This document shows, piece by piece, positions 1-64,000 of a DNA stretch of 64,000 nt (position 1 is the first letter of the stretch; each line of letters starts with the position of its first letter). The notes beneath the pieces are model-generated. The model ran no database searches, had not been told where the DNA came from, and worked only from the letters and a program-made list of their open reading frames with translations. A program made the position numbers and the translations under genes. Source of the stretch: Hydrolagus colliei (taxonomy: Eukaryota); contig CM068775.1 of assembly GCA_035084275.1 (NCBI GenBank), forward strand, positions 1,612,001 through 1,676,000, in the 5' to 3' direction.

Positions 1-630
1 TCTCCTTCTCTCCCTCCTTTCCCCCTCTCCTTCTCTCCCTCCCTCCCTCCCTCTCCTCTCTTCCTCTCTCTTTCTATCCCTCCTTTCCCCTCTCCTTCTC
101 TCCCTCCCCCTCCACTCTCCCCTGCTCCCACCCTCCCCTCTCTCCTTCCCCTCTCTCCTCTCTCCCTCCCTCTCTCCCTTCTCTCCCTCTTTTCCCCTCT
201 CCTTCTCTCCCTCCCCCTCCACTCTCCCTGTCTCCTCTCCCTCCTTTCCCCCTCTCCTTCTCTCCCTCCCTCTCCTCTCTTCCTCTCTCCTTCTCTCCCA
301 ACTTTCCCCCTCTCCCTCCTCCCCTCTCTCCTTCTCTCCCTCCTTTCCCCCTCTCCTTCTCTCCCTCCCTATCCTCTCTTCCTCTCTCCTTCTCTCCCTC
401 CTGTCCCCTCGCTCCTTCTCTCCCTCCTTTCACCCTCTCATTCTCTCCCTCCTTCTTCTCTCTTCCTCTCTCCTCTCCCAACTTTCCCCCTCTCCTTCTC
501 TCCCTCCCCTCTCTCCCTCCCTCCCTCCTTTCCCCTCGCTCCTTCTCTCCCTCCTTTCCCCCTCTCATTCTCTCCCTCCCTCTCCTCTCTTCCTTTCTCC
601 TTCTCTCCCAACTTTCCCCCTTTCCTTCTC
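1..630. repeat. Polypyrimidine (CT-rich) degenerate simple repeat
   Basis: Almost exclusively C/T on + (ctctccctcc units). The overlapping G/E/R-rich ORF 74..661 is a low-complexity artefact. Confidence 0.95.
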
Positions 631-874
631 TCAAAATAGAACACACACACACCAAAAACAAAATCTAGAGATTTATTCTCCTCCATTTCTTGCTTGAAAG
701 TAGCATGTAATGTCCACGTGTAAATGAGATCTATTACAATAGAAAAGAGAGAGACAGACAGTCTGACTGTCAGAGTTAGAAGCCAGATTATCACTGCTGT
801 GTGTGTCTGACTAGACACACACATAGAGGCAGTGATATTTTGGCTTCTAACTCTCTCACACACAAAAATAACAC

Positions 875-1679
875 TTACAGCCACAAAATGCCACTTATTT
901 TTATGTAGTCTGAATCAATGTCCTTCGCCATTGGCAAGCTCTCCTTTGCTATGCAAAAAGTGACAGCGTTCGTGATACTTTGCCACTTTTTGTCCCCTCT
1001 CTGGTACAATGTTCTCCTCTTAAATAAAGCAGGAATTATTTGAGCTGCACTGGCCCCACTACCTGTCGCTTTCTCCGAAGCGCTGGTTCGACTTCCTGCT
1101 GTTGCCGACAATGATTTCGCTCTGAGGGCAGCGTGCTGGGCGGGGTGGTGCTGCTTAATGTGATGTCGCAGGTTGCTCGTGCTCGAATCAGATGTCTTAA
1201 CCAAGACCTTGCAAACTGTACATCTATACACACCATTACTGACTGCATTGTTTTCAAAGTAGTTCCACACGGGGCTTCTTTTCCCCATGATGAGAAAGGT
1301 AAATTTTCAAACTACAATTTTCAGCGATGCGACTTTGTTAAGACGCCACAACTCACGGCGAGTATACACAGTAAAGTGTGCGTGCGCATCGGATGTGGGC
1401 TCCCGTTAATTGTGCGCGCGCATCGAATGTACGCGCATTCCATGCTCTAGATCTAGGAGGTTGCATTGCCGGCGAAAAGGTAAGCTGGAAAAGATCGTAT
1501 TACACTGATAATACCAACAATATTGATATATTGCCAGGAACGATATTAAAAATATATCGATGTATATTTTTAAAATCGAATCCCTCGATATAACAGGTTT
1601 TTTAGAATTACCATATCGGCACACCGATGTGAAAATCACATCGGGTTTAATCGAAAAACCGATTAATCACCGTTCCCTA
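875..1679 (-). mobile_element. Internally deleted hAT (Ac/ZBED1-like) DNA transposon: one terminus plus BED zinc-finger N-terminus of the transposase
   Basis: ORF 875..1288 has a BED finger (SPVWNYF...C..C...STSNL..H...H), then hAT N-terminal sequence that stops abruptly. The terminus reads TAGGGAACGG on - from 1679, with CGAT/ATCG-rich subterminal palindromes at 1540-1670. Sequence right of 1679 resumes homology to intron 1 of the other GPCR copies. The other end is not in the window. Confidence 0.85.
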
Positions 1680-1699
1680 GTTCAAAGTATATACGGCAA

Positions 1700-1935
1700 A
1701 GTGAAATGACTTTGTATTTGTGGGCAAAGGGCAACAACTAATTGCATGTTTCCGTGTCCTACAAATGATCATGGATTGAAATGATGAATTTTATTATCTT
1801 TTGATGATGGATTATTACCAGTGGTGGAGTAAGGAAACTTGCTGAAGGTTAGCCCGGACCTGCCTGGAATTGAACCCAGGTGCATCACTTGGTGAATGCT
1901 CTAATCACTCAGCTGCAGGCCTCGGCTACAGAAAT
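1700..1935 (-). mobile_element. tRNA-headed SINE (Deu-SINE/L2-tail type), decayed
   Basis: A-box/B-box-like head (tagc..agtgattagagc / ggttcaattcc on -) followed by the body motif aagtttccttactccac. Paralogous copy at about 40438-40680 (+). Confidence 0.7.
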
Positions 1936-2239
1936 GGGGATAACCAGGGCTATGAGTCTGAATGTGCAACTTTATCTGAGAGCTGGTGCAGACTCAAAGA
2001 GCCCCAAATCTACGTTATATTGTAAATATGTGTGATTGATATTAACTTTTCTGAATTACAATATAACAGGATCAAAAATTGACACACAATTTGTTGCTGT
2101 TAGTCTAGCTGGATTATTCAGAGAAGGCACCGATTAATTGTATTATCATATTATTGAGCCATTTTTCTGGGATTTCAACATTACACAGAACAGGTGGGCC
2201 GAATGACCTCCATAACTGCCATAAAATGCATAATTACAA

Positions 2240-3600
2240 CAACAACAGAATTACATTCATAGAGCGTCTTACATATTGGGAGGACATCCCAAGGTGCTGA
2301 ACATTCAGATCACGAAACCAGCAAGTGAGAGGGAAAGGGTAGGTGGGATGGATAGTAGAGATTTAGGAGGAGAGGGAGAGAGTTGGGACTGCAGCAGAAG
2401 GCACAATCGAAGAGCTTTCATACCAGCCTTCAAGGAAGCAAGGGAGGAATCCAGGTGAAGGAAATGTGGGATGGAATTCCAGAGTGTGGGGGCAGAGATA
2501 TTGAAAGTCCATCCACCGATGTTAGGGTGAGTCAGGCGGGTGACATGGAGCAGACCAAAGCCTGCTGAACAGAGGGGTCTGACAGGTTCATAAGCAGACA
2601 GCATTTCAGAGAGATTGGAGGGGGCAAGTCCATGAATGGCCTTGAAAGTGGGAATGAGAATCTTGAATTCGATCCTCTGGGGATGGTGAGCCAATGGAGC
2701 CGGGCAAGGGTGGGAGTCATATGGTCGTGGAGCTTGGTGCGGGAGAGGATGTGAGCTGCAGTGTTGTGAATGATAATCAGATTGTGAAAGGAAGAGCCAG
2801 AAAGGACAACGAGGAAGCAGTTTCGAAAGTTGAGCCTTGATACGATGAATGCATGGACAATGGTTTTGGCAGCCTGAGGGGTGAGGCAGTGGCGGAGTCC
2901 GGCAATGTTGTGAGATGGTGGAAGGCAGTACTGGTTATGGCGCTGATTTGGTGGGTGGTGGGGTGGGGGGGGAGGGGGAGTTGGGAGGACAGTTCAGAAT
3001 CAAACAGGTTCCTGACTGACTTTGAGAGATGGAGAGTGCAGCCTTCGATGCTGATGCTGCCAATGTCTGAGTTGTGGAGGTGCTGATGTGAGCCAATCAG
3101 GAGGATATTCCGCTGTGTATATCACATCAAGGGAAGAATTCTTTAGGGTTGGGCTGATAGTGGTTGTTGTCAAGGGTGGGAGAATTATGCTGGATGAAAG
3201 GGATAGGTTGACTGTGTCGGCAAGTATTGGGGTAAGTAGTTTGAGCTGGGAGACAAGGGGATGGGTGAGAATAGATCCAGGGAGCAGGTATTAAGGTGTA
3301 AAAGGAGGGATGATAGCGGTTGGGGAGTGGCGGGGTGGTGGGGGGACAGGGGGGTGGTGGGGTGTTGGTGGAATTTGGAAGAGTGGTGACAGATGAATTT
3401 CCCTCAATTTGGGATTTGAGGAAATCCATCAACTCATCGCAGTAGGACTTGTAGGAGAGGATCTGAGAGGTGTGATGGGGAATGCCGAAGGAGCCAGTGT
3501 GTTATGGAGAACAGGAACTTGTGGTTGTCCTTCAACTAATCAAATTTCTATTCCAGGATCACCTTGGAGGTGGAGACCAGAGCGGAGAAGTAGTTTTTGA
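2240..3600 (-). mobile_element. L2 LINE 3' fragments
   Basis: ORF remnants such as QRIEFKILIPTFKAIHGLAPS..LWNSIP (L2 RT C-terminal tether), with a (gtt)n tail at about 2235-2250. Confidence 0.8.
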
Positions 3601-3954
3601 TGTGGTCCACCCAGATATGCCAGTGGATCTTTAGACCAGATTTGAGCCAGATGCATTCAGCGGCTGACACCTGGACTTTGAGCAACAGGACGTGGAGTAA
3701 CACTTTGAGAGTAACACTTTGGAAAGTAATCAGGAAAATAATTTTGCTGATTGTTTAATGCAGGCTACCTTACAACAAGGCCACAATTTGAACCTGTATG
3801 AAAGGGTTTGCTGAAGGTTTGAGATATGGATGTTGTTCTAAAGTAATTGAATCAACTCAAAGGATAAACAACCAAATATGACACACCCTTAAACTCCTCA
3901 TATCACACCTGTATACAAATGAATAATTTTCCCTATTTTCTTTCCTACACACAG

Positions 3955-4877
3955 TTAATTTGCTGGCGATTGTGATCCTGTCAAGAGGAAACTGTGGTCT
4001 CTCAAATTGCGTCACTCGCTATCTGGTGGCCATGGCAGCCGCGGATCTCCAGGTTGTCCTCACAGATGTGTTGTTAAACAAAATTAATAATCTGTATTTC
4101 CCATTAAATTTCTTATTCTACACTCCAGTGTGTAGTGTTAGAGTTGTGTTGCTGAGTGCAGCAATGTTCATGTCTTTGTGGTTCACTGTTGCTTTCAGTT
4201 TTGACCGATTTGTTGCCATTTGCTGCCAAAAGCTGAAACCAACATATTGCACTGAGAGAACGGCCACAGTGGTTATTGTAACTCTGTCTGTTATTTGCTG
4301 CTCAGTCAGCATTCCCTGTTACTTTGTATTTGATCCTCAGTTCAAAGTTAATAATAAACCGTGGTACTGTATCTTCAAACCAAACTTTTATACTTTGCTC
4401 ACCTGGAAATTATACGAAAGGTTGATCCGTGTTTTTAATCCACTGATTGTGTTTGCTTTGATTTGCCTGTTCAACGCTGTGATTATCAGACACATTCTGA
4501 TGGCCAGTAAAGTCCGCAGGAGACTTCGGGGTCAGAGAAATGCCGAGAAAACAATTGATCCTGAGTTGGGAAACCGAAGAAAATCCATCATTTTATTGTT
4601 CGCCATATCAGGTAGTTTTATAATTTTGAGGACAACTTATGTTACACATTCCTTCATATGGCAACTTTCCAATTTTAATTATAGTGAACCATTGATCATT
4701 AACACCCGATACATTATCCAAGAAATTGGAATCATGCTGCAAAGGTTGAGTTGTTGCACAAACACCTGTATATATGCATTAACTCAGACTAAGTTCAGAG
4801 AGGAGTTAAGGAAAGGGTTAGTTTATCCATTTCATATCATTGCTAAGTTAACGATAAAACATCAAGAAAAAAGGTAG
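3955..4877 (+). CDS. GPR139/142-like class A GPCR, coding exon 2 (exon 1 lies upstream of the window start)
   Basis: Acceptor ttcctacacacag|TT at 3954/3955. Open 7TM frame with a DRF motif, TM1 (V)NLLAIVILSR and TM7 CCTNTCIY. Same exon structure as the - strand paralogues. TM6 carries R where paralogues have W (LRTTY vs LWTTY). Confidence 0.85.
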
Positions 4878-6289
4878 GAAAGAAATTGGCCACAAATGCG
4901 ATTGAACTTCAGCAACATTGGTGACTATCTCACAATCAGGGAAACCGTCCAACATTATGAGCAGATATCAATTATTCACAGTTTCCTTTCAAATGTGGTA
5001 ACTGTCTATAAATTGCAAACTACTGCTCCATGAAACATTAAAAGTTAACTTTTCATGACTTGGTGAAGCAATGTTTGATCCTGGATTCAATGAGGTTTTC
5101 CATCACACATATAACATGTACATTGCTGCCGTCCAAATAATTGCTGATCTTATACAACCAACAACACACTTACATTTATTACACTTCAAGTTAGGGGGAC
5201 GTCCCAAGGCACTAAACAGTAGGGGATTTGTCCTGCCCTTCGGAGGTAGTGAGTGTATGTATTGAGAAGCAATTTATTTCAGTACATGTATAACTACTGG
5301 AAAATAAATAAAATGGATTGAGTTCTGATAACAACTTAAAGGCCATTCATGATTTGCCCATCCTCACTAGATCATGGGCTGGACAAAGAATAATATTCGG
5401 AGTCACAACTGCACAGGATGCGAGATTTCCACCAATCCCTGTGAAGAAGGTGTTGTGTCCATTCGCTATAGAGTTCAGGCTGTCAATGTCAAACACTGCC
5501 AAAGGTTTATTAAACAACAAAATACATGTAACTCAAGACCGCCTGAAGCTGTTGGGTCCCGTAGCATAGTGTTGCATAACATACCTGTCAAGCGAGAGGT
5601 CTCAGCTTCAATTGCCAGGCCGGATAATAATTGGACATGTTTTCATACTCCAAACACCTCTGTTTACCTAGAAGTGAGAAGTAACACATCTGTTGGTCGA
5701 TCACTTTTCTGGGGTAATAATGCCTTCCAGAAATAATCTGAATAACAATGTGGTCACTCAAACCCTAACTTTTTGTGGGACACTTGCTGTGTGTGATCAG
5801 CTGCCATGTTTCCCTCACAAAATATACAATTAATTCACTTTACAGTATATCATGTGAAGCACTACAGGTCACCTCGAAGGTGATATATAACATGCCAGAA
5901 ATATTATTATTATTGTCACTCCTACATGAGTCATTTTGCTGTCAATATTACAAACACATTGACTGATGTGTAAGTTCATGTATTTATCCACAAAATAGGG
6001 AAAATTGAGGAGGAAAGTCGGAGGGAACAGATAGACTGATGAAATGGGCAGACAGATGGCAGATAAAATTTAATGCAGTATAAAGTGCTGCGTTTTGTTA
6101 AGCGTATTTATAGCGATGCAATACAAGCCAATAGTTGCAACTTTAAAGTTTTGCAAAGATTTAAAATTTTACAATCTTAATGCAACAGATATACCTGTGA
6201 GTTCGCAAACATTTGGGCACCCTCATGTCCCTATTTCAATGTTTCAATCATTTCAATTTTATATAGGATGTGCTTTCGTTCACTTAACA

Positions 6290-6900
6290 ACAACAACAAA
6301 ATTACATTTAGATGCTGCTTTCACATCAGAAGTACATCCCAAGTTACTGTACAGTCAGTGTCTCAGACACAAACTGGGTTTGGGATTGGGAAGGGTTGAG
6401 GGGAAGGATGAGATTTGGCGTGATTGATGGGATAGTTGAAGAATAGGGTCTTGTGATGGGACTTGATGGAAACAGGGAGGTGGGTGATCAGTGGGTATTA
6501 TGGGAAGGAGTTCCAGAAGTTGGAGGCAGAATGGCTGATGGCTCATCCACCAATATTGGAGTGCGAGAGTTGGGGAACAAAGAGCCAGAAAGAGCCCTCT
6601 GAGCGGAAGTAGCACACAGGTTTGTAGGGGGTTAGGAGTTTGCAGAGGTACAGTTGAGCAAGGCCATGCAAGGCTTTAAAGGTGAGGACCAGGATCTTGA
6701 ATTGAATCCTCTGGGTGATGGGAGCCAATGGAGTCGGGCGAGAATGGAAATGGGGTCACAGAGCTTGGTGCAGGAGAGTATGCAGGATGCAGATTTCTGG
6801 ACGATTGTAGGGTTCAAAGAGGGAATGGTGAGAAAGGAATGAGTGACACTGAGACAAAACAACTCGATCCAGGACTTTGGAGAGGAATGGGAAGTTGAAG
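6290..6900 (-). mobile_element. L2 LINE 3' fragment
   Basis: QRIQFKILVLTFKALHGLA remnant in ORF 6543..6728 and an (aac)n tail near 6285. Confidence 0.75.
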
Positions 6901-6902
6901 GA

Positions 6903-7152
6903 GCAGTCCTATAGCTTACTGGTAAGAGCATTTGCCTTACAAGCATGAGACCTGTGGTCGAATCCAGGCAGGTCAGGGCAAAACCTTGGGCAAGTTTCCT
7001 TACTACACAAGCCTAAAAATAATCCCTTCAAACAAAACATGATAATAAATTGGGTCATTTCAACCATGACTGTTTGTGGGACACTGCTATGTTTAATTAG
7101 CTGCCGCATTTCATCCACATATATACAACGTGAAAAGCGCAATATCAAATGC
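6903..7152 (+). mobile_element. tRNA-headed Deu-SINE-like element
   Basis: Head tagcttactggtaagagc...ggtcgaatccaggc. Body tgtttgtggga..ctgctatg..aattagctgcc is Deu-domain-like. L2-like end aaaagcgcaatatcaaatgc. Confidence 0.75.
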
Positions 7153-7179
7153 CATCATTATATATGTGGGAGTGCTTTG

Positions 7180-8455
7180 GAGTGGGGGGGAGTGGAGTGT
7201 GGGGGAGTGAAGAGTGCAAAGAATGGGGGGGGAGTGCGGGGGAATGGGGGGGATTGCGGGGGAATGGGGGGGAGTGCGGGGGTATTGGGGGTAGTGGGGG
7301 GAGTGCGGGGGAATGGGAATTGTGGGGCAGTGGGGGTTAATGTGGGGGAGTGGGGGCAATTGGAGGAAGGAGTGTAGGCGAATGCAGGGGAGTGTATGGG
7401 AGTGGGGAAATTAGGAGTGTGTGCAGGGGAATGGGGAGTGGGGGAGAGTGTGGAATGTGGGGGTGAGTGTGGTGTTTGGAGAGAGTGTGGGGGAGAGGGG
7501 GGTGAGTGGGGATTGTGGGGGAGTGGGGGGAGCATGGGGGATTCGGATGTTGGGGCGAGAGCGGGAGGAGAGAGGGGAAGTGTGGTGGAGTGAGCGGGAG
7601 TGTGGGGGATTGAGGAGTGGGGAGTTGGGAGCGAGGGTTAATGTGGGGAGTGGGGAGTGTGGCATGTGAGGGGCGAGTGTGGGGGAGAGCGGGTGAGTGC
7701 ACGGGAGTGGGTGGAGTGCAGGGGAGTTTGGGAAATGGGGAGTGGGGGGGATTGTGTGGGAGTGGGGAGTTGGGGGGAGTATGGGGGAGTGGGGAGTTGT
7801 AAGGAGTATCAGGGAGTGGGGAGGAGTGGGGGGGCGTGGGAGGGAGTGCGTGGCAGTGGGGAGTGCGGGGGAGTGGGGGGTAAAGTGGGGGAGTGTGGGG
7901 GAGTGTGGTGCAGTGTGAGGGAGTGCGGAGAAGTGGGGAATATGAGTGAGTGGGGAGTGTGGGGGAGATCGGGTGAGTGGTGGGGAATGGGGGGAGTGGG
8001 GAGTATGGGGGAGTGGTGGGGAGTGGAAGGGATTGGAGGAGTGGGGGGTAGTGTGAGGGAGTGGGGAGAAGTGCGGGAGAGTAGGGAGTGTGGAGTGGGG
8101 GTGAGTACAGGGGAATGGGAGGAGTGCAGGAGAATGTGGGGGAGTGGGGAGTGAGGGCGACTGAATAGTGGGAGAGAGTGGGGGGGAATGTGTAGTGAGT
8201 GAGGGTGAGTGGGAAGGAATGGGGTGGAGTGGGAAGGAATGGGGTGGAGTGGGGGGGGGGGGTGGGGATTAGTGGGAATGAGTGGGGGGAGTGGGAGCGA
8301 GTGGGGAGTGGGAGCGAGTGGGGAGTGGGGGAAGTGAGTGTGGGTGAGGGTGAGAGAATGGGGGAGAGTGCGGAATGAGTGGAGGGGGAGTGCGGAGTGG
8401 GAGGGAGTGAGGAGTGGGGGGGAGTGGGTTGTGGGTGGGTGTGTGGGAGGAGGAA
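7180..8455 (+). repeat. G-rich degenerate tandem array (GGGGAGT/GGGGAAT-like units)
   Basis: About 1.3 kb of strand-asymmetric G-tracts separated by AGT/AAT/AGTGT. The overlapping ORFs are low-complexity artefacts. Confidence 0.9.
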
Positions 8456-8589
8456 GGACAGGCATCTCGGCTTGTCTCATGCAGTTCACTACAATAGAGG
8501 CCACCCCCAACCCCTGCCCCCACCAACCAACTCGCCCAGTTCAGGACTGATGCCGAGCTGGGGGAGGGGAGGGCGGCTGCCCGTATATA

Positions 8590-9480
8590 TGGACGAAGAG
8601 GAATGAATTTAGGTGTGACCTGAAGATGCAGAGGCAAGAGTCCTGACATAGAATTAGAGCAAGAGTGTTCCAGAGTTTAGGGAGAAGATGTCAGAGTGTG
8701 GCTGATGGTGAACGGGACATATTATGCCCTGAGGCCCTGGAACTCCCTTCCTCAGTCCCTTTGCATCGTGCCCTCTCTTCCTATTTTCAGGTCTCGTTTA
8801 AAGACCTTTCTTTTCGATGGTACTTTCGCCTTTCTCCCCCACCCCACCCCCACATCCCCTACCCAGCTAGGTCCCAGGATCCGTTATTGGGAAGGACTCT
8901 GAGATGCCATCCGGCGTGGAGGGAGCTATATATAAATCCAAGTTGTTCCTCCCTCCACAGTCTGCAGATATTTCAGAATTCTGTGGCCCATGTCCTCTAC
9001 CATTCCAAAATCTGTGAACCCATCTCCTCCATCCTTGCCCGACTCCATTGGCTCCCTAACATCCAGAGGATCCCATTCAATATCCTGGACCCCACCCTAC
9101 ATTAGTGACTTCCGATCCCCTCACCAACCTTCCCGCCCCTCCCTATCTCCGCTCAGCAGGCTCTGGCCCATTCTCTCCCCCTCACCCACACTCACTCCCT
9201 CTCCATATTCCCCGACCCACCCACCCAGTTATTGGTCCTTCAGCCACTCTGCCCCAAACCTCTGGAACTCTCTCCCACAGTCCCTCCGCCTCGCTCACCC
9301 TCTCCCTGGCCTCCTTCAAATCTCACCTCAAGACTCTCTTCTTCAATAGCCCCATCGGCAACTCCTATTCCCCTCACTTCCCTCCCCCCCATCATCAGCT
9401 CGGTCTGAAGGAGTAACTGTCCAGCACCTAGGAACGTCCTCCTGACTTGAAAGGCGTTATATAAGTGTAATTATGTTGTT
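8590..9480 (+). mobile_element. L2 LINE/SINE 3' fragments (at least two tandem pieces)
   Basis: ILARLHWLP..QRIPFNIL and LWNSLPQSLRL remnants, ending in (gtt)n tails. Confidence 0.7.
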
Positions 9481-10024
9481 GTTGCTGTTGTTGTCAATCA
9501 AATAATAAGTGATAAAAGCTTTTATGTTTGAAAGTGATTTTAACTTAAAATTTTAAATGGAAAATCTGAGGATGCTTATAATCTGATGATGCTTTTTCTT
9601 AAACAGGAGATTTTGTAGTAAATTAAAGTGAAACAGACACATTAATTATCCTTGGCATCTAATGCAGCGTCTTGAAGAACAACAACTTGTATTTACACTG
9701 GTCGGCGTCCCAGAGCGCTTAACAATGCTGGAGCCCGATGCTGAGCCAGGAGCAGGGGGGATGTGACAAAAGGCACGGATACCAACCCAGACCATCACTC
9801 CTCTCCCCCACTACAGATAAATATTAAAACTTAAAATCTGGTAGATATATACCGTACATTGATGCAAAGATTTTCTTTCTCAAACCCTCGAAACTGTCTC
9901 TCCCTCAAAGGCACAGTTAGAATTTAGAGTCTGTTTCCCCCCTGTTGCTGTCTATCTCTCCCTTTGTGTCTCTCTCCCTCTCTCCCTGTCTCTCTCTCTC
10001 TCACCAACTCAACCGCTGGAGCAA

Positions 10025-10135
10025 AGATAACACAAACAGAAGTTGCCGGGGAAATTCAGCAGGTCAGGCAGCATCCATGGAGAAAGGAAAAAGACTCAAC
10101 GTTTCGGGTCTACAAGCCTTCGTCAGAACGGTTGG
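10025..10135 (-). mobile_element. Penelope-like element terminal-repeat fragment with a hammerhead-like core
   Basis: The - strand reads gttCTGACGAaggcttgtagaccCGAAACGTTgagtc...gatgctgcctgacctgctg. From recall, this resembles the common chondrichthyan Penelope-type repeat. Confidence 0.6.
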
Positions 10136-10164
10136 AGCAAAGATGCTGTGATTGACAGCTCCGT

Positions 10165-10257
10165 ATGACGTCACCTGCATCAGGAGTCCCGCCCCTGTGG
10201 ACCCTCCCTATTGTTGGGAACCAGCTGTCTGCTGGCCAGCGCCACCTAACGATTGGC
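10165..10257. promoter_or_regulatory. Promoter-like motif cluster: CRE, GC box, CTCF-like, CCAAT
   Basis: TGACGTCA at 10166-10173, CCCGCCCC at 10188-10195, GGCCAGCGCCACCTA at about 10234-10248, ATTGG at 10252-10256. Motif matches only. Confidence 0.35.
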
Positions 10258-10869
10258 TGCTCGTCCCGTCAATCTAGAGTGTCACCTTAAAGCGGTAATG
10301 TTCATTTCCCTCATCTCCACCCACTGTCACCCAGATATATTTGATCAATGGACGATATTTATTTCACCAGCACTACAATATATTTTGCATTTGATATCAG
10401 GCCAAATCACTTCTTTGAGATGTCTCAAAGTGCTTCACACAATACACTGTTGTGTGTTTTGTGGGCAAAGGGTGGCAGCCAGTTTTGAAGGCAGTGTCCC
10501 ACAGTGTTGTTGATTAAGTTAAAAAAAATTGGGTTTGGAGTACGTTTGAGCTTTCAGCTGATGGACTAGTGCAGCATCAGGGCCATCCTTCGAATGAGAC
10601 CTTAGACCTTAAATGTGAGGCCAAACGGTAAAGATCTCCCACAGGAAAGAGAAGGGAGTTACTCTCTCTAGAAGGGAGTTACTCTCTCTCTGTTTCTCCC
10701 ATTGTGCTGGCTGACAGATGAGTGTGTGAGAGAGAGACAAAGATTGATATGACAGCAAGGGAAACATAAACCCACAAAGAGAAAGAAAGACACACATATA
10801 CTGTGAAATGATGAAACCTCAATCAAAGTACATCATTTTGACCACTAAAGATATAAAATTTGCTGGCAA

Positions 10870-11290
10870 TACAACAACAAAATTACATTCATGGAGAGCC
10901 TTTCACATCGGGAGGACGTCCCAAGGCGCTGAACAGTCAGGGGTTGGGACTCGAACAAAGGGGAGGGCAGGTTAGGGGGAGGGGAGGGGAGGGAGAGAGT
11001 TGGCGTGGAGAATTGGTAACAGAAGGCACAATCGAAGAGGAGGGTCTTGAAACTGGCCTTGAAGAAGGCAAGGCAAAGGGACTGTGGGATGGAGTTCCAA
11101 AGTGTGAGGTCAGAGATGGTGAAAGGCCTTCCACTGATGGTAGGGCAGGTCTGGTGCGGTACGTGGAGCAGACTGGAGCCTGCTGAATGGAAGGAGCGGG
11201 CAGGTTCATAGGGATTCAGCAGGTTGGAGAGATAGGAGGGGGCAAGGCAGCGAATGTTCTTGAAAGTGACATGGTGCTCAGGTATGGTAA
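10870..11290 (-). mobile_element. L2 LINE 3' fragment
   Basis: LAPSYLSNLLNPYEPARS..LWNSIPQSL remnant and an (aac)n tail. Confidence 0.75.
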
Positions 11291-11699
11291 CTGTGCCCAA
11301 ATCCAACGGTTCCTATCGCATCTGCTTTGACCTCCCTCAACTCAACAAGAGTGTACCACGTGAGATTCATCCCATGTCCTGAGTCGCCAAAAGCTTGGCT
11401 AAGCTTGGGAAAGTAGAATCGTGGGGAGGGGGAGTGGAGGCCAGGCGGGGGGGGGGGGGGGGGGGGGATGGGGGGAGGCCAGTGGGGGGGGGGGGGGGGG
11501 GGGGAATCAAACACCAATCAGCAGATGGACAGGAGGTTGAGTGTTTGCTGACGGTGAGGTTGACAGTGTTGAAGGCGGCAGGGAGGCCAAACAGGAGAAG
11601 TGGGCAGAGAGAGCAGCCATTCCCTGTGTTTGCCTGTGGCTGTCTCTCTGTCTCTGGGCGGCCTGGGAACCACGACATTAGACTGACAGACCTGGATTG

Positions 11700-12010
11700 C
11701 AGGGATGTGAACAATCGGCGCCTCCCCCGTCACCGCGCGGACCCAGTGACGTCACACCCACAGCGGTGGCCGTTGGATTGGGCGGGAAATTTCAAAATGG
11801 GGTCTCCGCACCCGGACCCCCCCCTGACCCCCCGCCCCCCCCCTCTCCCTGACCCCCCGCCCCCCCTCCCCTGACCTCCCCTCCCCCCCCCCCCCTGACC
11901 CCCCCGCCCCGCTCCTCGAGCCGCACCAGCCTCACACCTGCCGGCGGCTCCAGACACAACAACAAAAACAACCGCGGGAGCAGCGCCGCCATCTTGTGAC
12001 AGTCTCCAGA
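11700..12010. promoter_or_regulatory. CpG island promoter with CRE, CCAAT, E2F/CHR-like and YY1-type initiator motifs
   Basis: Locally CpG-rich. TGACGTCA at 11747-11754, ATTGG at 11777-11781, GGCGGGAAA-TTTCAAA at 11781-11796, and AAGATGGCGG on - at the ATG 11992. Confidence 0.6.
11938..11992 (-). CDS. Putative first coding exon, signal-peptide-like (MAALLPRLFLLLCLEPPAG), of an unidentified gene
   Basis: Strong start context caagATGGCGGCG and a hydrophobic core. Donor GCAG|gtgtga (or GGT|gtgagg). Lies in a CpG island. No downstream exon recognised in the window. Confidence 0.5.
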
Positions 12011-12019
12011 TAAAATGGG

Positions 12020-12460
12020 GGAGAGAGTGAGTGAGTCAGAGAGAGTGAGTGTGTGTGAGGGAGAGTCAGAGAGTGAGTGAGAGAAAGAGAGAGAGAGTGT
12101 GAGAGAAAGAGTCACAGGGTGAGTGAGTGAGGGAGAGAGAGTGTGAGAGAGTTAGAGGGAGAGTCAGAGAGGGAGTCAGAGAGAGTGAGTGTGTGAGGGA
12201 GAGAGTCAGAGAGAGAGTGAGTGTGTGAGGGAGAGAGAGTGAGTAAGAGAGAGAGAATGTGAGAGAATGTGAGAGAGTGAGACGGAGAGCGAGTGGGAGT
12301 GAGAGCGAGAGAGAGGAGTGAGAGAGAGTGAGTGTGTGAGAGGGAGAGAGTGTGAAGAGGAGTGAGAGACAGTGAGTGTCTGAAATACAGAAAGAAAGAG
12401 GGTGGGGGAGTGTGTGAGAGGGAGATAGACATTGATTCAATGAGAAATAGAGGGTGAGAG
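12020..12460. repeat. (GA/GT)-rich microsatellite-like array
   Basis: gagagagtgagt-type units. Confidence 0.9.
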
Positions 12461-12662
12461 AGTGTAATGACATCCTCCCGAAGTGAAAGGCGCTATATAA
12501 TTGCAATTTTGTTGTTGTTATCATGACAGGTGGAGAGAGTGAGAGAGAGAAAGGGAGAGTGTCTGAGATATGGCGAGTGTGTGAGAAAGGGTTTGAGAGA
12601 AGGGAGTGGGAGAAAGCCTTCAAAGGTTTCACACATCATGTGGGAAGCGCAGGTGATTCCTG

Positions 12663-13500
12663 GTGGGCAGACACATGGCAGATGAAGTTCAATGCAGAGA
12701 AGTGTGAGGTGATGCATTTTGGGAGAAGAAATGAAGGGAGGCAATATAGGCTAGATAGTACAATTTTAAATGATGTGAAGGAACAGAGAGACCTGGGGAT
12801 TTGTGTTAGTGACTCGTTGAAGGTGGCAGGACAGGTAGACAAGGCTGTTAAGAAGGCATATGGGATACTAGGCTTTATAAATAGGGGTATAGAATACAAA
12901 AGTCAGGAAGTGCTGACTAACCTCTATAAAACTGGTGAGGCCTCAGCTGGAATACTGTGTTCAATTCTGGTCACCACACTACAGAAAGGATGTGAAGACA
13001 TTGGAAAGGGTACAAAGAAGATTTACTAGGATGGTGCCAGGATTGAGGGACTTCAGCTATGAGGAGAGGCTAGATAGGCTAGGGTTATTCTCTCTGGAGC
13101 AGAGAAGATTGAGGGGAGACCTAATAGAGGTTTATAAGATCATGAGGGGTTTCGACAGGGCAAATAGAGAAAAACTATTTCCACTCGTGGGCGAATCTGT
13201 GATTCGTGGTCACAGATTTAAAATAGTTTCAAGGCGAAGTAGAGGGGAGCTGAGGAGAATTTTTTTCACTCAGCGAGTTGTTGGAATCTGGAATGCATTG
13301 CCTGAAAAGGTGGTGGAGGCTGATTCGATAACAACTTTTAAAAGGGAATTAGATCTTTATTTAGGGAGAACAGGTCTATTAGGCTATGGGGAGCGGGCAG
13401 GGCAGTGGGATTGAATCGCTCTTTTCAAAGAGCCGGCACAGACTAGATGGGCCGAATGGCCTCCTTTTGTGCCGTAAACTTCTATGAATCTATGAATCTA
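12663..13500 (+). mobile_element. 5'-truncated CR1 LINE (young subfamily), frameshifted
   Basis: WADTWQMKFNAEKCEVMHFG...LERVQRRFTRMVPGLR...GLLGYGERAGQWD and a (ttctatga)n tail. Nearly identical by eye to the 44152-46054 copy. Confidence 0.92.
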
Positions 13501-13920
13501 TTTGTAAGGCAAGATTTGCCTCTAACAAATCCATGCTGTCTATCCTTTGTCTTTCTAAGTGAAGATCTATCTTGTCCCTGATTATGGACTCTAGAAGTTT
13601 GCCCACTACTGACTGTAGACTGACTGGCCTGTAGTTCCCAGGTGTGTCCTTCTGCCCCTTTTTAAACAGGGGAGTAACATTAGCAACTCTCCAGTCCTCA
13701 GGAACCACCCCTATGTCCAAGGAAGATTGAAAGATTGTGGCTAGAGTCTCTGCTATTTGCTCCCGTACTTCCCTTAGTAACCTAGGATGCATCCCATCCA
13801 GACCGGGTGACTTATATACCTTGAGGGCCATCAACCTTTTTAGTACTTCCTCTCTGTTTATACTAATCGTATCGATTTCTTCTACCCTCTCCTCCAATAC
13901 TGCAGCATTGGCTGCATCCT
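13501..13920 (-). mobile_element. CR1 ORF2 internal fragment
   Basis: KSPGLDGMHPRLLRE..PEDWRVANVTPLFKKG..PGNYRPVSL. Confidence 0.88.
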
Positions 13921-13933
13921 AAGACCACAGACC

Positions 13934-16060
13934 ATAAGAATTAGAAGCAGGAGTAGGCCATTTGGCCCTTCAAGCCTGCCCTGCCATTCAATAAGATCAT
14001 GGCTGATCTTCTGACCTAACTCTAATTACCTGCCCCATCCCTATATCTCCTAATCCCTCTATTTAAAAAAATCTATCAGTCTCAGCCTTGATAATGTTCA
14101 GGGACTGAGTATCCACAGCCTTCTGGGGTAGTGAATTCCATAAATTCTGAGTGAAGAAATGTTTCCTCAACTCTGTTCTAGAAGGCTGACTCTTAATTTT
14201 AAGAATGTGACCCCTGGTTATAGATTCTCCTGCCAGAGGAAACAGTCCCTCAGTGTCTACTTTATCCATTCCTTTAAGAATCTTATATGTTTCAATTAGA
14301 TCTACCCTCATTCTTCTGTACTCTAGAGAGTACAGCCCTAATTTATTCAACCTATCCTCACAGGTCAGTCCCCTCATCCTAGGAACTAACCTACTGAATC
14401 TACGCTGCACCCTCTCTAAGGCAAGCAAGTATGTCCTTTTTTAAATAAGGAGACCAAAGCTGCACACAATACTCTAGGTGCGGTCTCACCAAACAGTTGC
14501 AGCAAGACTTCCCTACTCTTGTACTCTAAATGTTTTGAAATTAACGCTAGCTTGCCATTCGCTGTCTTAGTTGCTTGCTGCACCTGCAAACTAACGTTTT
14601 GAGACTGGTCTACAAGGACACCCAAATCCCTTTGAATATTAACACTATCTAACCTCTTCCCCCTCTCGAAAATAATAATTTTTTTAATTTTTGTTACCAT
14701 AGTGAATAATTTCACACTTCCCCACATTAAATTCCATCTGCGACCCACCTGCCCACTCCCCTAGCCTATCTGTATCTTGTTGCAATCTTTTTGCATCATC
14801 CTCAGAGCTCACTCTCCTACTTAGTTTAGTGTCATCCGCAAATTTAGACACGCTACATTCAATGTCCTCGTCTAGATCATTGATGTAAATCGTAAATAGG
14901 CCCAAGCAATGATCCTTGTGGCACTCCACTAGTTGCATCCTGCCAATTCGAGAATGACCCGTTTAACCCTACTCTCTGTTTTCTACCAGTTAGCCACTCA
15001 TTTATCCATGTTAATATGTTCCCATTAATCCCGTGGGCCTTGATCTTATGCAAAAGCCTTGTGTGTGGCACTTTATCAAATGCCTTCTTAAAATCTATAC
15101 ATACCACATCTACTGGTTCCCCTCTATCCAAACTGCTGGATATATCTTCAAAAAACTCGAAAAGGTTAGTCAAGCGTGACTCCCCTTTTGCAAAGCCATC
15201 CTCTTCTCTTGTGAAGACAGAGGCAAAGTACAAATTCAGTACATCAGCCATGCCCTCTGCCTCCATAATAAGATTTCTTCCTTGGCCCTTAATTAGCTCC
15301 ACCCTATCCTTGACCAATCTTTTACTCTTAATATGTTTGTATATTATACAAATACCTTAGGGTTCCCTTTAATGTTACCTGCTAATTGTTTATCATACAG
15401 TCTTTTTGCCCCTCTAATTTCCTTTTCAGTTCTCTCCTGCACTTCCTACATTCTGCTTTGTTGACCTCTGTATCTTGGGCCTGACACTTGTCATAAGCCT
15501 CCTATTTTTGCTTTATTTTAACCCCAATTGCCCTCATCATCCAGGGAAGTTTGGATGCCCTATATTTTATCTTTGTTGGAGTGTTTTTGACCTGTGCCCT
15601 GTGCCCATGGACTTTCAAAAGGAACTATCTCTTCCTTGAAGACTGCCCACTGCTCGTTAGCTGTTTTACCTGCCAATCATTCTTTCCAGTCCACCTCGGC
15701 TAGGTCCCGTTTTAACTCACTGAAATTAGCCTTGTTCAAGTTGAGTGTCTTCACCTTTGAGTGTTCCTTATCCCTTTCCATAATTACTCTGATTCTAGTG
15801 ATGTTGTGATCGCTATTTCCTAGGTGCTCATCTACAGAAATCTGTTGTACTTGCCCCACCTCATTCCCCCAAACTATATCCAGCACTGCATCCTTCCTTG
15901 TTGGACTGGAAAATTGATGAAGAAAGTTATCCTGTACACATTTCAGGAATTCTTCTCCATCTTTGCCCTTTACACTACTATTCCACCAGTCGATGTTGAG
16001 ATTATCAAAGTCTCCCATTATCACTACTCTTTGGCTCTGCATGTTTCCGAGATCTGCTCT
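13934..16060 (-). mobile_element. Degenerate CR1 LINE (second subfamily; EN-RT remnants)
   Basis: VVIMGDFDNLNIDW (endonuclease), DFKKAFDKVPH and FADDTKL (RT), LERVQRRFSRL, and a cataagaa-type tail at about 13934. Confidence 0.85.
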
Positions 16061-16976
16061 TCTATCTCCTTATTTCTTATTCAACAGATTATCTTGTATT
16101 AGAAGTACAGTTTGGCGGAGGCAAGGATGGAGCAGAAACTTTTTGTGTGTCCAACCAGATTCACCGTTTGGCTGTTAGGCCATATTTGAGCCAGGTGCAT
16201 TCGGCTGTGTGCATCTGACCCTTTAGGAGCAACGGTGGCTTGTGGTTTGGGAGGTGGCTTGAGAGGTGACAGGGCAAGAGCATTGAGGGCACTGGAGAGA
16301 GAAGTATGGAGGAGTTTGAAGAGGAGGTGACAGGGCCATCAGGAACACTGCATAAGTCTGTTTGGGGGCTGGAAGAAAAAACATTGGCAGAGTCAAATAG
16401 AAGACAGCGTGATAGATGAGACCTGAACAAGTCAAGGACAGGACAAAATGCAGTGGTCCACATTATCAAAGATGGCAGGGAAGTCCAGGAGGATGAGGAT
16501 TCAAACGGTGACAGAAGGACAGGATGTTGTTTTTCACCTTGACGAAAGCCGTTTCCGTGCTGTGAGTAGGGACTCATGAAGGGAGTAGTAGGGAAGTGTG
16601 GGGCAAGTGTGCATTCCTGCTCCAGGAATGGGGCAGGTCAGAGCAGAATTACTGCAAATTGATCAATCGTACTCTCACTGACAACCACTGACCATTGGAG
16701 TCTGATTGCATTAGAGCCGCTCATTATTCTCTTGTGCGCTATCTCTCACTGTGTGATGCTGTCTTTCCTCTAGGGGCTAACCATTGGGGCAGGTTGATAC
16801 AGAAGCCACTAACCTCCACTTTCTGAGCTGGACACTGGCCGTGTGTGAACAGGAAGCATTGATTAATGTACCATCTGCTCTGATACTCTGTGTGTGTGTG
16901 TGGGCACAATCTCATCCCAGTGGAACCCTAGTCTGAGAGAGCAGCAGCTCACTGAGGGAAGCCCACAGCGATTAGA

Positions 16977-17028
16977 ATGGCCAGTGAGCTCCTCACAGCT
17001 GTCTCTCTGATTCTCTGCCTTTCTGTGG
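16977..17028 (+). CDS. Triple-V IgSF receptor, exon 1 (signal peptide MASELLTAVSLILCLSV)
   Basis: ATG at 16977, hydrophobic leader, phase-1 donor G|gtaagt at 17028/17029. Frame-compatible with the exon at 17457. Confidence 0.85.
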
Positions 17029-17456
17029 GTAAGTCCCTGTTTGGTTGATGGTGGGAGGGTTACTTCCTTTAAACAGGACTTTACCTGGTTAATGTTGCCA
17101 AGGAGATAACTGATGTCACAACATTTGTGTGTCTGTGTTGATCTTTATTATCCTTCTCCACAACCTCCTTCCCTTCCTCTCCAATCCTTTCTCACCTCTC
17201 TCCCTTCTCCTTAAACACTCTCTAACCCTATTGTCAATAGCTGATCTCTGTTGCCACCACCCTTGACTCTATTATACTTGCCAACCCTGCTCTACTTAGC
17301 CCCACTACAGTGACAGCAGGCTGACCATACCTCATTGATTTTGTGACACTCGTATTCTTTCCATCTCCTAAAATAACGTGGGATTCGCACTGAATGTGGG
17401 AAGTTGTGAGTGTATTGATTGGCTCTTTCTCATCCTTTAAACGTTTTCACTTACAG

Positions 17457-17795
17457 GTATAATGGTTCAGTCTCCAATCCTGGTTCAGTCTCCGGAATTT
17501 CGTCCAGTCCGAACGAATCAGATGGTGATTCTTCTGTGCAGAGTTGAGAACGGTAAAGTGTCTGACGTGGACCTGGAGTGGCAAATAAACAACAGAAATG
17601 TTTTGCTACAGCATTACAGAATGGAAGGAAATTTGATTTACACAATTGATAGACTTGTGCAGTCTTTTAGGGACACCAAAAGAAACCTCTTCAGGCTGAC
17701 ACTTAAAAAAGTGTTCACTGCATCCTCTGGCATCTATTACTGTCATGATGCCAGAACAAATAGCATTGGAATCGGGAGTGAGGTCATTGTTGCAG
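17457..17795 (+). CDS. Triple-V IgSF receptor, exon 2: V-set domain 1 with germline J-like G strand
   Basis: Acceptor ttttcacttacag|. B-strand C (VILLC), C-strand W (LEW), F-strand GIYYC, J-like IGIGSEVIV. Phase-1 donor G|gtaagt. Confidence 0.9.
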
Positions 17796-17939
17796 GTAAG
17801 TGAACGACAGATAGGAGCTCAGGCAGTGGCTCTGTGCTGGGGATCCAGGGCATTGAGCCGAGCATCATACTGGCACCAAGAGAAGCAGAGAGAGACAGAG
17901 TGAGACAGAACCAACGAGAGACAAATCCAGGGCAGGGGG

Positions 17940-18160
17940 AGAAGATCAGAGATAGAATCAGATAGAGAAAACCAGAGAGAGAGAGAGAGAAAACCAGAGA
18001 GATTGAGAGAAAACAAGATAGAGAGAGAAAACCAGACAGAGAGAGAGCAACAGAAAACCATACAGAAAGAGAGTCAGACACACAGAGAGAAACCAAACAG
18101 ACAGAGAGAAAATCCAGACCCAGAGTGAGAGAGAAAGCCAGATGGAGAAAAACAGATAGA
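17940..18160. repeat. Purine-rich agagaaaacc/agagag minisatellite-like repeat
   Basis: Repeated gagagaaaaccag units. Confidence 0.75.
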
Positions 18161-18369
18161 GGTGGAGAGACCTGTAGCTTAGTGGTTGGATCACTCGCCT
18201 TGCAAGTAAGAGAACCTGGGCAAGTTTCCTTACTCCACTGTTTACTTAGTAGGAAATAGAAACACAATCGATTGGTAGTATGTGTATTTGTGTGTATCTG
18301 TGTAGTTGTGTGTATGCATCTGTGTATATGTAGGTGTGTGTGCACTCGCATGTGTGTCTGTGTGTGTGT

Positions 18370-19710
18370 CACAGACCAACCTCTCCTCCCACTCCCTCTT
18401 TGAACCTCTCCAGTCTGGTTTCCGCCCTGCCCACAGTACAGAGACTGCACTTGTGAAAGTCACAAACGACATTCTCTCTATCTGTGACCAGGGCTCCCTC
18501 TGCCTCCTTATCCTCCTGGACCTGTCAGCTGCTTTCGACACAGTCCTCCACTTCCTGTCCTCTGTCATCCACCTCAGTGGGACTGCACTCGCCTGGTTCG
18601 AGTCCTATCTCACAAACTGCCAGCGGTACATCTCAATAAACGGTTTTTCCTTCTGCTCTCACCTAGTTACCTTTGCGGTACCCCAGGGAACCATCTTTGG
18701 CCTCCTCCTCTTCCTCATCTACATGCTCTCTCATGGGGATGTTATCCACAGACATGGGACACACTTCCTCATGTACGCAGATGATACCCAACTCTTCTTT
18801 TCCACTTCACTTTGCGACCCCCAGTCCCCCGATGTTCTGTCAGCCTGTCTGTCACACATCAGGAGCTAGATGAACGCGAACTTCCTGCAGCTGAATGTTG
18901 ACAGGACAGAAGCCATACTCTTTGTCTTTCGTCAATGTCTCCATTCGCACGGCTCTCACCTCCTCCACCTTCCCGGCCTGCCCCTAAAATTCTCTGAACC
19001 TGTGCGTAACCTTGGTTTGACCCCCGACTGTCCACATCCAGTCCCTCACCAGCACTGCCTTCTTCCACCTCCGATGGATCGCCCGTCTCCGGCAATACCT
19101 CACCCCAAAAGCCACTGAAATCTTGGTCCATGCCTTTATCACCTCTCGACTGGACTATTGCAACACCCTCCTAGCCGGTCTCCCCTCCACCAGAATCCAC
19201 AAAATCCAGCTAATTCAAAACTCTGCCGTCCGTATACTCACCCACATCTAACTTTGCTTCCCCCATTACCCCAGTCCTTGCCAGACTTCACTGGCTCCCT
19301 TGTCTCTGAGAGGATTGACTTCATGATCCTCACCCTTGTTTTCACATCCCCCCACTCCTCTGCACCCTCCCTACCTCTCTGATCTCCTCTCTCCCCAAAC
19401 CAGCACCCGCTGCTTTCACTCCACCGGGTCTGGCCTCCTCCATGTCCCCAAATCCTCTGCTCAACCCTCAGCAGCCGTGCGTTCAGCCACTACGCCCCGA
19501 GGCTCTGGAACTCCCTTCCTCACTCGGTTTGCCTCGTCCCCTCTCTTCCCAGTTTCAGGTCACAGCTGAAGACCTTTCTCTTTGACCGTGTGCTTGGTCA
19601 CCTTTCAACCCCTGCCCCTGGATCGGTCCCGCGATCTGCTACTTTGAAGCGCTTTGAGACACCGTCCTACATGGAGGGTGCTATATAAATCAAATTTGTT
19701 GATGTTGTTG
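18370..19710 (+). mobile_element. L2 LINE 3' portion (RT) in intron 2 of the triple-V gene
   Basis: QSGFRPAHSTETALVKVTND..LDLSAAFDTV..PQG..YADDTQL, ending in a (gtt)n tail. Confidence 0.9.
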
Positions 19711-20076
19711 TTGTGTCAGTATCTGTGTATATGTGACGCACAGAGCACACACACTGTAGTTGTGAGACAGTCGCTGTGCTCCCTAGTGACAGGTTACAAC
19801 AAGCTGCTGACTGCCGGGACAGGAGACAGGACTGTGTTTGGGGCAGCAGGTGGCAGAAAATCCGATCACTGCACTTGGCTAACGTGGGTTTGTTGGGCAT
19901 ACCCGTGCTACCAACGTCCTCATCGACAGCCAAAGCTTCGGATCTTACTGCTCAGTCACTGGAACTTGCTCCCTCTACCCCTCCATTAGTTGCCCTCGTT
20001 CTGATTTCCAACATCTGTACATAAGGCCTGGAATAATAGCTGGGCTGGAATTTATAGTGTAATTTTTGTCTTAAAG

Positions 20077-20421
20077 CTCCGAACAGTCCATTACTCATTC
20101 CGTCTTCGAAGTTGATAACTGTCAGAGAGGGAGGCATGGCCAAGTTACAGTGCTCCATGGAGAAGGCACGTGTGGAGCAGAACGGTGTTCAATGGTACAG
20201 GGTGTACCCGGGACAGCTGAGGAAGTGGATGATAACACGTGAAAAAAATGGCAGGATACTCGACTCCAGTGATACCGATCAGATTCTCCAGCCATCCATA
20301 GATGCATCTAAAAACACCTACATTCTGATCCTCCCAGCCGTGTCAGTCAGTGATACTGCCGTCTATCACTGCTGTGTGCAAATCAATACCTGTGCGGATG
20401 GTAGTCAACTTAATGTAACCA
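20077..20421 (+). CDS. Triple-V IgSF receptor, exon 3: V-set domain 2
   Basis: Acceptor tttttgtcttaaag|. AKLQC, VQWYR, SDTAVYHCC, J-like CADGSQLNVT. Phase-1 donor A|gtgagt. Confidence 0.9.
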
Positions 20422-20713
20422 GTGAGTACACCTATACTCGGGCCACACCCTAAATTCACACTGCTCCGAGTTAATAATCAGTGTTATCTGAGAGTTTGTG
20501 AGCCAGTTCACCGGAAGAAAATCTCATTTTCAAGTGTCACAGGATCTTTCATGTCCATCACATTACATCACTTTTGAAAGATGGTGTCTCCCTGACCATT
20601 GAACGGGAGTGTGAGCTCAGCTCTAGTTTACAACCTGGACTGCCCTTTATGTCCTCTGACGCTTTTTAGCGTTCAGCGCAGTTTGAAATTTATTGATGAT
20701 TTTTCCCTTAAAG

Positions 20714-21055
20714 GTGCTGTTCCTCTCCTGCTTCAGTCCCCGACCCTGGAACGTGCCACACAGGGACACCCCGCCCGGTTACAGTGCTCCATCGAGAACA
20801 TCAGCGTGAGCAACACTGATGTACACTGGTACCGACAACTCCCAGGACAGCAGAGGGAGTGGATTTTAACACAATATAAAAATGGCAGGAAGGTAGATCA
20901 CAAATATACTAATCAGCGTCTCCAGGCATCCAGAATCACCGCCAATAACACCTACATTCTGATAGTCAGACGCGTGACACTCAGTGATGCTGCTGCCTAT
21001 CAGTGCTGTGTGTGGGTAGATGTCTGTGGGAACGGGACCCAGCTGAACATAACCA
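20714..21055 (+). CDS. Triple-V IgSF receptor, exon 4: V-set domain 3
   Basis: Acceptor ttttcccttaaag|. LLQSP, ARLQC, HWYRQLPGQQREW, SDAAAYQCC, J-like CGNGTQLNIT. Phase-1 donor A|gtaagt. Confidence 0.92.
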
Positions 21056-22156
21056 GTAAGTAAATTTACTCCAGATTTTATTATCTGATTTCAGCTGATC
21101 AAATGTCCTCAGGAGCTTTCTCTAGGTACATATCCTAAACTCACACTGTGTGTAGGCAGAAAGTGAGGATGGAGAGGCACGAGTGAGCAGGTAGAGGCGA
21201 GGAGGGAGTGGCACTGAGTGACAAGGGAGTAGCGCGGACTGAGAAAGGAGTGACACAGATGAGAGAGAGGCACAGAGTGAGGAGAGAGAGGCGCAGCCTG
21301 AGGAGAGAGAGGTGCAGTCTGAGGAGAGAGAGGAGCAGTGTGAAGAGCGAGAGGCAGCTACAAACTAAACAATAAATCAATCCCAAATCAACTATACCCA
21401 ACCCAACATCACCCTCAACCTTGGGGGCCAATCCAGGACTGTCGAGCATTTTTGACGTCCTCCCGATGTGAAAAGCACAATATAAATATCAGTGTCTATT
21501 GTATTAGCCGCCCAAACCCCAGCATTTATTTATCGCCTTTGAACAACAACAACAACTTGGATTTATAGAGAGCCCTCCACGCCAGACAGCGATTTAGAGC
21601 ACCTCACAATAAAAGAATCCAGGGCCGAGGTAGCGGGAGGGCGAAGACAGTGACTAAAAGCGTGGTCAAAAAGAAAAGTCTTTAGGCATGAGCTGAAAAC
21701 AGGACAGTGCGAGGTGATGGGAGTGAGGAAGGGTTTTGCAGAGCCTTGTGGCGTAGTGGCTGAAGGTACAGCAGCCGAAGATAGAATGCAAGGACTGGGG
21801 TAATTTGGTAGCAATCTTTGGTTGGGTCACGGAATTTTGGATAACCTGGACTTTGTGAAGGGTGGAAGGATAATTGGGGTCAAACCTGATGCCTAACTTG
21901 CATATGGGTTTGGAGAGGGTCAGCTAGTTGGAGGAGGTGAGAGTTGTGGGATTGAATACATCGACGAGGGCCAAAGGGTATGACCTTCACGTCATTAGCA
22001 CATCCCAATTCCAACTTCTACATTGCTTTGTGTGAAATGAACTCTGTAATGTAAATTTTCATTGTATTTTGTTTTAGTGTTTTTTTTACATGTGTGACAG
22101 TGTGTAATTGTCAGTTATTATGATTCTATCATTCTCTCCACATTGTCTGGATACAG

Positions 22157-22254
22157 TGAGCAGAAACCAGATCTGGATCATCATGGGTCTGCTCTAGGAT
22201 TCCTGGCCTTTGCTGGAGCAGTTGTTCTCATCTACAAGATGTGTGGTTTGTAAA
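22157..22254 (+). pseudogene. TM exon copy 1 (frameshifted; in-frame TAG at 22195-22197)
   Basis: Paralogous to 27871-27968, with a 1-nt deletion after ATGGGT. Entered in phase 1 it reads MSRNQIWIIMGLL*. The shifted frame restores ALGFLAFAGAVVLIYK. Confidence 0.75.
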
Positions 22255-22261
22255 GTCCTGT

Positions 22262-25200
22262 ACATAGAATCATAGAATCTTATGGCACAAAAGCATACGG
22301 CCCATCTAGTCTGTGCCAGCTCTTTGAAGTTAGCAACTCAATCCAACTCTCTGGCTCTCTCCCCATAACCGCGCAAACCCGTCCTCCCCAAATAAACATC
22401 TACCTCTCTTTTAAAAGAGGAGTGAGTAGGACTCTGTTATCAACTCTGTTATCGGCCTCCACCACCTTTCCTAGCAATGCATCCCAGATTTGAACAACTC
22501 GCTGAGTGAAACCAATTCTCTGCAGCTCTCCTCTGCTTTTAGAAACTATTTTAAATCTGTGACCTCGAGTCACTGGCACACCCCACAGTTTTCCCCTGTT
22601 TACCCTATTGAATTCCCTCATGATCTTTGAAACCTCTGTTAGGTCTCCTCATAACCTTTTCTGCTTCAATGAGAATAAACCTAGCATCTCTAGCCTTTCC
22701 TCATAACTGAAGTCCCTCATTCCTGGTACAATCCTGGTAAATCTCCTCTGCACCTTTTCCAATGCCTTAACATCCTTCCTAAAGTGTGGTGACAAGAATT
22801 GAACACAGAACCTGACCTGAGGCCTAACCAAAGTTTTACAGAGTTTAGTCAGAACTTGCTGAGTTTTGTACTCTATGCCTCTAATTATAAAGCCTTGTAT
22901 CCCATATGCTTTTTTAACAACCGTATCTACCTGTCCTGCCACTTTCAAACATTCACTTACCCAATAATAACAACAACAACACAATTACATTTCTAGAGTG
23001 CCTTTCACATCGGGAGGACATCCCAAGGCGCTGAACAATCAGGTCGGGAAATGAGCAGGTGGGCGGTCAGAGTAAAGGGAAGGGGAGGAGAGTAGGAGAG
23101 GGGGAAGAGGTAGGAGGTAAGGAGAAGGCTCATTCGAAGAGGAAGGTCCTGAGACTGGCCTTGAAGGAGGAAAGGGAGGAGGGGAGGCAAAGGGACTGCG
23201 GAATGGAGTTCCACAGTGTGGGAGCAGAGAGGCTGAAAGCCCGACCACCGATGTTAGGGTGGTTAAGGTGGTGGACGTGGAGCAGGCTAGAGCCTGCTGA
23301 ACGGAGGGGATGGGCAGGCTGATAGGGAGTCAGCAGGTCTGAGAGATAGGCAGCTGCAAGACTGAATGGCCTTGAAGGTGCTCAAGGTAGATAAGTCACC
23401 TGGTCTGGATGGGATGCATCCTAGGTTACTAAGGGAAGTACAGGTGCAAATAGCAAAACCCCCCAGGTCTCTTTATTCATTCACACCACTTAAAATTGTG
23501 TTATCTAGCCTATATTGCCTCCCCTCCTTTCTCCTCTCAAAATACATCACCTCACTTTCTCCACATTAAACTTCATCTGCCATGTGTCTGCCCATTTTAC
23601 CATTCTGTCTATATCTTCTTTCAGATGGCTACACTTCTCATCACTATTTATCCTAACTTTGTGTCACCTGTAAACTTGCAAATGGCCATATTACCAAGTC
23701 CAGATCATTAATATCAATTAAAGAGCAGTGGTCCCAATAGCGATCCTGGAAAATGCCACTGTACACTTCCCTCTAGTCTGAACAACAGCCATTCACCACA
23801 ACTCTGCTTTCTGTCTCCCAGCCAGTTCTGGATCCACGCTGCCACTGTCCTTTAACGCTGTGGGTTTCTATTTTCTTTATAAGCCTTTTATGTGGCACTT
23901 TGTGAAATGCCTTTTGAAAGTCCATATAAACTACTTCAACTGCACTACCCCCATCCACCCTTTCCGTTACCTCTCAAAAAAACCTCATATTTGTAAGACA
24001 AGATTTGCCTTTAACAAATCCATGTTGGCTGTCCTTTATTAACCAATATCTTTCTAAGTGAAGATCTAACTTGTCCCTGATTATAGTCTAGAAGTTTCCC
24101 CACTACCAAACGTTAGACTGACTGGCCTGTAGTTCCCAGGTTTGTCCTCCTGCTGCTTTTTGTGCATTGGAGTAACATTAGCAACCATCCAGTCCTCTGG
24201 CACCACCCCTGTGTCCAAGGAAGATTGCAACATTGTGGTCAGAGCCTGTGCTATTTGCACCCATACTTCCCTCATTAACCTAAGATGCATCCCGTCCAGG
24301 CCAGGTGACTTATCTATCTTGAGCACCGTCAGTCTTTTTAGTACCTCCTCTCTGTTGATACTTATCCCATCAATGTCCTCTACCCTCTCATCCGATACTG
24401 TGGCATTGGCTGCATCCTCTTCTTTTGTGAAGACAGATGCAAAGTAATCATTCTGTGCATCAGCCATGCCCTCTGCCTCCACAATAAGATTTCCTCCTTG
24501 GTCCCTAATTGGCCCCACTCTACCGTTGACTAACCTTTTATTCTTGACATGCTTGTAAAATACCTTAGGGTTCCCTGTAATCTTACCTGCTCATGATTTC
24601 TCGTATAGTCTTTTTGCCCCTCTAATTTCCTTTTTCAGTTCTCTCCTGCAACTTCCTATATTCTATTTGGTTGTCTTCTGTATTTTGGGCATTACATTTG
24701 TCATAAGCCTCCTTTTTTTGTTTTACTTTAGTCCCAATTTCTTTAGTCATCCCGGAAGGTTTAGATGCCCTACTTTTTCTCTTTGTGGAAATGTATTTGT
24801 TCTGTTCCCGAACTCTCTGCTCCTTGAAGGCATTCCACTGCTCCTTAGCTGTTTTACCTACCAATCTGTCTTTCCAGTCCACCTTGGCTAGGTCCCTTTT
24901 TAACTCACTGAAATTAGCCTTCTTCCCGTTGAGTAGCTTCACCTTTGATTGTCCCTTTCCATAAGTACTTTGAATCTAATGATGTTGTGATCACTATTGC
25001 CCAGATGCTCTCCTTCTGAAACCTGCTCCACTTGCTCCACTTTATTCCCCAGAGCTAGATCCACCACTGCTTCCTTCTTCATTGAGCTGGAAACATACTG
25101 ATCAAGAAAGTTATCCTGTACACATTTCAGGAATCCTTCTCCCTCCTTGCCCTTTACACTGTTACATCCTTAGAAAGGGATCCAAGAAGGCTGAAAAACA

Positions 25201-25760
25201 GAATGAGGAAGGAAGCAATGCTAGATCTAGTTCTGGGGAATGAAATGGGGCAAGTGGAGCAAGTTTCAGTCGGAGGGCATCTGGGCAATAGTGATCACAA
25301 CATCATTAGATACTCTTGCTTTTGCCAGTCTATGTTGGGATATTGAAGTCCCCCATTATGACTACTCTATTGGCTTTGCAGCTTTCTGAAATTTGCTTGC
25401 AGATCTGCTCGTCTATCTCCTTCCCACTATTTGGTGGTCTATAGAATAACAGTGTAACAGCTCCTTTTTTGTTCCTTAACTCTAACCAGATTGTGTGTTT
25501 AGGCCTTCTTGCGCCTCATCCCTTTCTAAGGCTGTAACTGTGTCTTCGATTAATATTGCCACTCCGCCTACATTTATTCCTTCTCTATCCCTCCTGAATA
25601 CATTATAGCCAGGTATGTTCAGTTCCCATTCCTGCCCTTGTTTGAGCCAGGTCTCCGTTACTGCTCGTCCATCATATCCCCTAGCAGCAACTTGAGCATG
25701 CTGACCAATCTTGCTTGCACTCCCAAGACAGCCTGTTCTGTATTTTACCCCCGTCTTATC
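22262..25760 (-). mobile_element. Degenerate long CR1 with a nested L2 (about 22970-23360) and a short inverted CR1 piece (about 23365-23455, +)
   Basis: catagaat tail at 22262. RT motifs DFQKAFHKVPH and NYRPVSL. EN motif VTETWLKQGQEWELNIPGY at about 25600-25660. Confidence 0.82.
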
Positions 25761-26735
25761 CCTCCTTTTTCTGGACCACTGCTTTTTACATTCCCATCCC
25801 CCCTCAAATGTGGCTCCATATTCTGTCTGAAATCATCCACGTTGAAGTCCAATTTAATCACCATATTAATCCAAATATAAATCCATCAATAGGTATCCAA
25901 GTATTGGTGTATGGTTTCCAGTTTGACATCCGAAAGTATCCATGTATTGTTATGCCATTCCCAGTTCGATATACAAGTACCATTGTATGTCTACAGTTAC
26001 TCCACTCAAAGTCTTGATCTTCCCATTCTTCTGAAGCTAGAACATGGATTTGTGAATCCAAGTTCCAGTTTATCCTTTCTCATACTTCTTTCTTGAATCA
26101 ATCTCTATCCAGTTCATTAGGTCACCTATCACTGATTGTCCTTTGCAAGATGGTTCCTGTGCAAAAGCAAATGCAACACAGCTCCCTCTCAAACTGCAGA
26201 CCATTTCTCCATGAGAAAATTATTGATGAGGACTGAAACACTTTGTTGTTGATAAACAATCTTTTGTTTCTTCTGCAAAGCTAATGATAACTAAGTCCTG
26301 TCACATACGATTGATTAGATATGTCTCATATATGTATATCTGCTAATATATTTGAGATATTATTTAACACATTAATTACAGAGAGAAGACAATTAAATAG
26401 GACATTGGAATAGTCTTGCCATGAGGTGATAAAGGCATGGACCAGGGTTGTGGCAGCTTTTGGAGTGAGATATTGGCGGAAACCAGCGATGTGTCGGAGA
26501 TGGAAGAAAGCGGTACTGGTGAGGGACTGGATGTGGAGGAGGAAGGATGTCAAACATGATGCCTAAGTTGCATATGGGTTTGGAGATGTTTGGCAGCATG
26601 TCAGGTCGGTGGAGGATATGAGAGCCATGGGATTCGACGAGAGCCAAAGAGTATGGCCTTCATGTTGGTAGCACATCCCAATTCCAACTTCTACATTGGT
26701 TTGTGTGAAATGAACTCTGTAATGTAAATTTACTA

Positions 26736-27771
26736 CAGTAAAAGTCTGTTTATCCATGACCTGATGAACCATAACTTCTGTATAACCAGCAACTCAAAAA
26801 AAATGTCCCCATTCGAATAACCAAATCTTATCTGGCACAATCTCGGTGGCGCATTTAATGAGTCGATTGTCGCACGGGAGTACAGTACAATTAGTTCTGA
26901 ATGCTCCTGGTAGTGGTACTTCCAGTATTTTTTTATTAAAGCCGCTGTCAGTTTTCCTTTCCTCTNNNNNNNNNNNNNNNNNNNNNNNNNNNNNNNNNNN
27001 NNNNNNNNNNNNNNNNNNNNNNNNNNNNNNNNNNNNNNNNNNNNNNNNNNNNNNNNNNNNNNNNNNNNNNNNNNNNNNNNNNNNNNNNNNNNNNNNNNNN
27101 NNNNNNNNNNNNNNNNNNNNNNNNNNNNNNNNNNNNNNNNNNNNNNNNNNNNNNNNNNNNNNNNNNNNNNNNNNNNNNNNNNNNNNNNNNNNNNNNNNNN
27201 NNNNNNNATTGCCTGTATAGGCTGACTGTATCATGGGTTTATACACTGTTTGGGTGGGCAGTTGAGTGGGAGAAGGAGAGAGGCTGGCAGAAAGAGGGGG
27301 TGAGAAAGAGAGGAGTGGGAGAGAGAGGTGGGGGAGAGGAGGTGAGAGAGGGAGGGGGTGTGAGTTGATTAATTTAGATGGATATAAGAGGAGAGCAGTG
27401 CGGTTGCGTTTGGAGCCAATGAGATGCCAGACTGCCTGAATGTGTATGTGAAAGAGAGAGAGGGGAGGAGGTAGAGAAAGAAAGAAAAAAAAGAGGAAAA
27501 ACCAACAGTACCACTTTAAGCCACTAGCATCCGCCATTGTAGAAGTTTGCTTTGTGATTGTGTGCTGTGTTTATAGACTGTAATCGATATTTATTGCTTA
27601 TTGGTCAGTATCTATACAATATTCTGTTACTATTTAGTCTATTATTAAGATGGTATGTTTAAAAAAAAGCTTATGATTTTTGTGTTGCATTTTTGGCAGC
27701 TGGCAGCCGGAATATCCGGCATTCCATTTAACCAGCATTGGCCAGGTCCCGAGGGTGCCGGGCCTTTACTG
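26736..27771 (-). mobile_element. Non-autonomous Tc1/mariner (pogo/Tigger-like) element spanning an N gap
   Basis: TA|CAGTAAA at 26734-26742 and TTTACTG|TA at 27765-27773. The paralogous empty site is at about 22050-22070. Confidence 0.7.
26966..27207. other. Assembly gap (others at 42775-42997, 56324-56699 and about 63457-63594)
   Basis: Runs of N. Two of the gaps fall at tandem-unit junctions next to microsatellites. Confidence 1.
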
Positions 27772-27870
27772 TATCTTGTTTTGCTTTTTGTTTACATGTG
27801 TTACAGTGTGTAATTGTCAGTTATTGCGATGCTCTGTTTCTTTCATTTTCTTCACATTGTTTGGATACAG

Positions 27871-28010
27871 TGAGCAGAGAACAGGTCTGGATCACTGTGG
27901 GAACAGCTCTGGGAAGCCTGGCCTGTGTTGGAGGAGTTTTTCTCATCTACAAGATATTGGTTTGTAAAGTAACATCCTGTCCATGTGGCTCCATATTCTA
28001 CCTGAACTAA
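27871..28010 (+). CDS. TM exon copy 2 (intact): SREQVWITVGTALGSLACVGGVFLIYKILVCK, then either donor AAA|gtaaca or read-through tail VTSCPCGSIFYLN*
   Basis: Acceptor tttggatacag|. Uncharged hydrophobic stretch followed by K. Splicing exons 1-4 to it gives a continuous 1218-nt frame (405 aa). The link to the V exons is inferred. Confidence 0.7.
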
Positions 28011-28865
28011 TCCACGTTGAAGGCGAGCAGTCAGACTTTGGGGAAATGAAGATGTGGCAAATGTAACTTGTCTTTTTACCAAGTTCCACACCGAACCTCC
28101 AAATGACAACTGATTAGTGACGAGACACATAAGAACATACAAATTAGGAGCAGGAGTAGGCCATTCGGCCCTTCAAGCTTGCTCCGCCATTCAATAAAAT
28201 CATGGCTGATCTTCTAATCTAACTCCACCTACCTGCCTTATCCCCATATCCCTTAATCCTTTTTTCCATAAGTGGACACAAAGTAAGGTTATCATAAGAG
28301 GAAACAAGCTGTAATTTAGAGGAGACACCTTACAAACAGTGTTGTAGTGTGGAATGCCTGGCTCTTCCAACAGTAGTGTTTACTGAGAATTAGACAAATA
28401 TGGGACAAAAATATTTAAGGTTTTGAGAAAATGCAGATTAATTGCATTATAGAGCTCCAGCAGGGAGCACGCAATAGCACAGACCCGATGGGGAAGAGAG
28501 CAGTAAATGGGGTTAGATTAGAGAGCTGCAAAGTGGAGCAAGCAGCAGCACAGACAGGACTCAAAGCTCTGTAGCATCATGGGGATGGATGTAAAGCAAG
28601 GCACCAGGGAGATTACCACAGAATTGGTCAAACGCGTGTGTCTTCAGTTGGAATTGAAAGATGTGCAAAGAGTGAGCAAGGCAGAGGGGCTGAGATAGGG
28701 ATTTGCAGAAGTTAGGAATGTAGTGGCTAAAAGTACCATCACAGACACAATGGTGAACGAGCAGAATAAAGTGATAATGGAGCTGAGGTGGGGGGGAGTG
28801 AGCACCAGCACAGACACGAGGGAGCAAATGATTTTCCACTTAGGCTGTCAATGTGTCTCAGATAC

Positions 28866-28917
28866 CCTGAGCGGGCAGCTCAGCTGGTGGTGCCTTGTCC
28901 CCAGCAGTCAAGGTAGT
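28866..28917 (-). pseudogene. IGHJ: IgH J segment (YLDCWGQGTTS*), with in-frame stop
   Basis: WGQGT motif. The upstream RSS on - has nonamer GGTTATTGC (28948-28956), a 23-bp spacer and heptamer CACTGTG (28918-28924). TGA follows GTTS and the donor is weak. Confidence 0.85.
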
Positions 28918-29323
28918 CACAGTGCTACAGTCAGTGTGCTGATCACTGCAATAACCTGCTGTGAGGGCCGGCCACACAAACACCTTATTATTGTAAATGG
29001 TGATTTCCCCAAACTAAATACCGGGAACCGTATAGTTCTGTAATGTTCTGAAAACAATTGCACAGCTCTGTGTTTAGCTGTTAAATGTTTGTATCTTTGC
29101 CAGTTTGCAATGTTCCTGTCAAACACCTTCACTTGTCACCCACAGATTCAAGATTATATTTTATGTTTTTATGTCGATTAAAATCTGGTAAAATCCTCAG
29201 TGTTAGGCCCCATTATAAACATATCAAATCTCCTCACGTTAATTGGAACCCACACACGCCAGCAGTGGGAGAGATTATCTGGTTTGGTGTTCAAGGGTTT
29301 TTGTATTGACAGTTAATGCTGTG

Positions 29324-29334
29324 AGCCCCGTATA
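29324..29334 (-). other. IGHD: IgH D segment (TATACGGGGCT) flanked by 12-type RSSs
   Basis: 3' RSS on -: CACAGCA (29317-29323), 12 bp, perfect ACAAAAACC (29296-29304). 5' RSS: CACTGTG (29335-29341), 11-12 bp, AGTATGTGT-like nonamer. Confidence 0.8.
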
Positions 29335-29546
29335 CACAGTGACACAGTCCCATACACATACTGACCTCAGTGTCTGCTCTATACTGGCTGCCAACATTCA
29401 CTGAAATGGACTATTTTCCTGTGGCATGGCACAGAGTCTGTCTAACACTTTCTTCATAGCCACAGAAACAGAAAACAAATATGTCCAACAGCTGGTAATA
29501 AGAGGATATTTGTGAACTGTCATCTAGTCAGTCTCCAATCGCAGTG

Positions 29547-29563
29547 CTTCCCGCCTCAAACAG
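29547..29563 (-). other. Candidate upstream IgH D segment (D1) with degenerate RSSs
   Basis: CTGTTTGAGGCGGGAAG lies between CACTGTG (29564-29570) and CACTGCG (29540-29546). Nonamers are poor; the best 3' nonamer ACAAATATC is 26 bp away. The position fits a V-D1-D2-J layout. Confidence 0.4.
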
Positions 29564-29811
29564 CACAGTGTCACATACCAGCTGAAATCACAGAATATTA
29601 CAGCACAAATAAGCAGCTCATTCACCCCCCATCAAACCACCGTTCACTGTATTGGTTTGGAATGATAAGGAATCCATTCTAAGCTTTTCCTTTAATCTTT
29701 GCTACAGACACAGCATTGACACCATAACTGCCCTTCAGTTTAGGGTGGGAGGGGCTGCCTTTCCTCCCCTCATGTATTTGTAGGAGACCAGCCCAGTTGC
29801 CTCTCACTGCG

Positions 29812-30123
29812 AGTCACTTGCACAGTAAGAGATGGCGGTGTTGTGAACTGTTGGGCTTTTGATGTTCAGATCGATGATGTTATTGGAATTATTACTGTTA
29901 ACAGTGACACGGCTTTGAATGTCAGGTGTGTAACGACTGTTGGACGCAGATGTGTACGAAATGTAGAGCAGCCATTCCTGCCACTTCCCAGGAACCTGCC
30001 AGACCCAGTTCATGCCATATTTGCTGAGATCAAACCCGCTGGTTCTACAGGTGAGTCTCAGGGCCTGGCCAGGCTTCCCGGTTAGAGACGATGGCTGTGT
30101 CAGCACCACATCGGCCTGGACAC
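29812..30123 (-). pseudogene. IGHV: IgM-like VH exon, open frame but degenerate, with leader disrupted
   Basis: [38 protein letters not shown]: CGCAGTG (29805-29811), 23 bp, ACAAATACA (29773-29781). Non-canonical GKWQEW and HNTAISYC. Confidence 0.9.
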
Positions 30124-30248
30124 CTGTAAAGAACAAATGACCGAAGATTAATTATTGTGAGATATCCCGGCTCTGTGACATTGCAGAGAGAATCACAGCC
30201 ACACACACACACACACAGTCAGACTTGTCCCAATAATAGAGCTCACGG

Positions 30249-30915
30249 TGTGAAACTGGTTCGTTTCAGTACCTTGGTTGGTGGTTCTGTTCACAAATAT
30301 GTGACTCGGGTGTGTAGTTCAACAACGTTTATTAAGCGTTTGCAAAGCGGTGTACACCTTAGGTACAGACTCTCGTCCGTCTACTCCAAGTGCACACACA
30401 GAGCAACCTTTACATGGGTAGTTATATATTTTTCGCCACATGACTCATGCCGGGCTATAAACAACATGGTCTTGCAACTGCATCATAAAAACATCGTAGC
30501 CTTGTAGTCAATGAGACATAAGCCAGCTATAGCGTACAATAATAAGATATGCCTAGAGCTTTCTAATAACAAGATAGGCCTCGAAGCCTGGAGCTTACAA
30601 TAACATCATAACCTTGTAGTAAAATATGATAAACAATAATATCATAGCCTTGTAGTAAAATATGATAAACAAGCCTAGAGCTTTCTATGCAACAACAAGG
30701 CAGTATAGGCGTCAGTTTACACAAACAACCGAACAATGGTATGTCCGCCAGACACAATAACACAAAACCATGGTATGTCTTAAAAGTCATAACATCGCTC
30801 CTGTTTTCCTCTTATTGCTAAACAGGCTCATGAGTCCTGACCAAAGGTTAAGGAAAGCATAGTGCAGGTTTACAGATAACTAGTATGTGTACAAGTCAGA
30901 CGAGCTGACTTCTCA
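30249..30915 (-). mobile_element. Solo LTR (667 bp) inserted at the VH leader donor
   Basis: Starts TGTGAA and ends TTCTCA. 4-bp TSD ACGG (30245-30248) / ACGC (30916-30919). Empty site in the paralogue at about 43597-43602. AATAAA on - at 30328-30333 and an internal repeat of about 35 bp at 30600-30670. Confidence 0.85.
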
Positions 30916-30916
30916 A

Positions 30917-30963
30917 CGCGAGAAGACAGCCAGCAACAGACTGAGAGATATCAGGGACCTCAT
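30917..30963 (-). pseudogene. IGHV: VH leader exon (MRSLISLSLLLAVFS), separated from its donor by the LTR
   Basis: ATG at 30963, near-identical to the leader at 43600-43645. TATA-like TTAAATA on - at 31059-31065. No ATGCAAAT octamer seen within about 300 bp. Confidence 0.85.
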
Positions 30964-31597
30964 GTTTCTGGGCAATTGTCAGAACTGACCCTTGAGCCCA
31001 ATAACCGAGGGACAAAGATCTGCCGGATGGACAGATGGCCTCAGTCCCCAGTGACCGCTATTTAACAAGGGGCAGTGGGGCCAGGTGTTTGGAGAATGGA
31101 CCAACAGCTACAGGACTGAGGGGAGTCACGCCTCACATTCCCTCTGACCTGCACAGATCAATAATTGTGCCCTTTACATTCGGCATTGACAGCAACTTCA
31201 TTTTTGAATATGAATTCAAATTCATAAGTGTCAATGGTATTAGCCCCAGCACTGACCCTGAAGCCTTGTGGATTGTTTTGTTTAACGTATGTGTGTGTAT
31301 GTGTTTGTGTGTATTTCTATGCTAGTGAGTGACTGTGTGTGTGTCTATGCTTGTGTCTTTGTGTAGTAGAGCAATAAGTCCAACACATATCTGCGGGAAC
31401 ACAATTTCACTGAGCTACTGTTAAAGTTAAGTAGATGTTGGAAGCAGATTGTTTCACCAAATCAATGAGATATATTGATTGTGTGATACAGTATATTGTT
31501 TAGGACATGGCATGTGTGTGTGACAGCCAGGATGGTGGAAGGCAATCCAGATGGACCGTGGTATTTTGACGTGCTGCAATTCTTATTCTTATAAACC

Positions 31598-31987
31598 TGA
31601 TCTTATAAACCTAATAGAGGTTTATAAGATCATGAGGGGTTTCGACAGGGCAAATAGAGAAAAACGATTTCCACTCGTGGGTGAATCTGTGACTCGTGGT
31701 CACAGATTTAAAATAGTTTCAAGGCGCAGTAGAGGGGAGCTGAGGAGAAATGTTTTCACTCAGCGAGTTGTTCGAATCTGGAATGCATTGCCTGAAAAGG
31801 TGGTGGAGGCTGATTCGATAACAACTTTTAAAAGGGAATTAGATCTTTATTTAGGAAGAACGGGTCTATTAGGCTATGGGGAGCGGGCAGGGCAATGGGA
31901 TTGAATCGCTCTTTTCAAAGAGCCGGCACAGACTAGATGGGCCGAATGGCCTCCTTTTGTGCCGTAAAATTCTATGATTCTATGATT
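31598..31987 (+). mobile_element. Short 5'-truncated CR1 with an inverted 5' junction
   Basis: LIEVYKIMRGFDR..GQWD and a ttctatga tail. 15-bp inverted repeat at 31598-31612 / 31618-31632. Confidence 0.9.
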
Positions 31988-32819
31988 TATAATAATAATT
32001 GTTAATATCATAAACCTTGCATTTGAAACAATACCTCATTACATTGATGAATTATCTCAAGGAACATCACAGAATGAATTGTAAAGGTAGTGACTGTGTA
32101 TTTTGTGAGCAATAATTAATATTGTGACTTAATTAAAATATGTATTATTTCCTGTGGTTTAGCGATGTTCTGATCTGTAGATTATCCCCTGTTTACTGCT
32201 CTTGCAATCCTGATTTCACATCACATATGGGAATGAAGGTGTGAATCCTCTTGTTACCTCTACTGGCATTTTTATGTGGATATATTAAAGTTAAAAAAAT
32301 TATAATTGTATGATTTTTTAATATTTATATTAAAATAAACTTGTTATGTTCCTGGCAATTTTAATCTTGTTGTTTCTATTTGATCACTTCTCAATGTGTT
32401 TTCCATTTACTCCTACTTCACTCTCTGTTCTCTTACCATTGAGGAGGTTTATCTTATTGTCTGTGTCAGTGTCAACCATGCCCACGATATTTATCTCTGG
32501 ATTGGAAGATAATGGGAATGAATTCAGCCTTCAGTCCACTTATAATAATAATCCTCTCTGTTCTCAGTCGCTGCATTTACTGTAATCACAAGCTTGATTG
32601 GTTATGAAATAGTGCAATGGTGGTGAACGGTTTGATGTGGCGGCTCATGATTTCAAGCCAGACATGAAATGTTCTCTTGGGGTGAGAAGCCAGGTGGGGA
32701 GGGCTGGTGGTGCAGTGGGAGCCCAGTGTAATGTCAGACCAGCCACACTCCTTCAGGACAAGGGGGAGAAGGAAACTGGGAAGAAATAACTTGAGGCTTG
32801 AATCAGAAATGGTTTCAGT

Positions 32820-33400
32820 CATTTATTATTATTTTATTATCTTGATGGATTATTACCAGACGTGTGGAGTAAGAAAACTTGCCCAAGGTTTTTGCACTAC
32901 CAGGAATCAAACCTTGGTCACTGGCTTGCGAGATGAGTGCAGATGAGTGTGTACCCCTGAGCTATAGGACTCCACACTGAGACATGAGGATCCACCACTG
33001 ATTCCTGAATTCTGCTTTGGGCACTGGATCTGGAACCTGTACAAGATCTACAAGGCCTCCTATCTTACAGCAAACCTGTCAGAGCACAACATCAATCCCA
33101 CACGTCAGGAAACTAATTACAGTGGAGTCCTGTAGCTCAATAGTTAGAGCCCTCGACTTTCAAACGAGTGACCTATGTTTCAATTCCAGGCAAGGTGATG
33201 GCTTGGGCAAGTTTCCTTAATCCACATAATGCATCCCAAAGAAACCGAAAAATAAATTGGTCATTTCAATCCAAGACTATTTTGGGATACTGCTGTTTGC
33301 AATTGGCTGCCGTGTTTCGCTGACAAATATGGAGTCAATCCAGTTTACAGTATATTCCTTGAGACACAGTCTGGAAGTCCACAAACCTGGGTTTCATTCA
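32820..33400. mobile_element. Divergent pair of tRNA-headed SINEs (one on -, one on +); paralogous pairs near 46920-47510 and 58140-58730
   Basis: Heads gtagctca..gg..agagc / ttcaattcc in opposite orientations, each with the aagtttccttac body. Confidence 0.6.
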
Positions 33401-36400
33401 AGTCAGTGCAAAACGTTAGACAAGATTCCTTCCTCCACACGCTTGATAATAATACCTCACAAAATCACTGTGTCTACGGCCTCCTGAGTCTGTTCACTCC
33501 ATAAAAAGTGTGATTGCAAAGAGTTGCATTCTGACATCAAGTGATAGCGTATCTGAACAGTGGCCAGTTAATATTTTCCAGTGTATCGCTGGTGTAATGT
33601 GGCACAGATGTACAGACTAAATACCCAGAAAATAACATGCAGCACATCCTACACTGAGCTTGTGATATGAATTTTTATCGCCTGAATGTGCCTGTCAACA
33701 CATTTTTTGTTTCGCCTTTAGTATTTTTAGCTTTTAAAATATCAATAAGAGATGCTGGCTTTACATATCAACCAAGAGAAATATGGAAGTATTTACATAT
33801 TGTTTGGGGTTTATTTTTCATACTTACAATTCAAGACTTTGAGTTGACAGGAAATTCAGAGGAGTCTACAGATGTTATGGAACAGATGTTTAAGTTGCAG
33901 ATCAGCTCATTTGCAAAACCCTACACAAGATGCTGCTGTTTGTATCTAAAGACTTTTTGCTGGAAAGACACAGGATGAGTCAAGCTGCCTTCAGGTGGGG
34001 CAGAAACTCACAGCACAATTGTCAGGAAGCAGCTGTGATTGTCTGCAGTCAATCAGTGATCAGCTTCCTGCCCTCACACCACAGAGCCCACAGCCTGACC
34101 TTTCATACATTATTGCCCTTCACTCCAACAGCAACAACAACAACAGCAGCTGTCAGGTCATCTCAAGTGGCTGTGATTGGTAAATCAGTAATGGTAGAAT
34201 AAAAAGTAATATTAATAGATAAAATGTGTTCAATCATAGAATTATACAGCACTGGAGGAGGCCATTCAGCCCATTGTGTCTGAATGCCTCTCTCCTTTAC
34301 AAATCTATCAATCTCAGTCTTGATACACAATGACCATTGGGAAGGCTCCTGTGGGAGGACTCTGTGCTTTAAAGATGTCATTTTGTTGTTGTTGTCACTG
34401 TTGAGATTTGTCTGTGCAGGACGCCACAGCGCCACAGTCAGCGGGTGTGGCCACCAGGTGTAACTGCAGTGTGTGCCCACAGTATGTGCTCTGTGATGCC
34501 CGGTGTCACAGACACACTTTTACTGGGCGGCCACCACAACAACAAAGTGACATTATAGAGAACATTTCATATCGGGAGGACGTCCCAAGGGGCTGAACAG
34601 TCAGGTCAGGACCTGAGCCAATGTAGTGGGAAGGGGCTGGATAGAGTTCGGAGGGACAGGAGAGAGTTAAGACAGGAGGGAGAGAGTTAGGAGGGGTGGG
34701 ATAGAGTTGGGAGGGCAGCAGAAGACACATTCAGTGGACAGGCTTGAGATCGGCCTTGAAGGAGGTGTGCGAGGGAGCGAGTTGAACGGACTCTGGGAAT
34801 GGGTTCCAGAGTGAGGGGGGAGAGAGGCTTTAAGGCCAACCACCAATGGTAGAGCATGACAGGTGAGGGATATGGAGCAGGCTGGAGCCCGCTGAAAGTA
34901 GGGGAGGGCAGATTCATAGTATGTCACAAAGATAGGAGGGGAAAGTCCATGAATGGCCTTGAAATTGAGGCTGAGGAACTTGAACTAGATCCTCTGGGGG
35001 ATGGGGAGCCAATGGAGCCGGGCGAGGTGATGTGGTCGTGGATCTTGGTGCGGGTGTAACTTCAGTAAAAAACACCAAACATGAAAATAATAACATAAGA
35101 AATAAGACCAGGTGTAGGCTACTCAGCCCCTCAAGACTGTTTTACTACATAATAAGATCATGGCTGATCTACTAACCCAATTCCCTTTACCATACCTATC
35201 CTGATATCCCTAAATCCCTCTATCCTTTACAAATCTATCAATCTCAATCTTCAATATATTCAAGGATTGAGCATCCACAGCCTCCTGTGGTAGAGAATTC
35301 CATGGTCACAGTCGAGCAGGACCTGAATCATGATCAGAACCAGCTCCTGGAGCTTCTCACAGGCAAGGAGGACCTATGGACAGGCTGACCCGAGGCTTTG
35401 GCCACTTTATCGATGTGGATTTCAACCTCAATTGCCACAAGAACCAACTTGAGGCCTGAGGCCGCAAAGATGACCAGGGATTCACCTCAGCTGGTCTGAA
35501 GCACCATCACCAAGATCACTGACTCACTGAGGCCTCAACCAACCGGAAACCGGCAGCCGTGTGATGTCATCACACCCACTTCATTAGAATTTCCCAGCCC
35601 TGGACTCACTGCGAAAACAGCCGTTATGATCCACACCAGCCCAGAGGGCAAACCCTGCCTCACTGACAACCATCGCCCACCTCTCCCCCACCCTCCAACA
35701 CTGTCTGATCCTAGTCATAGCACTGCTTCCCCAAAATGCTCTTGTGCCTGTCCCCCACACTCCACTATTCCCAATCAAACCTCCCCTCCCTCCAACTGCT
35801 CTGATTTCTATTATTGCTTGACCTTTCCACAGCCTTCCTCTGACCCAATCTTCAAATTCTCCATTGCGCTCACCATGGCAGATGCCACCGGCTGTCCGAC
35901 TGCAGCCACCCTGACTCACACATCCCACACTCTGTACCTCCAGCTGTGCTCCCAATTCTCTGCCTCCTCTTGCCTCTATCCCACCCCTCCCTTTTGCTTG
36001 GTTCCCGAATGCTGACTGTTCAGTGCCTTGTGACGTCCTTCCGACATGAACGGCGCTCTATCAATTTAATCTTGTTGTCACTGTTACTACATTTGTAAGG
36101 AAACAGTACGTCATTGATATCTCTTCATAATTTAAGGGTTAGTTAGTCTTGTGATGTGCTGGTGAAATACAGAATGACACAAGAGTACAAAAAAACATGA
36201 ACGTGAATTCAGATTAGTAATATTTATAACTAATTAAAAGTATGCATCACAACAATGCTTTCGTAATGACCCACAGCTCACAAGGATTTAAGTTGACCCA
36301 ACCAATGTTGCCAAAGAGAAGGAGGAATAATGTCAAATTTATGTTTAATTTAATGTCCACCAAAAGGTATTGAGGTATTCAGACACAGCAGCCCTTTCAA

Positions 36401-36429
36401 ACAGCAAAACAATATCCCAGTACAGCACA

Positions 36430-37060
36430 GTACAGCATATGGGATACTAGGCTTTATTAATATGGATATAGAATACAAAAGTCAGGAAGTTCTGATTAAC
36501 CTCTGTAAGACTTGGTTAGGCATCAGCTGGAGTACTGTGTACAATTCTGGTCACCACACTTTAGGAAGGATATTAGGCATTGGAAAGAGTGCAGAGGAGA
36601 TGTATTAGTAAGGTACCAGGAATGAGGGACTTTAGCTATGAGGAAAGGCTAGGCTTATTCTCTCTAGAACAAAGAAGATTGAGAGGAGATGTGATAGAGG
36701 TTTATAAGATTATGAGAGGTTTCGACAGGGTGAATGGGGAAAGACAGTTTCCATTGTGGGTGAATCAGTGACTGGTGGTCACAGATTTAAAATAGTTTCA
36801 AAACGAAGCAGAGGGGAACTGAGGAGAATTTTTTGCTGGTTGTTCGAATCTGGAATGCATTGCCTGAAAATGTGGTGGAGACAGATTCCACAACAGCTTT
36901 TAAAAGAGAATTAGATCTCGATTTAGGAAGAGCATGTCTGTTAGGTTATGGAATGACTGCTAGGCAGTGTGATTGAGTTGCTCTGTTCAAAGAGCTGGCA
37001 CAGATTAGATGGGCCGAATGGCCTCCTTTTGTGCCGTATATTTCTATGATTCTATGATTC
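36430..37060 (+). mobile_element. CR1 3' fragment (unit B only)
   Basis: LERVQRRC..GMRDFSYEERL..LRGDVIEVYKIM and a ttctatga tail. Confidence 0.85.
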
Positions 37061-37624
37061 TCTACAGTTACATAGATTGAGAGCACCAGTAAAGGTGTTG
37101 ACAGTTGTGTAAGACTTAGTCTTGACTGTTCCTTGTTCAGAAGCTGCAATATGGCGACTCCAAGTTCCACAATCTTCTTTTCTTTCTTCTTTGATCCTCA
37201 AATCGATCCCCCCTTTTATGTTCATCACGTGATATTTTCACCCAGTTTCTTTTGCAAGAGTGTTCCTCTGCAAAACCAAATGTTGCTCAGCTGTCTCTCC
37301 ACCTACAGACCACCTCTCCATGGGAAACACACCGATAATGAAATGGTTTGTCAACTTTAACCAGTTTGTTGTCTCTTCTGCGGAGCCGGTCACAACCAGC
37401 TCCCATCATTGTGAAGCCAATCACAACAACAACAACAACACTCCACCTGTACCGGATCCCAACAGAAGCGACCGACCAATCACATATCTCAAATATCTAT
37501 TGTTAATATAATTGATACATTAATTTAATACATTACCTACAGAGCTTACAGTAATGTTGGATAGTTTCCCTGTTTGTGAAGATAGTCACCAATGTAGGTG
37601 AAGTTGAACCGTGTTTGTCGCCAA

Positions 37625-38556
37625 TTACTTTCTTACCGTTTTTTCCTGCTGTTTTATCATTAATTTAGCAATGATATGAAAGGGATCAACTAATCCTTTC
37701 TTAAACTCATCTCTGAACATAGTCTGAGTTAAAGCATATATACAGGTGTTTGCACAGCAATTCAACATTTGCAGCATGTTTCCAGTTTCTTGGACAATAT
37801 ATTGGGTGTTATTGACCAATGTTTCGCTATAATTATAATTGGAAAGTTGCCATATGACAGAATGCACAACATAAGTTGTCCACTAAACTATAAAACTGCC
37901 TGATATGGCGAACAGTAAAATTATGGATTTTCTTCGGTTTTCCAACTCGGGATCAATTGTTTTCTCCGCATTTCTCTGACCCCGCAGCCTCCTGCGGACT
38001 TTACTGGCCATCAGAATGTGTCTGATAATCATAGTGTTGAAAAGGCAAATCAAAGCAAACACAAACAGTGGATTACAAACACGGATAAACCTGTCGTATA
38101 ATTTCCAGGTGAGCAAAGTATAAAGGTTTGGTTTGAAGATACAGTACCACGGGATATTGTTAATTATCAACTTTGGAACAAATAAAAAGTAACAGGGAAT
38201 GCTGACTGAGCAGCAAATTACACACAGAGTTACAATAACCACTGTGGCTGTTCTCTCCGTGCAATATGTTGGTTTCATCTTTTGGCATCAAATGGCGACA
38301 AATCGGTCAAAACTGAAAGCAACAGTGAACCACAAAGACATGAGCATTGCTGCAGCCACAAAGACAACTCTAACACTGCATAATGGAGTGTAGAATAAGA
38401 AATTTAATGGGAAATACAGATTGTTAATATTGTTTAACAAAACATCCACAAGGACAACCACGAGATCCGTGGCTGCCATGGACACCAGATAGCGAGTGAC
38501 GCATTTTGAAAGACCACAGTTTCCTCTTGACAGGATCACAATCGCCAGCAAATTAA
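37625..38556 (-). pseudogene. GPR139-like GPCR exon 2 with two in-frame nonsense codons
   Basis: TGA at 38288-38290 (Cys in paralogues, FVAICC) and TAG at 37883-37885 (Leu in paralogues). The three ORF pieces share one frame. Acceptor cacacag|TT at 38557/38556. Confidence 0.9.
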
Positions 38557-38799
38557 CTGTGTGAAGGAAAGAAAATAGAAAAAATTATTCACATGAATAC
38601 AGGTGTGAGATGAGGAGCTTAAGGGTGTGTCATATTTGGTTGTTTATTCTTTGAGTTGATTCAATTCCTAGCGAACATCGTCCATATCTCAAACTTTTAG
38701 CAAACCTTTCATACAGGTTCGAATTGTGGCCTTGTTGTAAGGTAGCCTGCATTAAACAATCAGCAAAATTATTTCTCCTGATTCTTTCCAAACTGTTAC

Positions 38800-40160
38800 T
38801 CTCGAACCTTACCCTCGATCACCAGCCACCTCCAGTTACTCAAAGATCAGGTGTCGAGCGCTGAACTTACCTGGCTCAAATCTGCTCTAATGGTCCACTG
38901 GCATATCTGGCACATCAAAAACTACCTCTCTGCTCTGGTCTCCAGCAAATTATACTTCTACTCCAGGATAATCCAGGACAACCACAAGTTCCTATTCTCC
39001 TCAACAAACCAGTTCCTCCACCCTTCCCCGTCCACCTCTCAGATCCTCTCCTCCAACTCCCACTGTGAGGAGATGCTGGATGACCTTGAGTCAAAAATCG
39101 AGGGAATCCACTTAGAACGTGTCTCCCCATCCTTTGTCATCACAACCGTATGTTCCATGATGTCCACCATCTGCTCTCTGGATCCCATCCCGACTCGACT
39201 CCTTACCACCCAGCTCCGCCTCCTTATGCTACTACTTGCCGACACAGTCAACCTGTACTTTTCATCCGGATAGTTCCCATTCTCTTCATAACAGCCACTA
39301 TCACACCATGAAATCTTCCCATGATGTGATGCACCTATATCCTCCTTATTGGATCATGTCAGCAACTCCACAACTCAGGCACTGGCAGCATCGGCTTCCA
39401 AGGCTGCACTCTCCATCTCTCAAAGTCACCCAAGCCTGGGTGTATAGTTCTACCCTTAATTGTCCTTCCTCCCCCACATCAACAACACTGCAACATTGCC
39501 AGATGGCAGCACTGCCTCACCCCTCAGGTTACCAAACACATTGTCCACACATTCATCACATCAAGGCACGACTATGGAAACTCCCTCCTCACTGTCGTTT
39601 CTGGCTCTTCCTTTCACAATCTGCGGAACATCCAGATCTCTGTGGTTCATGCCGTCTCCTACACAAAGCTCTGTGATAACATCACTCCCACCCTTGCCCG
39701 GCTCCATTGCTTCAACATCCCCAGAGGATAAAATTCAAGATTCTCCTCCACACTTCTAAGGCCATTCATGACCTGGCCCCCTCCTATCTCTCCAACTTTC
39801 TGTCCGCTTATGAACCTGCCAGATCGCCCTATTCAGTGGTCTGTGGTCATCTCCACGTCACCCACCTGACTTGTCCTACCATTGGCAGATGGGCTTTCAA
39901 TATCTCTGCCCACACACTCTGGAACTCCATCCCACATTCCCTGCACCTGGATTCCTCCCTTGCTTCCTTGAACACCGGTATTCACGGCTAGTCTTCTTCG
40001 ACCATGCCTCTGCTGCTCTCCCAAATCTCTCCCTCCCCTCCTAACACTCTAAAGCCCAAACCCCTACCCTGCCCCACTCCCTTACTTGGATCCTGACCTG
40101 ACTGTTCGGCACCTTGGGACATCCTCCCAATCTAAAACGTGCTCTATATGTGTAATTTTG
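38800..40160 (+). mobile_element. Decayed L2 in GPCR intron 1 (paralogous in all GPCR copies)
   Basis: SLDPIPTRLL and QRIKFKILL..LAPSYLS..LWNSIP remnants, with a (gtt)n tail at about 40165. Confidence 0.75.
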
Positions 40161-40774
40161 TCATTGTTGTTGTAAGGTTGAAATCCCAGAAAAATGTCTC
40201 AAAAATATGATACTACAATTATTCAGTGCCTTCTCTGAATAACCCAGTTCGTCTAAAAGCCACAAATTGTGTGTCCATTTTTGATAGTTATATTTGAATT
40301 CAGAAAAGTTATTATGAGTCGTATAGATTTGCAAGAGAACAGAGATGTTTTGGCTCTTTGAGTCTGCACCAGGTCTCAGATCAAGTTGTACTTTCAGATT
40401 CATAGCCCTGGTTATCCCCATTTCTGTAACCGTGTCATGTAGCTGAGTGATTAGAGCATTCACCAAGCGATGCATCTGTGTTCAATTCCAGGCAGGTCAG
40501 GGCTAACCTTCAGCAAGTTTCCTCACTCCACCATTGGTAATAATCCATCATCAACAGTTAATAAAATTTATCATTTCAATCCATGATAGTTTGTAGGACA
40601 CGGAAACACACAATTAGCTCTCGCCTTTCACCCACAAATACAAAGTAATTTCACTTTGCCGTATCTACTTTGAACTGATTTGAGATTTCTAGAAGACATG
40701 ATAAGCCACTATACAAAATGCCAATTGAACTAGTCTCTTCACAATTGCCAGACCATGAAAACAAATAGAATTAC

Positions 40775-40844
40775 CCGGAATTGCAAATGCTACCAGAATG
40801 GGGTAGTAAATAGCTGCTATAGCGTACACTGTTGGAAATTCCAT
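40775..40844 (-). pseudogene. GPCR exon 1 (MEFPTVYAIAAIYYPILVAFAIP), unit B
   Basis: 70-nt coding exon with donor CCGG|gtaatt. Joins exon 2 as ..IPVNLLAIVIL. An upstream in-frame ATG at 40910 is possible. Confidence 0.85.
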
Positions 40845-42249
40845 GCCCTGATTTACACTCTGGTGTAAAACTGGTTTTCCTGCTGAATTGGATGAACTCA
40901 CTGAGCTCACACTGAGAGAAATTTGTACTTATAGTGAATGTGATGGTACAACGTGAATATTGATTGTAATTAATGCAATTAATTCCAGACCAGTGAATAA
41001 ACAATAGTGTTTTCACTTGAGAATTGCACTCTGCTAGGTAAACAGAGGTGTGTGGCTCAAGGAAACTTGCAAAATGTTTCATCCTGCTGGAAATCAAATC
41101 CAGGTCACTGGCTTACTTGGTGAGTGCTCTAAACACTGAGCTACACGACTGCATAATGTGAAATTTCGGGCGCAAATTATTTTTCAATTGAAAATCTGAA
41201 ATAAAATCATATTTCCTAAAGTCTTTGCCAATACTGCACTATCTTGGCCTAATAGTAATGTAACACACAATAGGAATACACCGAGTCAGAGGATCCTCTG
41301 TCTAATCATGATAATGCAACCACTTTACGCAGCTAACTACTTTTGCATTTCTACTGTCAGCGATTGTCAGTGAATCGGCAGCTGTGCCTTCTTCGTAATC
41401 TTTGAATATAACAATCCTTGCATGTGATATAGCGCCTTTTCATATTTTCCAGACATTTCAAAGCACCTCACAGTACATAACGTAATTAACGACTGTATAT
41501 TGGTGAGCGAAACGTGGCAGCCAATTGCTCGCAGCTGTATCCCACAAACGATTGTGGATTGAAATGACCAATTTACTTATTGTTTTTTGTGAGGGATTAT
41601 TACCAGGCGTGTGGAATGAGGAAACGTGCCCAAGTATTCACCCTCACCCTCTGGGAAGCACAACCACATATCTCACTGTTAAGACAAGTACACCAACCAC
41701 TGAGCTACAGAACTCCACATCGAGCCACAGAAATTTACATTGAATGTTGATTTTCTATAAGTAAACAATGAAATATAAACTCTACGTTTTTTGAGACCTA
41801 AGCCTTCATAATTCATCATCTACCCAACTTCAACCATAATATATCCGGTATTTATGTATCAAAGTTTCTTAATGAAATATATCTATAATTATGACCTATA
41901 ATAACATCTTGTCAGCTGGGTGTCACAAACCCATTATCAAGCTCAAAGGAAGTTAGTGAGGTCCATACTACCCACACATGGGAATTGCTATGTTTGGAAT
42001 GAAATGAACAAGCTTTTCCAGGATGACACATCCTGTTTACCTGATTCCAGACAGTATTTGGACCAGGTCAACAAGACCCAAAACTGAGCAACCAGAGTGT
42101 GAGCTTTGGGGAACTGCTGGAGTTTAACCAACTGAAACCACAGAGCTGAGAATTGAAAGCAGCCTCCGGTGTGTTTGTAATCTGTTTGAATATTTCAGGA
42201 AAAGTATTGGTGATGGAAAGAACAACAACAATTAATAATATTAATAATC

Positions 42250-42555
42250 CTTGCATTTGATATTGAGTTTTCACATCTTATCAACGTGCCAAATTGCTTC
42301 ACAGAATATACTGTGAAGTGAATTGACTGTGTATTTTTGGGTGAATCGCAGCAGCCAATTGCATTCCGCAGCGTCCCACAACCAGCCATGGATTGAAATG
42401 ACCAATTTTTATTATTGTGGTTTTTTTTGGATGGATTATTATTGGGCACATGGAGTAAGGAAACTTGCCCAAGGATTCGCCCTGATCTGCCTGGATTCTA
42501 ACACAGATCTCACACTTGTAAGGCGAGTGCTCTAACCACTGAGCTACAGGGCTCC
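42250..42555 (-). mobile_element. tRNA-headed Deu-SINE-like element (paralogue at about 55770-56072)
   Basis: Head gccctgtagctcagtggttagagcactcgccttacaag...gttagaatccaggc, followed by the SINE body and L2-like end. Confidence 0.75.
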
Positions 42556-43309
42556 ACATATGTATTACATATGTATAGAGCCGTTCACGTCGGGAGGGCA
42601 ATCCATAAATAATATTTATATGTCACACTTCCACAGATGTTTCGCCCACTGTTGAAATGTGTCTGCCCCATCCCGTCAATGTCACCAATGGTGTTGCCCT
42701 CTATTGACAAGGCACCAGCCTCTGGAAATCTATCTCAGTGTCTCCACCATGATCATTTACTATGACTGACTGACNNNNNNNNNNNNNNNNNNNNNNNNNN
42801 NNNNNNNNNNNNNNNNNNNNNNNNNNNNNNNNNNNNNNNNNNNNNNNNNNNNNNNNNNNNNNNNNNNNNNNNNNNNNNNNNNNNNNNNNNNNNNNNNNNN
42901 NNNNNNNNNNNNNNNNNNNNNNNNNNNNNNNNNNNNNNNNNNNNNNNNNNNNNNNNNNNNNNNNNNNNNNNNNNNNNNNNNNNNNNNNNNNNNNNNNGAT
43001 AGATGGATGATTCACCTCATTTGATTACAAATAATGTCTCACGTTTCCCCCAGGATTATTGTATGAATACACCGTTTGACTCATGATCAGCAAACAAAAT
43101 TACACTCAGGACCTCCTCAACTCAAACAACCGACCACCTCAGCTTTCAGGGCACTGAGAGAGTAGAGTTCCACAACAAGTGAGGTTAGAAAAGTATTGAT
43201 TATGCCAGAAATCATAATTGTGGATTCCTGTAGCTCACCTCGTTAACGAGAGACCTGGGTTCTTTTCCAGGCAGTGTTATGGGCCAAGTTTCCTTACTCA
43301 CCACACCTC

Positions 43310-43482
43310 TGTGTACGAAATGTAGAGCAGCCATTCCAGCCCCTTTCCAGGAACCTGCCAGACCCAGTTCATGCCATATTTGCTGAGATCAAACCCGCTG
43401 GTTCTACAGGTGAGTCTCAGGGCCTGGCCAGGCTTCCCGGTTAGAGACGACGGCTGTGTCAGCACCACATCGGCCTGGACAC
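43310..43482 (-). pseudogene. IGHV: Second IgM-like VH, truncated after FR2/CDR2 start, no RSS
   Basis: DVVLTQP...[15 protein letters not shown]. Homology to VH1 ends at 43310, where a + strand SINE head (about 43228-43309) abuts. Confidence 0.9.
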
Positions 43483-43599
43483 CTGTAAAGAACAAATGAC
43501 CGAAGATTAATTATTGTGAGATATCCCGGCTCTGTGACATTGCAGAGAGAATCACACACACACACACACAGTCAGACTTGTCGCAATAATAGAGCTCAC

Positions 43600-43645
43600 G
43601 GGAGAAGAGAGCCAGCAACAGACTGAGAGATATCAGGGACCTCAT
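43600..43645 (-). pseudogene. IGHV: Intact VH leader exon (MRSLISLSLLLALFS), unit C
   Basis: ATG at 43645, donor C|gtgagc, phase-1 join to GT GTC CAG GCC. Confidence 0.88.
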
Positions 43646-44151
43646 GTTTCTGGGCAATTGTCAGAACTGACCCTTGAGCCCAATAACCGAGGGACAAAGA
43701 TCTGCCGGATGGACAGATGGCCTCAGTCCCCAGTGACCGCTATTTAACAAGGGGCAGTGGGGCCAGGTGTTTGGAGAATGGACCAACAGCTACAGGACTG
43801 AGGGGAGTCATGCCTCACATTCCCTCTGACCTGCACAGATCAATAATTGTGCCCTTTACATTCGGCATTGACAGCAACTTCATATTAATATAAGTGTCAA
43901 TAGTATTAGCCCCAGCACTGACACTGAAGCCTCATGAATTGTTTCCTTTAATGTGTGTGTGTGTGTGTGTGTGTGTGAGTGTGCGTGTGGCGTAATTGGT
44001 AAGTTCAACACAAACCTACGTGAACCCTATTTCAGTGAGTGACTGTTAAAGTTAGGGAGACAGTGGCAGCAGAAAAAAATAGAAGCTCTGGGTTACTTTT
44101 GAAAATAATATTTTGTGATACAGTATATTGTTGAGGACATGACAAGTATGT

Positions 44152-46054
44152 TAGAGGGAAGTTAGAGGGGCAAAGAGACTGCATGAAAAACAATTAGCGA
44201 GTAAGATTAAGGGGAACCCTAAGGTTTTTTACCAACATATTAAGAGTAAAAGGTTAGTCAAGGAGAGGGTGGGGCCAATTAGGGACCAAGGAGGAAATCT
44301 CATTGTGGAGGCAGAGGGCATGGCTCATGTACTGAATGAGTACTTCGCCTCTGTCTTCACAAAAGAAAAGGATACAGCCAATGCCATGGTATTAGAGGAG
44401 AGGGTAGGAGAAATGGATAGAATAATTATAACCAGAGAGGAAGTGCTAAAAAGGTTGACGTCGCTCAAGGTGGATAAGTCACCTGGTCCGGATGGGATGC
44501 ACCCTAGGTTACTAAGTGAGGCACGGGAGCAAATAGCAGGGACTCTGGCCACGATTTTTCAATCTTCCTTGGACACAGGGGTCGTGCCAGAGGACTGGAG
44601 GATAGCTAATGTTACTCCCTTGAATAAAAAGGGGCAGAAGGACAAGCCTGGTAACTACAGACCAGTCAGTCTAACGTCGGTAGTGGGCAAACTTCTAGAG
44701 TCCATAATCAGGGACAAGGTAGATCTTCACTTAGAAAGATATAGGCTAATAAAGGACAGTCAACATGGATTTGTTAAAGGCAAATCTTGCCTTACAAATC
44801 TGATAGAATTTTTTGATGAGGTAACGGAATGGGTGGATAATGGTAGCGCAGTTGATGTAGTTTACATGGACTTTCAAAAGGCATTTGACAAAGTGCCACA
44901 TGAGACACTTATTATGAAATTAAAGGCCCATGGCGTAAAAGGGACAGTGGCAGCGTGGATCCACAACTGGCTGCGAGACAGAAAGCAGAGAGTTGTAGTG
45001 AGCGGCTGTTTTTCAGATTGGAGGGAAGTGAGCAGTGGTGTGCCACAGGGATCGGTTTTGGGACCATTGCTGTTTGTAATCTACATCAATGATCTGGACT
45101 TGGGTGTACGGAGTACAGTTTCCAAGTTTGCAGATGACACTAAGTTAGGGAGAATAGTAAACAGTGAGGAGGATAGTAGCCATCTGCAAGAGGATATAGA
45201 CAAATTGGTAAAGTGGGCAGACACATGGCAGATGAAGTTTAGTTCAGAGAAGTGTGAGGTGATGCATTTTGGGAGAAGAAATGAAGGGAGGCAATATAGG
45301 CTAGATAGTACAATTTTAAATGGTGTGAAGGAACAGAGAGACCTGGGGATTTGTGTTAGTGACTCGTTGAAGGTGGAAGGACAGGTAGACAAGGCTGTTA
45401 AGAAGGCATATGGGATACTAGGCTTTATAAATAGGGGTATAGAGTACAAAAGTCAGGAAGTGCTGACTAACCTCTATAGGACTTTGGTGAGGCCTCAGCT
45501 GGAATACGGTGTTCAATTCTGGTCACCACACTACAGAAAGGATGTGAAGGCATTGGAAAGGGTACAAAGAAGATTTACTAGGATGGTGCCAGGATTGAGG
45601 GACTTCAGCTATGAGGAGAGGCTAGATAGGCTAGGGTTATTCTCTCTGGAGCAGAGAAGATTGAGGGGAGACCTAATAGAGGTTTATGAGGGGTTTCGAC
45701 AGGGCAAATAGAGAAAAACTATTTCCACTCGTGGGTGAATCTGTGACTCGTGGTCACAGATTTAAAATAGTTTCAAGGCGCAGTAGAGGGGAGCTGAGGA
45801 GAATTTTTTTCACTCAGCGAGTTGTTCGAATCTGGAATGCATTGCCTGAAAAGGTGGTGGAGGCTGATTCGATAACAACTTTTAAAAGGGAATTAGATCT
45901 TTATTTAGGGAGAACGGGTCTATTAGGCTATGGGGAGCGGGCAGGGCAGTGGGATTGAATCGCTCTTTTCAAAGAGCCGGCACAGACTAGATGGGCCGAA
46001 TGGCCTCCTTTTGTGCCGTAAAATTCTATGATTCTATGATTCTATGATTCTATG
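44152..46054 (+). mobile_element. Young 5'-truncated CR1 (1.9 kb) with a 480-aa open RT region
   Basis: ORF 44269..45711 with DFQKAFDKVPH, GVPQGSVLGP and FADDTKL. An 8-nt deletion near 45688 shifts the frame. (attctatg)n tail and short TSD tatgt. Confidence 0.95.
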
Positions 46055-49000
46055 TGTGACGACCAGGATGGTGGAAGGCAATCCAGATGGACCTTTGTCT
46101 TTTGTGCTGCAATTATTATTTTCTTATGTTTACGTAATAATCTTTTTGGTCATAAAACTTGCATTTGACATAATGCCTTTTCATGTTATTGAAATGTCTA
46201 AAGGAACTTCACAAAATGCATTATAAAATGTAGTAACTGTTTATTTTATGTGCAATAATTAACATTGTGCCTTAATTAAAATATTTATTATTTCCTATAG
46301 TTTAGTGAAGTTCTGATTATCTGCAGATGATTACTCCCTGTTTCCTGCTCTTTGAATCCTGATTTCGCATCACATACGGGCATGAATGCGTGAATCCTCT
46401 TGTTACTTCAACTGGCATTTTGATGTGGATATATTGATATTTTAAAAAATTATGTTCCTGGCAATTTTAATCTCTTTCTTTCTATTTTATCACTTGTCGA
46501 TGTGTCCTTTCTACTACTTTCCTCTCTGTTCTCTTACATTTGAGGAAGTCTATCTTATTGTCTGTGTCGATGTCAAACATGGCCTCAATAATTATCTCTG
46601 GAATGGAAGATAATGGGAATGAATTCAGCCTTCAGGCCACTTATAATAATAAACCTCTCTGTTCTCAGTCGCTGCATTTACTGAAATCACAAGCTTGATT
46701 GGTTATGAAATAGTGCAATGGTGGTGAACGGTTTGATGTGGCGGCTCATGATTTCAAGCCAGACATAAAATGTTCTCTTGGGGTGAGAAGCCAGGTGGGG
46801 AGGGCTGCTGGTGCAGTGGGAGCCCAGTGTAATGTCAGACCAGCCACACTCCTTCAGGACAAGGGGGAGAAGGAAACTGGGAAGAAATAACATGAGGCTT
46901 GTATCAGAAGTGGTTTCAGTCTTTTATTATTATTTTATTATCTTGATCGCTTATTATCAGAAGTGTGGTGTAAGGAAACTTGCCCAAGGCTTTGTCCTGC
47001 CAGGTACCAAACCCTTGTCTATGGCTTGCGAGGTGAGTGCTCTAACCCCTGAGCTACAGGATTCAACTTTGAGACATGTGGATCCACCGCTGAATATTGA
47101 ATTCTCCTTTGGGCACTGGATCTGGAAACTGTACAAGATCCACAAGGCCTCCTTATCTTACAGCAAACCTGTGAGCACAACATCAATCCCACATGGCAGG
47201 AAACTTATCATCACTGAGGATTCCTGTAGCTCAACGGTTGGATCCCTCGTCTTTCAAGCGTGAGACTTGTGTTTCAATTCCATGCAGGGCGATGCCTTGG
47301 CCAAGTTTCCTTCCTCCACATGTTGAATAATAATGCATCCCAAAGAAACCTATAACAATTTGGTCGTTTCAATCCAGGACATTGCTTTGTGCAATTAGCT
47401 GCCGTGTTTCGCCAACAACTATAGAGTCAATCCACTTTACAGTATATTCTGTGAAACGCTTTGAGACACAGTTTAGAAGATGTGAAAAGCGCTATATCAA
47501 ATCCAAGTATTTTTGTTACTCATGGCTCATAGACAACAAGACACAGAACAGCTCCATGGTCACCTCACAAAATATTCCGGCTTTCATAAAAAAAAACGTT
47601 TCTGTAGCATTATTACATAAAACAATCATTAAGAGAGGCTGGATTTCCTGATCAATGAACAGAAATATGGATAGTTCTGTGTCATTTATTTCTTTGCTGT
47701 TTTTCTGACTTTTAAGTTTACAGGAAATGATAATTTGCAGATGTTATAGAACAGATGTTTAAGTTGCAGATCAGCTCATTTGCAAAACCCTACACAAGAT
47801 GCTGCTGTTTGTATCTAAAGACTTCTTGCTGGAAAGACACAGGATGAGTCAAGCTGCCTTCAGGTGGGGCAGAAACTCACAGCACAATTGTCAGGAAGCA
47901 GCTGTGATTGTCTGCAGTCAATCAGTGATCAGCTTCCTGCCCTCACACCACAGAGCCCACAGCCTGACCTTTCATACAATATTGCCCTTCACTCCAACAG
48001 CAACAAGAACAGCAGCTGTCAGGTCATCTCAAGTGGCTGTGATTGGTAAATCGGAATAAAAAGTAAAATTAATAGATAAAATGTGTTCAATCATAGAATT
48101 ATACATCACTGGAGGAGGCCATTCAGCCCATTGTGTCTGAATTCCTCTCTCCTTTACAAATCTATCAATCTCAGTCTTGATACACAATGACCATTGGGAG
48201 GGCTCCTGTGGGAGTACTCTGTGCTTGAAAGATGTCATTTTGTTGTTGTTGTCACTGTTGAGATTTGTCTGTGCAGGACGCCACAGCGCCACAGTCAGCG
48301 GGTGTGGCCACCAGGTGTAACTGCAGTGTGTGCCCACAGTATGTGCTCTGTGATGCCCGGTGTCACAGACACACTTTTACTGGGCGGCCACCACAACAAC
48401 AAAGTGACATTATAGAGAACATTTCATATCGGGAGGACGTCCCAAGGGGCTGAACAGTCAGGTCAGGACCTGAGCCGGGAAGAGGGGCAATGTAGGGGGA
48501 AGGAGTGGAGAGAGTTCGGAGGGACAAAAGAGAGATAAGAAAGGAGGGAGAGAGTTAGGCGAGCAAAAGAAGGCACATTCAAAGAGGAGACTCTTGAGAC
48601 CAGCATTGAAGGAGGCGAGGGAGGGAGCGAGGTGAAGGGAATCTGCGATGCAGTCCCAGAGAGAGGGGGCAGAGAGGCTTTAAGCCCAGCCACTGATGGT
48701 AGGGCATGTCGGGTGAGGGATATGGAGCAGGCTGGAGCCCGCTGAATGTAGGGGTGGGCAGGTTCATAGTGGGACAGTATGTCAAAAAGATAGGAGGGGA
48801 AAGTCCATCAATGGCCTTGAAAGTGAAGACGAGGACCTTGAATTAGATCCTCTGGGGGATGGGGAGCTAATGGAGATGGGAGAGGTGATGTGGTCATGGA
48901 GCTTGGTGCAGGTGTAACTTCAGCAAAAAACACCAAACATGAACTTAATAACATAAGAAATAAGAGCAGGTGTAGGCCATTCAGCCCCTCAAGCTTGTTC

Positions 49001-50801
49001 TGCTACTTAATAAGATCTTAGCAGATCTTCTAACTCAGTTCCATTTGCCAATCCTATTCTGATAACCTTCCCAAATCTATCAATCTCAGTCTTCAATATA
49101 TCCAAGGATTGAGCATCCACAGCCTCATGGGGTAGAGAAATTGATGGTCACAGTTGAGCAGGAGCTAAATCATTATCACAACCAGCGGCTGGAGCAGCTC
49201 ACAGGTGAGGGGGATCTGAGGCCAGGCTGACCTGAGGCTTTGGCCACTTTATCATTGTGGATTTCAGCCTCAATAGCCACAAGATGGGTCTTGTGGCCAT
49301 TGAGGCTGGAGGATGGTCATCTCCGTCGCCTCAGGCCTTGCATTGGGATGCAAGGCCTGAGGCCACGGAGATGACCAGGGACTCACCCTCGGCTGGTCTG
49401 AACACCATCACCACAATCACTGACTCACTGAGGCCTCAAACAACCAGAAACCAGCAGCCATGTGATGCCATCCCGCCCACGTCATTAGAATTTCCCAGCC
49501 CTGGACTCACTGAGAAAACAGCCGTTATGATTCACACCAGCCCAGAGGGTAAACCCTGCCTCACTGACAACCACCGCCTACCTCTCCCCCACCCTCCAAC
49601 ACTGTCTGATCCTAGTCATAGCACTGCTTCCCCAAAATGCTCTTGTCCCTGCCCCCACACTCCACTATTCCCAATCAAACCTCCCCTCCCTCCAACCGCT
49701 CTGATTCCTATTATTGCTTGACCTTTCCACAGCCTTCCTCTGACCCACTCTTCAAATTCTCCATTGCGCTCACCATGGCAGATGTCACCGTCTGTCCGAC
49801 TGCAGCCACCCTGACTCACCCATCCCACACTCTGTAACTCCAGCTGTGCTCCCAATTCTCTGCCTCCTCTTGCCTCTATCCCACCTCTCCCCTGTGCTTG
49901 GTTCCCGAATGCTGACTGTTCAGTGCCTTGGGACGTCCTTCCGACATGAAAAGCGCTCTATCAAATTAATCTTGTTGTCACTGTTACTACATACAGAATG
50001 ACACAAGTGTTGTACAAAAAAACATGAATGTGAATTCAGAATAGTAATATTTATAACGAATTGAAAATATCGATCACAACAATGCTTCCCTAATGACCCA
50101 CAGCTCACAATGACTTAAGTTGACCAAAACAATGTTGCCAAAGAGATGGAGGAATAATGTCCAATTTATATTTGGTTTAGTGTCCACCTAGAGGTATTGA
50201 GGTATTCAGGCACAGCAGCCCTTTCAATCAGCAAAATAATATCCCAGTAAAGCAGTACTGTTACATAGTTTGAGAGCAGCAGTAAAGGTGTTGACAGTTG
50301 TCTAAGACTTAGTCTTGACTGTTCCTTCTTCAGAAGCTACAATATGGCAACTCCAAGTTCCACTATCTTCTTTTCTTCTTTGATCCTCAAATCGATCCCC
50401 CCTTTTATGTTCATCAGGTGATCTTTTCACCCAGTTTCTTCTGCAAGAGGGTTCCTCTGCAAAACTAAATGTTGCTCAGCTGTCTCTCCACCTGCAGACC
50501 ACCTCTCCATGGGAAACACACAGATAAGGCCAGGGAAACGGTTTGTCAACTTTAACCAGTTTGTTGTCTCTTCTGCAAAGAACCAGCTCCCATCATTGTG
50601 AAGCCAGTCACAACAACAAAAACAAAACTACACTAGCTGCCAACACAAGCGAACGACCAATCACATATCTCAAATATCTATTGTTAATGTAATTGATACA
50701 TTAATATAATACATTAACTACAGATCTTACAGTAATATTGGAAAGTTTCCCTGTTTGTGAAGATAGTCACCAATGTAGGTAAAGTTGAACCATGTCGCCA
50801 A

Positions 50802-51733
50802 TTACTTTCCTACCGTTTTTTCCTGCTGTTTTATCATTAATTTCGCAATGATATGAAAGGGATAAACTAACCCTTTCTTAAACTCATCTCTGAACTTAGT
50901 CTGAGTTAAAGCATATATACAGGTGATGGCACAGCAATTCAACATTTGCAGCATGTTTCCAGTTTCTTGGACAATATATCGGGTGCTATTGACCAATGTT
51001 TCGCTATAACTAAAATTGGAAAGTTGCCATATGACAGAATGTACAACATAAGTTGTCCACAAAATTATAAAAGTGCCTGATATGGCGAACAGTAAAATTA
51101 TGGATTTTCTTCGGGTTTCCAACTCGGGATCAATTGTTTTCTCAGCGTTTCTATGACCCCGAAGCCTCCTGCGGACTTTACTGGCCATCAGAATGTGTCT
51201 GATAATCATAGTGTTGAACAGGCAAATCAAAGCAAATACAAACAGTGGATTAAAAACACGGATAAACCTTTCGTATAATTTCCAGGTGAGCAAAGTATAA
51301 AAGTTTGCTTTGAAGACACAGTACCACGGGGTATTGTTAACTATCAACTGAGGAACAAATAAAAAGTAACAGGGAATGCTGACTGAGCAGCAAATAACAG
51401 ACAGAGTTACAATAACCACTGTGGCCGTTCTCTCCGTGCAATATGTTGGTTTCAGCTTTTGGCAGCAAATGGCGACAAATCGGTCAAAACTGAAAGCAAC
51501 AGTGAACCACAAAGACATGAACATTGCAGCACACATCAACACAAGTCTCACACTACACACTGGAGTGTAGAATAAGAAATTTAATGGGAAATACAGATTG
51601 TTAATTTGGTTTAACAACACATCCACGAGGACAACCAGGAGATCCGCGGCTGCCATGGCCACCAGATAGCGAGTGACACACTTTGAGAGACCACAGTTTC
51701 CTCTTGACAGGATCACAATCGCCAGCAAATTAA
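50802..51733 (-). CDS. GPR139-like GPCR exon 2, unit C (intact; 333 aa with exon 1)
   Basis: Open 7TM frame with a DRF motif. Acceptor at 51734/51733. 70+932 nt = 334 codons including stop. TM7 reads CCAITCIY (N in paralogues). Confidence 0.88.
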
Positions 51734-52537
51734 CTGTGTGAAGGAAAGAAAATAGGGAAAATTATTCACATGAATACAGGTGTGAGATGAGGAGCTTAAT
51801 GGTGTGTCAAAGTTGTTTGTTTATCCTTTGAGTTGATTCAATTCCTTTAGAACAACATCCATATCTCAAACCTTTAGCAAACCGTTTCATACAGGTACGA
51901 ATTGTGGCCTTGTTGTAAGGTAGCCTGCATTAAACAATCAGTAAAATTATTTCTCCTGATTCTTTCCAAAGTGTTACTCTCGAACCTCACCCTAGTTCAC
52001 CAGCCACCTCCTGTTCTTCAAAGATCAGGTGTTGGGCGCTGAACGTACCCGGCTCATATCTGGTCTAATGGTCCACTGGCATATCTGGCACATCAAAAAC
52101 TACCTCTCTGCCCTGGTCTCCAGCAAATCGTACTTCTACTCCAGGATAATCCAGGACAACCACAACTTCATATTCTCCTCAACAAACCAGCTCCTCCGCG
52201 CTTCCCCGTCCACCTCTCAGATCCTCTCCTCCAACTTCCACTGTGAGGAGATGCTGGATGACCTCGAGTCCAAAACCGAGGGAATCTGCTTAGCTGTCAC
52301 CACCCTTCCAACTTCTGCCCCCACACACCACCCTCCCACACCCCAACATCTACCTATCCCTACTCTGCGCAATTTGGCTGCTGCGTTTTGCCCACAAATA
52401 TACAGTTAATTTTTCTACTCGTCTTCATTCTGCCCCGATCCCTCCCCCCATGCTCTTGTCCCTACCAAACTGTACATTGGCTTGGGCCGTCCTCTTGACG
52501 TGAAATGCATGATATAAATGTAAGTATCGATTGAACG

Positions 52538-52590
52538 ATTGATCGATTCATTCATTCATTCATTCATTCATTCATTCATTCATTCATTGA
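52538..52590. repeat. (ATTG/ATTC)n microsatellite
   Basis: Direct reading of tetranucleotide repeats. Confidence 0.95.
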
Positions 52591-54297
52591 TCCCTACTTC
52601 TACACCTTCAGAATAGATGAGGGTGGGGAGAACCTGTCTCCCCATCCTCTGTCATCGCAAACATATCTTCCATGAAGTCCACCACCTGCTCCATGGATCC
52701 CATCCCGACTCGACTCCTTACTGCCCAGCTCCACCTCCTTACCCTACTACTTGCCGACACAGTCAACCTGTCCCTTTCATCCGGAACGTTGTCGTCCTCT
52801 TCATAACAGCCACTATCACACCAAGAAATATTCGCATGATGTGATGCACCTATATCCTCCTGATTGGATCATGTCAGCAACTCCACAACTCAGGCACTGG
52901 CAACATCGGCTTCCAAGGCTGCACTCTCCATCTCTAGAAGTAAGTCAGGGACCTGGGTGTCTTGTTCTACCCTCAACTGTCCTTCCTCTCCCACATCACC
53001 ACCATTGCAACATTGCCAGACTGCAGCACTGCCTCAACCCTCAGGTTACCAAACCCATTGTCCACACATTCATCACATTAAGGCACGACTATGGAAACTC
53101 CCTCCTCACTGTCGGTTCTGGCTCTTCCTTTCACAATCTGCGGAACATCCAGACTTTGCAGCTCATGTCCTCTCCAGCACAAAGTTCTGTGACCACATCA
53201 CTCCCAGCCTTGCCCGGCTCCATTGCTTCAACATCCCCAGAGGATAAAATTCAAGATTCTCCTCCTCACTTCCAAGGCCATTCATGACGTGGCCCCCTCC
53301 TATCTCTCCGACCTTCTGTCTGCTTGTGAACCTGGCAGATCACCCTATTCAGTGATCTCTGATCATCTCCATGTCCCGCACCTGACTCGTACTACCATCG
53401 GTGGATGGGCTTCCAATATCTCTGCCCCCACACTCTGGAACTCCATCCCACATTCCCTGCACCTGGATTCCTCCGTTGCTTCATTCAACGCCGGTATTCA
53501 AGGCTGGTCCTCTTCGACCATGCCTTCTGCCGCCCTCCCAACTCCGTCCCTCCCATCCTAACTCTCTAAAGCCCAACCCCCCTGCCCCGCCCCACTCCCT
53601 CACTTCGGTCCCGACCTGACTGTTCCGCACTTTGGTGCATCCTCCCCATATGAGAGACGCTCTATAAATGTAATTTTGTCATTGTTGTTGTTGTAAGGTT
53701 GAAATCCCAGAAAAATGTCTCAAAAGTATGATACTACAATTATTCAGTGCCTTCTCTGAATAACCCAGCTCGTCTAAAAGCCACAAATTCTGTGTCCATT
53801 TTTGATACTGTTATATTTGAATTCAGAAAAGTTATGATAAATCACATTTATTTGCATGAGAACAGAGATCTTTTGGCTCTTTGCCTCTGCACCAGCTCTC
53901 AGATCAAGTTGTACATTCAGATTCATAGCCCTGGTTATCCCCATTTCTGTAACCAAGTCCTGTAGCTGAGTGATTAGAGCATTCACCAAGCGATGCATCT
54001 GTGTTCAATTCCAGGCAGGTCAGGACTAACCTTCAGCAAGTTTCCTTACTCCACCATTGGTAATAATCCATCATCAACAGTTAATAAAATTGATCAGTTC
54101 AATCCATGATAGTTTGTAGGACACGGAAACACACAATTAGCTCTCGCCTTTCGCCCACAAATACAAAGTCATTTCACTTTGACGTATATACTTTGAACTG
54201 ATTTGAGATTTCTAGTACACATGATAAGCCACTATACAAAATGTCAATTGAACTAGACTCTTCACAATTGCCAGACCGTGAAAACAAATAGAATTAC

Positions 54298-54367
54298 CCG
54301 GAATTGCAAATGCTACCAGAATGGGGTAGTAAATAGCTGCTATAGCGTACACTGTTGGAAATTCCAT
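54298..54367 (-). CDS. GPCR exon 1, unit C
   Basis: MEFPTVYAIAAIYYPILVAFAIP G|gtaatt, the same peptide as the unit B exon 1. Confidence 0.88.
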
Positions 54368-56699
54368 GCCCTGATTTACACTCTGGTGTAAAACTGGTTT
54401 TCCTGTTGAAATGGATGAACTCACTGAGCTCACACTGAAAGAAATTTGTACTTATAGTGAATGTGATGGTACAACTTGAATAATGATTGTAACTAATGCA
54501 ATTAATTCCAGAACAGTGAATAACCAATAGTGTTTTCACATGAGAATTGCACTCTGCTAGGTAAACAGAGGTGTGTGGCTCAAGCAAACTTGCAAAATGT
54601 TTCATCCTGCTGGGAATCAAATCCAGGTCACTGGCTTACTTGGTGAGTGCTCTGAACACTGAGCTACATGACTGCACAATATGAAGTTTCGGGCGCAAAT
54701 TAGTTTTTTAATTGAAAATCGGAACAAAAATCATATTTCCTGAACTCTTTCCCAATACTGCACTATCTTGGCCTCATAGTACTGTAACACACAATAGGAA
54801 TCCACCGAGTCAGAGGATCCTCTGTCTAATCATGATAACACAACCACTTTACACAACGAAGTATTTTTGCATTTCTACTGTCAGCGATTGTCAGCGAATC
54901 GGCAGCTGTGCCTTCTTCGTAATCTTTGAATATAACAATGCTTGCATGTGTTACAGCGCATTTTGATATATTCTAGAATATAAGGTAACATAATTATTGA
55001 CTGTACATTGGTGGGCAAAACGTGGCAGCCAATTGCTCGAAGCTGTATCCCACAAACGATACTGGATTGTAATGACCAATTTTGTTATTGTTTTTTGTGA
55101 GGGATTATTACCAGGCGTGTGGAATGAGGAAACGTGCCCAAGTTTTCACCCTCACCCTCTGGGAAGCACAACCACATATCTCACTTTTTAGACAAGTACA
55201 CCAACCACTGAGCTACAGAACTCCACATCGAGCCACAGAAATGTACATTGAATGTTGATTTTCTATAAGTAAACAATGAAATATAAACTCTACGTTTTTT
55301 GAGGCCAATATCTAAGCCTTCATAATTCATCACATACCCATCTTCAACCATATTATATCCAGGATTTATGTATCAAAGTTTCTTAATGAAATATATCTAT
55401 AATTATGACCTATAATAACATCTTGTCAGCTGGGTGTCACAAACCCATTATCAAACTTAAAGCAAGTTAGTGAGGTCCATGCAACCCACACATGGGAATT
55501 GCTATGTTTGGAATGGAATGAACAAGCTTTACCAGGAGGACACATCCTGTTTACCTGATTCCAGACAGTATTTGGACCAGGTCAGCAAGACCCAAAGCTG
55601 AGGAACCAGAGTGTGAGCTTTGGGGAACTGCTGGAGTTTAACCAACTGAAACCACAGAGCTGAGAATTGAAAGCAGCCTCCGGTGTGTTTGTAATCTGTT
55701 TGAATATTTCAGGAAAAGTATTGGTGATAGAAACAACAACAACAACAATTAATAATATTAATAATCCTTGCATTTGATATTGCGTTTTCATATCTTATCA
55801 ACGTGCAAAATTGCTTCACAGAATGTACTGTAAAGTGAATTGACAGTATATTTTTGGGTGAATCGCAGCAGCCAATTGCACTCAGCAGCGTCCCACAACC
55901 AGCCATGGATTGAAATTACCAATTTTTATTGTTGTGGGTTTTTTTGGACGGATTATTATTGGGCACATGGGGTAAGGAAACTTGCCCAAGGTTTCGCCCT
56001 GATCTGCCTGGATTCTAACACAGATCTCACACTTGTAAGGCGAGTGCTCTAACCACTGAGCTACAGGGCTCCACATATGTATTACATATGTATAGAGCCG
56101 CTCACGTCGGGAGGACATTCCAACACTATTGAAGGGAACAAATCTGTTTCTTTCATTACGACAACAGGTATTGTGATAAATAATATTTATATATCACATT
56201 TACTTGCACAGATGTTTCGCCCACTGTTGAAATGTGTCTGCCCCATCCCTTCAATGTCACCAATGGTGTTGCCCTCTATTGACAAGGCACCAGCCTCTGG
56301 AAATCTATCTCAGTGTCTCCACCNNNNNNNNNNNNNNNNNNNNNNNNNNNNNNNNNNNNNNNNNNNNNNNNNNNNNNNNNNNNNNNNNNNNNNNNNNNNN
56401 NNNNNNNNNNNNNNNNNNNNNNNNNNNNNNNNNNNNNNNNNNNNNNNNNNNNNNNNNNNNNNNNNNNNNNNNNNNNNNNNNNNNNNNNNNNNNNNNNNNN
56501 NNNNNNNNNNNNNNNNNNNNNNNNNNNNNNNNNNNNNNNNNNNNNNNNNNNNNNNNNNNNNNNNNNNNNNNNNNNNNNNNNNNNNNNNNNNNNNNNNNNN
56601 NNNNNNNNNNNNNNNNNNNNNNNNNNNNNNNNNNNNNNNNNNNNNNNNNNNNNNNNNNNNNNNNNNNNNNNNNNNNNNNNNNNNNNNNNNNNNNNNNNN

Positions 56700-56753
56700 G
56701 ACGGAGGGACGGAGGGACGGACGGACGGACGGACGGACGGACGGACGGACGGA
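56700..56753. repeat. (GACG)n microsatellite at a gap edge
   Basis: Direct reading. Confidence 0.9.
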
Positions 56754-57065
56754 TTATTTCACCTCATTTGATTACAAATAATGTCTCCCGTTTCCCCCAG
56801 GATTATTGTATGAATACAGTCTTTTGTGCTGCAATTATTATTTTCTTATGTTTACATAATAATCTTTTTGATCATAAAACTTGCATTTGACATAATGCCT
56901 TTTCATGTTATTGAAATGTCTAAAGGATCTTCACAAAATGCATTATAAAGTGTAGTAACTGTTTATTTTATTTGCAATAATTAACATTGTGCCTTAAATA
57001 AATGTTTATTATTTCCTATAGTTTAGTGAAGTTCTGATCATCTGCAGATGATTACTCCCTGTTTC

Positions 57066-57556
57066 ATAGAATCATAGAATCATAGAATCATAGAATTTTA
57101 CGGCACAAAAGGAGGCCATTCGGCCCATCTAGTCTGTGCCGGATCTTTGAAAAGAGCGATTCAATCCCACTTCCCTGCCCGCTCCCCATAGCCTAATAGA
57201 CCCGTTCTCCCTAAATAAAGATCTAATTCCCTTTTAAAAGTTGTTATCGAATCAGCCTCCACCACCTTTTCAGGCAATACATTCCAGATTCGAACAACTC
57301 GCTGAGTGAAAAAATTTCTCCTCAGCTCCCCTCTACTGCGCCTTGAAACTATTTTAAATCTGTGACCACGAGTCACAGATTCACCCACGAGTGGAAATAG
57401 TTTTTCTCTATTTGCCCTGTCGAAACCCCTCATGATCTTATAAACCTCTATTAGGTCTCCCCTAAATCTTCTCTGCTCCAGAGAGAATAACCCTAGCCTA
57501 TCTAGCCTCTCCTCATAGCTGAAGTCCCTCAATCCTGGCACCATCCTAGTAAATCT
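57066..57556 (-). mobile_element. 5'-truncated CR1 (same young subfamily), unit D
   Basis: MVPGLRDFSYEERL...GKWD and a (catagaat)n tail on +. The empty site ccctgtttcctgctc is at about 46336-46350. Confidence 0.92.
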
Positions 57557-60286
57557 GCTTCCTGCTCTTTCAATCCTGATTTCGCATCACATACGGGCAT
57601 GAATGAGTGAATCCTCTTGTTACTTCAACTGGCATTTTGATGTGGATATATTGATATTAAAAAAAATTATGTTCTTGGCAATTTTAATCTCTTTCTTTCT
57701 ATTTTATCACTTATCGATGTGTCCTTACTCCTACTTTCCTCTCTGTTCTCTTACATTTGAGGAAGTCTATCTTATTGTCTGTGTCGATGTCAAACATGGC
57801 CACAATAATTATCTCTGGATTGGAAGATAATGGGAATGAATTCAGCCTTCAGTCCACTTATAATAATAATCCTGTCTGTTCTCAGTCGCTGCATTTACTG
57901 TAATCACAAGCTTGATTGGTTATGAAATAGTGCAATGGTGGTGAACGGTTTGATGTGGCGGCTCATGATTTCAAGCCAGACATGAAATGTTCTCTTGGGG
58001 TGAGAAGCCAGGTGGGGAGGGCTGCTGGTGCAGTGGGAGCCCAGTGTAATGTCAGACCAGCCACACTCCTTCAGGACAAGGGGGAGAAGGAAACTTGGAA
58101 GAGATAACATGAGGCTTGTATCAGAAGTGGTTTCAGTAATTTAAAATTATTTTATTATCTTGATCGCTTATTACCAGAAATATGGTGTAAGGAAACTTGC
58201 CCAAGGATTTGTCCTGCCAGGTATCAAACCCTAGTCTCTGGCTTGTGAGGTGAGTGCTCTAACCCCTGAGCTACAGGACTCAACTTTGAGACATGTGGAT
58301 CCACCACTGAATATTGATTTCTCCTTTGGGCACTGGATCTGGAAACTGTACAAGATCTACAAGGCCTCCTATCTTACAGCAAACCTGTGAGCACAACATC
58401 AATCCCGCATGGCAGGTGACTTATCATCACTGAGGAGTCCTGTAGCTCAATGGTTGGAGCCCTCGACTGTCAAGCGTGAGACTTATGTTTCAATTCCATG
58501 CAGGGCGATGCCTTGGGCAAGTTTCCTTACTCCACATGTTGAATAATAATGCATCCCAAAGAAACCTATAACAATTTGATTGTTTCAATCCAGGACATTG
58601 CTTTGTGCAATTAGCTGCCGTGTTTCGCCAACAACTATAGAGTCAATCCACTTTACAGTATATTCTGTCAAACGCTTTGAGACACAGTTTAGAAGATGTG
58701 AAAAGCGCTATATCAAATCCAAGTATTTTTATTACTCATGGCTCATAGACAACAAGACACAGAACAGCTCCATGGTCACCTCACAAAATATTCCGGCTTT
58801 GCTAAAAAAAAACTTTTCTGTAGTATTATTACATAAAACAATCAATAAGAGAGGCTGGATTTCCTGATCAATTAACAGAAATATGGATAGTCCTGTGTCA
58901 CTTATTTCGTTGATGTTTAGGCTTATTTTTCTGACTTTGAGTTTACAGGAAATGATAATTTGCAGATGTTATAGAACAGATGTTTAAGTTGCAGATCAGC
59001 TCATTTGCAAAACCCTACACAAGATGCTGCTGTTTGTATCTAAAGACTTCTTGCTGGAAAGACACAGGATGAGTCAAGCTGCCATCAGGTGGGGCAGAAA
59101 CTCACAGCACAATTGTCAGGAAGCAGCTGTGATTGTCTGCAGTCAATCAGTGATCAGCTTCCTGCCCTCACACCACAGAGCCCACAGCCTGACCTTTCAT
59201 ACATTATTGCCCTTCACTCCAACAGCAACAACATCAACAGCTGTCAGGTCATCTCAAGTGGCTGTGATTGGTAAATCAGTAATGGTAGAATAAAAAGTAA
59301 AATTAATAGATAAAATGTGTTCAAGCATAGAATTATACATCACTGGAGGAGGCCATTCAGCCCATTGTGTCTGAATTCCTCTCTCCTTCACAAATCTATC
59401 AATCTCAGTCTTCACGATAGACACTAAGACCATTGGGAGGGCTCCTGTGGGAGGACTCTGTGCTTTAAAGATGTCATTTTGTTGTTGTTGTCACTGTTTA
59501 GCTTTGTCTGTGCAGGACGCCACAGCGCCACAGTCAGCGGGTGTGGCCACCAGGTGTAACTGCAGTGTGTGCCCACAGTATGTGCTCTGTGATGCCCGGT
59601 GTCACAGACACACTTTTACTGGGCGGCCACCACAACAACAAAGTGACATTATAGAGAACATTTCATATCGGGAGGACGTCCCAAGGGGCTGAACAGTCAG
59701 GTCAGGACCTGAGCCGGGAAGAGGGGCAATGTAGGGGGAAGGAGTGGAGAGAGTTCGGAGGGGCAGGAGAGAGATAAGAAAGGAGGGAGAGAGTTGGGCG
59801 AGCAAAAGAAGGCACATTCAAAGAGGAGACTCTTGAGATCAGCATTGATGGAGGCGAGGGAGGGAGCGAGGTGAAGGGAATCTGTCACTGTTACTACATT
59901 TGGAATGAAACAGTACATCATTGATATCTCCTCATAATGTAAGGGTTATTTAGTCCTGTGATGTCCTGGTGAAATACAGAATGACGCAAGTGTTGTGCAG
60001 AAAAACATGAATGTGAATTCAGATTAGTAATATTCATAACTAATTAAAAGTATACATCACAAAAATGCTTCCATATTGACCTACAGCTCACAAGGATTTA
60101 AGTTGAACAAACCAATGTTGCCAAAGAGATGGAGGAATAATGTCCAATTTATGTTTAATTTCATGTCCACCAAAAGGTATTCAGGCACAGCAGCCCTTTC
60201 AATCAGCAAAACAATAATCCAGTACAGCAGCACTGTTATATAGTTTGGGAGCATCAGTAAAGGTGTTGACAGTTTTCTAAGACTTA

Positions 60287-61230
60287 ACAACAACAACAAC
60301 AACAATAAATTAGACTTATAGTATGCCTTTCACGTCAGGAGGACGTCCCAAGGCGCTGCACAGGAGATGTGTGACCCGAGCTGGGAGGGGAGGGGACTGT
60401 TCGGGAGGTGGTAGAAAACGTGGGGGAGGTCGAATAATTTGGGGGGTAACAGAAGGCATGGTCGAAAATGAAATTCTTCAAACCGGCCTTGAAAGAGGAA
60501 ATGGAGGTAAGAAGGTGGAGGGATTGGGGGATGGAATTCCATGGAGTGAGAGCGGAGAAACTGAAGGCCCGGCCTCCGATGGTGGGGCGGTTCGGGCGGG
60601 GGGCTTGGAGCAAACCAAGTCCTGCTGAACGGAGGGTCTGGGTGGGCTTATAGGGGGAGAGTAAATCGGATAGATAGTGTGGGCCAAGGCCATGTAAGGC
60701 CTTGAAAACGAGGATAAGGATCTTGAACTCGATCCTCTGGGGGATGGGGAGACAGTGGATACGGGCGAGGATGGGGTCATGGAAGCCGGTGCGGGACAGT
60801 TACACGGGCTGCTGAGTTTTGGATGACCTGCAGCCTGTGAATGGAGGAGCTGGGGAGGCCAACGAGGAGAGAGTTTCCGTAGTCCAGCCATGAGGTGATG
60901 TACGCGTGCACGAGTGTTTTGGCAGCGTGGGGGGTGAGGTAGTTGCAGAGCCTAGCAATGTTGCGCAGGTGGAAATAAGCAGTGCCGATCAAGGCACGGA
61001 TGTCGGGGAGGAAGGATAGTTTATGGATGAACGTGATGCCGAGGTTCCTGACTGGCGTTGTGAGGTGGAGAGTACAGCTTGGATGTTGAAGCTGGCAGCG
61101 CCTGATGTGCGGAGGCGCTGCCTTGAGCCAATCAGGAGGTCCTTGGTCTTGCTCACATTCAATTGGAGGAAGTTGTCCCTCGTCCAGGACTCAATGTCGG
61201 GCAGGCATGCTGTCACACCATCGATGGTCT
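60287..61230 (-). mobile_element. L2 insertion specific to unit D, with 6-bp TSD
   Basis: GACTTA at 60281-60286 and 61231-61236, (aac)n tail, and L2 RT remnants (LQLNVSKTKDLLIG, LDYGNSLL). Empty site aagacttagtcttg in units B and C. Confidence 0.88.
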
Positions 61231-61749
61231 GACTTAGTCTTGACTGTTCCTTCTTCAGACACTGCTATATCGTGACTCCAAGTTCCACAAACTTCTTTTC
61301 TTTCTTCTTCGATCCTCAATTCGATTCCCCCCTTTTATGTTCATCACGTGATATTTTCACCCAGTTTCTTTTGCAAGAGGGTTCCTCTGCAAAACCAAAT
61401 GTTGCTCAGCTGTCTCTCCACCTGCAGACCACTTCTCCATGTGAAACACACAAATAAGGCCTGGGAAACGGTTTGTCAAATTTAACCAGTTTGTTGTCTC
61501 TTCTGCGAAGCCGGTCACAACCAGCTCCCATCGTTGTGAAGCCGGCCACAACAACAACAGCAAACCTCCACTTGTACCGGATCCCAATAGAAGCGAACGA
61601 CCAATCACATATCTCAAATATCTATTGTTAATATAATTGAGACATTAATTTAATACATTACCTACAGAGCTTACAGTAAAGTAGGAAAGTTTCCCGCTTT
61701 GTGAAGATAGTCACCAATGTAAGTGAAGTTGCACCGCGTTTGTCGCCAA

Positions 61750-62681
61750 TTACTTTCCTACCGTTTTTTCCTGCTGTTTTATCCTTAATTTAGCAATGAT
61801 ATGAAAGGGATAAACTAACCCTTTCTTAAACTCCTCTCTGAACTTACTCTGAGTTAACGCATATATACAGGTGTTTGCACAGCAATTCAACATTTGCAGC
61901 ATGAGTCCGGTTTCTTGGACAATATATTGGGTGCTATTGACCAATGTTTCACTATAACTATAATTGGAAAGTTGCCATATGACAGAATGTACAACATAAG
62001 TTGTCCACAAAACTATAAAACTGCCTGATATGGCGAACAGTAAAATTATGGATTTTCTTCGGTTTTCCAACTCGGGATCAATAGTTTTCTCAGCATTTCT
62101 CTGACCCCGCAGCCTCCTGCGGACTTTACTGGCCATCAGAATGTGTCTGATAATCATAGTGTTGAACAGGCAAATCAAAGCAAACACAAACAGTGGATTA
62201 AAAGCACGGATAAACCTTTCGAATAATTTCCAGGTGAGCAAAGTATAAATGTTTGGTTTGAAGACACAGTACCACGGGGTATTGTTAATTATCAACTGAG
62301 GAACAAATAAAAAGTAACAGGGAATGCTGACTGAGCAGCAAATGACAGACAGAGTTACAATAACCACTGTGGCCGTTCTCTCCGTGCAATATGTTGGTTT
62401 CAGATTTTGGCAGCAAATGGCGACATATCGGTCAAAACTGAAAGCAACAGTGAACCACAAAGACATGAGCATCGCTGCAGCCACAAAGACAACTCTAACA
62501 CTGCATAATGGAGTGTAGAATAAGAAATTTAATGGGAAATACAGATTGTTAATTTGGTTTAACAACACATCCACAACGACAACCAGGAGATCCGCGGCTG
62601 CCATGGACACCAGATAGCGAGTGACGCATTTTGAGAGACCACAGTTTCCTCTTGAAAGGATCACTATCGCCAGCAAATTAA
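61750..62681 (-). CDS. GPR139-like GPCR exon 2, unit D (intact; exon 1 expected beyond the window end)
   Basis: Open 7TM frame with a DRY motif and CCANTCIY. Acceptor at 62682/62681. Confidence 0.88.
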
Positions 62682-64000
62682 CTGTGTGAAGGAAAGAAAA
62701 TAGGAAAAATTATTCACATGAATACAGGTGTGAGATGAGGAGTTTAAGGCTGTGTCATATTTGGTTGTTTATCCTTTGAGTTGATTCAATTCCTTGAGAA
62801 CATCGTCCATATCTCAAACCTTTAGGATACCTTTCATACAGGTTCGAATTGTGGCCTTGTTGTAAGGTAGCCTGCATTAAACAATCAGCAAAATTATTTC
62901 TCCTGATTCTTTCCAAAGTGTTACTCTTGAACCTTACCTTAGCTCACCAGCCACCTCCTGTTGCTCAAAGATCAGGTGTCGGGCGCTGAACGTACCTGGC
63001 TCAAATCTGGTCTAATGGTCCACTGGCATATCTGGCACATCAAAAACTACTTCTCTGCCCTGGTCTCCAGCAAATTGTACTTCTACTCCAGGATAATCCA
63101 GGACAACCACAAGTTCCTATTCTCCACAACAAACCAGTTCCTCCACCCTTCCCCGTCCACCTCTCAGATCCTCTCCTCCAACTCCCACTGTGAGGAGATG
63201 CTGGAAGACCTTGAGTCCAAAATCGAGGGAATCCACTTAGCTGTCACCACCCTTAGAACTTTTGCCCCCACACACCACCCTCCCACACCCCAACATCTAC
63301 CTATTCCTACTCTGTGCAATTTGCCTGCTGCGTTTTGCCCACAAATATACAGTTAATTTTCCTACTCGTCTTCATCCTGCCCCGATCCCTCCCCCCATGC
63401 TCTTGTCCCTACCAAACTGTACAGTGCCTTGGGCCGTCCTCTTGACATGAAAGGCGNNNNNNNNNNNNNNNNNNNNNNNNNNNNNNNNNNNNNNNNNNNN
63501 NNNNNNNNNNNNNNNNNNNNNNNNNNNNNNNNNNNNNNNNNNNNNNNNNNNNNNNNNNNNNNNNNNNNNNNNNNNNNNNNNNNNNNNNNNNNNNTCAGAA
63601 TGGATGAGGATGGGGAGAACCTGTCTCCCCATCCTCTGTCATCACAACCGTATCTTCTATGAAGTCCACCAGCTGTTCCCTGAATCCCATCCCGACTCGA
63701 CTCCTTACCACCCAGCTCCACTTCCTTACCCTACTACTTGCCGACACAGTCAACCTGTCCCTTTCATCCGGATCGTTGTCGTCCTCTTCATAACAGCCAC
63801 TATCACATCAATAAATCTTCCGGTGATATATTGCACCTATATTCTCCTGATTGGATCCTGTCAGCAACTCCACAACTGAGGCACTGGCAGCATCGGCTTC
63901 CAAGGCTGCACTCTCCATCTCTCAAAGTCAACCAAGCCTGGGTATCTTGTTCTACACTTAATTGTCCTGCCTCCCCCACATCAACACCACTGCAACATTG

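Follow-up and report, generated by a model that had tools for sequence, protein, structure and literature searches.

What kind of protein is encoded by a gene that joins three V-type immunoglobulin domains, each with its own J-like strand, in the holocephalan Hydrolagus colliei? The question was raised by a stretch of 64,000 nucleotides (GenBank assembly GCA_035084275.1, contig CM068775.1, positions 1,612,001 to 1,676,000), hereafter called the window, in which a sequence-only reading had noticed the gene and had suggested a possibly undescribed chondrichthyan receptor family linked to IgH. Following up this suggestion computationally, we conclude that the locus is probably an intact-looking gene that codes for a type I membrane glycoprotein, a short-tailed holocephalan form that is the counterpart of the Callorhinchus milii protein model XP_007882777.1 and belongs to a clustered, chondrichthyan-only multigene family.

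Gene structure and predicted product

Five exons on the + strand could be rebuilt from the sequence into a single frame of 405 aa, with all junctions in phase 1, consensus splice sites and the stop codon ending at 28010, which reproduces exactly the leader, three phase-1 V exons and TM exon proposed before; the five peptide motifs quoted at that time were likewise all recovered in place on the + strand. The features are (a slash marks a splice junction):

16977-17028, + strand: leader exon, ATG...CTGTGG/gtaagt, encoding MASELLTAVSLILCLSV and the first base of a Gly codon, with phase-1 donor GTAAGT
17457-17795, + strand: V1 exon, cacttacag/GT...GCAG/gtaagt, a divergent domain of the V-set that includes a J-like strand, IGIGSEVIV
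18306-18866, + strand: reverse-transcriptase fragment of a retroelement in the V1-V2 intron (Pfam RVT_1, E 2.7e-14), outside the gene product
20077-20421, + strand: V2 exon, cttaaag/CT...ACCA/gtgagt, a VJ domain ending in …YHCCVQINTCADGSQLNVT
20714-21055, + strand: V3 exon, cttaaag/GT...ACCA/gtaagt, a VJ domain ending in …YQCCVWVDVCGNGTQLNIT
27871-28010, + strand: TM exon (TM2), ggatacag/TG...TAA, encoding a stalk, the transmembrane helix VWITVGTALGSLACVGGVFLIY and a short tail

Conservation of the leader extends to XP_007882777.1 (MASEPLTAVTLTLCLALG). Pfam recognised three V-set stretches in the product (E 4.8e-29), while a C1-set match beneath a V-set match stayed below the cut-off (20.4 versus 21 bits). 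The J-like strand is encoded in the same exon as each V and is directly followed by the GT donor; a scan of the three V exons for recombination signal sequences (RSS) of the heptamer-spacer-nonamer type gave no hit. The earlier statement that the gene has neither RSS nor C1 domain thus holds, and its description of the domains as antigen-receptor-like agrees with antibody V domains as best sequence matches in the PDB. No Ig-domain ORF was found between V3 and the TM exon. An AlphaFold2 model (mean pLDDT 80.8) consists of three beta sandwiches of 9-10 strands and a TM helix at residues 362-394. V1 adopts the beta sandwich in this model; its sequence is very divergent, lacks the conserved Asp before YxC and stands as an orphan on a long branch of the domain tree. 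Its identity does not exceed 32% with elasmobranch domains and is 47% with C. milii P0102, the V1 of XP_007882777.1. V2 and V3 share 70% nucleotide identity and are thus regarded as tandem duplicates. V2 falls into a holocephalan clade (SH-aLRT 99%), and V3 is about 86% identical at the nucleotide level to two C. milii V exons on contig WEZY01002071.1 and 96.2% identical to Logan contig ERR6050737_494278. The predicted tail (KILVCKVTSCPCGSIFYLN) contains no ITIM, ITSM or ITAM, no exon with such a motif was found downstream, and the TM segment carries no charged residue. The exact 405-aa product did not appear in the assembly index.

A multi-VJ family in cartilaginous fishes

Is this gene a singular case? 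The C. milii RefSeq protein XP_007882777.1 ('IGSF3-like', predicted, 395 aa) turned out to be a full-length co-linear match with 55% identity over 392 aa (E 4e-149); this orthologue is an uncharacterised prediction rather than a well-described gene. Further co-linear models are C. milii XP_042188803.1 and Amblyraja radiata LOC116976517 (P0027), the latter with the same exon plan of leader, three V exons and TM exon, and the C. milii locus L001 likewise has a leader, one phase-1 exon per VJ domain and a TM exon. Single-sequence search returned 76 homologues (E 3e-120 to 1e-18) and profile search at least 84 predicted proteins, all of them chondrichthyan and covering sharks, rays, skates and chimaeras. 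In the profile search, whose candidates were pre-selected by shared words, no bony-fish protein reached E <= 1e-5, and the taxonomic restriction holds at the sensitivity used. As the family occurs in both holocephalans and elasmobranchs, its origin is older than their split, whichever of the two origins discussed below applies. Full-text literature searches found no paper describing a chondrichthyan multi-VJ family, and the automatic database names contradict each other (IGSF3-like, pIgR-like, SIRP-like, SIRP-alpha-like, Ig heavy chain-like, perlecan-like). The previous notion of an undescribed chondrichthyan family with a V-V-V-TM form therefore stands as far as these literature searches reach, but co-linear models were already present in RefSeq and the relatives in databases.

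Between 1 and 5 or more VJ domains were detected per family model, and many members have a perfect FGxGTxLxV motif. In about half of the family domains (87 of 169), an N-G-T sequon lies inside the GxG bulge; if glycosylated, it may preclude antibody-like V-V pairing. A trio of cysteines (CC…C) in V2 and V3 is shared by the window gene and XP_007882777.1 and occurs only in holocephalan members. The relatives differ in their tails, which carry ITIM/ITSM motifs (LYYADI, TVYATV, TEYAAI), an ITAM (YMALQRPDQSIYSEL) or are short; other models, such as P0002, P0028 and P0030 from elasmobranchs, have no TM at all, and secreted elasmobranch models end in a dedicated sequence (…TDKSMLAHTGRVTVTAPYWEHV) and not in a truncated TM. 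In Mobula hypostoma, an ITIM gene and an ITAM gene have separate, neighbouring LOC numbers (LOC134350338 and LOC134350340). Since short tails were also seen among the members from skate, catshark and C. milii, we regard ITIM/ITSM or ITAM as features of subtypes and not as family-defining.

The 3' end of the gene and its neighbourhood

Two further features lie between V3 and the TM exon:

22157-22197, + strand: TM1, a duplicate TM exon with the same acceptor as TM2 (ggatacag/TG), identified by alignment and translation
26732-27764, no strand: insertion of about 1 kb with an assembly gap (Ns at 26966-27207) in the V3-TM2 intron

TM1 lies nearer to V3 than TM2 and is absent from the sequence-only reading. 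Its similarity span (22063-22256) shows 81% identity with TM2 and 79% with the TM exon of C. milii; due to a 1-nt deletion it reads MSRNQIWIIMGLL* in phase 1. To judge from the sequence, TM1 would represent a pseudo-exon, or else an alternative last exon that leads to a TM-less product of 372 aa. TM2 in turn has a tail longer by 14 aa, caused by a 1-nt deletion relative to C. milii. With TM1 out of frame and the TM2 tail frameshifted, the 3' end of the gene has evidently undergone disruptive events. TM2 and its 3' flank (27776-28503) are co-linear with positions 18379-18973 of C. milii L001, and the TM2 transmembrane segment is homologous to that of ITAM-type elasmobranch members (tblastn 3e-5).

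The gap starts 5.9 kb past the V3 donor, ends 663 nt ahead of the TM acceptor and touches no exon; being located wholly inside the intron, it does not put the reading frame at issue. Positions 21879-22058 match 26549-26731 (80%) and 22063-22256 match 27770-27970 (81%), so both flanks of the gap are co-linear with one contiguous paralogous unit (21879-22256). The additional sequence between the flanks has a direct repeat of 5 bp, TTTAC, on both sides, a target-site duplication such as a single insertion would leave. Together, these observations support the join across the gap.

Following the gene, 0.9 kb downstream and on the opposite strand, we found a defective V-D-J remnant that is separate from it:

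29812-30123, - strand: IgH-type VH gene segment (Pfam V-set; matches to VH3-type antibody domains score 57-60 bits per domain)
29296-29362, - strand: D-like element TATACGGGGCT (29334-29324) with flanks CACTGTG and CACAGCA-12-ACAAAAACC, read from the sequence
28866-28956, - strand: JH-like segment with a 23-spacer RSS, GGTTATTGC-23-CACTGTG (sequence and RSS scan)

The RSS-like element of the VH segment (CGCAGTG-23-ACAAATACA, 29811-29773) has a mutated heptamer (CGCAGTG), and the JH-like segment encodes …WGQGTTS, followed by an in-frame TGA (28882-28880). No C exon for this remnant was found within the window, and no VH lies within 10 kb of two C. milii loci of the multi-VJ family. The claim that the gene sits next to an IgH cluster could thus not be upheld. 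The region is repeat-rich and also contains a broken GPCR copy; no MHC gene was found within the window.

Alternative explanations

Could the locus be a pseudogene or a gene being lost in a repeat-rich region? The frameshift and stop in TM1, the deletion that rewrites the last residues encoded by TM2, the very long branch of V1, the retroelement fragments that fill the introns and the defective VH and J nearby would all fit such decay. On the other hand, none of the five model exons is interrupted and their splice sites follow the consensus, and an intact C. milii model aligns co-linearly with leader, V1, V2, V3 and TM. In addition, a near-identical genomic contig (Logan ERR6050737), which may represent a paralogue instead of an allele or orthologue, has kept ORFs and splice sites, and differs from the window more in exons (95.4-96.2% identity) than in introns (97.6-98.5%; nonsynonymous versus intron change, Fisher p = 0.001). 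Most of these changes alter amino acids, with a concentration in the CDR1/2/3-like loops; a dN/dS ratio above 1 in this comparison (dN 0.050, dS 0.023) derives from 29 substitutions and is by itself not significant (p = 0.27). As a simple loss of constraint predicts equal divergence of exons and introns, the faster change of exons counts against decay. In deeper comparisons, ORFs remained open at dS 0.17-0.64 (dN/dS 0.64-0.81), without any stop or indel in the V exons, even between copies with a dS of up to 0.64. We thus consider decay improbable. Somewhat less improbable, but still unlikely, is that the main product is soluble, with V3 spliced to TM1 as terminal exon to give a secreted three-V protein, and TM2 rarely or never used. 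TM1 has the same acceptor as TM2 and a good polypyrimidine tract, would be reached first by the spliceosome and is followed by AATAAA signals at 22391 and 22674; moreover, the TM-less elasmobranch models provide a precedent. However, the intact TM frame belongs to TM2 and not to TM1, as does the 3' flank that is conserved between the window and C. milii, and the secreted relatives have their own dedicated ends. That TM2 and the VH remnant were wrongly scaffolded to the V exons appears very improbable: the gap between V3 and TM2 has an estimated length and adjoins simple GA-rich repeat, yet its flanks are the two adjoining halves of a single duplicated unit (breakpoints 22058/22063 versus 26731/27770), the extra sequence between them carries the target-site duplication, and C. 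milii and Amblyraja show the same order from V to TM. An intact-looking gene with TM2 as last exon hence remains our preferred reading.

But where do VJ domains without rearrangement come from? A possible, though rather unlikely, reading is an undescribed chondrichthyan-wide innate family built of VJ domains only, with ITAM or ITIM in cis, which might represent an extant sister lineage of the V domain into which the RAG transposon moved, or else an ancient germline-joined, TCR-gamma-like or IgL-like offshoot turned paired innate receptor system. A competing account, possible but in our view doubtful, sees in the VJ exons no relics of a pre-RAG ancestor, but secondary derivatives of a rearranging receptor (e.g. 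TCR-gamma-like or IgL-like), formed when its V and J fused in the germline, with tandem duplication and the addition of signalling tails to follow. Germline-joined Ig genes are an established feature of cartilaginous fish, according to PMC12227049. The FR3-to-J stretch has an antibody VL-J as best PDB match, and the perfect FGxGTxLxV motifs of many members point in the same direction. As a lead only, from a small human panel, family profiles scored 52-66 bits for TRGV9+J and 37-51 for IGLV/IGHV, with NKp30 (11-26), SIRP-alpha D1 (11-25) and CD8-alpha (9-17) well below the rearranging V+J. The size and human-only composition of this panel speak against relying on it, V-domain phylogenies are weakly resolved, and the family predates the holocephalan-elasmobranch split under either reading.

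Proposed function

The product would consist of a signal peptide, three non-rearranging V domains with built-in J-like G strand, a short stalk, a TM helix and a motif-free tail. We propose that, at the outer surface of leukocytes or epithelial cells, its fast-evolving CDR-like loops bind either a polymorphic self ligand or one derived from a pathogen. In the elasmobranch relatives, ITIM/ITSM in cis may recruit phosphatases and ITAM in cis Syk-family kinases, such that these members might act as paired inhibitory and activating receptors in the manner of NITR, SIRP or KIR. As the window product has neither a signalling motif nor a charged TM residue, it may rather serve as ligand-binding decoy or adhesion form, or signal via a partner; a soluble form would be conceivable if the frame-shifted TM1 served as last exon.

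Comparison with known systems

Among known proteins, XP_007882777.1 is closest, with identical, co-linear architecture from leader to short tail. The differences concern the C-terminus (YKMCDL* in C. milii versus the frameshift-extended YKILVCKVTSCPCGSIFYLN* in the window gene), the additional frame-shifted TM exon copy and the downstream V-D-J remnant. Rearranging Ig and TCR V segments have RSS, a separate J and downstream C1 exons, all three of which the window gene lacks. The best PDB matches are engineered tandem-V antibodies (CODV and DVD-Ig heavy chains; Foldseek E 3e-22, phmmer 4e-23), which, like scFv and diabodies, arrange V domains head to tail with very short linkers, but are man-made, have V domains paired as VH/VL and bear no evolutionary relationship to the gene.

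SIRP proteins are composed of a V domain followed by two C1-set domains and use a TM Lys for DAP12. They resemble the family in their membrane-distal VJ-like domain and in forming a paired set of ITIM, activating and signal-less short-tail members, whereas the window gene has neither the C1-set domains nor the Lys; the YADI/EYAAI-type motifs of elasmobranch ITIM tails are found in many ITIM receptors. NKp30 and XMIV are MHC-linked and combine one VJ domain with a charged TM residue, in contrast to the three domains and uncharged TM of the window gene and a window without MHC genes. V domains of the pIgR/CD300 type contain an extra C-C' disulfide and no J motif, while the window gene lacks the C-C' cysteine pair and has its extra cysteines beside the F-strand Cys and at the position of the J Phe. 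The MDIR of skate have I/C2-type or CD300/pIgR/TREM-like domains without J motif (PMC3031540); by this description, they would differ from the V-set domains with J motifs reported here, which match antigen-receptor V best.

UrIg and UrIg2 (Flajnik et al. 2023, 2025) share with the window gene non-rearranging, single-exon VJ domains in cartilaginous fish. Their published descriptions come from elasmobranchs only; they combine one VJ domain with several C1-type domains, with linkage of UrIg2 to the IgH/TCR-alpha-delta complex (PMC12227049). The window gene contains three VJ domains and lacks C1. NITRs are germline-encoded, clustered receptors with a J-like motif in the V domain and ITIM-inhibitory and activating forms (PMC3031540), and none have been reported from cartilaginous fish (PMC6795676). 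The family described here likewise has non-rearranging V domains with J-like motif, clustered genes and inhibitory and activating tail types. NITRs have V or V+I domains and activating forms with a charged TM residue, whereas the multi-VJ family has 1-5 or more VJ domains and ITAM in cis; by its three V-set domains, uncharged TM and lack of an ITIM, the window gene is set apart from the NITR description. If the innate-family reading given above is correct, the family would be the cartilaginous-fish counterpart of the teleost NITRs and add a new data point on the movement of V-J domains between innate and adaptive recognition.

Results

Gene structure

The following five exons, read from the sequence and spliced in silico, reproduced exactly the 405-aa frame of the earlier sequence-only reading, whose peptide motifs were all located on the + strand.

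Exons of the receptor gene (window positions)
16977-17028, + strand: leader exon
17457-17795, + strand: V1 exon
20077-20421, + strand: V2 exon
20714-21055, + strand: V3 exon
27871-28010, + strand: transmembrane (TM) exon, distal copy TM2

All donors are GTAAGT or GTGAGT, all acceptors are preceded by a pyrimidine tract, every exon junction is in phase 1, and the J-like strand of each V exon directly abuts the splice donor. C1 domains and recombination signal sequences (RSSs) had been described as absent, which held on analysis: Pfam assigned three V-set stretches (E 4.8e-29) with C1-set never above the cut-off, and a heptamer-spacer-nonamer scan was negative at V1, V2 and V3. A six-frame scan of the whole window for extra Ig-domain exons returned V1-V3 and VH copies only, and exact look-up of the 405-aa product gave no record in the assembly index. 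AlphaFold2, supplied with a family alignment of 19 sequences, predicted three beta sandwiches of 9-10 strands each, followed by a TM helix spanning 362-394 (mean pLDDT 80.8), and the top Foldseek matches of this model in the PDB were engineered tandem-V antibodies. The locus is a real gene with the structure originally proposed.

An assembly gap (26966-27207, Ns) lies inside the V3-TM intron, far from all exons, and therefore leaves the reading frame unaffected. Around it, the adjoining stretches 21879-22058 and 22063-22256 of one copy have 80-81% matches at 26549-26731 and 27770-27970. The latter two halves are separated by about 1 kb flanked by the 5-bp direct repeat TTTAC; this is the mark of a single insertion with ends on both sides of the gap, and supports continuity. 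The duplication includes the TM exon. Its nearer copy, TM1, overlooked in the sequence-only reading, lies 1.1 kb downstream of V3 with an acceptor (22157) identical in sequence to that of TM2, but a 1-nt deletion in TM1 causes a stop after 13 codons of the phase-1 frame. Splicing to this proximal copy may give a TM-less product of 372 aa. Since TM2 keeps an intact TM frame and a 3' flank in common with Callorhinchus milii (27776-28503 versus 18379-18973 of genomic contig WEZY01002071.1), the gene model ending in TM2 is the best. TM2 carries its own 1-nt deletion immediately before the ancestral stop, turning …YKMC(S/D)L-stop into …YKILVCKVTSCPCGSIFYLN-stop. No cytoplasmic signalling exons were found 3' of TM1 or TM2 by tblastn with 16 elasmobranch tails or by motif scans of 22198-37000. 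A decayed retroelement block occupies most of the TM1-TM2 interval.

Homologues and existing records

When 5.8 billion proteins were searched, the window protein retrieved 76 homologues with E values as low as 3e-120, every one of them from a shark, ray or skate or from C. milii; a profile search returned at least 84 proteins, exclusively chondrichthyan. The gene is thus one member of a multi-VJ receptor family restricted to cartilaginous fish. Exhaustive HMMER searching with V1, which is divergent, and a subsequent cluster look-up identified C. milii XP_007882777.1 (395 aa, automatic name 'IGSF3-like'), which is co-linear with the window protein from the leader (MASEPLTAVTLTLCLALGIMVQS) via V1, V2 and V3 to the TM at 55% identity (E 4e-149); the window gene is an orthologue or close paralogue of this uncharacterised prediction. 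Matches of the same V1 search in Perca, Salminus, Naja and Priapulus were without J motifs and were set aside as generic multi-Ig proteins. Exact look-up of XP_007882777.1, like that of the 405-aa product, gave no record. The V3 single-domain search returned, because of the word pre-filter, only family fragments, plus Logan contig ERR6050737_494278.

The V-V-V-TM form had not been recognised as a described one in the sequence-only reading. The plan is shared by C. milii XP_042188803.1 and by Amblyraja LOC116976517, in which each VJ domain is one exon, and the architecture is therefore already present in RefSeq, under inconsistent automatic names; to call it never seen would be an overstatement. 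A full-text search of open-access papers, including accession numbers, found no published description, and in this respect the earlier impression stood: the family appears to be without one.

Two further records deserve mention. Tandem V exons on the C. milii contig WEZY01002071.1 (9921-10265 and 13183-13527, 3.26 kb apart) differ mainly by replacements (dN/dS 1.34); the RefSeq model P0007 begins inside the first of them and is therefore 5'-truncated. P0100 (MetaClust UPI00045732AD, 446 aa) is another three-VJ member with the perfect J motifs FGTGTQL and FGNGTEL; its UniParc identifier suggests C. milii as source, and its 40-aa tail (…KSQKEYFKRQNQ…) resembles none of the ITIM, ITAM or short tails of other members.

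Family anatomy

A motif scan of the 76 homologues counted one to five VJ domains per model and distinguished long ITIM/ITSM tails (80-90 aa; LYYADI, TVYATV, TEYAAI), ITAM tails (60-72 aa; DYENV…YMALQRPDQSIYSEL), short tails without a motif (few to about 20 residues) and TM-less models with no tail. One ITIM gene and one ITAM gene of Mobula hypostoma carry adjacent LOC numbers. The window TM is homologous to that of ITAM-type members, and an ITAM exon was not found downstream. The domain tree splits elasmobranch domains three ways (N-terminal, repeated middle and membrane-proximal); window V2 and V3 fall in the middle type, where they cluster with C. milii domains at 99% SH-aLRT, and V1 is a long-branch orphan whose sole close relative is V1 of XP_007882777.1 (47% identity). 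Two extra cysteines are confined to holocephalan V2/V3-type domains, the first immediately following the cysteine of the F strand and the second occupying the position of the J Phe; they would form a disulfide stapling the short CDR3-like loop. An N-G-T sequon lies within the GxG bulge in half of the family's unique domains; such sites, if glycosylated, would hinder antibody-like V-V pairing.

Sequence divergence

Contig ERR6050737_494278, a 1646-bp genomic contig of a public run, matches window 19559-21180 at 95.7%, with 98.5%, 97.6% and 98.4% identity in intron stretches, 95.4% in the V2 exon and 96.2% in the V3 exon, and with V2/V3 ORFs and splice sites intact. Nonsynonymous change outpaces change in the introns (Fisher p = 0.001); dN (0.050) versus dS (0.023) alone is not significant (p = 0.27). 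Changes are concentrated in the CDR1-, CDR2- and CDR3-like loops. Within V2, a run of eight residues in the CDR2-like loop differs at seven positions (DSSDTDQI versus CAGDMEHL), which suggests either a gene-conversion tract or focused diversifying selection. Deeper family comparisons gave dN/dS of 0.64-0.81 with all ORFs open. This pattern points to a fast-evolving recognition domain and not to a dead gene, with the reservation that the contig may represent a paralogue and not an allele or orthologue.

The IgH-type remnant and the rest of the window

Outside the receptor gene and an IgH-type remnant, the window contains four GPCR paralogues and numerous retroelement fragments.

Other features of the window
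29812-30123, - strand: VH segment (57-60 bits to VH3 antibody domains; RSS-like heptamer CGCAGTG)
29296-29362, - strand: D-like element flanked by RSSs
28866-28956, - strand: JH-like segment (proper 23-spacer RSS; in-frame TGA after WGQGTTS)
43310-43601, - strand: second VH copy (96% identical to 29951-30248; canonical PGKGLEW; truncated after FR2, …LLYISYT, then stop)
3927-4874, + strand: GPCR paralogue, single-exon rhodopsin family
37886-38584, - strand: GPCR paralogue, same family, split by stop or frameshift
50805-51761, - strand: GPCR paralogue, same family
61753-62709, - strand: GPCR paralogue, same family
44155-45708, + strand: LINE-type retroelement (518-aa open reverse-transcriptase ORF, Pfam RVT_1 E 4e-35)
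12487-13411, 13493-15356, 22263-25400: LINE-type retroelement fragments (many decayed copies)

The VH, D-like and JH-like elements lie on the opposite strand to the receptor gene, 0.9-2.1 kb past its stop codon. The proposed linkage to an IgH cluster proved overstated: there is no Ig C exon anywhere in the 64-kb window, the V RSS is defective, the J carries a stop, and no VH lies within 10 kb of two C. milii family loci. The missing C exons together with the defective V RSS and J rule out a functional IgH cluster next door, and on present evidence the link is therefore to an adjoining dead V-D-J remnant. Neighbours were absent within 10 kb of the Amblyraja family locus. The second VH copy adjoins an assembly gap at 42775-42997.

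The GPCR paralogues (316-319 aa; Pfam 7tm_1 E 1e-20 for one) lie within repeated units of about 11-13 kb with near-identical ORFs, e.g. 33894-34199, 47763-48056 and 58988-59290. Long low-complexity arrays at 1-700, 7340-8476 and 11800-12640, open on both strands (SPSLPP, PHSP and SLSL repeats), are microsatellite-like and not genes.

Discussion

We propose that the fast-evolving VJ domains of the window gene would recognise a ligand, and that its product may belong to a paired ITIM/ITAM family as a form that either does not signal or depends on a partner. Such a family would supply cartilaginous fish with a paired innate IgSF receptor system, which to our knowledge is missing from their described repertoire. 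Automatic names such as IGSF3-like, pIgR-like, SIRP-alpha-like, Ig heavy chain-like or perlecan-like are wrong or misleading in more than 20 annotated genomes and could be corrected.

Non-rearranging VJ domains (NKp30, SIRP, CD8, NITR, PRARP, UrIg) are the chief material for reconstructing the origin of antigen receptors. A large family present in holocephalans and elasmobranchs would bring the oldest jawed-vertebrate lineage into this comparison; its traits are VJ domains only, near-perfect J motifs, CDR-like loops that change rapidly, and tails of both the ITIM and the ITAM kind. As to whether it descends from a pre-RAG ancestor, the 60 PDB matches listed for the window domains are antigen-receptor V domains throughout and are occupied by engineered multi-V antibodies, with NKp30, SIRP, NITR and TCR-gamma unranked there. 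In a small panel of human V domains, TCR V-gamma-9+J scored highest (52-66 bits), followed by Ig lambda/VH (37-51 bits), with NKp30, SIRP-alpha D1 and CD8-alpha well below. Possibly, then, the family derives from a germline-joined rearranging gene and not from a pre-RAG ancestor, the panel serving as a lead and not as a test.

Compared with known systems, the window gene differs from rearranging V segments, which need RSS and C1 exons, in having neither; UrIg/UrIg2 and SIRP need C1 domains, whose absence rules out UrIg/UrIg2 membership. NKp30/XMIV combine a single domain with a charged TM, neither of which applies here, the V or V+I architecture of NITRs does not fit, and MDIRs were compared by published description only. 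In its mode of action, the window gene would resemble NITR or SIRP-type paired receptors.
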